The position numbers and the translations under genes are program-made. This document shows positions 1 through 20,007 of a stretch of 20,007 nt of DNA, one piece after another. How positions within the stretch are numbered: the stretch's first letter is position 1; each line of letters starts with the position of its first letter. Source of the stretch: a virus; IMG/VR virus record IMGVR_UViG_3300048908_000128, positions 1-20,007 of that record. One strand, given 5' to 3'. The notes under the pieces were generated by a model, which saw nothing but the letters and a program-made list of their open reading frames with translations, did not search any database and was not told where the DNA came from.

Positions 1-23
1 CTGATCGGGTAAAAACGGGCCCG
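1..23. repeat. Terminal direct repeat, copy 1 (identical to 19985-20007). It marks closure of a circular or permuted 19,984-bp unit.
   Basis: ctgatcgggtaaaaacgggcccg is read at both window ends. Confidence 0.9.
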
Positions 24-44
24 GCGCGGGGTGTCCGCCGGGCC
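11..44 (-). terminator. Candidate intrinsic terminator for minus-strand transcripts
   Basis: A 9-bp GC stem (18-26 with 36-44) has a 9-nt loop. On the minus strand it is followed 2 nt later by TTTTT, the complement of A11-A15. Confidence 0.4.
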
Positions 45-55
45 GGCCCTGCGTC

Positions 56-88
56 AAAAAACGCGCGCGGGATCTCGCGCACGTTTTT
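56..88. terminator. Bidirectional terminator-like hairpin (A6 - GC stem - T5)
   Basis: A56-A61 precedes the stem 62-69/76-83 (8 positions, one C.A mismatch), loop GGATCT, then T84-T88. It reads as a hairpin plus U-tract on either strand. Confidence 0.45.
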
Positions 89-94
89 CGCACG

Positions 95-161
95 CTGCTC
101 GAGCACTGTCGATCGCGTCGCGTCGCTCGGCGAGCACACCTATCGCTCACTGCTCGAGCAC
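95..161. promoter_or_regulatory. Two exact copies of CTGCTCGAGCAC (core 10-bp palindrome TGCTCGAGCA) at 95-106 and 150-161. These are candidate operators upstream of the plus-strand gene.
   Basis: Exact 12-mer repeat with 55 bp start-to-start spacing, in the non-coding region shared by the divergent transcription units. Confidence 0.3.
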
Positions 162-298
162 GTGCGTCGAGCCGGCCGCGCACGGCTGTATCGTGCACGA
201 CCGGCTCGGCGTTCTCGACGGCCGCGGCCGCCCGGCGGGCGGTGAGGGATCGACCGTGCGAGGGCACCATGCTAGCCGGCTCGAGCGTCGCGCAGCGC

Positions 299-304
299 TA
301 GGCT
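299..304 (+). promoter_or_regulatory. Candidate -10 hexamer TAGGCT (TANNNT type) positioned for a leaderless transcript of CDS 312..668
   Basis: The hexamer ends 7 nt before the GTG start. No Shine-Dalgarno sequence is visible upstream of the GTG. Confidence 0.25.
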
Positions 305-311
305 GCGCCCC

Positions 312-668
312 GTGATCCTTTATCACTTCACCTGTGAGCACGCGGCCGCCGGCATCCTCGGCGACGGCGGGGTGATCGTGCCGCGGGTGCACCCGCTGCT
401 CGGCTACGGGGTCGTGTGGCTGAGTCTCGAGCCGGCGCCCACGGCGGCCGCCCTCGGCCTCGCATCCCGGCAGCTCGTCACGTGCGATCGCATGGCTGCC
501 CGGTTCGTCGTCGACGAGCCCGTCGACGCGGTGCCCTGGTACAGCGTGCGGGATCGGCTGCCCGGCCCGCTCGCGCGGCAGCTCACGATCGCGTTTCAGG
601 CAGCGCTCGGCACACGCCCGGGTGTGTGGTATCTCTCGAGGGTGCCGCAGCGCGGCCGCCTCGGGTGA
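312..668 (+). CDS. Hypothetical 118-aa protein and the only plus-strand gene. Its N-terminus (LYHFT...AAGILGDGGVIVP...VVWLS) is reminiscent of minimal ART-like/HYD1-type toxin domains. That similarity is unverified.
   Basis: GTG start. Third codon positions are almost all G/C in this frame and the composition looks like a real protein, whereas the antisense ORF 147..734 is an R/P-rich artefact. The stop TGA at 666-668 lies inside the left arm of the 663-736 hairpin. Confidence 0.75.
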   Translation: MILYHFTCEHAAAGILGDGGVIVPRVHPLLGYGVVWLSLEPAPTAAALGLASRQLVTCDRMAARFVVDEPVDAVPWYSVRDRLPGPLARQLTIAFQAALGTRPGVWYLSRVPQRGRLG

Positions 669-736
669 CGTCACCTGACAGCGGCACGGGCCAACCGGGG
701 GGTGCCGGCCCGTGCCGCTGTCAGGTGACGTCACCC
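663..736. terminator. 30-bp perfect inverted repeat (663-692 with 707-736, 14-nt loop) between the convergent genes 312..668(+) and 764..958(-). It is a likely bidirectional terminator, and each arm carries a GTGACGTCAC palindrome.
   Basis: The arms GGGTGACGTCACCTGACAGCGGCACGGGCC and GGCCCGTGCCGCTGTCAGGTGACGTCACCC are exact reverse complements. There is no U-tract on either side, as in I-shaped actinobacterial terminators. Confidence 0.6.
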
Positions 737-763
737 CGTCACGTGACGGGGTGACGTCACGTG
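734..763. promoter_or_regulatory. Palindrome pair: CCCCGTCACGTGACGGGG (734-751, 18 bp perfect) followed by GTGACGTCAC (751-760)
   Basis: Read directly. Both belong to the GTCAC/GTGAC palindrome family also seen at 3565-3627 and 11889-11965. Confidence 0.5.
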
Positions 764-958
764 CTATTCGGGCCCGGGTGCGTCGACCTGCAGCCGCAGC
801 TCGGCGTCGAATCCCTGCGCCCAGCTAATCCGGGTGCCGGGGGACAGGTAGACATGGGCGCCGGCGTGCTCGGCCTCGAGCTGGCAGGGGATGCCGGGCC
901 CGAGCCGCAGCACGGCGTCACACGTGGCGGTGTCGGCGGGTGCCGTGTCACGTGTCAT
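764..958 (-). CDS. Hypothetical 64-aa protein (MTRDTAPADTATCDAV...)
   Basis: The ATG at 958 forms an ATGA overlap with the stop of the upstream Lsr2-like gene. GC3 is high in this frame. It is the last gene before the 663-736 hairpin. Confidence 0.6.
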   Translation of the reverse strand: MTRDTAPADTATCDAVLRLGPGIPCQLEAEHAGAHVYLSPGTRISWAQGFDAELRLQVDAPGPE

Positions 959-1290
959 GCGTGCGTTTCGTGCCACAGGTCGACGACGTGCGCCGGCATC
1001 CGGCCGCGGGCCGATTCGGTCATGTGCCCCTCGGCGATCGCCCATTCGCGAATCTCGCGACGCTGTATGGCCTCGGGTGTCGACGCCCGTCGACGGGATC
1101 TCGTCGACGACGGCCGTGCCGGCGAGATCCGCCGGGCGGCGTCGAGATACGGGGCGAGCGCATCGCGTAGCTGCTGCTCGTTGTCGGGTGCGAGATCGAT
1201 CGCGTATGCCGTGCCGTCGAGCGCGAAATCGACCTGTCGCGCGTCGGGGGTGCCGTCGATATCGTCAGTGCGAACCGTGATAGTTGCCAT
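955..1290 (-). CDS. lsr2: Lsr2-like nucleoid-associated protein (xenogeneic-silencer family)
   Basis: The N-terminus TVRTDDIDGTPDARQVDFALDGTAYAIDLAPDNEQQLRDALAPYLDAARR matches the Lsr2 dimerisation domain pattern. A basic linker follows. The C-terminus IREWAIAEGHMTESARGRMPAHVVDLW matches the Lsr2 RGR DNA-binding motif. Confidence 0.85.
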   Translation of the reverse strand: MATITVRTDDIDGTPDARQVDFALDGTAYAIDLAPDNEQQLRDALAPYLDAARRISPARPSSTRSRRRASTPEAIQRREIREWAIAEGHMTESARGRMPAHVVDLWHETHA

Positions 1291-1329
1291 TGCCTGTATG
1301 CCTGTTTCTCGTCGGGGGGATGGGGGGGT

Positions 1330-2229
1330 TTATGCGACGGCCGGGGCGACGTCGTCGACGCCGGCGGGAATGTCGAGGGTCGGCGCGTCGCCGACCGCCG
1401 GCCATGTTTCCTTCCCGGGGCGAAACCGGATCTGCCGCAGCTCGACGCCGTCAGTCCATGCGTTCCATGTCTTAATCAGCGCGGCCGCGCCGATCGCACC
1501 CCGGTAGGCATTCGTCGTCGCCGGGTAGCCACTTTCGGACAGCAGCCAACGCCGCAGGGTGAGCAGCGGTGCGCCGACCGATAGGCCGGCGCCCGACTCG
1601 AACCGCTCGACGAAATCGTCGAATAGGCCGTCGCCGGGCTGCGACTCGAGGATCAGTGTGAGCCCGCTTGTCATCCATGACCGCATCCCGTTGCGCCCGA
1701 GCGCGGCCGCGATCGCCCGCGCTTTCGGGATCACCTGCCGCATGATCTCGCCCCGCTCGCCGGTTACGAAATCGATTACGTCGCGGGTCGTGAACAGTTG
1801 CCGCACTTCTGCCGACGGTAACCGCCGGCTGCCGGCGATCTCGCCATAGACGAGCGTCAGCCGGGCCGCGGCAGCGGTCACGTTCGCGTCGGCGATCCCG
1901 CCGATGTGCAGCACGCTCGCCGTCGAGCGGGTCAGCCCCGAATCGATCGTGTCGAACGTGTCGCGCGGCACGTCGAACGCGACCGACATCCGCACGGCCG
2001 GCATGTGCGACCGGATCACGGCGAGCAGCCTGTGCTGCCCATCGATCAGCACCCCGTCGTCGGCTATCGCGATCGCCTGATGAGTGACGCGCCATTGCCC
2101 GCGCTCCATTGCGTGCGCGTAGGCCGATACCCGGTTCGCGGTCGGGTGTCGCTGCCGGATCTGTTCGGATGCCGCGTCTAGCCATGCTCGCGCTTGCTCG
2201 GGGGTGACGTCGACTGTTTCAACACGCAT
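1330..2229 (-). CDS. ParB/Srx-superfamily N-terminal domain protein (DGQHR motif), 299 aa
   Basis: The motif GVLIDGQHRLLAV lies about 60 aa from the N-terminus, typical of ParB-like nuclease / DGQHR domains. The ATG is preceded by GAGAGGG at SD distance. The C-terminal roughly 200 aa are unassigned. Confidence 0.7.
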   Translation of the reverse strand: MRVETVDVTPEQARAWLDAASEQIRQRHPTANRVSAYAHAMERGQWRVTHQAIAIADDGVLIDGQHRLLAVIRSHMPAVRMSVAFDVPRDTFDTIDSGLTRSTASVLHIGGIADANVTAAAARLTLVYGEIAGSRRLPSAEVRQLFTTRDVIDFVTGERGEIMRQVIPKARAIAAALGRNGMRSWMTSGLTLILESQPGDGLFDDFVERFESGAGLSVGAPLLTLRRWLLSESGYPATTNAYRGAIGAAALIKTWNAWTDGVELRQIRFRPGKETWPAVGDAPTLDIPAGVDDVAPAVA

Positions 2230-2248
2230 GGGGGATGCCCTCTCAGAT

Positions 2249-2818
2249 TCATCGGAAACGGGGCGATATGGGACGCCCGTTACCGGCGATCGTAGCGTCG
2301 TCGCCGTAGGGCGACGTGATTTTCGCGCCTTTGATCCCGTTGTGCGTCTGGCACAGGGGTTGTAAATTCCGCATGTCGTCAGTGCCGCCCAGTGCGCGCG
2401 GGATCACGTGATCGATCTGTGTCGCGCGGGTCGTGATGCCCTCGCGCCGGCATTGCCAACAGTGCCGCCCGTGCGTGCGATATGCCTGTTCGCATATCCG
2501 CTTACGGTAATTGCCGACCCAACAGGGCAGCGTGTCTAGGTGCGGCCGCTTGCAGCGGCTACAGTTTGGGACGGACCCGCCCGCCACGGTTGACACGATT
2601 GGGACGCCTGTTATACGTGGCGGGCGGGGCTGCAGCGAGGATTTCGGGTCGCCTCGAGATCTCGGGATGCCGGCAGCAGACATGGCGGGGCGACGCTCGC
2701 GCTGTGCTCGAGCGTCGCCCCTGTCCCCATGTGCGCCGTGCCGTGCATCGGTATCGACCATAGCGCCGATATATCGAATCGCCGCATCCTTTGGAAACGA
2801 AACGATGCAATGATGCAA
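2249..2818 (-). CDS. HNH endonuclease. The start is uncertain, and the real start is probably internal (ATG 2683, or GTG 2596/2587).
   Basis: The C-terminal domain is CSRC...CWQCRREG...IDHVIPRALGGTDDMRNLQPLCQTHNGIKG (HNH with CxxC pairs). The longest ORF starts at a TTG. Its first roughly 45 codons cover a lower-GC stretch and a 13-bp perfect hairpin. Confidence 0.8.
   Translation of the reverse strand: MHHCIVSFPKDAAIRYIGAMVDTDARHGAHGDRGDARAQRERRPAMSAAGIPRSRGDPKSSLQPRPPRITGVPIVSTVAGGSVPNCSRCKRPHLDTLPCWVGNYRKRICEQAYRTHGRHCWQCRREGITTRATQIDHVIPRALGGTDDMRNLQPLCQTHNGIKGAKITSPYGDDATIAGNGRPISPRFR
2687..2721. other. 13-bp perfect GC-rich hairpin (2687-2699 with 2709-2721, 9-nt loop) immediately upstream of the ATG at 2683
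   Basis: GGGGCGACGCTCG and CGAGCGTCGCCCC are exact reverse complements. No U-tract follows. Confidence 0.5.
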
Positions 2819-2850
2819 GCTCTTGACTTAACGGGCCGGCATCCGGTATC

Positions 2851-3129
2851 TCACCACACGCCGGCATCGGCCAGCCGGTTACGGGCGGTGCGTTTCGCGG
2901 CCCGCGCGACGTCGTACTCGGCGAGCACGTCGTCGAGCCCGCTGCAGCCGGCGGCCGCGGCGATCGCGACGATCGCGGCGAATGCCGGCGCATCCGTGCG
3001 CCGGATCTCGTCGAGCACGTCGGCGATCAGGTCGGCGGCATCCTGCATGTCATGCTCGGCCTGATACTCGGCATCCTCGAGCCTGTTGATCTCGGCCTGC
3101 GTCAGTGGCTCGACGTCGTCGCCGGTCAT
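2851..3129 (-). CDS. Hypothetical acidic helical protein, 92 aa
   Basis: The ATG at 3129 forms an ATGA overlap with the stop of the upstream gene. The sequence MTGDDVEPLTQAEINRLEDAEYQAEHDMQDAADLIADVLDEI... looks like a real protein. Confidence 0.65.
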   Translation of the reverse strand: MTGDDVEPLTQAEINRLEDAEYQAEHDMQDAADLIADVLDEIRRTDAPAFAAIVAIAAAAGCSGLDDVLAEYDVARAAKRTARNRLADAGVW

Positions 3130-3569
3130 CCTAGGATCGCTTTGATCTCGCGTCGCGGCATGACGAGCGCGCCGTGCTCGCCGAGCGGCTGCAGGCCGAA
3201 TTCGTCGCGGTGCCGCCGGATCGCGTGCACACTGATGCCCAGCGCCTCGGCGGCGATCTCGAGCGGCACGAAACCGGGCAGCGTGTCGACGAGCTGCGAG
3301 ATCGGCGGCCGCTGCTGCAGCATGCCGCTCGACGAGCGTTCGACGGCCGTCGACGGGGTCGGCACGGGCCCGCGGGCCGGCTGATCGGGTCGTTCGTAAT
3401 CGGCCGGGATCAGCCATGCCCCGTCGAGCTTCATCGCCCCCGGGATGCCGTCGGCTAGCCAGCGTTTCAGCGTCCGGTCACTGATCGGCCGGCCGGCTCG
3501 CGATCGCAGGTCAAGAAATCCGGCGAACGTGACGAGCTGTGCAGGGGTGTCATTAGGTGTATCTGTCAT
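3126..3569 (-). CDS. DNA-binding protein with two tandem excisionase/MerR-like winged-HTH domains, 147 aa
   Basis: N-terminal domain: VTFAGFLDLRSRAGRPISDRTLKRWLADGIPGAMKLDGAWLIP. C-terminal domain: FVPLEIAAEALGISVHAIRRHRDEFGLQPLGEHGALVMPRREIKAI. Both fit the excisionase-type HTH pattern. The ATG start is embedded in the GTCAC-repeat array. Confidence 0.75.
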   Translation of the reverse strand: MTDTPNDTPAQLVTFAGFLDLRSRAGRPISDRTLKRWLADGIPGAMKLDGAWLIPADYERPDQPARGPVPTPSTAVERSSSGMLQQRPPISQLVDTLPGFVPLEIAAEALGISVHAIRRHRDEFGLQPLGEHGALVMPRREIKAILG

Positions 3570-3627
3570 GTGACAACCCTACGTCACGTGACGTCACACT
3601 GTCACCCGTCGTCACGTGCCATGTCAC
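3565..3627. promoter_or_regulatory. Array of seven GTCAC/GTGAC pentamers, including the 14-bp perfect palindrome ACGTCACGTGACGT (3581-3594) and GTGACGTCAC (3588-3597). This is a candidate operator or binding-site cluster.
   Basis: Read directly. It fills the whole 32-nt gap between the stop of 3602..3805 and the start of the wHTH gene, and extends into both genes. Confidence 0.55.
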
Positions 3628-3805
3628 CCGCGGTCGGGTCGGGGGTCGCTATCAGCATCCAGCCGTGTTCCCATAGCGGGCCGTCTGTGAGGATCACGAG
3701 CCCGGGCCCGTATAGACGCTGCAGCGCCCGCACGAGATCTCGCATGCCGGCGGCCGGCATCGGGTATCTCAGCTTTGCGACGACGCGGGCGGGGTCGGTA
3801 ATCAC
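3602..3805 (-). CDS. Hypothetical 67-aa protein (start uncertain)
   Basis: GTG start with reasonable GC3. TACGAT (complement of 3812-3817) lies 6 nt upstream, consistent with a leaderless promoter. Confidence 0.5.
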   Translation of the reverse strand: MITDPARVVAKLRYPMPAAGMRDLVRALQRLYGPGLVILTDGPLWEHGWMLIATPDPTAGDMARDDG

Positions 3806-3811
3806 CCTCGG

Positions 3812-3817
3812 ATCGTA
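3812..3817 (-). promoter_or_regulatory. Candidate -10 hexamer TACGAT (TANNNT) for a leaderless transcript starting at the GTG at 3805
   Basis: There are 6 nt between the hexamer and the start codon, and no separate SD. Confidence 0.25.
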
Positions 3818-4300
3818 ACGTCGGGCGCCGGCGGCCGCTTATGTATACCGTCCCGTTGTGCATGCCGGGTAGCGGAGGGAGGGCAGAGGGCCGCTCCCCC
3901 CCCACAGGGGAGGGAGTGCACGCCGGTATAGCATCGGTCGGTATATCGGTATAGCCCCGGCAGGGCGAGCCTGCCGACGTCGGGATATGTGAGCGGCAGC
4001 CCCCTGATTAAAGAGGTGATAGCGACATAGACGCCCGTGCGGGTCGCGCTTCCGTCACTCGGCCCCTGCCGGCCGGTCAGCAATGCCGGCTCGAGGGGAG
4101 GGTTATCTGATCGCCCTCTAACGGTCAGTCACCCGGCCCCCGGGGCTACCCGCCCTAATGGGCGGGATCGTGGCCGGGCTTGTGTGAGCCAGTGTGAGTT
4201 TTTGCGAGTTGTTCTCTCGGCGATCCGTCGGCGTGTCGTCGCTTTCATCGCTCGGCGTATGTCTGTCGGGTCTGTTACGCTTACCCCTAGGTTTTCGTGC

Positions 4301-4338
4301 TGAAATCCAACCTAGGGCGGCCAATCGGCCGCCCTAGG
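4301..4338 (-). terminator. Strong hairpin CCTAGGGCGGCC-AATC-GGCCGCCCTAGG (4311-4338). It is a candidate terminator ending the long minus-strand structural operon.
   Basis: 12-bp perfect stem with a 4-nt loop. On the minus strand it is followed by TTGGATTTCA, and on the plus strand by TGTTTCC. Confidence 0.55.
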
Positions 4339-4511
4339 TGTTTCCGGCGGCGTGTCGACGAATCCAGATCTCGACGAGCCGGGCCCGCGGAAATCGACGT
4401 CACAGGATGCCCTGTGCCGCACGAAACCGGGTCGGGTGATAGTAGGACCGCTAAACGCCGGGGGACAGCGTCTAGCGGCCGCACAGGGCCGCTCACAGTG
4501 TGGGGCCGTTT

Positions 4512-4649
4512 TCACAGCAGCCCCCGGGCCGTCAGCAGCAGCACGAGACACGTGCCGGCGATCACGGCCGCGGCGACCATACCGACGACCGATGCGAGCA
4601 CGTAGGGACGCGGGTCACGACGCGCCCAATCCGGCCGGCGCGTCATCAT
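4512..4649 (-). CDS. Small membrane protein, 45 aa, one TM helix (possible holin-like or membrane protein)
   Basis: MMTRRPDWARRDPRPYVLASVVGMVAAAVIAGTCLVLLLTARGLL has a basic N-terminus followed by a hydrophobic helix. ATGATGA overlap with the upstream stop. Confidence 0.55.
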   Translation of the reverse strand: MMTRRPDWARRDPRPYVLASVVGMVAAAVIAGTCLVLLLTARGLL

Positions 4650-4912
4650 TGCCGCCCGACCTGCAGCACTTCGCGCACGCCGGCGCCGGCGCCGTACTCG
4701 GCAGCACAGAATGCGCACGCGAGCACGTCATGCGTCGCGAGCAGCCTGTGCAGCTCGAGCTGCACCCGCCGGCAGCACGGCAGACACACGTCGACGGCCG
4801 TGCTGCAGCAGCGCGTCGAGATCCGCCGGCGGGCCGGCCGGCCGCAGCCGATGCACGCGACGACGTCGTCGACGGCCGCCGGCGATCGCTGCTCGAGAAT
4901 GGCTCTCATCAT
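4646..4912 (-). CDS. Cys-rich (three CxxC) putative zinc-binding protein, 88 aa
   Basis: Contains CIGC, CLPCC and CAFC motifs. ATGA overlap with the upstream gene. Confidence 0.6.
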   Translation of the reverse strand: MMRAILEQRSPAAVDDVVACIGCGRPARRRISTRCCSTAVDVCLPCCRRVQLELHRLLATHDVLACAFCAAEYGAGAGVREVLQVGRQ

Positions 4913-5091
4913 TCGATCCCCTCTATCACCCCGTCGTCGACGGGCACGGCCGGCCGGGTGACGACGTCGCCGCCCCGGGTCACGACCCGCCCGTCGTCAC
5001 GATTCCCGCAGCCATGCACGCACCAACCGGATACCGGGTCGTACCTGTGCCGCTTGCCCGGCCGGCATTCCCGCGCCCAGCGCGCCGGCAT
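4909..5091 (-). CDS. Hypothetical 60-aa protein (Cys/His containing)
   Basis: ATG preceded by GGGGTGAG. The 3' end overlaps the next start (ATGA). Confidence 0.5.
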   Translation of the reverse strand: MPARWARECRPGKRHRYDPVSGWCVHGCGNRDDGRVVTRGGDVVTRPAVPVDDGVIEGIE

Positions 5092-5097
5092 GGCTGC

Positions 5098-5496
5098 TCA
5101 CCCCGCCCCGACCGCTCGAGGGGTCGCGCGTAGCTGCACGGCGATCACGTGCGGCTGTGTCAGCCGCGCCCAGATCCCCGCCGGCACCCGCACGGCCGGG
5201 TAGGCCGTTTCCCGCGGCCGAAACATGGCATGGATGCCGTCATACGTCGTGATCGGCATCCAGTACAGCCGCGACGAGCTGCCGGCCATGCTCGACGACG
5301 GCACGACGACGCGCAGCTCGAGCTGCACGGGATGCCCCATGCGTTCCCACGTCGACGGGGTGATCTCGACGCGCACGCCGGCCGGCTGCCCGAGCGCGCC
5401 GGCGAACGCGACGACGTCGCCGTCGAGCAGCCGCAGCTCGAGCAGATAACGCTGCTCGAGCGGCTGTATCGACGCCGTGCTCGGATGCGCGCCCAT
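5098..5496 (-). CDS. Hypothetical 132-aa protein
   Basis: ATG preceded by GGGGGTGA at SD distance. Protein-like composition. Confidence 0.6.
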   Translation of the reverse strand: MGAHPSTASIQPLEQRYLLELRLLDGDVVAFAGALGQPAGVRVEITPSTWERMGHPVQLELRVVVPSSSMAGSSSRLYWMPITTYDGIHAMFRPRETAYPAVRVPAGIWARLTQPHVIAVQLRATPRAVGAG

Positions 5497-5513
5497 GCCG
5501 TCACCCCCGGTCG

Positions 5514-6314
5514 TTACCGATTCACGACGAGATCGACGAGCACGGCGAGATCGATTCCGCTGATCGCGACGAGCAGCGACACGCCCGCCAGCAGCCAGCG
5601 CGATAGGTCACGGGTCGGCGGGGTCGGCGGGCCCGGCTCGAGCGCGTCGACGTCGTCGCGGATTGCGTGCGATAGCGCGTTCGTCGACGCCATGAAACCG
5701 TCTGCAGAAAACCGGATCTGATTGCCGGCGTCATCCCGCTCGAGGGTGCCGTCGGCATTCTGCGCGGCGATCGGCTGCGCCCAGACAGCATGCCGGAAAA
5801 ACGGCCAGTCGTCATGCCCGGGCGGCGGCGACGTCGTATCCCGGTAGAACTCAAAAATTGAATCTTTGATGAACTGTCGATCATTGCCCGAGAGTGGCAC
5901 GTCATCCTCCAAAACATAGAGCGTAAAGTCGACGGTCGGCGTTACCCATGCGGGCCCGATCCATAATGTCGTGTGAACATGGGCGCCGGTTCCCCAATCG
6001 TTACCATTCGCCGACGCGCCCGATGCGGCGATTCCCTGCCCTTGACTGATTCGCTGCCCGACGCTTACCCACACGCTCGCCAAATGCAGATACCGGACCG
6101 TATTGCCGTCGTCGAGTGCGAGTGTCAGATATCGACCGGTCGCCGCGCCATTCGTTGTTTTCAGGTCGACGACGACGCCGGCGGCCGCGGCGAGGATCGT
6201 CGTGCCGTATCCGCATGCATAATCTGTGCCCGGCTCGGACGACGGCGGTTTACGATCCTTATGATCCTGCCATGACGACGAGATCGGCGCGTCGACGGGT
6301 GCAATATAGGGCAC
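5514..6314 (-). CDS. Endolysin, M23 (LytM-type) metallopeptidase with a C-terminal transmembrane helix
   Basis: GTDYACGYGTTILAAAAGVVV, VRYLHLAS and GAHVHTTLW match the HxxxD / HxH M23 signature region. The C-terminus LLAGVSLLVAISGIDLAVLVDLVV is hydrophobic. GTG start with AAGGGGTGAG upstream. Confidence 0.8.
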   Translation of the reverse strand: MPYIAPVDAPISSSWQDHKDRKPPSSEPGTDYACGYGTTILAAAAGVVVDLKTTNGAATGRYLTLALDDGNTVRYLHLASVWVSVGQRISQGQGIAASGASANGNDWGTGAHVHTTLWIGPAWVTPTVDFTLYVLEDDVPLSGNDRQFIKDSIFEFYRDTTSPPPGHDDWPFFRHAVWAQPIAAQNADGTLERDDAGNQIRFSADGFMASTNALSHAIRDDVDALEPGPPTPPTRDLSRWLLAGVSLLVAISGIDLAVLVDLVVNR

Positions 6315-6327
6315 GTGATCTCACCCC

Positions 6328-6582
6328 TTACGGCATCGGCTGCACAGCGGCCAGAATCATTTCATCCGTAATGACCGACGGGTCATTGCCGGGCGACGGG
6401 TTCCCGGCAGCGACGGCCGATTCCCACGCCGGCGCCCAACCGGGGCTAGACGCGAGATCCCATCTGTGATCGGATACCCACGATTCATACGGCTTAGTTT
6501 TCGTTTCCTCGGCCGCGGCCGCCACGCATCGGTTAAACAGCGCCGAGTCGTATGCGATTTCTGCAATCGTGCTGTAAGACAT
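6328..6582 (-). CDS. Hypothetical 84-aa protein (the internal ATG is chosen over the longest ORF)
   Basis: The ATG at 6582 is preceded by AAGAGGAGAG. The longer ORF would overlap the upstream gene. Confidence 0.65.
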   Translation of the reverse strand: MSYSTIAEIAYDSALFNRCVAAAAEETKTKPYESWVSDHRWDLASSPGWAPAWESAVAAGNPSPGNDPSVITDEMILAAVQPMP

Positions 6583-6605
6583 TCGTTCTCTCCTCTTTTC
6601 GTGTT

Positions 6606-7376
6606 TCAGCTCGCGACGAGCCCGGGCCCGAGATATTGCACTGAGAATTCGCCGCTCGCGCGGCCGCCCGCCGGATTCGCGCCGAATGCAAACGGGTTTG
6701 GGCCGGCGGCGTACAGCCAACGCAGCGTTTGCCCGGCGCCGAGCGGCACGTCGCTCGCCATAACGGGCCCGACCGATCCGTATGACGCATCGGTCTGATA
6801 CTTGCCGAGTGCGAGCGGCGTCGACGTGCCCTCATCGGCGACCAGGTATGCGATCGCCGCATTCGATTGTGCCGTCGTGCCGCCCTGCAGATTCATGAAT
6901 ATGCGATAACGCCCGGCACGGCCGACCGTGACGCGACCCGTCGACGAATTAAACGAGAGATCGGTCGTATTCCGCCAGCCATAGGTGCTCGGGACCGGCG
7001 TCCAAAGGGTATAGGTCGCGCCGGGTGCGAGCGATTGGACGCCGTTACTTATCATATCGATTCGCGGCAGGTTGCCGGCGACCGGATACCAACCGGCCGC
7101 ACCGTATTCGAGCCCGGGCACGGTCAGCCCGGCCGTGCCGGCGGCCGCGTAATAGGACTCAAACCAGCCAAATTGTGTATTCCACCACTGAATACGCTTA
7201 TTGGCGAGTGCCGCCTGTGATGCGGCGTCTGCAGGCACGCCGTGTTTCGCGTCACGGTTCGCCGATGTGCCGATAAATTCGATCGCGAGGGCGAGATTCT
7301 TAATCGCATCGGCGCCGGCCGCTACCGGTTCTGTTGGCAGCGGGTAGGGCAATCCGCCCGGGGTTGTGCTAGGCAC
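6606..7376 (-). CDS. Minor tail protein / putative receptor-binding (fibre-like) protein, 256 aa
   Basis: The N-terminus GGLPYPLPTEPVAAGADAIKNLALAIE is the motif common at the N-termini of actinophage minor tail proteins. It lies downstream of the tape measure and has GGAGGG upstream of the GTG. Confidence 0.65.
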   Translation of the reverse strand: MPSTTPGGLPYPLPTEPVAAGADAIKNLALAIEFIGTSANRDAKHGVPADAASQAALANKRIQWWNTQFGWFESYYAAAGTAGLTVPGLEYGAAGWYPVAGNLPRIDMISNGVQSLAPGATYTLWTPVPSTYGWRNTTDLSFNSSTGRVTVGRAGRYRIFMNLQGGTTAQSNAAIAYLVADEGTSTPLALGKYQTDASYGSVGPVMASDVPLGAGQTLRWLYAAGPNPFAFGANPAGGRASGEFSVQYLGPGLVAS

Positions 7377-7382
7377 TGTTTT

Positions 7383-9311
7383 CTATCCCTCCGTTGTAAC
7401 GCCGATGAGATCGGACCAGCTCACGTCCGAATCAAATTCGTTCCATGACCATGTGTTATCCAGATCGACCCACGGGACCGACCCGCCGAGCCCGAGCCCG
7501 GGTGACAGGGTGAGGGCGAGCGACCATGCGCCGGCGTTTGCGCCGTCGGTCACGGCGTGCCGGTATTCGTAATGCCCGCCCTCTATGTAGCCGACGAGCC
7601 CCGGCGGCAGGGGTGCCCAATTGGGGATATTGTCGATTCGCAGCGGGTGCCCGATCCGCACCGTGCCGTCGAGCAGATCCAGTGTCGTTTTCGTTTCGCC
7701 GGCGTCGACGACCGCCTCGAAACCCTGATCCCATTCGACGCCCGACAGTCGCCATGCACTATCGCCGACCCGGGCCAGCAGCCGGGCCGCGACGTCGGCC
7801 GCGTCAGATTCGGCCTGTAGCTGCGTCGACAACGAAATCCCGCGGGTGCCGTACTCGGCCTCGAGCTGCGCGTCGACGACGAGATAATGCCGCTCAGTCG
7901 GGGCCGGTTTGCCCTGATCGTCGACGGTCTGCTCGAGCCATGTGACGTCGGCACGGGTGCCGATATCGGCGACCGATTGCACCCATCGCAGCGGGGATAG
8001 CAGCACGTTCGCCGCGTCGAGCACGATCGCGTCGGCCGCGGTTGACGCCGGGATCACCTGCACGAGCCCCGTGTCGGGATCTTGATACAGCACGAATAGC
8101 GCCGAGCGGTTGTCGGGATCTTCGAGCCAGTAATAGGGCCCGTGGGTCGCGTGCACGGCCGGCCATGCGACGGCGGCCGCCGATGCGGCCAGCTCGGCGA
8201 CGAGCCCGGCCGCCGGCTGCGCGTCGACGTCGCGATAGGTAACCGGGATCGTGGCGATCGTCGGGTCGATAATCGCGGTGACGTCGCCGCCGGCGAGGGT
8301 CAGTATCCGGTTCACCCGGTCGGCGAGCGGTTCCACCTGCCAGGGCTGATCGCCGATGCGATCGTTCTGCAGGTCGGCCGGGAATCCGCGGGCGGTCACG
8401 TCGGCGACGAGCGTGCCGCCCTCGAGCCCGACGTCGTAATGCGCCTCGAGATCGGTGATCCGGCCGGCGAATGCGACGACCGTGCGCACGATCTCGCCCG
8501 ATGGGGCGGTTACGGCCACGTCGTCGACGTTGCCGCCCCGATAGTCGGCCCACGTGCCCGGGGTGCCCGCCCACGTGCCCGGGATCTGCTGCCATGCCGG
8601 CGCGGTGATCGCGACCCGCACCCCGACCCACCGATCCGACGTCGACGGGAACAATTGCCATGACACCGTCTGCCAGCCGCCCGTGCCGACGATGTGCTGC
8701 ACGGGCCCGTCAACCGACGACGCACCCGCCGGCGAGAAGAATGCGAGGGCCTGCAGCGTGCACACGGCCGACAACGGCGCCCACACGGCGACCGTGATTG
8801 GCCACGGCAGCCCGAGATCGGCGTCGGTATGGGGTATGTGATCCCACGCGGCCGGATTTTGCGTGTCGATCGCGGCCGGCGCGACGACGACGGCACCCTC
8901 GGCCGCGGTGTCGGTAATCGACAGGGCGAGAGACTGCGCGCCGGTCGACGCCCGCGCGGCCGTGACGGTCGCGGCCGCGTTCTGCGCGATCACGTTCGCC
9001 GGTTTCGAGCCGACCGCGGTCGCCTCGAAACCCCCGTCTGTGATCGTCGGCAGGCTCGGGTCGATATGTTCCATGCCGGCGGCCCGGATCTCGAGCGCCC
9101 GGCCGGCGGCGAGCTGCGCGATCAGGTCATGCCCGCCCCGCTGCGCGATCTGCAGCGACGCACTATCGGCGTCGGGCTGATCGACAACCGTCTGCCGCCC
9201 CCAGTCGATCCCGAGTCCCATCATGACGACCAGATCGCCGGCGTGAAAGCTCGTCGAGCTATCGGCGACGGGCACCCCGTCGACGAGCACCGTGACCGCG
9301 GCCGCACTCAC
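7383..9311 (-). CDS. Minor tail protein (Dit/Tal-position protein), 642 aa
   Basis: It lies immediately downstream of the tape measure, with a GTGA overlap. Large beta-rich protein. It contains the in-frame repeat PGTWAGT/PGTWADY. Confidence 0.65.
   Translation of the reverse strand: MSAAAVTVLVDGVPVADSSTSFHAGDLVVMMGLGIDWGRQTVVDQPDADSASLQIAQRGGHDLIAQLAAGRALEIRAAGMEHIDPSLPTITDGGFEATAVGSKPANVIAQNAAATVTAARASTGAQSLALSITDTAAEGAVVVAPAAIDTQNPAAWDHIPHTDADLGLPWPITVAVWAPLSAVCTLQALAFFSPAGASSVDGPVQHIVGTGGWQTVSWQLFPSTSDRWVGVRVAITAPAWQQIPGTWAGTPGTWADYRGGNVDDVAVTAPSGEIVRTVVAFAGRITDLEAHYDVGLEGGTLVADVTARGFPADLQNDRIGDQPWQVEPLADRVNRILTLAGGDVTAIIDPTIATIPVTYRDVDAQPAAGLVAELAASAAAVAWPAVHATHGPYYWLEDPDNRSALFVLYQDPDTGLVQVIPASTAADAIVLDAANVLLSPLRWVQSVADIGTRADVTWLEQTVDDQGKPAPTERHYLVVDAQLEAEYGTRGISLSTQLQAESDAADVAARLLARVGDSAWRLSGVEWDQGFEAVVDAGETKTTLDLLDGTVRIGHPLRIDNIPNWAPLPPGLVGYIEGGHYEYRHAVTDGANAGAWSLALTLSPGLGLGGSVPWVDLDNTWSWNEFDSDVSWSDLIGVTTEG
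8548..8583 (-). repeat. 15-bp exact direct repeat GCCCACGTGCCCGGG at 8548-8562 and 8569-8583 (21-nt period, in frame)
   Basis: Read directly. It encodes the 7-aa repeat PGTWAGT/PGTWADY in the minor tail protein. Confidence 0.8.
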
Positions 9312-11431
9312 GGGTAGCTCACCTGCCCGCCGAGAATCACGCCACGCTCACGCCGGGCGAGCCCCTGCAGCTCGGCCCGGATCGCGCGGGCGATCGCGTC
9401 GCCGCCCCCGAATGGCGCCTGCACCGTGATCTGAATAGGTGACGGCGCGGCGATCCTCGGCGCGGCCGCGCTGCGATACCCGGCGGCCGCATAGACGGCC
9501 GGCGACAGGGTGCCGGCGGCGAATGTCGACGACGTCGACGACACGGCGAACGTCGATTTTCCGCCCCCGGTCAGATCCGATAGCCATTTCGGCGGTTGCG
9601 GCCACTGAATTTTCGACAACCATTTGACGACGCCGGCGATCGCGTCGGCGATCGCGTTAAAGATAGGGGCGAGCATGCCGAGCGCCCCCGAAATCAATTT
9701 CGACGTGATCGTGAGCAGCCCGCCGAGCAGCGGGCCGGCGAGCTGCAGCAGCGGGGCGATCAGATTAAGAATCGGGCCGAGCAGCGCGGCGATAAGCGCG
9801 ATCAATTGTGCAATGGGCGGCAGAATGGGAATAACAGCCTTAATGATCTGCACAAATGCCGGGATTAGTGGCGTAATTGCCGTGACCAATAGATTTACGA
9901 TAATCTTCGCCAATTGCACGACAATGGGCAATAGTGGCTGAATGGCGCCAATGACCAATAGCACCACTGTCGCGAGGGGCGGCAGCAATTGGGTAATGAG
10001 ATCGGTAATTACGGGCAATAGCGGCATAAATGCGTCGACCAATTGCGTGACAATGGGCACGAGCATTGTTATTACGGTCGCGACGATCGGCAGCACGGCC
10101 TGCGCGAGCTGCGCGATCAGCGGCACGAGCGCCTGCAGCACTGTCGAGAGGGCGCCGGCGAAAACGGCGATCAGCGGGGCGGCCGCTTCGACGACGCTCG
10201 ACAGGGCGGTCGTGATCGCGCCGAGCGCGGTCGACAGCACGGGCAGCAGCGGGGCGAGCGCTTTCAGCGCCTGTTGCATGACGCCGCCGAAAACAGCCTG
10301 CAGCTCGGGCGACGTCGCGACGAGCCCGGCGATCGCGGCGATCACGATGCCGATCGGCCCGGACAGCCCGCCCAGCAGCTCGCCGATCAGCGGGATACCT
10401 TTAAGCGCGCCTGTCGACATGGCAGCGAACGCGCCGGTGATCGTCGCGAGGGCCGGCGCGAGATTGGAGATCCCCGCGGTGAGCTGATCGACGTTCACCC
10501 CTTTGAGCTTGCCGAGCACGGCGTCGAGAATGCCGCCGATCCCGCCGAGCCCGCCGGCGAACGCGCCCGTAAATTTCGACACGAGCCCGGATATCAACGG
10601 CTCGAGGGTGCGCAGGATATCGGCGATCTGATTCGCCCACGTGACAGCCATGCCCCCGCCGGATTTCGACACAAATGGCTCGGCGAGGGCCGACCCGATA
10701 TCCCGCATCGCCCCTTTGATCCGGTCGGTCGCGCCGGCCCATGTCTGTTTGACGTTGTCGGCGGCGTGCGCGAATCGTGTTTCCATGCCGGCGGCCAGCG
10801 CGTCGAGCGCCGTGCCGGCATCCAGCGATCCCTTACTGATCGCATCTTTGATCTGCGCGCCGGTCATGCCCATCTGCGAGCCGATCAGCGACGCCGCATC
10901 GATCCCGCGCTGCGCGAATTGCATGAGATCCTGACCGGTGATTTTCCCGGCCGCCGAGATCTGCGACATGATGAGCGAAATCTCTTTGATCTGCTGCGCC
11001 GACCCGCCGGTCGCCGCGACGGCATCCTGAATCGCGCCGAGATACGGGATCACTTTGCTCGACGCGATCCCGAATCCGAGCATCTGCTGCGTCGCTTCGA
11101 TAAACGCCTGTTTCGGAAACGGCGATTTCTTGCTAAACGCGGTGATCTGATCCATCATTGCCGCGGCCGCATCCGCCGACCCGAGAATCGTTTTAAACGC
11201 GGCCGTGGCGGTCTGATTCAATTGGTTGTATGCGACGCCTGATTTAAACACGCTCGCGACGAATATGCCGCCGGCGGTCGCGGCCGCGGTCCATTTCGTT
11301 GCGATCCCGGTCATGACGGCGTTCGCGCCGGCGCCGAATTTGCCGAGCGCGCTATCGGACGACCCTAGTGCTTTCGCGAGATCCGAATTATTCCCGAGAA
11401 TGTTGACGACGAGATTCGCCGGCCTGCCCAT
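9308..11431 (-). CDS. Tape measure protein, 707 aa
   Basis: Long Ala/Gly/Leu/Ile-rich helical protein with repetitive hydrophobic PL(L/I)P segments, placed directly after the chaperone frameshift pair. Confidence 0.9.
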   Translation of the reverse strand: MGRPANLVVNILGNNSDLAKALGSSDSALGKFGAGANAVMTGIATKWTAAATAGGIFVASVFKSGVAYNQLNQTATAAFKTILGSADAAAAMMDQITAFSKKSPFPKQAFIEATQQMLGFGIASSKVIPYLGAIQDAVAATGGSAQQIKEISLIMSQISAAGKITGQDLMQFAQRGIDAASLIGSQMGMTGAQIKDAISKGSLDAGTALDALAAGMETRFAHAADNVKQTWAGATDRIKGAMRDIGSALAEPFVSKSGGGMAVTWANQIADILRTLEPLISGLVSKFTGAFAGGLGGIGGILDAVLGKLKGVNVDQLTAGISNLAPALATITGAFAAMSTGALKGIPLIGELLGGLSGPIGIVIAAIAGLVATSPELQAVFGGVMQQALKALAPLLPVLSTALGAITTALSSVVEAAAPLIAVFAGALSTVLQALVPLIAQLAQAVLPIVATVITMLVPIVTQLVDAFMPLLPVITDLITQLLPPLATVVLLVIGAIQPLLPIVVQLAKIIVNLLVTAITPLIPAFVQIIKAVIPILPPIAQLIALIAALLGPILNLIAPLLQLAGPLLGGLLTITSKLISGALGMLAPIFNAIADAIAGVVKWLSKIQWPQPPKWLSDLTGGGKSTFAVSSTSSTFAAGTLSPAVYAAAGYRSAAAPRIAAPSPIQITVQAPFGGGDAIARAIRAELQGLARRERGVILGGQVSYP

Positions 11432-11435
11432 ATGG

Positions 11436-12058
11436 TCACCCCCCCTCGGCTGTATGTGTGCGATCGATCGCCGTCATCATTGCCTGCAGCCGATCCAGCG
11501 GCAGGTTTTCGATCACGTCGACGGTTACGTGATAGGCGAGCCCGATAACGGCGAGATCGGCGAGCCGGTCGCGGTGTGCGTCGGCGAGGGCCCGCCGGCG
11601 CCAATCACTTTTGGGCGGCGTCGGGCCAGCTCGAGCACGAGCGTCGCGAGATCGTCGAATGGGATCGCGAATGCCTGATCGATCGACAACGGGTGATCGC
11701 CGTGCAGCCGGGACGCCCAGACCATAAACACGAGCTGGCCGGCCTGCGTGCGGGTCAGCTCGTCGAGGGTGATGCCGGCGGACAGCTCGAATTGCATGAT
11801 CTGCCGGCTCGTCAGCGCTGCGCGCAGCTCGTCGGCCAGCGTGTCGACGTCGACCGGGTCGACGACGTCGTCGCCCGGCTCGTCGGGGGTGACAGCGTCA
11901 CGTGACGGGACGCTGTCACGGGACGCTGTCACGTTCTCGGGTGCCGTCACGGGCCATGTCACGTCGTCGAGCCCGGGCAGCGGGTCGCCGTAGCCGGCCG
12001 GCTCGTCGACGACGTCGTCGTCGGGCCCGGTCACGTCAGGGGTGATGAATGTGTTCAT
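11436..12058 (-). CDS. Tail assembly chaperone -1 frameshift product (GT-like), about 207 aa. The frame shifts at 11609-11615.
   Basis: After the slip the -1 frame reads SDWRRRALADAHRDRLADLAVIGLAYHVTVDVIENLPLDRLQAMMTAIDRTHTAEGG and stops at TGA 11436-11438, 4 nt before the tape-measure ATG. Confidence 0.65.
11525..12058 (-). CDS. Tail assembly chaperone (G-like, zero-frame product), 177 aa, with an acidic low-complexity N-terminal half
   Basis: Located between the tail genes and the tape measure. The ATG at 12058 forms an ATGA overlap. It contains the slippery heptamer CCCAAAA. Confidence 0.7.
   Translation of the reverse strand: MNTFITPDVTGPDDDVVDEPAGYGDPLPGLDDVTWPVTAPENVTASRDSVPSRDAVTPDEPGDDVVDPVDVDTLADELRAALTSRQIMQFELSAGITLDELTRTQAGQLVFMVWASRLHGDHPLSIDQAFAIPFDDLATLVLELARRRPKVIGAGGPSPTHTATGSPISPLSGSPIT
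11609..11615 (-). promoter_or_regulatory. Programmed -1 ribosomal frameshift slippery heptamer C_CCA_AAA
   Basis: The minus strand reads cgC CCA AAA Gtg in the chaperone zero frame, a perfect X_XXY_YYZ pattern. Confidence 0.65.
11889..11965. repeat. Nucleotide-level repeat cluster inside the chaperone gene. It comprises the inverted copy GTGACAGCGTC (11889-11899), the palindrome CGTCACGTGACG (11896-11907), an exact 13-nt tandem repeat GGGACGCTGTCAC x2 (11907-11932) and further GTCAC pentamers.
   Basis: Read directly. The 13-nt period is not a multiple of 3, so the two copies are translated in different frames (VTASRDSVPSRDAVT). Confidence 0.8.
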
Positions 12059-12489
12059 TTCGTTGCCGGCGTCGCCGCCCCAATCCGATCGATGATTTTC
12101 TGCAGGTCGTCGACGTAGAACTCGAGCCATATCTGCTCGGATCGCTGCGCGGCGTCGACGATGAAAAACGACCCGCGAAACGACCCGCCCCGCCACCCTT
12201 TGCGGGGATTGGGGCGGCCCGGCCAGCCGTAATGGTTATTGCCGGCGTAGGGCACGGCCGCGCTGCCGGCCCGCACGACCGCCCGACCTACCTGCCGCGT
12301 GCCGCGCACGGTGCCCTGCAGGTTCCCCGTGTCGCCGACCGGGGCGAGCCCCCGGGCGACGTCGGCGACGAATGCCGACACGCGCGCGTTTGCCGTTCTC
12401 AGGTCGGCCGTGTCGAGCTGCGCGGCTGAGAGTGCTGATCTCAGCTCGCGCAGCCCGACCACGTAGTAGCCGGCGTTCTGTGTCGACAT
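12055..12489 (-). CDS. HK97 gp10-family head-tail/neck protein, 144 aa
   Basis: ARGLAPVGDTGNLQGTVRGT...VRAGSAAVPYAGNNHYGWP fits the gp10-family pattern (P..TG.L..S...YA...E/H.G). Confidence 0.65.
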   Translation of the reverse strand: MSTQNAGYYVVGLRELRSALSAAQLDTADLRTANARVSAFVADVARGLAPVGDTGNLQGTVRGTRQVGRAVVRAGSAAVPYAGNNHYGWPGRPNPRKGWRGGSFRGSFFIVDAAQRSEQIWLEFYVDDLQKIIDRIGAATPATK

Positions 12490-12508
12490 GGTCGCGCGCG
12501 GCCCGGGG

Positions 12509-13000
12509 TTATTCGCCAGTCGCCCCGGATTTGCTCGGCGCGGCGGCCGCGGCCAGCGGTGCCGCCCCCCAGGTGCCGAAATCCGGTTCGGATGCGCCGG
12601 CCGGGCCGCGCACGCTCCAGTCGAAATCGCGCGTGATCCGCACTTTGACGTCGCCGCCGAGCCCGAGAAACTTGACGTAGACTTCGCCGGTGATCGTCGG
12701 CGCGGTCGTGTTGTCGTTCGGGGTGAACGTGAATTCCTGCCACGTGCCCCGGTTCGTATAGGACCATTCCTGCAGCGACGGGGATGCGTCGAAATCCTGA
12801 ATCGCGGTGCCGGTCATGTGCCACGGGCCCGGGGTCGTTTCGCCGCCGATCGTGTCACCTGACAGCACGTAGGCCTGATCCTCGGAATCGCCGTCCTGTT
12901 GCTCGACGATCAGGTTTGTCGTCTGCGCCTCGGCCGACGTCGGCGTCAGCGTCGGGCCAAACGTCAGCGTGCCCCTCAGCAGTCTCGAATCGTTAACCAT
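12509..13000 (-). CDS. Putative major tail protein, 163 aa
   Basis: Assigned by position upstream of the chaperone and tape measure. Beta-rich sequence, strong SD (GAGAGGGG) and a disordered Ala-rich C-terminus. No specific motif was recognised. Confidence 0.5.
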   Translation of the reverse strand: MVNDSRLLRGTLTFGPTLTPTSAEAQTTNLIVEQQDGDSEDQAYVLSGDTIGGETTPGPWHMTGTAIQDFDASPSLQEWSYTNRGTWQEFTFTPNDNTTAPTITGEVYVKFLGLGGDVKVRITRDFDWSVRGPAGASEPDFGTWGAAPLAAAAAPSKSGATGE

Positions 13001-13014
13001 TGTTTCCGCCCCTC

Positions 13015-13371
13015 TCAGACGGTCGTAAGTGTGTACGTGATCGCGGGCAGCGTTTGATCGCCGCCCGCCTCGGGAATGAACGACGACGGTTCGTATCGGG
13101 TCACGGCAGCGATCTCGTCAAGGGCTGCCGTGATCTCTTCGATCAGCTCGTCGGCGGCGATCGCGACCGACTCGGGGGTGCCGGCCGGCAGCACGACATG
13201 CACGAGCCACGTCGCCTGATCGCCCTGATAGGTCGACGGTTCGGAATATGACCATTCCGGCCACCCCATGCCCCGCGCGATCGTGCGGGGCGGGTAGGGG
13301 GTGCCGGTCACGCCGGCGACACTCGAGAGTGCGGCCGCGATCTCGACGCGGGTATCTGTGAGCCGGGTCAC
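13015..13371 (-). CDS. Head-tail connector component (tail-terminator / DUF3168-like), 118 aa
   Basis: The GTG at 13371 forms a GTGA overlap with the upstream stop. Size and position are typical of this role. Confidence 0.45.
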   Translation of the reverse strand: MTRLTDTRVEIAAALSSVAGVTGTPYPPRTIARGMGWPEWSYSEPSTYQGDQATWLVHVVLPAGTPESVAIAADELIEEITAALDEIAAVTRYEPSSFIPEAGGDQTLPAITYTLTTV

Positions 13372-13712
13372 CCGAGCACCATGATCCGGTAGGGCCGTTC
13401 GTATCGTTCGATCTCGGCGTCCCATCGCGGCAGCGTCGCGCTGCCGAAATCGTTACCGACGACGACGCCGAGCGGGGCGCCGGTCGCGGCGGCCGCACGG
13501 CCGACGCGCCGGTAGATCGCGAATGTGAGATCGGCCGCCCACGGGTCGACCCGGCACGCCTGCGCCTGCGCGGTCAGCTCGGCCTGCAGCAGCAGCTCGA
13601 GCTGATCGTCGTCGACGCTCGACGCCGGGAGCTGCAGCCATGCCCGAACCATGCCGGCATCCGGCGGTGCGTCGACGCCGGCGACCGCCGGGTCGACCGT
13701 GGGGTCGGTCAT
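13368..13712 (-). CDS. Head-tail adaptor (gp6-like connector), 114 aa
   Basis: It lies immediately after the capsid gene. VRAWLQLPASSVDDDQLELLLQAELTAQAQ fits the gp6-like adaptor pattern. Confidence 0.65.
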   Translation of the reverse strand: MTDPTVDPAVAGVDAPPDAGMVRAWLQLPASSVDDDQLELLLQAELTAQAQACRVDPWAADLTFAIYRRVGRAAAATGAPLGVVVGNDFGSATLPRWDAEIERYERPYRIMVLG

Positions 13713-13713
13713 C

Positions 13714-14979
13714 TCACTTACTCGACTTGACGGCGTCGCGGGCCGCGGCGACGAGATCCTCGGCGCCGGCGACCGGGGCGGGCAGGGCGAGCACGCTGAA
13801 CGTGTCGGGTGCCGTGTTCAGGGTCGCCTCGAAACCGGCGTAGCCGACGAGCTGGCCGAGCACGTCGGGCTCGTCGACGGCGAGAAAACCGTCGAGATCT
13901 TCGTAATACTCGACGAGCGCCCCGCGGCCGATGATGCCCGTTCCCGGCGGGAAATACGGATCGACAACGGCCTTGAAACCGCCGATCGTGCCGCCGATCA
14001 CGCCGGGCTCGAGCCCGGGCCAGCTCGGCACCCCGTTGGAGCTGAGCTGCCCGCCGAGCTCGGCCCACACGTCGACCGACAGCCAGAACGTGTCCGGGAA
14101 TCCGAGCGGCTTGCCGGCCTGCAGCGGGGTCGCGGCCGCGTCGAACAGCACTTTGCGCACCGTGGCCGGGTTCCAATCGGCGACGGGTACGCTCGCGTTG
14201 TTCGTCAGCGACGCGAGAAACGCCGTCACGGCATCTTCGTCGGATTCCTGCGCGTAGATATTCGCGAAATCCTCGGCGACGATCTGCATGATCCCGGGCT
14301 GCGACCACTTGATATCCTGCCGGGAAATGTTCAGGTGCCCGGCGAGGGTCGTCGCGGCCACGGGCAGCTTGCCGAGCAGCAATTTCTGCGACGCGGTGAG
14401 ATCCTTCTCCTGCGCCTGTTTGCCGACGGCGACATGCTGGGTGACGACGGGCCGGTCGAATGCCATCGCCGTCAGCGGCCGGCGGGCGACCGACTGCACG
14501 AATGGCCGGTTTGCGTCGATCAGGTTGATGACCGGCTGCACGATCGGGCGGGGGATGATGCCGGGGTTGTCGGCGGTCGTCTGATGCGCGGTCGCGCGTT
14601 CGATCAGCTCGAGCGCTTCCCGGTCGCCGCGCATGGCACGGCCGGCGGCGACGAGATAGTGCCCGACGGTCGGGAATGCCTCGCGCATGATCGCGTCGGG
14701 GTCGGCCGGCCGGTCGGCGACGACGACCCGCTCGACACGGGTCGGCTGTCCGCCGAAACGCGATCGCAGTGTCGCGACGCGGCCGCGCTGCTCTTCGATG
14801 CCGGCGTGATATTCGATCGACGCCTGCAGCTCGGCGGCGTGCGTGTTGTCGCGTTCGATCAGCGCGTTTTCGTCGGCGGTCAGATCGCGGTTTTCCGCGG
14901 CCGCACGCTCGAGCACGGCGTCGACGCCGTCGATCAGTTCGTCGTATTCCGACGTGAGACGGTCAAGATAAACGCCCAT
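13714..14979 (-). CDS. Major capsid protein, HK97 fold, with an N-terminal coiled-coil (delta/scaffold-like) segment, 421 aa
   Basis: It follows the prohead protease. ATG with GGGAGGG SD. The helical N-terminus of about 100 aa is followed by a body typical of HK97-family capsid proteins. Confidence 0.85.
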   Translation of the reverse strand: MGVYLDRLTSEYDELIDGVDAVLERAAAENRDLTADENALIERDNTHAAELQASIEYHAGIEEQRGRVATLRSRFGGQPTRVERVVVADRPADPDAIMREAFPTVGHYLVAAGRAMRGDREALELIERATAHQTTADNPGIIPRPIVQPVINLIDANRPFVQSVARRPLTAMAFDRPVVTQHVAVGKQAQEKDLTASQKLLLGKLPVAATTLAGHLNISRQDIKWSQPGIMQIVAEDFANIYAQESDEDAVTAFLASLTNNASVPVADWNPATVRKVLFDAAATPLQAGKPLGFPDTFWLSVDVWAELGGQLSSNGVPSWPGLEPGVIGGTIGGFKAVVDPYFPPGTGIIGRGALVEYYEDLDGFLAVDEPDVLGQLVGYAGFEATLNTAPDTFSVLALPAPVAGAEDLVAAARDAVKSSK

Positions 14980-15017
14980 AGCGGGCCCTCCCAGTCAAAG
15001 ATGATGAGTCTTTGGCC

Positions 15018-15094
15018 GGGTGTCTGGTCCCACTCGCCCCGGGGTGTCGGCTCTCAGGCCGGGTGTCCGGTGACGGTCGCCAGGGTGTCGGCTC
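15018..15094. repeat. Four copies of GGGTGTC (minus strand GACACCC) at 15018, 15042, 15061 and 15083. Two of them extend to the exact 12-mer GGGTGTCGGCTC.
   Basis: Read directly in the 132-nt protease-capsid intergenic region. Spacings are 24, 19 and 22 nt. Confidence 0.8.
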
Positions 15095-15111
15095 GCGTTG
15101 TTGCGGTCAGG

Positions 15112-15684
15112 TTAGCGTGCTGTGCGCAGCGCGTCTAGTCTCGCCCGGGCGGCATCCAGCAGCGGGGTTGCCGGCGGGGTAAGCATTTCGTGATCGCGGG
15201 CGACGAGCACGCCGGCGCCGGCGTATTGCGGCGACCGGGTCGCGGCGACGTGATTCAGGCCGGCCTGCATCCTGATCGTGACGTCGCGGCCGCCCCGTGT
15301 TTCCCGGCGCGACTTGTATGCGCGGGCGCCGACCGACCAACCGGTCAGCTCGCCCGAGCGTGCTTCTTCGGCTTGTGGGTGCGACCGGTTCAACCGGAAT
15401 GCCGGATACAGGCCGTCGTCGAATTCCTCGAGCGCGACGCATCGGCCGAGATACCGGTCGCCGTCGTCGCCGGCGTGCCCGAGCATGAGATTAATCCACA
15501 AGCCCCCTTTGGACACGTCGCGGGCGAACGCGCCCCGCTCGAATTCCTCGAAATAGAACGTTTCGCCGTCGTCGCTGACGGCCGTTTCGACGCCGTAGGG
15601 CACGGCGAGCCCGCGCACGGTCCAACCGTCGCCGATCGGCTCGAGCGGCACGGGTAGGGCACGGGTGATAAACAGCTCAGACAT
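15112..15684 (-). CDS. Prohead maturation protease, HK97 (S78) family, 190 aa
   Basis: Contains LMLGHAGD (His), GWSVGA (Ser) and LAVPYGV... elements and lies between the portal and capsid genes. The ATG at 15684 with a GGAG SD is preferred over the TTG at 15699. Confidence 0.8.
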   Translation of the reverse strand: MSELFITRALPVPLEPIGDGWTVRGLAVPYGVETAVSDDGETFYFEEFERGAFARDVSKGGLWINLMLGHAGDDGDRYLGRCVALEEFDDGLYPAFRLNRSHPQAEEARSGELTGWSVGARAYKSRRETRGGRDVTIRMQAGLNHVAATRSPQYAGAGVLVARDHEMLTPPATPLLDAARARLDALRTAR

Positions 15685-16963
15685 TCGCGGTCGCTCCAAT
15701 CGCCTGCAGGTTGGTCTGTGTGATGATCTGCTGTGCCGCGGCGACGACGTCGTCGGCGGTCTGATCGGTTGTCTCGGGCCGGCGTGCGGTCTGCGCCGGC
15801 GTCGGCAGCGGCGGATACCCGAGCTTTGCCCGGATCTCGTCGACCGTGAACACGCCCGCGCCGGCGTACCCGGTCAGGATCTCCATCGTCGATTTCGCGT
15901 CGGCCCGCATCCTCGAGTCGTAATCCCAGACGACCGACGTGCCGCCCGGCATAAGCCATTTCGTCATCGCCTCAGTGAGCGGCCGCATCCAGCGGTCGGC
16001 ACTGTCGCGCACGAAATCGATATCGCCCGTTTCGACGTTCTGATATGTCATCGTCGGGCCGTCGAGACCCAATTTCCACGGCGGCACGCCCACGGCGTTC
16101 GCCGTCATGTGCGCGTTCCATTTGCGCGCGTCGACGAGCTGCGCCTGTTCCGCGTTGCCCACGATCGGCAGCAGCGTCGTACCCGACGGCAGCACGACCG
16201 GCTCGCGGGTGAGCACGATATCCCGCCATTTCTGTTTCAGCTCGTCGGCCTGTTCCTGTTTCACGACGCCGCCGGCGGCGATCACGGCCGGCGGCAGCGC
16301 GCCGGCGGCGAACGTGTCGCGGCTGTACGATTCGGCGGCGAGATCGCCGGCGAGCGAATCGGCGTACTGCTGCAGCACCCCACGCCCGAGTAGCTGCCCC
16401 GATCGGGCGCCGAATGACACGTGAAACACTTCATCGGGGCTGAGAGTGATCCCGCCGATCACCCATGCATACGTCCCGTCGGGGTCGACCTGCAGCCACA
16501 CCTGATCGACGGGCAGCGGCACGAGCCAGCCGGGCCGGCCCGTGCGCCAGTCCAGATCCCCCTTTAGGGCAACATGGTTGCCGTAGAGTATCCCGTCCTC
16601 GGCGGCCGCCCAGCGATACCCCCACAGCGTCGACAACGGGTCAGGGTCGGTCACGATCGACGGCTGATCGGGCAGCGGAATCGCGATCCCGAGATCCCGG
16701 TCGAACCGGCGCGCATACCATTCCGTCGACGCGGCCGCATTCGCCAGCAGCGCGACCGCCCGCCCGAATGGCGGGTAGCCGAGCGCGTCGGATTCCGTCG
16801 CCGGCTGCACGGTCGGAATCAGCGGCGGGTCGGTCGTCGTCAGCGTCAGCAACGCCTGCCGGGTGAGCCGGCCCGGCAGCGCCGGCCGGGCGAGCTGCTG
16901 CAGGGCGGCCGACCCGCGCAGCCGGTTACGGGCATAGGACAGTGCTACATCGCGACTCGCCAC
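15677..16963 (-). CDS. Portal protein, 428 aa
   Basis: Size and position directly after TerL. GTG start preceded by GAGG. Confidence 0.8.
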   Translation of the reverse strand: MASRDVALSYARNRLRGSAALQQLARPALPGRLTRQALLTLTTTDPPLIPTVQPATESDALGYPPFGRAVALLANAAASTEWYARRFDRDLGIAIPLPDQPSIVTDPDPLSTLWGYRWAAAEDGILYGNHVALKGDLDWRTGRPGWLVPLPVDQVWLQVDPDGTYAWVIGGITLSPDEVFHVSFGARSGQLLGRGVLQQYADSLAGDLAAESYSRDTFAAGALPPAVIAAGGVVKQEQADELKQKWRDIVLTREPVVLPSGTTLLPIVGNAEQAQLVDARKWNAHMTANAVGVPPWKLGLDGPTMTYQNVETGDIDFVRDSADRWMRPLTEAMTKWLMPGGTSVVWDYDSRMRADAKSTMEILTGYAGAGVFTVDEIRAKLGYPPLPTPAQTARRPETTDQTADDVVAAAQQIITQTNLQAIGATANV

Positions 16964-16977
16964 GGGGACGCCTCATC

Positions 16978-18558
16978 TCAGAACACATAGAAATGGCTAG
17001 GTTCCGGCGCGCGTCCCAGCGCCCATGCCGACAGGGTAGCGCTCATCACCCCGGTTGCGGGAATAGGCCCGCGTCGTTCCCACTGCCAACTTTTGCCGGT
17101 CGTGCGTTGCACGCCGGCGACGCTGCGTGTCAGGGTCGCGTGATGATCGGACGCCCGCACCCGCAGCCCGCCGGCGCGTAACCGGGCATCCCACGCGAAA
17201 CACGCGGCGGCGAGATCCTGCGCGCCGATGCGCACGAGCTTGCCGGCGACGTCGGGATCGGCCTCGAGCTGCAGGATCAGATCGTGCCCGGGCCCGTAAT
17301 CGTCTATGCCGATCGCGACGACGCCGGCGGCGAGATCCCGCACCCGCTGCGCGACCCACGCCGAGCCGGGCCGGTCGTCGATCGTTTCCTGCAGCAGCCC
17401 GTCACGGCCCGGGTCGCCGGTTGTCGCGGTGATCGTCGACACGCGATCGTAAGGGTCGATATCGACGCCGATCGCCGCCGGCGACTCGGCCGGCAGCTCG
17501 ACGTCGTCGACGTCGACGGCCGCGGCATCCCAGCTCGCCCGGGCGATCGTCGACCATAGCGGCATCGTTTGCCCGCTGCCGGGCCACTTCCCGAAATACT
17601 CGGCGGCGAATGATTCGTCGCCGAGCCGGTCACGGTCGGCGCGTAATTCTTCGATGCGGATAATGCCGTCGGCGAGGGCCGGGTAGTAATCCCACCATGA
17701 CGATTCGTCGTCGAGATCGAACGTGTCGGGCACCGTGAACTCGAAATAGGCTGTGCCGGTCGTCGCGCCGGCGTCGACGGTCGCGCGGCCGCGTTCCATC
17801 ATTTCCCATAGCGCCGTCTGTTCGTTGTTCAGGATCGACACGTTCGACACGCGCCATATCTGCCCGTGCCCGCGCGCGTCGCCGAGCGTCGGGCCGGCGG
17901 CCGCCATGAGATCCTGACCGACCGTGCGCGTGAACACAAGAAATTCGTCGAATGTCAGGTGCATGATCCCGTCACCCCGCACGCTCGAGCGGGTCGGCGC
18001 GAAAACGCTGATCGACGACGCGCGCGGCCAGCGCCAGTCTTTGCCGGCCGTGCGCGGGTCGATCAGCAGCCCGGTATCGCCGATCGATTCGCGCAGCTTC
18101 ACCCCGGCCCGCCACACGGCCGGGGACATGCTTTCCCGGTACGGTTCGACGAGATCTTTCATGAACCGCTGCCGCGCTTTGACGAGATTCTGCGCGGTGT
18201 GCGCGCCGACGAATGGCATGATGCGGCCCGTGTCGAGCGTCACGGGCCCGGCGAGCGACCGGGCCAGCGGCACGCCCATTGTCGTCACACTTTTGCCGCA
18301 GCGCCGGCCGACGATCGCGTCGATATTCGCGTAGGCGAATGGCGAGCCGGGCCCGTCGACCCGCTCGAGGGCGACGTCGAGCATGTATTGCTGCCAGCGG
18401 GTCGGGATGCGGCCGAGCTTTGCCGCGATCGCCGCCCCATAGAGTCGGCCGTCACTGTACCTGTGCGGGCTGCGTTTCGTCCGGTATTGCGGCAGGATCG
18501 GCTGCCCGCTCGAGCTGTGCGAGATACTGCCCGATGCGTGCCAGCTCGAATTCGACAA
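16978..18558 (-). CDS. terL: Terminase large subunit, 526 aa (TTG start, overlapping the upstream gene by 107 nt)
   Basis: Walker A-like GRRCGKS, Walker B-like LTFDEFLVF and C-terminal nuclease-type acidic motifs (IGVDIDP, IGIDDYG). The only canonical start upstream of the conserved RWQQYMLD segment is the TTG at 18558. Confidence 0.9.
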   Translation of the reverse strand: MSNSSWHASGSISHSSSGQPILPQYRTKRSPHRYSDGRLYGAAIAAKLGRIPTRWQQYMLDVALERVDGPGSPFAYANIDAIVGRRCGKSVTTMGVPLARSLAGPVTLDTGRIMPFVGAHTAQNLVKARQRFMKDLVEPYRESMSPAVWRAGVKLRESIGDTGLLIDPRTAGKDWRWPRASSISVFAPTRSSVRGDGIMHLTFDEFLVFTRTVGQDLMAAAGPTLGDARGHGQIWRVSNVSILNNEQTALWEMMERGRATVDAGATTGTAYFEFTVPDTFDLDDESSWWDYYPALADGIIRIEELRADRDRLGDESFAAEYFGKWPGSGQTMPLWSTIARASWDAAAVDVDDVELPAESPAAIGVDIDPYDRVSTITATTGDPGRDGLLQETIDDRPGSAWVAQRVRDLAAGVVAIGIDDYGPGHDLILQLEADPDVAGKLVRIGAQDLAAACFAWDARLRAGGLRVRASDHHATLTRSVAGVQRTTGKSWQWERRGPIPATGVMSATLSAWALGRAPEPSHFYVF

Positions 18559-18850
18559 TTTCGGGCGCCTCTTCTATCACAGGTTCCGGCAGCTTTGCCT
18601 CGGCGGCGAGCATCTGCGCGTATAGCTGCGCTTTCGCGATCCCCTTTGCGCGCGGCACTTCCGATGCGAGATCGATCACGGTCGCACAGATCATTTCGTG
18701 CCACGGCTGCACGGCGCCGGCCGCGCGGCGAGCAGCGATCGACGCCCGCGCGGCGTCGACGAGCGTGCCCGACGCGCCGGCGCCGGCATCCGGCGACTCG
18801 AGCCCGGGCAGCGTCGGCTGCTCGTCATACATGCGCACATTGTGCAACAC
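18452..18850 (-). CDS. Putative terminase small subunit, about 126-132 aa
   Basis: Assigned by position immediately upstream of TerL, by size and by helical character. The start is ambiguous (GTG 18850 or ATG 18832). Confidence 0.45.
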   Translation of the reverse strand: MLHNVRMYDEQPTLPGLESPDAGAGASGTLVDAARASIAARRAAGAVQPWHEMICATVIDLASEVPRAKGIAKAQLYAQMLAAEAKLPEPVIEEAPEIVEFELARIGQYLAQLERAADPAAIPDETQPAQVQ

Positions 18851-18906
18851 GCCGGCCGGCGCCCGGGCGAATTGTGGATAACTCGAGAGTCAGCCGGCCG
18901 AAACGA

Positions 18907-19098
18907 TCAATCGACGGCCGGGTAGCCGAAACAGTCGCACATATCGCATGACAGCACGGCGCCGGCCGGATCGGGCGGCCCGTCGTCGAACCGGCGCCGG
19001 ATCAGCCGGCCGCCCGAGTGCGGGCAGATTCCGCGCAGCAGCGCGGCATGCTCGAACGCGGCCCATTCCGCGCGCTGCTCGTCGCCGGCATCTGTCAT
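18907..19098 (-). CDS. Small Cys/His-rich protein, 63 aa
   Basis: The ATG at 19098 forms an ATGA overlap. Contains ICPHSGG...SCDMCDC. Confidence 0.55.
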   Translation of the reverse strand: MTDAGDEQRAEWAAFEHAALLRGICPHSGGRLIRRRFDDGPPDPAGAVLSCDMCDCFGYPAVD

Positions 19099-19319
19099 TG
19101 CGGCCGCCGGCCGAATGCGTCGCGGTCGGTCGGGTCGGGCAGCATGACGACGTGCTGCCCGAGCGGCAGGGGTGCGTCGGGGTGCCGCGTCACGAAATGC
19201 GCGGCCCATGCCAGCGCCGAGACATGGCCGGCCGGCAGGTCGACGTCAGTCTCGGCGGTGCCGACCGCCCCGCACAGGGTACACATGACGATCGCCGCGG
19301 TCGGCTCGTCGCCGGTCAT
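19095..19319 (-). CDS. Small CxxC...HxxxxH protein, 74 aa
   Basis: The ATG at 19319 forms an ATGA overlap. Contains MCTLCG...HFVTRH. Confidence 0.55.
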   Translation of the reverse strand: MTGDEPTAAIVMCTLCGAVGTAETDVDLPAGHVSALAWAAHFVTRHPDAPLPLGQHVVMLPDPTDRDAFGRRPQ

Positions 19320-19576
19320 TGCTGCCCGCCGGCGAGCTGCAGGTGCATGCGTGCGCAGGGCAGGCACAGCACGACGAGCCGGTCGACGTCGACGCCGATC
19401 GCCGGCCGGCCGTGATCGTCGAGCGGGGCGCCCGGCGCCCGCCACACGTCGCGGCCGCACTCGGCACACGGCACGACCGTCGACCCGGCGACGACGTCGT
19501 CGTCGCCCCATGCCGTCGGCAGGCAGGCGAGCACGGCGTCGTCGTCGGTCAGATTCACGCGCAGCACGGCGCCCAC
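19316..19576 (-). CDS. Small zinc-ribbon-like protein (CAEC...CLPC), 86 aa
   Basis: GTG start, high GC3 and two CxxC pairs. Confidence 0.6.
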   Translation of the reverse strand: MGAVLRVNLTDDDAVLACLPTAWGDDDVVAGSTVVPCAECGRDVWRAPGAPLDDHGRPAIGVDVDRLVVLCLPCARMHLQLAGGQQ

Positions 19577-19580
19577 GGTA

Positions 19581-19898
19581 TCAGCGCGGCAGCCTGCCGA
19601 TCCGCTCGAGCAGCACGTCGAGAAATCTCGGATCGGCGCGGCCGGCGAGCCCCAGCAGCTCGGAGATCAGCGCGGCCGCCCCGTCGACATTCAGCAGATA
19701 CAGCGTGTCGCTGTGCTCGCGGGTGTGATTGATCCGGCCGCTCAGCTCGAGGGCGATCGTCGTTTCGATGCCGTCCGGGCGAAACGCGCCGACGATCGCG
19801 ACGGTCGAATCGGCGAGCAGCACGGCGCCCGTCGTATCGATCAGCGCGTCGTCGCGCCCGAATGCCGAGCCGCCGATGATCCTACCCACGGCGCCCAC
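19581..19898 (-). CDS. Hypothetical 105-aa protein, the first gene of the long minus-strand operon
   Basis: GTG start, high GC3 and protein-like composition. Confidence 0.6.
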   Translation of the reverse strand: MGAVGRIIGGSAFGRDDALIDTTGAVLLADSTVAIVGAFRPDGIETTIALELSGRINHTREHSDTLYLLNVDGAAALISELLGLAGRADPRFLDVLLERIGRLPR

Positions 19899-19923
19899 GG
19901 TAACGGATGCCGGCGGCCGGCGC

Positions 19924-19939
19924 CGGATGCCGGCATCCG
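19924..19939. promoter_or_regulatory. 16-bp perfect palindrome CGGATGCCGGCATCCG just upstream of the first minus-strand gene
   Basis: Read directly. CGGATGCCGGC is also repeated at 19904-19914. Confidence 0.4.
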
Positions 19940-19984
19940 CCGGCGCGTCAGGCTCGAGCCCGGCGCGGCCCGTTTTTTGTTTGC

Positions 19985-20007
19985 CTGATCGGGTAAAAAC
20001 GGGCCCG
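19985..20007. repeat. Terminal direct repeat, copy 2 (identical to 1-23)
   Basis: Exact 23-nt identity with the window start. Confidence 0.9.

Follow-up and report, generated by a model that had tools for sequence, protein, structure and literature searches.

GTSAC repeats at a convergent gene junction of a small siphovirus as a candidate origin-type iteron cluster with a probable double winged-helix binder

The space between two convergent genes of a small siphovirus is filled with a simple pentamer repeat, and at least 91 other phages carry the same repeat within a replisome-organiser or replication-initiator gene. On this ground we consider the repeat region, referred to as array A, to be most likely a protein-binding iteron cluster that also stops transcription. 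The DNA analysed here, called the window hereafter, is the whole IMG/VR virus record IMGVR_UViG_3300048908_000128 with its 20,007 nucleotides, and array A occupies its positions 663-763. Our reading, which is tentative and held at a little less than even confidence, is that array A represents a cluster of iterons of the origin type, that the double winged-helix (dHTH) protein of the same phage probably binds them, that the cluster carries an inverted duplication, and that its hairpin, which has no U-tract, ends two convergent transcription units, perhaps together with a protein. The original prediction for this region offered a centromere-like site, a packaging recognition site or an operator; origin-type iterons were absent from its list and are the reading favoured by the widest comparison.

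The window spans an entire metagenome contig and encodes a small siphovirus with ~68% GC and nearly all of its genes on the - strand. Positions 19985-20007 are identical to positions 1-23 (CTGATCGGGTAAAAACGGGCCCG, 23 nt), and this terminal repeat indicates a circular assembly and a genome of 19,984 bp. The late-type genes, i.e. terminase, portal, capsid, tail and lysin, are on the - strand, as is the early operon with the gene order 67-aa, dHTH, 92-aa, HNH, ParB-like, Lsr2 and 64-aa. The final gene of this operon, encoding 64 aa, is at 764..958. The sole + strand gene at 312..668 encodes 118 aa (the JGI call has 93 aa from about 390) and converges on array A; P0004, a homologue of it, sits in an unrelated gene context. 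No helicase or primase is encoded in the window, no tRNAs were found in it, and no Rfam family reached the gathering threshold. Among cultured phages, those of Microbacterium Cluster EE (17 kb) are the closest, with dHTH proteins 35-39% identical and portal proteins about 24% identical to those of the window. The closest portal is found in the Curtobacterium phage Barebow (28% identity), whose genome has no enriched palindrome. We infer an actinobacterial host for the phage. Read on the - strand, positions 1-45 (GACACCCCGCGCC...TTTTTACCCGATCA) align with the cos junction of the Cluster EE phages (...GACACCCCGCCCCA / GTCTTCATTTTCACCAGATCA), and this alignment makes them a probable cos site, followed by a bidirectional terminator with T-tracts at 61-88.

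The lysis genes and the early operon are separated by ~700 bp (3806-4512) that contain no convincing ORF. This stretch holds a terminator-like hairpin (CCTAGGGCGGCC-GATT-GGCCGCCCTAGG) at about 4310-4337, three TATACCG repeats at about 3935-3965 and a purine-rich tract at 3862-3891, and gave no Rfam match. A similar non-coding stretch of ~640 bp is found near the dHTH gene in the EE phages and in the contig L004. A 60-aa ORF at 4909-5091 on the - strand (…RHRYDPVSGWCVHGCGNRDDGRVV…) resembles by eye the translation of about 16240-16330 in the EE phage Naby (L002), a region annotated as non-coding.

The elements that had been reported for 663-763, i.e. a 30-nt inverted repeat, the palindromes and the copies of a 12-mer, were all recovered at their positions. 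The perfect inverted repeat spans 663..736, with arms at 663-692 and 707-736 that are 100% complementary to each other and a 14-nt loop between them. Each arm reads GTGAC-GTCAC-C-TGACAGCG plus GCACGGGCC and contains a third, degenerate unit, which is CGTCACCTGACA at 669-680 in one arm and TGTCAGGTGACG at 719-730 in the other. The palindrome GTGACGTCAC (P1) occurs three times in array A. Its first copy at 665..674 contains the TGA stop of the + strand gene; the second at 725..734 is common to the long hairpin and to a 42-bp palindrome at 722..763 (95%); the third at 751..760 ends 4 bases before the stop of the - strand 64-aa gene. The 42-bp palindrome has the layout P1-ccc-P2-ggg-P1, and at its centre is the 18-bp palindrome CCCCGTCACGTGACGGGG (734..751), which contains the 12-mer CGTCACGTGACG (P2) at 737-748. 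With one stop (TGA, 666-668) inside the first palindrome and the other (CTA, 764-766) one base past the last, the repeats occupy the entire intergenic space. A near-identical contig of 937 bp (L003, JGI sample 3300048907) differs from the window by 3 SNPs, 2 of which are inside the 74-bp hairpin; these two, at window positions 669 and 721, each break a hairpin pair and may be real variation or assembly errors in the palindrome. Exact-protein look-ups matched only near-identical fragments (L001, L003 and L005), and the array region had no match among 50,697 phage records using megablast and blastn.

P1 is found four times in the window, at 665, 725, 751 and 3588, with an expected number of 0.04, and 0 of 100 shuffles reached four copies; the copy at 3588 is an addition to those previously listed. 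P2 is found three times, at 737, 3582 and 11896, with an expected number of 0.00. The motif is non-random by these counts, as had been claimed. The underlying unit of both palindromes is the pentamer GTSAC (GTGAC or GTCAC), and the ~100 bp of array A are almost wholly made of it. Three clusters of 6-7 GTSAC units were found in the window, namely array A and two further arrays, B and C, so the reported reuse of the motif elsewhere in the genome also holds. In 500 order-2 Markov simulations the largest GTSAC cluster reached 5 units in one run only. The looser unit TGAC[AG] singles out arrays A, B and C and nowhere else in the window.

Array B (3570..3627, - strand) consists of 7 GTSAC units directly at the start of the dHTH gene (3126..3569, - strand), and its P2 (3582-3593) overlaps its P1 (3588-3597). 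The - strand reads GTGACA(3605-3600)-N18-TAGGGT(3581-3576)-N6-ATG(3569) with P2 within the spacer, a putative leaderless-promoter-like arrangement as judged by its match to the consensus; a sigma-70 scan found nothing at array B. At the beginning of the dHTH gene itself (3546-3569), 5 of the 7 codons after the ATG end in A or T (ACA GAT ACA CCT AAT GAC ACC), and the GC3 of the genes in this genome is about 0.74-0.89. This codon usage suggests a constraint at the level of the DNA or of translation initiation. Array C (11889..11962, - strand) also has 7 GTSAC units, with P2 at 11896-11907, and lies inside an ORF at 11525-12058. It contains an exact 13-bp tandem repeat (GGGACGCTGTCAC x2, 11908-11933) and encodes ENVTASRDSVPSRDAVTPDEPGDD. 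The period of this repeat is not a multiple of 3, which argues that it was selected or generated at the DNA level.

The three arrays align on the - strand as paralogous modules, each made of GTGAC direct repeats, CGTCACGTGACG and GTCAC. Arrays A and B are colinear on this strand, with TAGGGT in B corresponding to GGGTGA in A and ATG corresponding to CTG. Array A, being colinear with B minus the -10 element and the ATG, thus looks like a copied dHTH promoter region, and from the alignment it looks as if part of this copy was duplicated in inverted orientation.

The main support for an origin-type reading comes from other phages. The 15-mer GTCACGTGACGTCAC at the core of array B occurs in at least 120 IMG/VR contigs; a control 15-mer gave 67 matches, its source EE phages included. 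In at least 91 of these contigs the 15-mer lies inside a replisome-organiser or initiator gene. Among the low-GC loci, 82 of 88 have it inside a PF09681 replisome-organiser gene (E 2.7e-52), encoding HVTSRD at the point where the N-terminal domain gives way to the low-complexity region. All 29 high-GC loci have 4-10 GTSAC units, and in at least 9 of the 29 the motif is inside an ORF matching an organiser or initiator profile. In L088 the ORF with the motif belongs to phrog_1408 (replication initiation protein), and the array of L076 adjoins a DnaB helicase gene. The GC-rich codons of the motif are retained even at 33% GC, which points to the DNA, and not the peptide, being constrained. Throughout L029-L148 the 15-mer is often extended to the 20-mer GTCACGTGACGTCACGTGAC, and in the high-GC phages it is near polypurine tracts. 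Judged from these sequences, GTCACGTGACGTCAC in organiser genes is a cross-phylum signature at the DNA level. Our literature search found no paper on this signature, and a search for GTCACGTGAC returned eukaryotic E-box papers only.

PF09681 proteins carry origin repeats in their low-complexity region. The window resembles such organiser-gene origins (PF09681; gp38 and oriL/oriR of SPP1) in having arrays of short repeats with an identical 15-mer core. Arrays B and C have 7 of the family's repeat units each, versus 4-10 elsewhere. Array C, like the organiser-gene repeats, is in a coding stretch with V-T-S/A-S-R-D followed by an acidic low-complexity run; here the encoded sequence is VTASRD...SRD and then the acidic run. 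The window also has, like oriL/oriR of SPP1, several dispersed clusters with one in the late region. SPP1 has two widely separated sets of initiator-binding repeats, one in the late gene region, and the protein bound to that set was proposed to stall replication forks (PMC6316719). There are also clear differences. A search (hmmsearch) of all 284 ORFs of the window with organiser and initiator profiles gave a best E-value of 0.059 and no organiser homologue, so the family tied to the motif elsewhere is absent here, and no organiser or initiator in the window holds the repeats within its gene. None of the arrays has an AT-rich unwinding element beside it, the ten lowest-GC 40-bp windows all being elsewhere. 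Array A differs further from these origins in being intergenic and in forming a perfect inverted repeat.

The candidate binder of the arrays is the dHTH protein, which has 147 aa and two MerR/Xis-type winged-helix domains. It matches phrog_22141, with weak matches to HTH_17, and its AF2 model consists of two wHTH domains and a disordered linker. Foldseek matched these domains to RacA, Pukovnik Xis, BldC, HiNmlR, gpNu1 and TraN; sequence searches of the PDB with the dHTH and the ParB-like proteins gave nothing useful. The wHTH relatives are known to bind short GC-rich repeats or clustered palindromes, e.g. D29 Gp36 (PMC12266134) and BldC (PMC5859096), and RacA with the same wHTH fold binds TGACGCCGGCGTCA (PMC4914108). 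The dHTH domains thus share their fold with D29 Gp36, Streptomyces BldC and B. subtilis RacA, and clustered sites are common to all of them. The units in these relatives are very short and GC-rich as well, such as GCGGC for Gp36 and the TGACG half-sites for RacA. The dHTH protein differs from them in having two wHTH domains per chain with a disordered linker and a different motif, and its binding is a prediction. We predict that it probably binds the arrays.

Few dHTH homologues exist in the collections searched, and TGAC-core palindromes are present at the gene start of every homologue examined that has both domains. The comparison covers seven lineages, i.e. the window and six others; matches to one domain only (L009, L010 and L013-L017) were judged to be unrelated HTH_17 proteins of low GC and dropped. 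Within 122 bp of the dHTH start, the observed versus expected numbers of TGAC[AG] are 8 versus 0.68 in the window, 5 versus 0.77 in L004, 5 versus 0.48 in L011, 7 versus 0.70 in Nobel and 6 versus 0.71 in Efeko, and the enrichment is significant in 5 of the 7 lineages (P<=1.2e-3). Sites of this kind at the regulator's own promoter-like start, with the position conserved across the homologues of all seven lineages, are what is expected of an operator. The dHTH gene start of L004 (45% identity) has GGACATGTCC and ATGACA repeats, that of L011 (33%) has an exact GTGACGTCAC flanked by GACGTCAC units, and that of L012 (27%) has GACATGTCAC. The starts in the EE phages Naby, Nobel (L007) and Efeko (L008) have TTGACA-N18/19-TAGACA together with palindromes, preceded by a T-tract terminator.

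Most of the dHTH lineages use the dialect GACATGTC, unlike the motif in the organiser genes. It is present in 4-8 copies in Naby, Nobel and Efeko (6 in Naby and 8 in Nobel, with about 0.3 expected), all of them at gene junctions or gene starts. The ATG within GACATGTC is the annotated start codon of the terminase and endolysin genes in Naby and of the terminase gene in Nobel and Efeko. Between the genes for the tail assembly chaperone and the tape measure of the EE phages, a GC-rich hairpin follows GACATGTC. The paper that describes the EE phages gives repeated motifs for clusters EC, EF, EG and EI and not for EE (PMC7302621). Repeated intergenic inverted repeats with no assigned function were reported for Microbacterium Cluster EG and mycobacteriophage Cluster O (PMC7302621), and these are similar to the window, itself an actinophage-like genome, in that short palindromes are repeated at gene junctions. 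They differ in being 8-10 single sites located 14-22 bp upstream of start codons, whereas the window has three dense arrays, of which one occupies a convergent junction and another is part of an ORF.

RNA folding showed the 663-736 hairpin to be dominant on both strands, with energies of -105.8 and -107.5 kcal/mol and z-scores of -9.1 and -7.9. Array A is a GC-rich hairpin directly after a gene and exactly between convergent stops, as a bidirectional intrinsic terminator would be. In contrast to the ~13-17 bp stem of such terminators, its stem has 30 bp, is built from a reused motif and is not flanked by an A- or U-tract; the sequences following the stem on the two strands are CCGTCACG and CGAGGCGG, with no U-tract in either. 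Our terminator scan reported terminator-like sites at 61-88 and elsewhere and none at 663-763. Mycobacterial RNA polymerase needs the U-tract to terminate (PMC3993855), so the array A hairpin may terminate poorly by itself.

We propose the following mechanism. Arrays A, B and C would be GTSAC iterons read by a sequence-specific DNA-binding protein. The dHTH protein at array B would regulate its own promoter and possibly mark an origin. At array A the iterons would have been duplicated in inverted orientation, and the transcript would fold into the 30-bp hairpin. Since this hairpin has no U-tract, a bound protein may serve as a roadblock, and the hairpin and the protein together would terminate transcription of the early operon and of the gene facing it. 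Array A would keep early transcription off cos and the late genes on the circularised genome. By analogy with oriR of SPP1, it is possible that array A is also a second initiator-binding site or a fork barrier.

The strongest competitor, in our view a real but lesser possibility, is that the arrays are purely transcriptional operators and that dHTH represses or activates transcription in the manner of D29 Gp36 or of a MerR-type factor sitting in a promoter spacer, with no role in replication. An operator role as such, already suggested by the original prediction, is plausible. Array A would then be a roadblock or a looping partner of array B, as the two bracket the early operon at 764-3569. 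The position of P2 within the spacer of the promoter-like element of array B fits this explanation, and in the EE orthologues the upstream TTGACA-N18/19-TAGACA likewise has a palindrome in its spacer and the T-tract terminator before it. The location of the EE sites at gene junctions and starts within the late operon, the repression by Gp36 of the genes downstream of its site in D29, and the lack of an adjoining unwinding element at the arrays all point the same way. However, pure operators leave unexplained the identical 15-mer and array style inside the initiator genes of at least 91 unrelated phages, as well as how the origin is marked in mini-phages without a recognisable replication gene. 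The iterons could instead be read in trans by a replisome organiser of a prophage or the host, dHTH regulating transcription only. This would account for a motif identical to that of the organiser genes in a window without an organiser homologue, but the cultured Cluster EE phages, which have the same genome plan, are annotated without an organiser too, and we consider the idea quite improbable. A better chance, though still an improbable one, goes to array A being merely a bidirectional hairpin terminator, with palindromes that extend the stem and a recurrence due to duplication without any shared binder. Its position exactly between two stop codons and its extreme fold stability on both strands speak for this, and the syntenic convergent junctions in the EE phages and in contigs with ParB-like homologues have plain bidirectional terminator hairpins. 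Yet neither strand has a U-tract in a genome that does have canonical T-tract terminators at 61-88, arrays B (at a gene start) and C (inside an ORF) are not between convergent genes, and the motif tracks the dHTH gene across lineages and the organiser genes across phages. The missing U-tract and the locations of arrays B and C thus favour a protein-binding array over a bare terminator, which was also the original preference.

The other two roles that had been put forward fared worse. That array A is a centromere-like set of parS sites to which the neighbouring ParB-like protein binds seems highly improbable to us. The likeness lies in the clustered palindromes with a CACGTG centre in array A and in its location downstream of, and close to, a gene for a ParB/Srx-fold protein; this 299-aa protein has an invariant DGQHR motif, and the best fold matches of its model, all weak, are ParB, KorB, Noc and Srx (E 0.2-1). 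However, it has no Pfam ParBc match even at E<=10 and does not show the GERRxRA box and accompanying ParA of a canonical ParB, no ParA being found in any ORF searched. The flanks of the palindromes are unlike parS, and none of the arrays has a match to the 16-bp parS consensus TGTTNCACGTGAAACA within 3 mismatches; the only such match lies away from them, at 16413, and does not exceed chance (14 of 100 shuffles). Nor does the motif travel with the ParB-like gene. Conservation in relatives had been proposed as the check, and L027 and L028, whose ParB-like proteins are 51-52% identical to that of the window, have no GTSAC array and 0-1 CACGTG, which contradicts the proposed link, while the Cluster EE phages carry an analogous palindrome system without a ParB-like gene. 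Incidental copies of TCACGTGA beside the ParB-like gene of L024 come from a 44-bp tandem duplication of the 3' end of that gene, and a further copy in L024, upstream of an HTH_17 gene, is not conserved in L027. The duplication in L024, a related temperate phage, is perfect; it lies at 6827-6914 just downstream of the ParB-like gene and copies the last 27 bases of the gene. Least probable of all is a packaging recognition site (cos or a pac accessory). The gpNu1-type wHTH folds among the structural matches of dHTH favour it, but the EE cos homologue at about 1-45 is roughly 620 bp from array A with a whole gene in between, and with cos elsewhere the packaging reading of array A fails. Moreover, the EE genome ends have no copy of the motif, and the distance to cos is 3.6 kb for array B and 11.9 kb for array C. 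We also compared by eye some host-factor motifs (CRP/GlxR TGTGA-N6-TCACA, the RecA-NDp motif and WhiA GACAC), and none of them fits.

Our favoured reading of array A as an origin-type iteron cluster can be extended to a broader model, to which we give a rather low chance. The 17-20 kb EE-type actinophages, in which no replication protein is recognisable, would use dHTH as a minimal origin-binding initiator on the GTSAC/TGAC iterons that are read by replisome organisers in larger phages. Array A would be a second site for this initiator and a barrier to transcription and forks alike, similar to oriR of SPP1, at the boundary between the early and late genes of the circularised genome.

If the arrays are only operators plus a terminator, they would represent ordinary phage regulation. 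If the iteron reading is true, it would provide a candidate origin or operator system, along with a candidate protein, for the smallest tailed actinophages. It would also tie a simple 5-bp repeat to the replication-initiator genes of phages with widely differing GC content. Finally, array A would be a defined hairpin without a U-tract in a high-GC phage genome, at which RNA polymerase may stop only with the help of a bound protein.

Follow-up and report, generated by a model that had tools for sequence, protein, structure and literature searches.

A GTCAC/GTGAC pentamer array at the start of a tandem winged-helix gene is a probable multi-site operator in a small siphovirus

Coliphages P2 and 186 encode small Xis-like winged-helix (wHTH) proteins, Cox and Apl respectively, that cover repeat arrays in which the short units follow each other at intervals of about one helical turn, and through several such arrays a single protein serves both as repressor at the lysis–lysogeny promoters and as excisionase at attP. 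Bacillus subtilis RacA is a MerR-like wHTH protein that reads GC-rich palindromes (ram sites, consensus TGACGCCGGCGTCA) dispersed over the chromosome. At iteron origins, the two-winged-helix Rep protein (WH1–WH2) has direct repeats and an inverted-repeat operator at its own gene and is autoregulated. Phages of the cluster EE type have been isolated widely and count among the smallest tailed phages that infect Actinobacteria.

TraN of the Enterococcus plasmid pIP501 binds DNA as a monomer and represses both the main operon promoter and its own promoter P_traNO (PMC10877727). Streptomyces BldC multimerizes cooperatively on variable numbers of direct repeats, with operators that vary widely in length (PMC5859096). 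Gp36 of mycobacteriophage D29, which is related to the L5 excisionase position, is a MerR/Xis-like wHTH protein that binds GCGGC direct repeats, oligomerizes and represses early and late genes (PMC12266134). Actinophage genomes also carry short, conserved repeats (SAS/ESAS in clusters K and EF, inverted repeats in clusters O and EG, 18-mers in cluster EC), each genome having 5–12 copies that mainly lie directly upstream of a start codon; none is described there for cluster EE, whose phages are lytic and lack an integrase (PMC7302621).

Here we analyse a pentamer array in a stretch of 20,007 nt (the window), which is the complete genome of a siphovirus of about 20 kb, with a 23-bp terminal overlap; the source of the phage is a metagenome alone. 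The whole window has no nucleotide-level match among GenBank phages or PLSDB plasmids. The array (array 2 in Table 1) lies at the 5′ end of a gene for a tandem-wHTH protein, the presumed array binder. We consider it probable that array 2 is a multi-site operator through which this protein controls its own gene, and that the other arrays of the genome make the protein a genome-wide regulator.

Table 1 Features of the array locus and of the related arrays in the window
Feature	Position	Strand	Description
Tandem-wHTH gene	3126..3569	-	147 aa; Xis/MerR-like, HTH_17-type DNA-binding protein
Upstream ORF	3602..3805	-	67 aa; co-directional with the wHTH gene; ends at 3602
Array 2, GTGAC copies	3570, 3588		exact pentamers
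Array 2, GTCAC copies	3583, 3593, 3601, 3611, 3623		exact pentamers
Array 2, order on coding strand		-	GTGAC 3627, GTGAC 3615, GTGAC 3605, GTGAC-GTCAC-GTGAC 3597-3583, GTCAC 3574, ATGAC 3569
Array 2, palindromic core	3581..3597		ACGTCACGTGACGT (3581-3594) overlaps GTGACGTCAC (3588-3597)
-35-like hexamer GTGACA	3600..3605	-	putative; 18-nt spacer to TAGGGT
-10-like hexamer TAGGGT (TANNNT)	3576..3581	-	putative; 6 nt upstream of ATG
Array 1	663..760		8 pentamers (665-760); fills gap between convergent genes
GTGAC pair	917..958	-	copies at 917/947 in first codons of 64-aa ORF (764-958)
Array 3	11889..11962	-	seven pentamers within coding DNA of gene 11525-12058

An earlier note on this DNA had reported seven GTCAC/GTGAC pentamers in 63 bp (3565–3627). 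All seven are exact copies and fall within 58 bp (3570–3627), and the remaining positions hold an eighth copy with one mismatch, GTCAT (3565–3569). The copies occur in direct and inverted orientations with start-to-start spacings of 12, 10, 8, 5, 5, 13 and 5 bp, that is, as several short repeats at roughly helical spacing with room for several domains. The 14-bp perfect palindrome described in the same note is present, and the ATG of the wHTH gene (3569–3567, minus strand) does lie within GTCATGTGAC, the start codon being included in the ATGAC at 3569. The array also fills the entire 32-nt intergenic gap (3570–3601). It extends beyond the gap, a point missed earlier, with three pentamers lying in the 3′-terminal part of the upstream ORF. 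These distal pentamers encode the last 8 codons (TAGDMARDDG*) of that ORF, which has no match in Pfam or PHROG. An antisense ORF (3570–3818, plus strand) as the cause of the array was excluded by codon-position GC analysis, and a CRP/GlxR-type host site (TGTGA-N6-TCACA) was ruled out on spacing.

The clustering is not random. The window holds 70 GTCAC/GTGAC pentamers, compared with 44.7 ± 6.2 in shuffled sequences, and its densest 63-bp span contains 7, where 2–3 are typical and at most 5 were seen in 1,000 dinucleotide shuffles. Three clusters of at least five pentamers are present, and no shuffle contained more than one cluster of at least four. The 48 pentamers outside the three arrays equal the background, so that the whole excess sits in the arrays. 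The palindromes GTGACGTCAC and GTCACGTGAC occur four and three times, respectively, against an expectation of 0.02 each.

Both of the arrays to which the locus had been linked (663–763 and 11889–11965) are real, with 8 and 7 copies, and the proposed link between them and the locus is borne out. Array 1 contains four 10-bp palindromes (GTGACGTCAC at 665, 725 and 751, and GTCACGTGAC at 738) and is built around a perfect hairpin with 30-bp arms (663–692 and 707–736). The 64-aa ORF that carries the GTGAC pair begins with ATGACACGTGAC, which overlaps the Lsr2 stop codon as ATGA. Array 3 lies wholly inside coding sequence, which the earlier note had not recorded; the gene is tail-assembly-chaperone-like, and the array occupies an acidic, disordered-looking N-terminal part of its product. 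Its pentamers are not all read in one frame (V-T, R-D and S-R), so a peptide repeat was rejected as its cause and selection acts on the DNA. Arrays 2 and 3 share a longer minus-strand block, GTGACATGGCNCGTGACGNC, at 20 of 22 positions and are therefore related composite elements, not merely pentamer-rich DNA.

The protein encoded next to array 2 had been labelled a double wHTH, and an AlphaFold2 model bears this out. Two domains (residues about 12–55 and 100–146), each with pLDDT above 90 and a beta-alpha-alpha-beta-beta order, are separated by a disordered linker of ~30 residues. The nearest folds found by Foldseek are the RacA–DNA complex, TraN, the MerR-family protein NmlR, the BldC–DNA complex and Pukovnik Xis, with single-domain probabilities of 0.95–1.0 but E-values of just 0.09–0.6. 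Model and structure comparison together give the protein a Xis/MerR-like winged-helix fold. At the sequence level it matches Pfam HTH_17 (E = 5.5e-5, 23.8 bits, under the Pfam cut-off of 27) and phrog_22141 (‘DNA binding protein’, 3.7e-19). A PDB sequence search with this protein, or with the 299-aa phrog_5931 protein of the window, returned nothing useful. Apart from Lsr2, a binder of AT-rich DNA, and an HNH protein, no other ORF in the window matches a DNA-binding family, and the wHTH gene is the only one recognisable as encoding a sequence-specific DNA binder.

The locus most likely belongs to the kind of system represented by TraN, BldC, D29 Gp36 and Cox/Apl, in a phage family that is itself unstudied. 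TraN (PDB 4pm3 and 6G1T) is among the top Foldseek matches over the full length of the model and, like the wHTH protein, places two Xis/MerR-like wHTH halves in one polypeptide. However, its halves are packed compactly and bind one defined 34-bp site, whereas the phage protein has its domains parted by the disordered linker and is associated with 5-bp cores present 7–8 times at several loci. The two proteins show no detectable sequence homology, and TraN comes from a conjugative plasmid of Firmicutes and not from an actinobacterial phage. BldC (PDB 6ama and 6amk), also a Foldseek match, is likewise a minimal MerR/Xis-like wHTH that binds short repeats, but it is a single domain that assembles head-to-tail on AT-rich DNA with direct AATT-N4-C repeats and bends this DNA, whereas the motif here is GC-rich, occurs in both orientations and faces two tethered domains per chain. 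D29 Gp36 shares with the wHTH family a GC-rich pentamer and a link to the integrase neighbourhood, the latter seen for wHTH genes of temperate relatives. It differs in being a single domain with a different pentamer and one mapped site, in which two repeats lie 13 bp apart, and there is no report of an autoregulatory array placed over its start codon. Cox and Apl are single-domain proteins of temperate enterobacterial phages that act on direct repeats, and the phage studied here has no integrase. RacA (PDB 5i44) is the best single-domain Foldseek match, and its ram consensus has the half-site TGACG in common with the window motif; however, RacA carries a coiled coil and works in an architectural, kinetochore-like manner, not as a transcription factor, and outside any phage context. 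Dispersed sites in relatives (GACATGTC and TGACGTCA) resemble the SAS/ESAS-type class of actinophage repeats, but the window motifs form dense arrays, one of them coding-internal, and have a nameable candidate binder.

Overlapped by array 2 is a candidate promoter, GTGACA-N18-TAGGGT-N6-ATG, in which the position of the -10-like hexamer predicts a probably leaderless transcript starting at A3569. Such a -35/-10/ATG layout is typical of actinobacterial leaderless promoters. The arrangement TANNNT-N6/7-ATGACA recurs at the homologous start in two relatives (loci L003 and L138); its null rate is 0.2–3.5% per start codon. A TANNNT-type layout is also found at the first gene of the operon in L005. 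A generic sigma-70 scan that demands an E. coli-like consensus found no promoter at array 2. The wHTH gene follows a co-directional ORF after 32 nt, so a promoter at this position is not required.

As we picture it from these features, each Xis/MerR-like domain would read one pentamer of the G-T-C-A-C type. The flexible linker, together with protein–protein contacts, would allow several molecules to line up along stretches of direct and inverted pentamers. At 3565–3627, the sites would cover GTGACA, the spacer, TAGGGT and the first codons of the putative leaderless transcript, so that bound protein would switch off or modulate synthesis of the wHTH protein, with negative autoregulation as the outcome. 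At 663–760, 917–951 and 11889–11962, the same protein would act beside a convergent terminator and inside the tail-gene block, as a general transcription regulator or architectural factor of the phage. No obvious promoter accompanies arrays 1 and 3, and ‘operator’ is possibly too narrow a word for both.

Relatives of the wHTH protein are numerous, with about 234 representatives (50%-identity clusters) at E ≤ 1e-10, and come from cluster EE phages of Microbacterium, from prophages of Agromyces and from metagenomic phages. Cluster EE homologues include gp21 of phage Nobel and gp22 of phage Naby, both cultivable on Microbacterium foliorum. A scan of IMG/VR with the single protein found no relatives, and a profile scan found 13. 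The wHTH protein alone, of all proteins of the window, has homologues in each of the nine first loci examined; it is also the only one shared with an unrelated 51-kb phage (L009) and the only nonstructural protein common to all relatives examined.

Comparison with the homologous regions of related phages, a check proposed in the earlier note, ties the array to the gene. We scored the density of G[TA]CA[CT] in 80-bp windows and took as the reference position the region within 300 nt on the upstream side of the recognition helix of the N-domain. Of 25 loci with a homologue, 16, spanning ~9 independent lineages, have their densest array at the 5′ end of the wHTH gene, and no 80-bp window elsewhere in those loci matches its density. 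In L005 and L008, the start of the operon containing the wHTH gene holds the densest window, and in L007 and L135 there is no obvious array near the homologue. Because relatives carry the same layout, array 2 is most likely the control site of the wHTH protein itself. The motif changes in dialect between relatives, being GACATGTC in cluster EE, TGTCAT/GGACATGTCC in L003, ATGACAC in L006 and GTCAC in L138, with the arrangement preserved. In two distant phages, L004 and the 51-kb phage, GTGACGTCAC occurs twice just upstream of the wHTH homologue. Pentamers are also scattered to other gene junctions in relatives; the fetched DNA of L004 and L009 holds 14 and 11 TGACGTCA sites, many of them at junctions between genes of the structural operon.

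The earlier note had left open whether the array is an autoregulatory operator or a set of initiator-binding iterons. The cross-lineage linkage and the promoter-like layout argue for the operator, and iterons fit poorly. Were array 2 an iteron set, the tandem-wHTH protein would be an origin-binding initiator acting in cis beside its own gene, as lambda O or plasmid Rep does, and possibly repressing itself through the inverted repeats, which we consider unlikely. The 17–20-kb phages of the group have no recognisable replication gene, and the wHTH protein is the one nonstructural protein that the examined relatives all share; the mix of direct and inverted repeats in array 2 resembles that of Rep systems, the wHTH gene is locally AT-richer over its first ~20 nt (about 40% GC at 3548–3568) and the cumulative GC skew has its maximum near 3500–4500. 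The skew is uninformative, however, because all genes lie on one strand, and no clear, extended AT-rich unwinding element lies beside any array. No Rep or initiator family was found in Pfam or PHROGs and no Rep-type fold in the structure comparison; the domains are Xis/MerR-like and of ~45 residues. Rep iteron origins differ from the wHTH arrays in fold class, domain size, repeat length, phasing and copies per replicon: the 5-bp cores here are in mixed orientation at irregular spacings of 5–18 bp and not phased iterons of 17–22 bp, and there are three arrays in a 20-kb genome, with 11–14 sites in the fetched DNA of relatives. A better candidate for an origin or early promoter is the non-coding region 3870–4310, which has a lower GC content and TATACCG direct repeats. 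The phrog_5931 gene is not present in cluster EE relatives and is therefore unable to decide the initiator question for the family as a whole.

Comparably improbable, in our judgement, is that the arrays bind a different factor, be it a regulator of the host or a further small protein of the phage, and that their proximity to the wHTH gene marks a regulatory hot-spot. Small ORFs do flank the arrays (3602–3805, 764–958 and 2851–3129), but these have no homologues in the other loci and no DNA-binding signature. In a reverse test, IMG/VR was searched for GTGACGTCAC-N(1–30)-GTGACGTCAC; at least 119 contigs carried the pair, no wHTH homologue was encoded in the fetched stretches and the neighbouring genes shared no common protein family. 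The palindrome alone is therefore used by other systems, a point in favour of a different binder, and cannot serve as a marker of the wHTH–array system. An alignment of nine homologues likewise gave no clean rule by which recognition-helix residues covary with motif dialect. Against this stands the array itself, which accompanies the wHTH gene in lineages with no further nonstructural protein in common, the 51-kb phage included. A host factor would also leave unexplained a change of dialect within one host genus (GACATGTC in cluster EE versus the GTCAC-rich L138 and L129).

Could the repeats instead function as RNA elements of the transcript, for instance as a sequence associated with starts, a site of processing or an attenuator hairpin? 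We think this distinctly improbable. Start codons do lie inside the motif repeatedly: in the window at 3569 and 958, and in the cluster EE relatives Naby and Nobel, where the terminase, major tail and lysin starts sit inside GACATG. In L004 the motif spans a Shine–Dalgarno-like GGGGG, then TGACGTCAC, then a GTG start, and the elements of L004 and L009 are oriented along transcription. Such start-embedded copies (L004 and cluster EE) are an SAS/ESAS-like trait, and start-associated repeats are known from other actinophages (PMC7302621). SAS/ESAS motifs are asymmetric and placed at the ribosome-binding position of many starts, whereas the window motif is palindromic, as is typical of duplex recognition, and just two window starts contain it, arrays 1 and 3 lying away from starts. 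Arrays 1 and 3 fold well as RNA (z about -10 to -11 and -2.8, respectively), but the RNA of array 2 is no more structured than shuffled sequences (z -0.75). An Rfam search gave no family match, there is no complementarity argument, and the conserved partner of the repeats has a DNA-binding fold.

That the protein is an excisionase and the arrays are its architectural arm sites is very improbable: the fold is excisionase-like, and in the temperate relatives L007 and L142 (an Agromyces prophage) the wHTH gene lies directly upstream of or beside a tyrosine integrase or an ORF of similar size, but no integrase or recombinase was found among the ORFs of the complete window genome, cluster EE phages are lytic and integrase-free as described above, and the arrays are dispersed with no attP-like grouping.

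Returning to the operator reading, it names a specific protein–site pair that is conserved in phages of Microbacterium, prophages of Agromyces and relatives from metagenomes, with a cis motif that appears not to have been described previously for cluster EE; a literature search with three palindromes returned only papers on the eukaryotic CRE, E-box and p53. If the protein is an autorepressor only, the result is an ordinary yet useful annotation. A bolder version, which we put forward as a long shot, is that the smallest siphoviruses of Actinobacteria (Orlajensenviridae-like, 17–20 kb) have their single master control module in the wHTH protein and its G[T/A]CA[C/T] arrays, combining leaderless autoregulation, an early/late programme run through late-gene junctions (coding sites included) and origin recognition. 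If so, one protein would serve both regulation and origin recognition in a genome without replication proteins. Array 3 offers a clear case of putative regulatory repeats embedded in protein-coding DNA, placed in low-complexity tails.

The segment at 3560-3630 reads tatctGTCATGTGACaaccctacGTCACGTGACGTCACactGTCACccgtcGTCACgtgccatGTCACcc and carries seven exact GTCAC/GTGAC pentamers within 3570-3627, with an additional GTCAT at 3565. It contains the perfect palindrome ACGTCACGTGACGT (3581-3594) and the palindrome GTGACGTCAC (3588-3597), and on the coding strand the array reads GGGTGACATGGCACGTGACGACGGGTGACAGTGTGACGTCACGTGACGTAGGGTTGTCACATGACAG. The 'cat' at 3567-3569 is the ATG of the gene for a 147-aa winged-helix (wHTH) protein and, because the upstream minus-strand ORF stops at 3602, the gap between the two genes is 32 nt. 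The whole window holds 70 pentamers against 44.7 ± 6.2 after shuffling, and in 1,000 dinucleotide shuffles the maximum per 63 bp was usually 2-3 and never above 5. Three clusters of at least five pentamers are present (665-760, 3570-3627 and 11889-11962, termed arrays 1, 2 and 3), and removing them leaves 48 pentamers, the background level. Sequence reading and shuffle statistics therefore confirm in full what an earlier note had described, namely seven pentamers, palindromes, a 32-nt gap and an ATG inside the motif. Array 2 is a real, highly non-random cis element.

The same note had linked array 2 to clusters at 663-763 and 11889-11965. This link is borne out by the three pentamer clusters and by a block, GTGACATGGCNCGTGACG, with which both array 2 and array 3 open; these two also share the order direct GTGAC repeats, palindrome, inverted copy. 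Array 3 lies in strongly coding DNA, where the chaperone-like gene, which begins with an ATGA overlap, encodes its acidic first 60 residues. Its pentamers translate as V-T, R-D, S-R and V-T in differing frames, so that it is the DNA sequence that is kept and not the peptide; its folding score is z -2.8. Array 1 occupies the 95-bp gap between convergent genes and is made up of three palindromes of 10 bp, spaced 13 bp apart, followed by a perfect hairpin with 30-bp arms that has GGTGACGTCACC at its base. With a folding score of z about -10 to -11, it probably serves as a bidirectional terminator.

The window is one entire JGI metagenome contig of 68% G+C. Bases 1-23 and 19985-20007 are identical (CTGATCGGGTAAAAACGGGCCCG), which marks the contig as a complete phage genome, either circularly closed or with terminal redundancy, of ~19,984 bp. 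On both sides of this junction lie terminator-like T-run hairpins. By codon-position GC and family searches, almost every gene is on the minus strand (see table); one or two plus-strand ORFs converge with these genes on the gap that holds array 1. ORF family searches and tRNA and Rfam scans of the window found no integrase, tRNA or Rfam family. The capsid and protease/scaffold-like ORFs both match PHROG 2263 ('major head protein'); these parts are two ORFs here and one fused gene in the cluster EE relatives. The non-coding DNA at 3870-4310 contains a CTCCCC/GGGGGG hairpin and three direct TATACCG repeats (~3925-3960) and may hold an early promoter or an origin. A lone GTGAC (11435-11439) sits between a Shine-Dalgarno-like G-run, GAGGGGGGG, and the tape-measure start, GGGGGGGTGACCATATG, a junction resembling the GGGGGTGACGTCAC-GTG start junctions of the relative L004.

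Genes and other features of the window, in minus-strand order
Feature	Coordinates	Strand	Remark
Terminase	16978-18558	-	
Portal	15677-16963	-	
Scaffold/protease-like ORF	15112-15699	-	
Major capsid	13714-14979	-	
Major tail	12509-13000	-	
144-aa tail gene	12055-12489	-	
Chaperone-like gene	11525-12058	-	
Tape measure	9308-11431	-	
Tail proteins		-	after tape measure
M23 lysin	5514-6314	-	
Small membrane-type ORFs		-	after lysin
Terminator-like perfect hairpin	4309-4336	- sense	CCTAGGGCGGCC-gatt-GGCCGCCCTAGG, then TTGGATTTC; closes lysis genes
Lower-GC non-coding DNA	within 3870-4336	- sense	~440 bp, after hairpin
Small ORFs		-	between non-coding region and wHTH gene
wHTH gene	3126-3569	-	
92-aa ORF	2851-3129	-	
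HNH	2249-2818	-	
phrog_5931 protein	1330-2229	-	
Lsr2	955-1290	-	
64-aa ORF	764-958	-	
Candidate ORF	31-315	+	
Candidate ORF	312-668	+	the only one of the two supported by codon-position GC

The 147-aa product matches phrog_22141 ('DNA binding protein'; 3.7e-19) and, weakly, Pfam HTH_17 over residues 106-145; a second HTH falls at 29-56. An AlphaFold2 model built with 43 homologues has winged-helix domains at 12-55 and 100-146 (pLDDT >90) joined by a disordered stretch at 60-89, and the label 'double wHTH' given earlier is thus correct. Foldseek matches in the PDB include RacA-DNA, the pIP501 tandem-wHTH repressor TraN, the MerR-family protein NmlR on DNA, BldC-DNA and mycobacteriophage Pukovnik Xis, with probabilities of 0.95-1.0 and E-values that are weak (0.09-0.6) because each domain has only ~48 residues. 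The model assigns the protein to an Xis/MerR-like, not a Rep-like, fold class.

By tblastn the protein is present in 139 GenBank phage records, 138 of them ~17 kb Microbacterium phages of cluster EE (Orlajensenviridae; 34-39% identity). A profile search of a 5.8-billion-protein collection gave 47 clusters, many from ~17 kb contigs, and an exhaustive profile search among 1.84 billion representatives returned 234 with E <= 1e-10, most of them 130-170 aa long and with two domains. We compared contigs for several profile-search relatives, 13 IMG/VR loci and two Agromyces genomes. Of the window's proteins, the wHTH protein alone has homologues in all nine first loci, and L009, an unrelated 51-kb phage, shares no other.

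Comparison with homologous regions in related phages, which the earlier note had proposed, places an array at the 5' end of the gene in most loci. Scored with a single fixed degenerate pentamer, G[TA]CA[CT], in 80-bp windows across 25 loci, the count at most 300 nt upstream of the N-domain recognition helix is unmatched elsewhere in the locus in 16 (about nine independent lineages). In L005 and L008 the highest density falls where the small operon holding the gene begins; L007 and L135 are the only loci of the 25 with no obvious array near it. The motif varies between phages. L003 (protein 45% identical) has TGTCAT/GGACATGTCC repeats over 60 nt upstream and the first codons, and a 24-bp palindrome of such units 800 nt downstream. 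L006 has three ATGACAC across the start, L138 ~150 bp with four tandem CGTCAC plus GACAT and GTGAC units, and L129 a mixture of TTGACATGTCAT, GTCACGTGAC and TAGACATGTCT. L004, the closest relative overall (terminase 50% identical), carries GTGACGTCACATGACGTCAC 20 nt ahead of the start, and L009 carries GTGACGTCAC-c-GTGAC-ga-TGACA-cg-GTGACGTCAC just ahead of the ribosome-binding site. The EE phages Naby and Nobel have 5-7 GACATG/CATGTC units directly upstream of the gene, interspersed with GTCAC and TGACA units. The annotated N terminus of Nobel gp21 (L002 15092-15238; …VSLDMSMSVSLDMSMS…, …VSLDMSMSVSLDMSMSTSHV…) is the translated GACATG array; its deposited start is ~49 codons too early and the homologous start is the ATG at 15091. 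Across these relatives the array accompanies the wHTH gene.

Copies are also dispersed through the relatives' genomes. L004 has 14 copies of TGACGTCA and the 20.5 kb of L009 have 11 (0.15-0.18 expected), and EE genomes have 6-8 copies of GACATGTC (0.15 expected). The L009 sites are composite and co-oriented, with two or three TGACA/GTCAC units followed by GGTGACGTCACCC, and lie in intergenic gaps after stop codons; in L004, GGGGGTGACGTCA(C/G)GTGAC spans several stop/start junctions. Naby and Nobel have sites at matching places: ahead of the terminase, the major tail gene and the lysin or gp16 gene, between terminase and portal, and between chaperone and tape measure, where a GC-rich hairpin adjoins. 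In L004, four tandem units, GGTGTCGTCACCTGACGTCACC (960-1085), lie inside the 3' end of the portal gene, a second case of a motif array in a coding low-complexity tail. A comprehensive paper on Microbacterium phages reports repeated motifs for clusters EC, EF, EG and EI and none for EE (PMC7302621), and a text search of the literature for the palindromes returned nothing on phages.

Array 2 may overlap a promoter. The coding strand carries GTGACA (3605-3600), an 18-nt spacer and TAGGGT (3581-3576), and the A of the ATG is 7 nt past this -10-like hexamer, the geometry of actinobacterial leaderless promoters; we infer a putative leaderless promoter. L003 (TAGTAT) and L138 (TATGCT) repeat the TANNNT-N6/7-ATGACA layout where their homologous gene begins, a match expected by chance at 0.2-3.5% of start codons, and L005 (TAGGGT) has it at the gene that opens the operon. 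The EE phages differ in having TTGACA-N18-TAGACA inside the array and a leader with a Shine-Dalgarno sequence. Since the pentamers would span the -35, spacer, -10 flank and +1, protein bound on array 2 would obstruct RNA polymerase, a form of negative autoregulation. A flexible linker joining two small reading heads would explain why mixed orientation and irregular spacing are tolerated. TraN, BldC, D29 Gp36 and Cox/Apl are proteins of Xis/MerR-like fold that act in comparable ways. P2 Cox and 186 Apl have several arrays in each genome. TraN binds as a monomer, resembles MerR regulators and excisionases in structure and represses its own promoter (PMC10877727); BldC multimerizes on repeats of variable number (PMC5859096); and D29 Gp36, which recognizes directly repeated copies of a GC-rich pentamer, is a repressor of both early and late genes (PMC12266134). 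Most likely the array is part of a putative operator system through which the tandem Xis/MerR-like wHTH regulator would control its own gene and act genome-wide, a system of familiar kind previously unnoticed in these phages.

The palindrome is not diagnostic of this protein. A reverse scan of IMG/VR found paired GTGACGTCAC, 1-30 bp apart, in at least 119 viral contigs (L010-L128; 37-75% G+C); the preferred distances from start to start are 11-12, 21-22 and 30-36 bp. The fetched DNA of these contigs contains no wHTH homologue and no common neighbouring protein family. GTGACGTCAC itself is a convergent operator-type sequence, one simple palindrome that appears to be used by many unrelated phage systems, and support runs from gene to array, not from array to gene. 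No covariation between helix and motif variant was extracted from the homologue comparison.

The earlier note had offered both an autoregulatory operator and an iteron set; the conserved gene-array layout favours the first. That these phages encode no recognizable replication protein, and that the wHTH gene is their one universal non-structural gene, leaves some weight on an iteron or origin element. Against it speak the Xis/MerR-like fold, the irregular 5-bp cores in mixed orientation, the multiple arrays per genome and the lack of a clear AT-rich unwinding element; the TATACCG-containing region is a stronger candidate for an origin. In several genomes start codons lie inside the motif, which suggests an RNA-level or start-associated role, but neither the palindromic cores nor the unremarkable RNA folding of array 2 (z -0.75) fits this. 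An excisionase role would suit the temperate relatives in Agromyces but not this genome, which has no integrase. A homologue lies directly upstream of a tyrosine integrase (Pfam Phage_integrase), the usual excisionase position, in the metagenomic contig L007 (10001-11403), and another, in the Agromyces chromosome locus L142 (5950-7346), precedes a 294-aa ORF that matches that integrase in position and length.

L008:1-5900 is a cluster-EE-like phage genome that shares its 23-kb contig with genes of host type (UvrD-like helicases, NUDIX, APH). The fetched part shows no integrase, and the locus may be either an unusual prophage or a chimera of the assembly. Five proteins from the exhaustive search (P0078, P0142, P0156, P0157 and P0177) have 4-7 wHTH domains per chain of 290-1200 aa, and such poly-wHTH proteins might read long repeat arrays.

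Follow-up and report, generated by a model that had tools for sequence, protein, structure and literature searches.

A non-coding spacer with a covarying hairpin module between the late and early genes of a ~20-kb phage

Results

Genes and features at the junction

The analyzed window comprises 20,007 nucleotides (IMG/VR record IMGVR_UViG_3300048908_000128). The ends of the contig share a 23-nt overlap, which bears out the 20-kb genome described in an earlier note on this DNA; the ~19,984-bp genome is the complete, circularly assembled genome of a high-GC siphovirus. In the gene map nearly all genes lie on the minus strand. In the sense of this strand, the block at 3806-4511 is preceded by a 15-kb late unit (terminase, portal, capsid, tape measure, M23 lysin), together with genes for an M23 peptidase, tail proteins, and small membrane or Cys-rich proteins, and it is followed by HTH_17, HNH, and Lsr2 genes. 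Both flanks match the description given in the earlier note. No DNA matches were found among 50,697 phage records (megablast with the whole window; blastn with 3400-4950), and in IMG/VR a match was obtained neither with an exact 31-mer of the block nor when only HTH147 or the minor tail protein was used as a protein seed. The features discussed below are, in the direction of transcription:

4512-4697, minus strand: last late gene, encoding a small single-pass membrane protein of 61-68 aa (gene call on L001), with its TGA stop at 4514-4512
3806-4511, minus strand: non-coding junction from the late (structural/lysis) to the early (DNA-binding) operon, both transcribed on the minus strand
4409-4489, minus strand: 12-nt long-range pairing of 4478-4489 with 4409-4420, enclosing hairpin 1 and followed by ATCCT-N6-GTCGATTTC
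4446-4480, minus strand: hairpin 1, detected as inverted repeat and by folding, with a 13-bp stem and a 9-nt loop, 31 nt past the late-operon stop
4348-4357, minus strand: boxA-1, CGACACGCCG, first element of the conserved module, with a single further exact copy in the genome
4310-4339, no strand assigned: hairpin 2, whose palindromic 13-bp stem (ACCTAGGGCGGCC / GGCCGCCCTAGGT) is perfect and closed by 4 loop nt, dG -28.8 kcal/mol
4295-4309, minus strand: boxB-like tail of the module, TTGGATTTCAGCACG, from the module table
4229-4238, minus strand: boxA-2, the other exact copy of CGACACGCCG, located 119 nt downstream of the first
4149-4166, no strand assigned: small 7-bp hairpin, CCCGCCC-TAAT-GGGCGGG
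3844-3953, no strand assigned: repeat cluster adjoining the first early gene upstream, candidate operator or promoter-associated sites
3812-3817, minus strand: TACGAT, a -10-like hexamer of the TANNNT type, 6 nt before GTG 3805
3602-3805, minus strand: orf67, the first early gene and lower boundary of the block, with a GTG start at 3805

The genes on both sides of the block are well defined. The membrane protein has homologues in two related phages (L002 and L010). orf67 has coding-type GC1/2/3 values of 0.74/0.51/0.78 and codon log-odds of 17-23 bits, and its homologues in L010 and L021 align from residue 2, supporting the start at GTG 3805.

The block is non-coding and, for the most part, ordinary in composition

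The claim that 3806-4511 holds no credible ORF was confirmed. All ORFs inside the block had flat GC1/GC2/GC3 values (e.g. 0.65/0.65/0.62), compared with about 0.72/0.52/0.85 for real genes, and a codon-usage log-odds scan did not detect a coding signal over ~3784-4427, the longest such stretch of the genome. When genes were called independently on a Logan contig of identical sequence, 4511-3761 was likewise left empty. Pfam matches were not obtained for ORFs of the gap; an exhaustive HMMER search with the best-scoring one (93 aa, 4083..3802) retrieved only two long repetitive proteins and no real homologues; and six-frame comparison with the equivalent gaps of related phages did not reveal a shared peptide except the translated module described below. 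A protein-coding gene was rejected because the ORFs of the block have neither host-like codon bias nor homologues. The block is a real non-coding spacer between the late and the early genes.

While the non-coding status, the coordinates, and the flanks in the earlier note stand, its characterization of the block as highly structured, dense in repeats, and AT-richer was overstated. Folding was scored in 150-nt windows against a genome background of -0.7 +/- 1.6, in which many coding windows fell below -2.5. Excess folding in the block was restricted to 4201-4425 (z ~ -5 on both strands) and 4351-4575 (z ~ -3, minus strand only), which correspond to the two hairpins at 4480-4446 and 4339-4310; these exceed the background, but the rest is ordinary, including all of 3751-4200. 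The z-scores of the whole block, -3.6 (minus) and -4.1 (plus) and based on 20 shuffles only, are due to these two hairpins, with the remainder at genome background. The block is more repetitive than its own shuffles (p ~0.01-0.02), but 52 of 55 same-sized windows of the genome have at least as many direct 8-mer repeats, and k-mer counts show it to be less repetitive than most coding windows. Its GC content is 0.65 as against 0.675 for the genome, but its lowest 50-nt window has 0.48, whereas the genome minimum of 0.36 lies elsewhere.

The repeats and hairpins listed in the earlier note were found within 1 nt of where it had placed them (with GGAGGGAG beginning at 3874 instead of 3875 and the T5 run at 4199-4203). 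Concerning the proposed nested hairpin, the inner stem at 4149-4166 exists, but the enclosing pairing of 4132-4138 with 4171-4177 is imperfect; the inner hairpin is absent from relatives and does not rise above the folding background. The strongest hairpin (4310-4339), the two copies of CGACACGCCG, and the four copies of CGGTATA had been missed.

A hairpin follows the last late gene

Hairpin 1 contains two G.U wobbles on the minus strand, which are A.C mismatches on the plus strand. Because the G.U pairs fit the sense strand only, it was read as an RNA hairpin of the late transcript, for which it would serve as terminator or 3'-end stabiliser. In three relatives (L011, L012, and L014) a hairpin is found at the equivalent place, immediately behind the last late gene. 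The equivalent of the enclosing long-range pairing in L002 is an 8-bp helix with the same downstream words, and the comparison of these two sequences gives a faint hint that the pairing may be conserved.

A ~70-nt module is conserved among related phages

Related ~20-kb metagenomic phages contain a gap of 457-933 nt at the same junction (L011, 933 nt; L002, 636 nt; L012, 596 nt; L014, 457 nt; all by gene calls of other pipelines). Pairwise blastn of the block with the gaps of six relatives (L002, L010, L011, L012, L014, and L015) and blastn with all 157 loci did not detect significant similarity, and in gap-versus-gap comparisons only L012 and L014 shared 67 nt with each other. The sequence of the closest relative by tail protein (L081, 65% identity) stops short of the junction. 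A module of ~70 nt is conserved and its hairpin covaries, but the other gap sequence is unalignable.

The module consists of CGACACGCCG, an A-rich spacer, a perfect hairpin of 11-14 bp, and a TTGTnAAGyT-like box, in this order. It was found in at least 9 distinct phages using a covariance model and a pattern search. In the window, the covariance model matched 4294-4366 on the minus strand (12 bits, E = 0.005 within the block). All ten pattern hits in 118 non-redundant loci were in gene-sense orientation, with none on the other strand and none in shuffles. boxA is present in the same position and orientation in L002, L003, L011, L012, L014, L101, L106, and L130, and about 6-7 relatives have a second boxA some 100-150 nt downstream, direct in L002, L012, L014, and L130 and inverted in L011 and L003. 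The boxB of relatives reads TTGTTAAGCT, TTGTCTAAGTT, GGTTTCAAGCT, and similar; that of the window is the least typical copy and is closest to the one in L101.

Hairpin 2 (arms 4310-4322 and 4327-4339) is the strongest hairpin of the block, and a perfect stem of at least 11 bp arose in 3 of 20,000 shuffles. The MAFFT alignment of eight modules was structurally inconsistent, and covariation was therefore counted by script, in register from the stem base. The stem sequence differs in each of these eight phages, yet 87 of 88 stem cells are Watson-Crick pairs; 32 cells are double changes, and compensatory changes occur at all 11 pairs. The loops (GATT, GCG, GAT, ACTAG, and others) vary in sequence and length. 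Eight of nine stems lack any wobble or mismatch, as would be expected if both strands must pair. The only imperfect stem, that of L014, has a G.U pair on the strand opposite the genes and an A.C mismatch on the sense strand. With its A-rich run upstream and T-containing tail downstream, hairpin 2 resembles a bidirectional terminator. In L003 and L130, the module lies after an HNH gene and before early genes (p299, HTH), and thus again at a unit boundary.

Several narrower assignments of the module were considered. Strict co-occurrence with any early protein was not found, and a tie to the p299 (phrog_5931) homologue or the HTH_17 gene was rejected because co-occurrence was inconsistent. boxB may be a -35 or extended -10 element, but its spacing to downstream TANNNT hexamers is inconsistent among phages. 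Pairing between the boxA and boxB flanks was rejected, as it was seen in L012 only. A dif/lox-like recombination site was dismissed despite the similar architecture, since these are lytic genomes without recombinase and the sequences differ in each phage.

Repeats and a -10-like hexamer precede the first early gene

CGGTATA occurs four times in the genome, where 1.05 copies are expected, and all four lie within 110 nt upstream of the first early gene (plus strand, 3924, 3939, and 3947; minus strand, 3850-3844). In the same cluster, GTGCAYGCCGG is present at 3858 and 3916 and GGAGGGAG at 3874 and 3909, around a C8 run at 3896-3903; neither has further plus-strand copies in the genome. TACGAT is one of three sense-strand TANNNT hexamers in the block and the only one in its distal 490 nt. 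It is a candidate promoter of a leaderless early mRNA, although a hexamer of this kind carries little information. L011 and L012 share a TGCTAGSCT box, resembling an extended -10 element, about 55-60 nt before the first early gene. A consensus scan of 3400-4800 detected neither canonical terminators nor sigma-70-type promoters.

Discussion

A regulatory late-to-early junction as the best explanation

Among the three identities suggested in the earlier note, a regulatory region is the best supported. Its divergent promoters do not fit, as both flanking operons are on the minus strand, and its sizeable structured non-coding RNA was not borne out either. Because of the common orientation, the block is better read as a tandem junction, with terminator and promoter in series. 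We consider it slightly more likely than not that the block joins two co-directional units of a small, lytic soil actinophage, and that it combines late terminators with a regulatory module conserved among relatives and with the promoter/operator region of the early genes.

According to this proposal, the 15-kb late transcript (packaging, structural, lysis) would end in hairpin 1 (4480-4446) and hairpin 2 (4339-4310). Hairpin 2 would most likely stop transcription in both directions, insulating the late operon from what lies downstream. It belongs to the family-wide module, in which a second boxA follows ~120 nt further on, and the paired boxA sites would most likely bind a protein that modulates the stop or transcription into the early genes. 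The remaining ~500 nt appear to evolve fast, and their distal end would be the early promoter/operator region, where the four CGGTATA copies, likewise putative protein-binding sites, and the GGAGGGAG/C8 set accompany TACGAT, a -10 box whose position would suit leaderless initiation at GTG 3805. The non-coding status, the position, the hairpins, and the conservation, covariation, and fixed orientation of the module are observed directly; termination, protein binding to boxA and CGGTATA, and promoter activity are inferred functions.

As in intrinsic and bidirectional terminators, the final gene of a long operon is immediately followed by stable GC-rich stem-loops, and hairpin 2 is a perfect palindrome, A-rich on one side and T-containing on the other, with a conserved position and a covarying stem. 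In contrast to intrinsic terminators, the block lacks a U-tract of ~7-9 nt after the stem: both hairpins are followed by 3-4 U per 10 nt, and the consensus scan found no such terminator. A U-tract has been reported to be required for intrinsic termination by the mycobacterial/actinobacterial RNA polymerase (PMC3993855). Ordinary terminators also have no attached, duplicated linear box such as CGACACGCCG.

Short intergenic motifs have been described in actinobacteriophages, namely an 18-bp motif in Microbacterium cluster EC, inverted repeats in EG, and SAS/ESAS-like motifs in EF (PMC7302621). Like the module, they are conserved within a group, have a fixed orientation to transcription, and are of putative function; however, they occur 5-12 times per genome beside start codons, whereas the motif described here has only two copies, confined to a single junction, and goes together with a variable hairpin. 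The module is also reminiscent of another arrangement. Lambda-type nut sites consist of boxA, a spacer, and a boxB hairpin, and HK022 has the put RNAs. By analogy, the module may be compared with both in its linear box, its spacer of ~8-13 nt, its hairpin, and its fixed orientation on the transcript, but it differs by stems of 11-14 bp, unconserved loops, and a location at the end of the late operon instead of after an early promoter. A nut-type antitermination site was not accepted, since each phage has loops of its own in sequence and length and the site comes after the late operon; an N-like or Q-like protein was not identified.

Alternative explanations

The junction model leaves the retention of 300-800 nt of unconserved DNA in a 20-kb genome unaccounted for. 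It is conceivable, though unlikely, that only the terminator module and the promoter are functional and that everything else is stuffer or decayed DNA, which is tolerated or required to reach the packaging length, at the place where temperate relatives carry an integrase/repressor cassette. In three such relatives (L010, L015, and L006), an integrase cassette on the reverse strand indeed sits exactly behind the lysis genes, and the two convergent units are separated by a hairpin; lytic-looking relatives have at this place an unalignable gap of very variable length (457-933 nt). The palindromic hairpin with its A- and T-rich flanks resembles a terminator of convergent genes, and mid-block shows neither folding excess nor coding signal. 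However, tblastn with 28 proteins from relatives, including the integrases, repressors, and neighbouring proteins of L010, L006, and L015, gave a best E of 0.16 in the block, and a tRNA or tRNA-like core was not detected (ARAGORN; tRNA/tmRNA search); a decayed attP-int-rep cassette was rejected on these grounds. The genome-unique repeats and the duplicated boxA argue that at least one third of the block is under selection, and small phage genomes seldom retain junk.

Quite improbable, in our view, is a cis-acting origin that comprises the two boxA copies, the four CGGTATA copies, the palindromes, and the mildly AT-rich 4257-4306, and that would use the host machinery, possibly with priming by transcription, in a phage without recognisable replication genes. 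Pfam and PHROGs did not detect a polymerase, primase, helicase, or Rep-type protein genome-wide, and the block is the largest non-coding region, with repeated sites unique to it. The cumulative GC skew has its global maximum (0.54) at 4201-4600, but the curve is noisy, with a near-equal second maximum of 0.49 near 15,300. The block's 50-nt GC minimum ranks in the lowest 1.7% genome-wide, but a strong AT-rich unwinding element is absent. Iteron and ColE1-type origins are likewise non-coding regions with short repeats and hairpins; they differ from the block, in which there are no iterons of 17-22 bp (let alone three or more), only a few irregularly spaced repeats of 7-10 nt, no TTGTCCACA-type DnaA box even with one mismatch allowed, and no adjacent gene recognisable as an initiator. 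Conservation among relatives is, moreover, limited to ~70 nt.

More generally, boxA, palindrome, boxB, and second boxA could form the core of a family-wide cis element that is not a terminator, being either a replication origin, perhaps transcription-primed, of ~20-kb actinophages without replication proteins, or the site at which an antisense RNA from the plus strand, with control over the late-to-early junction, has its 3' end. We give this idea, both versions taken jointly, as little credence as the origin by itself.

Lowest in our estimate, even with its two versions counted together, is a non-coding RNA gene. It would encode either an antisense RNA from the plus strand, a few hundred nt long and ending at hairpin 2 and a U-rich tail (4310-4345), or a long structured leader or 3' UTR switch in which a G8 run opposes two CUCCCUCC copies. 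The tail after hairpin 2 in relatives is more U-rich opposite the genes (UCUUUUGUCU in L012, 7/10), the imperfect L014 stem is fully paired, with a G.U, only on that strand, the whole block folds better than its shuffles, and the C8/G8 run could pair with either GGAGGGAG copy. Against this, a convincing plus-strand promoter was not found, and the two hairpins explain the whole-block z-score. Outside of the module, neither sequence nor structure is conserved; only one hairpin, ~30 of 706 nt, covaries, which is less than a new RNA family calls for. Rfam 15 gave no match at gathering score in the whole window, and relaxing the cutoff to E <= 10 brought up nothing in 3550-4750 beyond miRNA/snoRNA hits at chance level (14-20 bits). 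The block shares with ROOL, GOLLD, and HEARO (Rfam) several hundred non-coding nt in a phage genome, but no covariance model of these matched at E <= 10, and it has no conserved structure beyond two hairpins. The block is not one large structured RNA. A divergent-promoter switch was rejected, as the flanking genes share the minus strand and the upstream one terminates, instead of beginning, at the block.

Biological meaning

As it stands, the block is an ordinary kind of intergenic control region. Should the ~70-nt module prove to be a replication origin or the terminator of an antisense RNA, it would account for the way in which phages lacking genes for replication or regulation perform these tasks. 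A possible use of the module is as a portable terminator/insulator in high-GC hosts, and it offers a possible handle on the protein that would bind CGACACGCCG. Read as a tandem junction, the block would show how an uncultivated family of ~20-kb soil actinophages, to which no sequenced phage isolate is closely related, keeps late transcription apart from early transcription.

The block separates the late and early genes of a complete phage genome

The window is an entire JGI contig (20,007 nt). Because its ends are identical over 23 nt (1-23 and 19985-20007), it represents a complete phage genome of about 19,984 bp, assembled as a circle. Its GC content is 67.5%. No DNA match was found among 50,697 phage records, and the portal protein is at most 28% identical to the portals of isolated Microbacterium, Curtobacterium and Mycobacterium phages. 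From GC3 frame analysis together with Pfam and PHROGs, a siphovirus genome was mapped in which the minus strand encodes nearly all genes:

18558..16978 (-): candidate large terminase, late gene
16963..15677 (-): portal, late gene
14979..13714 (-): capsid, late gene
11431..9308 (-): tape measure, late gene
9311..7383 (-): minor tail protein, 642 aa, late gene
6314..5514 (-): M23 peptidase lysin, late gene
up to the stop codon at 4512 (-): four small proteins after the M23 lysin, the last a membrane protein, late genes
3805..3602 (-): orf67, first early gene after the block
3569..3126 (-): HTH_17 DNA-binding protein, early gene
between the HTH_17 and HNH genes (-): 92-aa protein, early gene
2818..2249 (-): HNH endonuclease, early gene
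2229..1330 (-): phrog_5931 protein, 299 aa, early gene
1290..955 (-): Lsr2, early gene

The phage Lsr2 contains both the dimerisation and the DNA-binding domain (Pfam E = 5e-19). As Lsr2, a nucleoid-associated silencer, is typical of Actinobacteria, its presence supports a predicted actinobacterial host. Within the tape-measure gene, positions 9600-10200 are among the parts with the lowest GC (0.56 in 400-nt windows), with strongly positive GC and AT skews.

The block is non-coding and only locally structured

The earlier note had described the block, 3806-4511, as non-coding, and composition, codon model, Pfam, homologue search and independent gene calls all bore this out. All ORFs within it had flat GC1, GC2 and GC3 values. 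In a codon log-odds scan, for which the long genes of the genome served as training set, signal was absent between about 3784 and 4427; no other stretch of the genome without signal is as long. No Pfam matches were obtained for the block ORFs, and the gene caller of an identical Logan contig leaves 4511-3761 empty. The only block ORF with a codon score, albeit a weak one (5-9 bits), encodes 93 aa (4083..3802, minus strand), has a GC3 of only 0.72 and meets orf67 via a GTGA stop/start overlap. Among 1.84 billion representatives it had no genuine homologue, only two long repetitive proteins. Judged by its coding-type composition and its homologues in the related contigs L010 and L021, alignable from residue 2, orf67 is a real gene, which places the lower boundary of the block at 3805.

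The block had also been called highly structured, dense in repeats and AT-richer. The repeat positions were right to within 1 nt, but each description was too strong. In 150-nt windows, only those with two hairpins exceeded the genomic folding background (z = -0.7, sd 1.6, with dozens of coding windows below -2.5), whereas 3751-4200 was ordinary; thus, it is these two hairpins that account for the z-scores of the block as a whole (-3.6 and -4.1). Direct 8-mer repeats were more frequent than in the block's own shuffles, but 52 of 55 genome windows of the same size equalled or exceeded it. The block is slightly AT-richer (GC 0.65), but the AT maxima of the genome are outside it. The strongest features had been overlooked, namely a hairpin with a perfect 13-bp stem at 4310-4339, two exact copies of CGACACGCCG and four of CGGTATA.

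Related phages carry a gap or an integrase cassette at the same position

The HTH protein had a single relative (45% identity), on the 2-kb contig L002, which shares the layout of membrane protein, 636-nt gap, small ORF and HTH gene. Using the minor tail protein as query, a family of soil-metagenome contigs of about 15-25 kb was retrieved. According to gene calls, an empty stretch directly follows the lysis genes in L011 (933 nt), L012 (596 nt) and L014 (457 nt), and in L010, L015 and L006 this position is occupied by a tyrosine integrase cassette on the reverse strand. Neither between the block and these gaps nor among the gaps was significant similarity found, save 67 nt shared by L012 and L014, and no peptide was common to the gaps.

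The closest long relative, L010, is temperate, with reverse-strand tyrosine integrase and HTH_3 repressor genes after the lysis genes (5602-7430), a layout like the integration-dependent immunity of mycobacteriophage BPs (PMC3694055, PMC4557955). The 3' part of its repressor gene (about 6853-6877) contains GGGTTCAAGTCCCAGGGGGTGCA, a stretch resembling a tRNA's T-arm and acceptor end. An 11-bp palindrome and a site similar to CGACACGCCG precede a 67-aa ORF (7218-7421) that was not called as a gene and is of the excisionase-type HTH kind. Upstream of its HTH_17 homologue, an uncalled 527-nt "gap" (8786-9312) has 69% GC and a continuous protein-like frame, and is probably a missed gene, not a counterpart of the block.

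A conserved hairpin module marks the transcription-unit boundary

Thirty-one nucleotides past the late stop codon begins hairpin 1 (4480-4446, minus sense). Two of its pairs are G.U and would become A.C on the opposite strand; therefore, it is best read as a predicted RNA hairpin of the late transcript. Comparable hairpins directly follow the last late gene in L011, L012 and L014. The window and L002 also have in common a longer-range helix that encloses hairpin 1 and, after it, ATCCT-N5-6-GTCGATTTC; this evidence from two sequences is weak.

Placing the relatives' gaps side by side revealed a module consisting of boxA (CGACACGCCG), an A-rich spacer of 7-13 nt, a perfect hairpin with 11-14 bp and a TTGTnAAGyT-like boxB. 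When L011, L012 and L014 were used to build a covariance model, the module was also recovered in L003/L045, L130, L101 and, weakly, L024; the model's top match within the block was 4294-4366 (minus strand; 12 bits, E = 0.005 in that search). The pattern of boxA (up to one mismatch) followed by a perfect stem of at least 10 bp matched 10 times in 118 non-redundant loci, all 10 in gene sense, compared to none on the opposite strand and none in shuffled sequence. This search added L106 to the carriers; the matches in L127 and L083 (10-bp stems upstream of a tail gene) look like chance.

The module's stem differs in sequence in every phage while pairing is kept. Watson-Crick pairs filled 87 of 88 stem cells, 32 of 88 were changed on both sides, and compensatory changes occurred at all 11 pairs; a perfect stem of at least 11 bp arose in 3 of 20,000 shuffles. 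As no wobble pair is present in eight of nine stems, they would suit a structure that has to form in DNA or on both strands, as in a two-way terminator. At 100-150 nt downstream, boxA recurs, in direct orientation in the window (4238), L002, L012, L014 and L130, and in inverted orientation in L011 and L003; exact CGACACGCCG occurs in the window only twice, both times in the block. As the module of L003 and L130 follows the HNH gene and precedes the early genes, it is a marker of the transcription-unit boundary, not of lysis genes as such. In L003 (11584-12261, minus strand) and L045, a database-called 225-aa reverse-strand gene overlaps the forward HNH homologue (11491-11793) and the module (11996-12068); this call is probably spurious.

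The early-gene side contains promoter and operator candidates

The distal third of the block is occupied by one cluster:

3844-3953: CGGTATA (four copies), GTGCAYGCCGG (two copies) and GGAGGGAG (two copies) with a C8 run

All genomic copies of CGGTATA lie here. Only three TANNNT hexamers are present on the block's sense strand, one of which, TACGAT (3817-3812, minus strand), is located 6 nt before the GTG at 3805. This is the -10-to-start spacing expected for leaderless mRNA in Actinobacteria, and we infer that TACGAT is a candidate -10 element for a leaderless orf67 mRNA. In both L011 and L012, the first early gene is preceded at about 55-60 nt by a TGCTAGSCT box, which shows predicted early promoters at the distal ends of the relatives' gaps.

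The perfect palindrome GTGACGTCAC has four copies in the window (665, 725, 751 and 3588), within clusters of GTCAC/GTGAC half-sites (663-760 and 3570-3630; half-sites also at 11876-11933). One cluster immediately precedes the HTH_17 gene (start at 3569), and another surrounds a perfect inverted repeat of 30 bp (663-692/707-736) located between convergent genes. ATGACA repeats are found at the equivalent place in L002. These clusters look like a putative operator set of a phage regulator.

The block is best explained as a late-to-early junction

Taken as a whole, the observation in the earlier note was confirmed in part, and its interpretation was partly supported. The best-supported reading is a late-to-early junction region in three parts. 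Terminal hairpins of the late transcript would be followed by the family-conserved module, which probably stops or insulates transcription both ways and carries paired putative protein-binding boxes, and then by a fast-evolving stretch that may end in the early promoter/operator region. No canonical U-tract was found for the block hairpins, which counts against a terminator; mycobacterial RNA polymerase needs a U-tract (PMC3993855). A further weakness of the junction reading is that it leaves the persistence of hundreds of unconserved bases unexplained.

Three alternatives carry lower weight. A non-coding or antisense RNA would agree with the U-richer tail on the antisense side in relatives and with one strand-informative G.U pair, but neither an Rfam match nor a promoter was found, and conservation did not extend past the module. 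It is unlikely that the module is a replication origin or the terminator of an antisense RNA. The block might instead be filler remaining after loss of a lysogeny cassette; the integrases and repressors encoded by the temperate relatives had no match in it. A replication origin is opposed by the lack of a DnaA box (within one mismatch) and of a strong AT-rich element in the block. The sole genomic 9-mer within one mismatch of the DnaA box TTGTCCACA is TTATCCACA (18873-18881, minus strand), upstream of the terminase gene.

By the defining tests of known systems, the block does not qualify as a canonical intrinsic terminator (U-tract), a member of any Rfam family, an origin of the iteron/DnaA type, a switch with divergent promoters or a decayed integration cassette, and the module does not qualify as a nut site, despite the similar layout of box, spacer and hairpin. 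Its predicted mode of action is like that of an operon-end terminator plus promoter region, and the module resembles the group-specific intergenic motifs of actinobacteriophage clusters (PMC7302621). Therefore, the block is classed with the intergenic control regions, here with a conserved motif specific to its lineage, and not as a new class.

Follow-up and report, generated by a model that had tools for sequence, protein, structure and literature searches.

A candidate operator-like array within the tail assembly chaperone gene of a small actinophage is one of three related composite DNA elements

The putative tail assembly chaperone gene of an actinophage with a small genome of ~20 kb contains, within its coding sequence, a compact array of short half-sites that we call array B. 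The pattern of this array is real and non-random. By alignment within the genome, array B is one of three paralogous composite elements of about 60–65 bp, and its DNA signal shapes about 25 codons of the chaperone. We place about half of our confidence in the reading that array B is a protein-binding, operator-like array accommodated in a tolerant coding spacer. The protein that recognizes its palindromes is probably the double-HTH protein of the phage. The features discussed below are collected in Table 1.

Table 1. Positions of array B and its parts, of the related arrays and of the genes of the phage (numbering of the window)
Feature	Position	Strand	Remarks
44-nt imperfect palindrome	11889-11932		arms 11889-11906 and 11915-11932, 17/18 complementary, 8-nt spacer
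Exact 13-nt tandem GGGACGCTGTCAC, two copies	11907-11919 and 11920-11932	+	TRF: period 13, 2.2 copies, 100% match
Inverted copy GTGACAGCGTC	11889-11899		12/13 over the whole unit
12-nt perfect palindrome CGTCACGTGACG	11896-11907		gene reading (P)-S-R-D-(A)
Second palindrome GTCACGGGAC	11915-11924		one mismatch; same 18-nt distance to the first palindrome as in arrays A and C
GTCACGGGCCATGTCAC module (family D18)	11946-11962	+	16/17 identical to 3611-3627 of array A
Array A, composite element	3565-3627		overlaps the double-HTH start codon (3569); GTCATGTGAC-N8-GTCACGTGAC-N18-GTCACGTGCCATGTCAC
Array C	663-764 (composite 720-764)		hairpin and GTCAGGTGAC-N8-GTCACGTGAC-N8-GTCACGTGC
Putative chaperone G, 177 aa	11525-12058	-	assigned by position and frameshift signal; array B = residues 33-57
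Slippery heptamer C.CCA.AAA	11615-11609	-	in phase, -1 frameshift
Large terminase	16978-18558	-	
Portal	15677-16963	-	
Protease-like protein	15112-15699	-	
Capsid	13714-14979	-	
Major tail protein (MTP)	12509-13000	-	phrog_4574, 4e-20
gp10-like protein, 144 aa	12055-12489	-	
Tape measure (TMP)	9308-11431	-	phrog_58, 2e-25; ATG at 11431
M23 peptidase	5514-6314	-	
Double-HTH protein, 147 aa	3126-3569	-	first gene listed of the regulatory operon
HNH	2249-2818	-	regulatory operon
p299, 299 aa	1330-2229	-	regulatory operon; DGQHR motif
Lsr2	955-1290	-	regulatory operon
64-aa ORF	764-958	-	regulatory operon
Gene g312	312-668	+	convergent with the regulatory operon

Genome and host gene

The window (the whole stretch of DNA that was analysed, 20,007 nucleotides) begins and ends with the same 23 nt and is thus a circularly assembled, complete genome of ~19,984 bp. 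Its GC content is 67%, with 65% in the interval from 11 to 12 kb, and nearly all genes are carried by the minus strand. Minor tail protein genes stand between the tape measure and M23 peptidase genes, and ~1 kb of poorly coding DNA separates the M23 peptidase side from the regulatory operon. Neither a repressor nor an integrase is found among the PHROG and Pfam matches of the scanned genes. The tRNA and Rfam scans of the whole window gave no matches, and megablast of positions 9300–13500 against 50,697 phage records found no relative at the DNA level. The gene content fits the small-genome layout of Cluster EE, which passages of PMC7302621 characterize by Lsr2, HNH and several HTH regulators in combination with the lack of an integrase and a repressor.

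The position and the frameshift signal of the gene that carries array B argue for a real G/GT tail assembly chaperone gene on the minus strand. It has a GC3 of 0.87, its ATG overlaps the stop codon of the upstream gene (ATGA), and it sits between the MTP and TMP genes in the same synteny as Naby gp8–gp12. The slippery heptamer is found in identical form in the related locus L003. Behind it, the −1 frame stays open for 57 more codons up to the stop at 11436–11438, which yields a predicted frameshift product GT of 207 aa and brings the end of this frame (11436) to five bases before the TMP start codon. Comparison of G with Pfam and PHROG gave no match to any described family. AlphaFold2 predicts a compact helical domain for residues 71–147 (pLDDT 86–92), while residues 1–70 are modelled at a pLDDT of ~50 without secondary structure. 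These 70 residues hold 18 D/E and 2 K/R and are thus predicted to be a tolerant, acidic and disordered extension, in line with the acidic, tolerant host segment that a first-pass annotation of this DNA had noticed.

One palindrome and three arrays

The first-pass annotation had described an exact tandem, an inverted copy and a 12-nt palindrome, and all three are found where it had placed them. They are, however, not separate features but parts of one 44-nt palindrome that is composed of the left arm GTGACAGCGTCACGTGAC, the spacer GGGACGCT and the right arm GTCACGGGACGCTGTCAC. The 13-mer tandem arises because the spacer and the start of the right arm repeat part of the arm. Six (G)TSAC half-sites at a spacing of 13 nt are contained in 11889–11932, and two extra GTCAC half-sites at 11946 and 11958 lie beyond the hairpin and extend the array to 11962. 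Since contigs from two other samples are identical across this region, array B is not an assembly artefact. The two tandem copies had been proposed to be read out of frame as SRDSVP and SRDAVT. Different readings of the copies are indeed found, but these are VTAS(R) and (R)DSVP, whereas SRDSVP and SRDAVT correspond to copy 2 and the inverted arm, which are read in the same frame 18 nt apart.

Two other origins of the repeat were rejected. An isolated slippage micro-tandem does not account for a unit that belongs to a three-locus family and forms one arm plus the loop of the 44-nt palindrome. A MITE-like insertion would require a target-site duplication around this palindrome, and the only candidate is a loose TCGGG on each side, which is unconvincing.

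Clusters of GTSAC occur at three places only, namely at 665–760, 3529–3627 and 11889–11962. Array C lies between the convergent ends of 312–668(+) and 764–958(−), after the last gene of the operon, and its hairpin has perfect arms of 30 nt (663–692 and 707–736). GTCA-NN-TGAC is present in 7 copies and TGACGTCA in 4 copies in the genome, nearly all of them within the arrays. The combination GTCACGTGAC-N8-GTCAC is restricted to the arrays, with five exact copies and three that carry a single mismatch, versus 0.01 expected. In a three-way alignment of A, B and C over ~65 nt, an invariant core GTCAnGTGAC-N8-GTCACGnGACG is followed by GTCACGKGC. Arrays A and B both contain GTCACGKGCCATGTCAC (16/17) and have the same module order. 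B and C are also the top local matches to array A across the entire genome, with scores of 36 and 34 over a background of 15.7 ± 3.2. Among the roles considered at first pass, a third site of the palindrome family fits best, given this alignment with A and C and the shared GTCACGTGAC-N8-GTCAC layout. The tandem period of 13 equals the start-to-start spacing of half-sites (5+N8) in the intergenic arrays A and C, and this is why the tandem ignores codon phase.

Chance tests and codon choice

For the chance tests, the protein sequence was kept fixed and synonymous codons were drawn from the phage's own usage in 2000 resamples. The eight GTSAC pentamers observed exceed both the mean (4.9) and the maximum (7) of the codon resamples (P<0.0005); with the amino acids shuffled as well, the mean is 1.3 and the maximum 5. 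The tandem was reproduced in 0/2000 and the 12-mer palindrome in 2/2000 codon resamples. Genome-wide, CGTCACGTGACG has 3 exact copies (737, 3582 and 11896), where 0.28 are expected allowing 1 mismatch (0/100 shuffles). The motif is furthermore spelled by rare codons, which include ACA (14% of Thr), CGT used twice (9% of Arg), GCT (2% of Ala) and TCA (7% of Ser). Because of the resampling and this use of rare codons, the explanation that D/V/T-rich codon content alone reproduces such repeats fails. Both lines agree with the earlier proposal of a signal at the DNA rather than the protein level.

The double-HTH protein and the operator reading

The double-HTH protein is 35–39% identical to gp22 of Microbacterium Cluster EE phages. 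Its family contains two Xis/MerR-like HTH_17 modules, with an HTH_17 match of 23.8 bits that lies below the Pfam cut-off of 27. Sequence searches of the PDB with the HTH family and p299 gave no relative. In IMG/VR no relative of the HTH protein was confirmed, whereas a single one, P0010, came from the protein database and lies on a 2-kb contig. In 5/5 phages with the HTH gene or a homologue of it (the window phage, L049, Naby, TomBrady12 and Efeko), arrays of TGAC-core half-sites lie where that gene begins, with P values for TGAC-core enrichment in −90..+10 of the gene that range from 0.06 down to 4e-6 among the five.

The genomes of three Cluster EE phages each contain 4–8 copies of the palindrome GACATGTC, versus 0.15 expected. 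It is placed at conserved junctions, namely terS|terL, terL|portal, chaperone|tape-measure, before the lysin gene and upstream of gp22, and at the chaperone|tape-measure site it is followed by a GC-rich hairpin. We found no mention of this motif in the Cluster EE passages of PMC7302621. A palindrome of regulator type close to the chaperone in the late operon is therefore characteristic of this phage type. A small genome, the homologous double-HTH gene, Lsr2 and HNH are common to the window phage and the Cluster EE phages. In both, a short no-loop palindrome stands at the start of the HTH gene and again in the late operon by the chaperone and tape-measure genes. They differ in the palindrome itself, which is GACATGTC there and GTCACGTGAC here, and in its placement: the Cluster EE sites all lie at gene junctions or in gaps, and their conservation extends over the EE genera, whereas array B is intragenic and not shared with relatives. 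The window phage has no intergenic gap at the chaperone/tape-measure junction.

In the operator reading, array B would be the third copy of a ~60–65-bp composite binding element for double-stranded DNA, made up of two 10-bp palindromes GTCA-NN-TGAC at a distance of N8 and further GTCAC half-sites behind them. Arrays A and C bracket the regulatory operon, with A at the start codon of the double-HTH gene and C at the convergent 3′ end. Array B, by this account, has been taken up into the one tolerant stretch in its vicinity, the N-terminal extension of G with its acidic and disordered character, where the DNA motif dictates codon choice as well as amino acids (VT, SRD). The tandem HTH protein, or another palindrome-specific protein, may bind the 13-bp-spaced half-sites cooperatively, and the resulting nucleoprotein complex would then sit within the late operon, after the major-tail gene and ahead of the tape-measure gene. 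Such a complex might serve as a roadblock, as an attenuator or as a partner for looping with A and C, and could thereby time or scale the expression of the distal tail genes.

Several observations speak for this reading in addition to the three-array family, its common 13-nt spacing, the chance tests and the palindromes at HTH gene starts and Cluster EE junctions. The 10–12-bp palindromes lack a loop, as one expects where a dimer binds duplex DNA, the half-sites at 11946 and 11958 outside the hairpin match array A in 16/17 positions, and arrays of the identical 12-mer are found in coding linkers of other phages, where they are likewise read as SRD peptides. Against it stand the absence of the segment from all homologues of G, its place at a mosaic joint, and the point that an ectopic copy of array A without any function would look alike. 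Furthermore, the HTH motifs of the phage protein and P0010 are near-identical, whereas their arrays differ in the base flanking TGAC. Xis/MerR-type winged-helix (HTH_17) proteins act at multi-site operators. The arrays described here resemble these operators in their short half-sites of mixed orientation, in a spacing of ~1.2 turns and in their location beside a gene of HTH_17 type. They differ in that the HTH_17 match of the candidate binding protein is sub-threshold and that its family has no PDB relative.

Relatives of the chaperone and the mosaic joint

A word-indexed protein search for homologues of G yielded 1, and an exhaustive HMMER search of 1.8 billion representative sequences yielded 5. 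The set consists of P0002–P0006 and the orthologue in L005, with L003 as the DNA locus of P0002. The array B segment is missing in 6/6 homologues, which align from about residue 55 on or contain a different spacer, and there is therefore no conservation to indicate selection at this position. L003 (70% nt identity) lacks ~148 nt at the position of array B. L005, whose tape measure is 76% identical, has the first ~100 nt of the G gene in common with the window phage and then diverges completely. Within the G family, the length of the N-terminal linker ranges from 7 to about 70 residues. By sliding identity, the gene is L005-like (75–82%) to about 11965 and L003-like (71–82%) from about 11852, with an identity of 0–24% across 11905–11979 and a segment unique to this phage at 11875–11979. 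These comparisons place array B at a mosaic joint and show it to be a lineage-specific acquisition rather than a conserved feature. The three copies of the phage are ~100% identical overall and hence uninformative on selection. The first-pass annotation had itself raised the objection that the repeat might be a recent duplication that orthologues do not conserve or an outcome of codon content. The first part stands insofar as the element is non-conserved and lineage-specific; codon content does not explain the repeat.

The same comparisons bear on a neutral origin, in which array B would be a by-product, an ectopic copy of array A or C that landed in a hypervariable disordered linker at a recombination joint. 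It would have been reshaped by slippage or quasipalindrome correction and kept only for its preserved reading frame, without being selected for a role here, and incidental protein binding would be possible. We regard this origin as unlikely on balance, though as a serious alternative. The absence of the segment from all homologues, its location at the exact place where the sequence switches from L005-like to L003-like and the variable linker length of the family all fit such a copy. So do the complete identity of the two 13-nt copies, which suggests a recent event, the collinear module order of A and B, and a related palindrome in L005 that marks the edges of an inserted small-gene module. A neutral copy accounts less well for the state of the motif: all eight GTSAC of residues 1–75 are intact, of which seven belong to the array, while the spacers differ by 30–40% from those of array A, and the rare codons have been retained. 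The element is also unchanged in three independent samples, although the genomes in these samples are near-identical overall.

The hairpin in the late mRNA

An RNA hairpin at array B had been suggested earlier and does exist. Its pairing, however, is not that of 11889–11899 with 11909–11919; the best structure pairs 11889–11906 with 11915–11932 through 17 pairs and an 8-nt loop. The predicted stability is −31.3 kcal/mol as mRNA (z = −6.8, 0/200 shuffles, ensemble frequency 0.84) and −23.1 kcal/mol as DNA (z = −7.3). In strength, the RNA hairpin ranks only near the first percentile when 52-nt windows of this genome of 67% GC are compared. A further suggestion, a link to the frameshift, does not hold up, as the heptamer lies ~280 nt downstream of array B.

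With this stability in the mRNA sense, array B might be an RNA-level element, that is, a 17-bp hairpin of the late mRNA that pauses or attenuates transcription, is processed, or protects the upstream head and major-tail message, with lower expression of the chaperone, tape-measure and distal-tail genes as its expected effect. We consider this quite doubtful. An RNA-level role may be kept alive by the L005 orthologue, in which an unrelated and stronger hairpin (−36.0) occupies the same position of the G spacer, and by another strong hairpin in coding sequence (−39.8), which follows closely on the major tail gene at about 12415–12455. The GC-rich hairpin beside the palindromes in the chaperone|tape-measure gap of Cluster EE is consistent with it as well. 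The L005 hairpin, however, is an automatic by-product of Pro-Ala codons, as CCGGCG is self-complementary. The hairpin of array B is followed by CCCCCGACGAG and thus by no U-tract, and the scan for an intrinsic terminator at this position was negative, as were the promoter and terminator consensus scans of arrays A and B. A purely structural role would also leave unexplained the exact identity with A and C, the palindrome without a loop and the half-sites outside the stem.

Arrays at replication initiator genes

A scan of IMG/VR with the pattern CGTCACGTGACG-N(0-30)-CGTCACGTG revealed 37 loci with obvious arrays of the same 12-mer. These arrays lie inside or ~150 nt upstream of annotated replication initiation genes, and 7/10 of the spanning ORFs are so annotated. 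Initiator genes annotated by PHROG are found at the arrays of L019, L020, L024, L028, L029, L037 and L044, and the commonest neighbours of the arrays are initiators, primosomal proteins and DnaB-like helicases. Intragenic arrays translate as SRD or RHVT repeats, which are the only two stop-free frames, and the peptide PSRDAVT of L019 is identical to PSRDAVT in G. Arrays of this kind are thus routinely embedded in coding linkers. In a BLASTP comparison for a common protein beside the 37 arrays, one clade only clustered, and tblastn of 17 window proteins against the 37 loci found only p299 in L040, 4 kb from the array.

The lambda ori lies inside gene O, where the origin iterons are embedded in the replication-initiator gene. 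Array B could accordingly be seen as a replication origin or replisome-loading site, an iteron cluster in coding sequence as in lambda O. It would have in common with lambda O and the initiator arrays a repeated protein-binding DNA array in the linker-coding part of a gene, and with the IMG/VR arrays also the identical CGTCACGTGACG in the same stop-free S-R-D frame with the same SRD peptides. Such a function is improbable for array B. Its host gene is a chaperone, and a search of all six-frame ORFs of the phage with phmmer and hmmsearch detected no initiator homologue. Comparison of the HTH family and p299 with initiators by hhalign was also negative (probability 0.1–0.2%). The flanks of 11889–11962 are GC-rich coding sequence without an AT-rich unwinding region. 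The genome has three arrays and not one, two of them intergenic, and array A beside the ~1-kb non-coding region is the better candidate for an origin.

An internal sigma-70-type promoter for the downstream tail genes, which had also been among the early suggestions, is highly improbable: GTGACA resembles TTGACA and could serve as a −35-like hexamer, and array A has a GTGACA placed 18 nt ahead of the −10-like TAGGGT, itself 6 nt before the HTH ATG, but the consensus scan of 11300–12600 was negative, array B has no sigma-70-like site and no −10 element, and no TANNNT follows any of its GTGACA.

Implications and relation to stoperators

A cis element in a coding linker is of a known kind; what is new is that this one lies in a tail chaperone gene and belongs to a three-copy architecture. 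At a low level of confidence, the three arrays can be read together as the means by which a minimal phage may organize its genome, with ~60-bp elements at the start of an operon, at its end and inside the tail chaperone. Array B would then function as a node of this organization, be it as a roadblock, as an anchor for looping or even as a replisome-loading site like those with the identical 12-mer in the initiator genes of other phages. The N-terminal extension would be mainly the carrier of a DNA signal, its residues (VT, SRD) prescribed by the binding site, which we propose just as tentatively. With the same reserve, this would describe a phage of ~20 kb without recognizable replication or repressor genes.

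If array B is functional, it would be a clear example of dual coding in a virion-assembly gene, in which a DNA signal fixes the 13-nt period along with the codons and residues of a protein segment. Disordered linkers would in that case give room for regulatory sites to compact phages whose genes overlap and leave no intergenic space. The finding also links the GACATGTC junctions of Cluster EE, the double-HTH family and the SRD arrays of CGTCACGTGACG in initiator genes. If the array is not functional, it documents that regulatory DNA was copied, at a mosaic joint, into a coding linker tolerant of it, which bears on how linkers and extensions of phage proteins arise.

The stoperators of Cluster A mycobacteriophages, the sites of L5 gp71, are repressor-type sites within transcribed operons, for which a block of elongation is proposed. 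They are asymmetric, number about 20–36 per genome, lie mostly in short intergenic gaps with a bias in orientation, and contain TGTCA in a 13-bp motif. In the operator reading, array B resembles them as a site outside the promoter region in a transcribed operon and by its 13-bp unit with TGTCA. The difference is that the arrays of the window phage number only three, are palindromic composites and include an intragenic one, and that the PHROG and Pfam matches of its scanned genes point to no gp71-like repressor. With only three arrays, a palindromic core and one intragenic location, we rejected a membership of the arrays in the Cluster A stoperators. In a literature search for GTCACGTGAC, the top-ranked matches were unrelated and mainly concerned eukaryotic E-box/CLEAR elements, with no phage motif paper among the matches listed. 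The array unit agrees in 10/13 positions with the L5 stoperator consensus, a resemblance that we treat only as a lead.

Inverted repeats and isolated palindromes

Array C, one of the three composite palindromic arrays of the window, contains an inverted repeat at window 663-736 whose perfectly matching 30-nt arms enclose a loop of 14 nt, and this repeat is accompanied by GTGACGTCAC palindromes. The surrounding 131-nt region has a predicted folding energy of -99.5 kcal/mol with z = -9.7. The 118-aa gene on the plus strand and the gene 764-958 on the minus strand converge on either side of this repeat, which probably acts as a terminator in both directions. Outside the three arrays, the palindrome class GTCA-NN-TGAC has a single member, a lone GTCACCTGAC at window 12854-12863 within the major tail protein gene.

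The minus strand at window ~12415-12455 folds with -39.8 kcal/mol (52-nt window), which is the second strongest hairpin genome-wide. This hairpin, which may be an attenuator, lies within codons 1-25 of the gp10-like gene that directly follows the one for the major tail protein. The tail assembly chaperone orthologue of L005, the closest relative, carries its own hairpin of -36 kcal/mol, CCGGCGCCGGCGCCGG...CCGCCGGCGCCGGCGG, at L005:8476-8527; its place in the N-terminal spacer corresponds to that of the hairpin in the window gene, and it codes for PAPAP...PPAPA.

Palindromes in related and other phages

Between its protease and capsid genes, L005 has an insertion of small genes of ~1.46 kb (L005:3840-5300), which includes a homologue (44%) of the 118-aa gene. 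The palindrome CGTCATGACG occurs three times in this insertion, on or close to the junctions where the stop and start codons of these small genes meet in the ATGA manner, and a fourth copy of this 10-mer lies within the tape measure gene. Both the 118-aa gene, which matches no family, and its L005 counterpart are flanked by the palindrome of the respective phage.

The Microbacterium phages Naby, TomBrady12 and Efeko of Cluster EE contain 4-8 copies of GACATGTC per genome versus 0.15 expected, and these mark conserved junctions between genes. The start codons of the terminase and the endolysin are each overlapped by one copy, and another copy followed by a GC hairpin is located in the gap between chaperone and tape measure genes. 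We found no mention of the motif in passages in and around the Cluster EE section of PMC7302621.

Among the IMG/VR loci L012-L048, CGTCACGTGACG / CGTCAC arrays lie inside or adjoin replication-initiator genes of diverse phages with GC contents of 42-75%. CTT/GAA-rich repeats often adjoin these arrays, and the intragenic arrays translate as (S-R-D-x)n or RHVT. One of these loci, L040, also encodes a homologue of the 299-aa protein from the regulatory operon of the window. We take the LIDGQHRL motif of this protein to be ParB/Srx-like; Pfam and PDB gave no match for this assignment.

Features of the window and example arrays
Feature	Location	Strand	Context
118-aa gene, N-terminal LYHFTCEH	window 312-668	plus	sole clear plus-strand gene
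299-aa protein, phrog_5931, motif LIDGQHRL	window 1330-2229	minus	between HNH and Lsr2 genes
Poorly coding stretch, ~1 kb	window 3630-4650		between lysis-side small genes and HTH operon
G/C-rich quasi-palindrome	window 3870-3915		within poorly coding stretch
GGTATA x3	window 3926-3955		within poorly coding stretch
CCTAGG x3	window 4286-4340		within poorly coding stretch
CGTCACGTGACG / CGTCAC array	L037:3640-3740		example
CGTCACGTGACG / CGTCAC array	L044:2088-2135		example

Genome ends and the poorly coding region

Positions 1-23 of the window are identical to 19985-20007 (CTGATCGGGTAAAAACGGGCCCG, 23 nt), and the contig is a complete phage genome of ~19,984 bp assembled as a circle. The hairpin GGCCCGTTTTT/AAAAACGGGCC spans the junction of the two ends. 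The poorly coding stretch may house a cos site, an origin or promoters; a comparable gap of ~640 nt occurs in Cluster EE phages.
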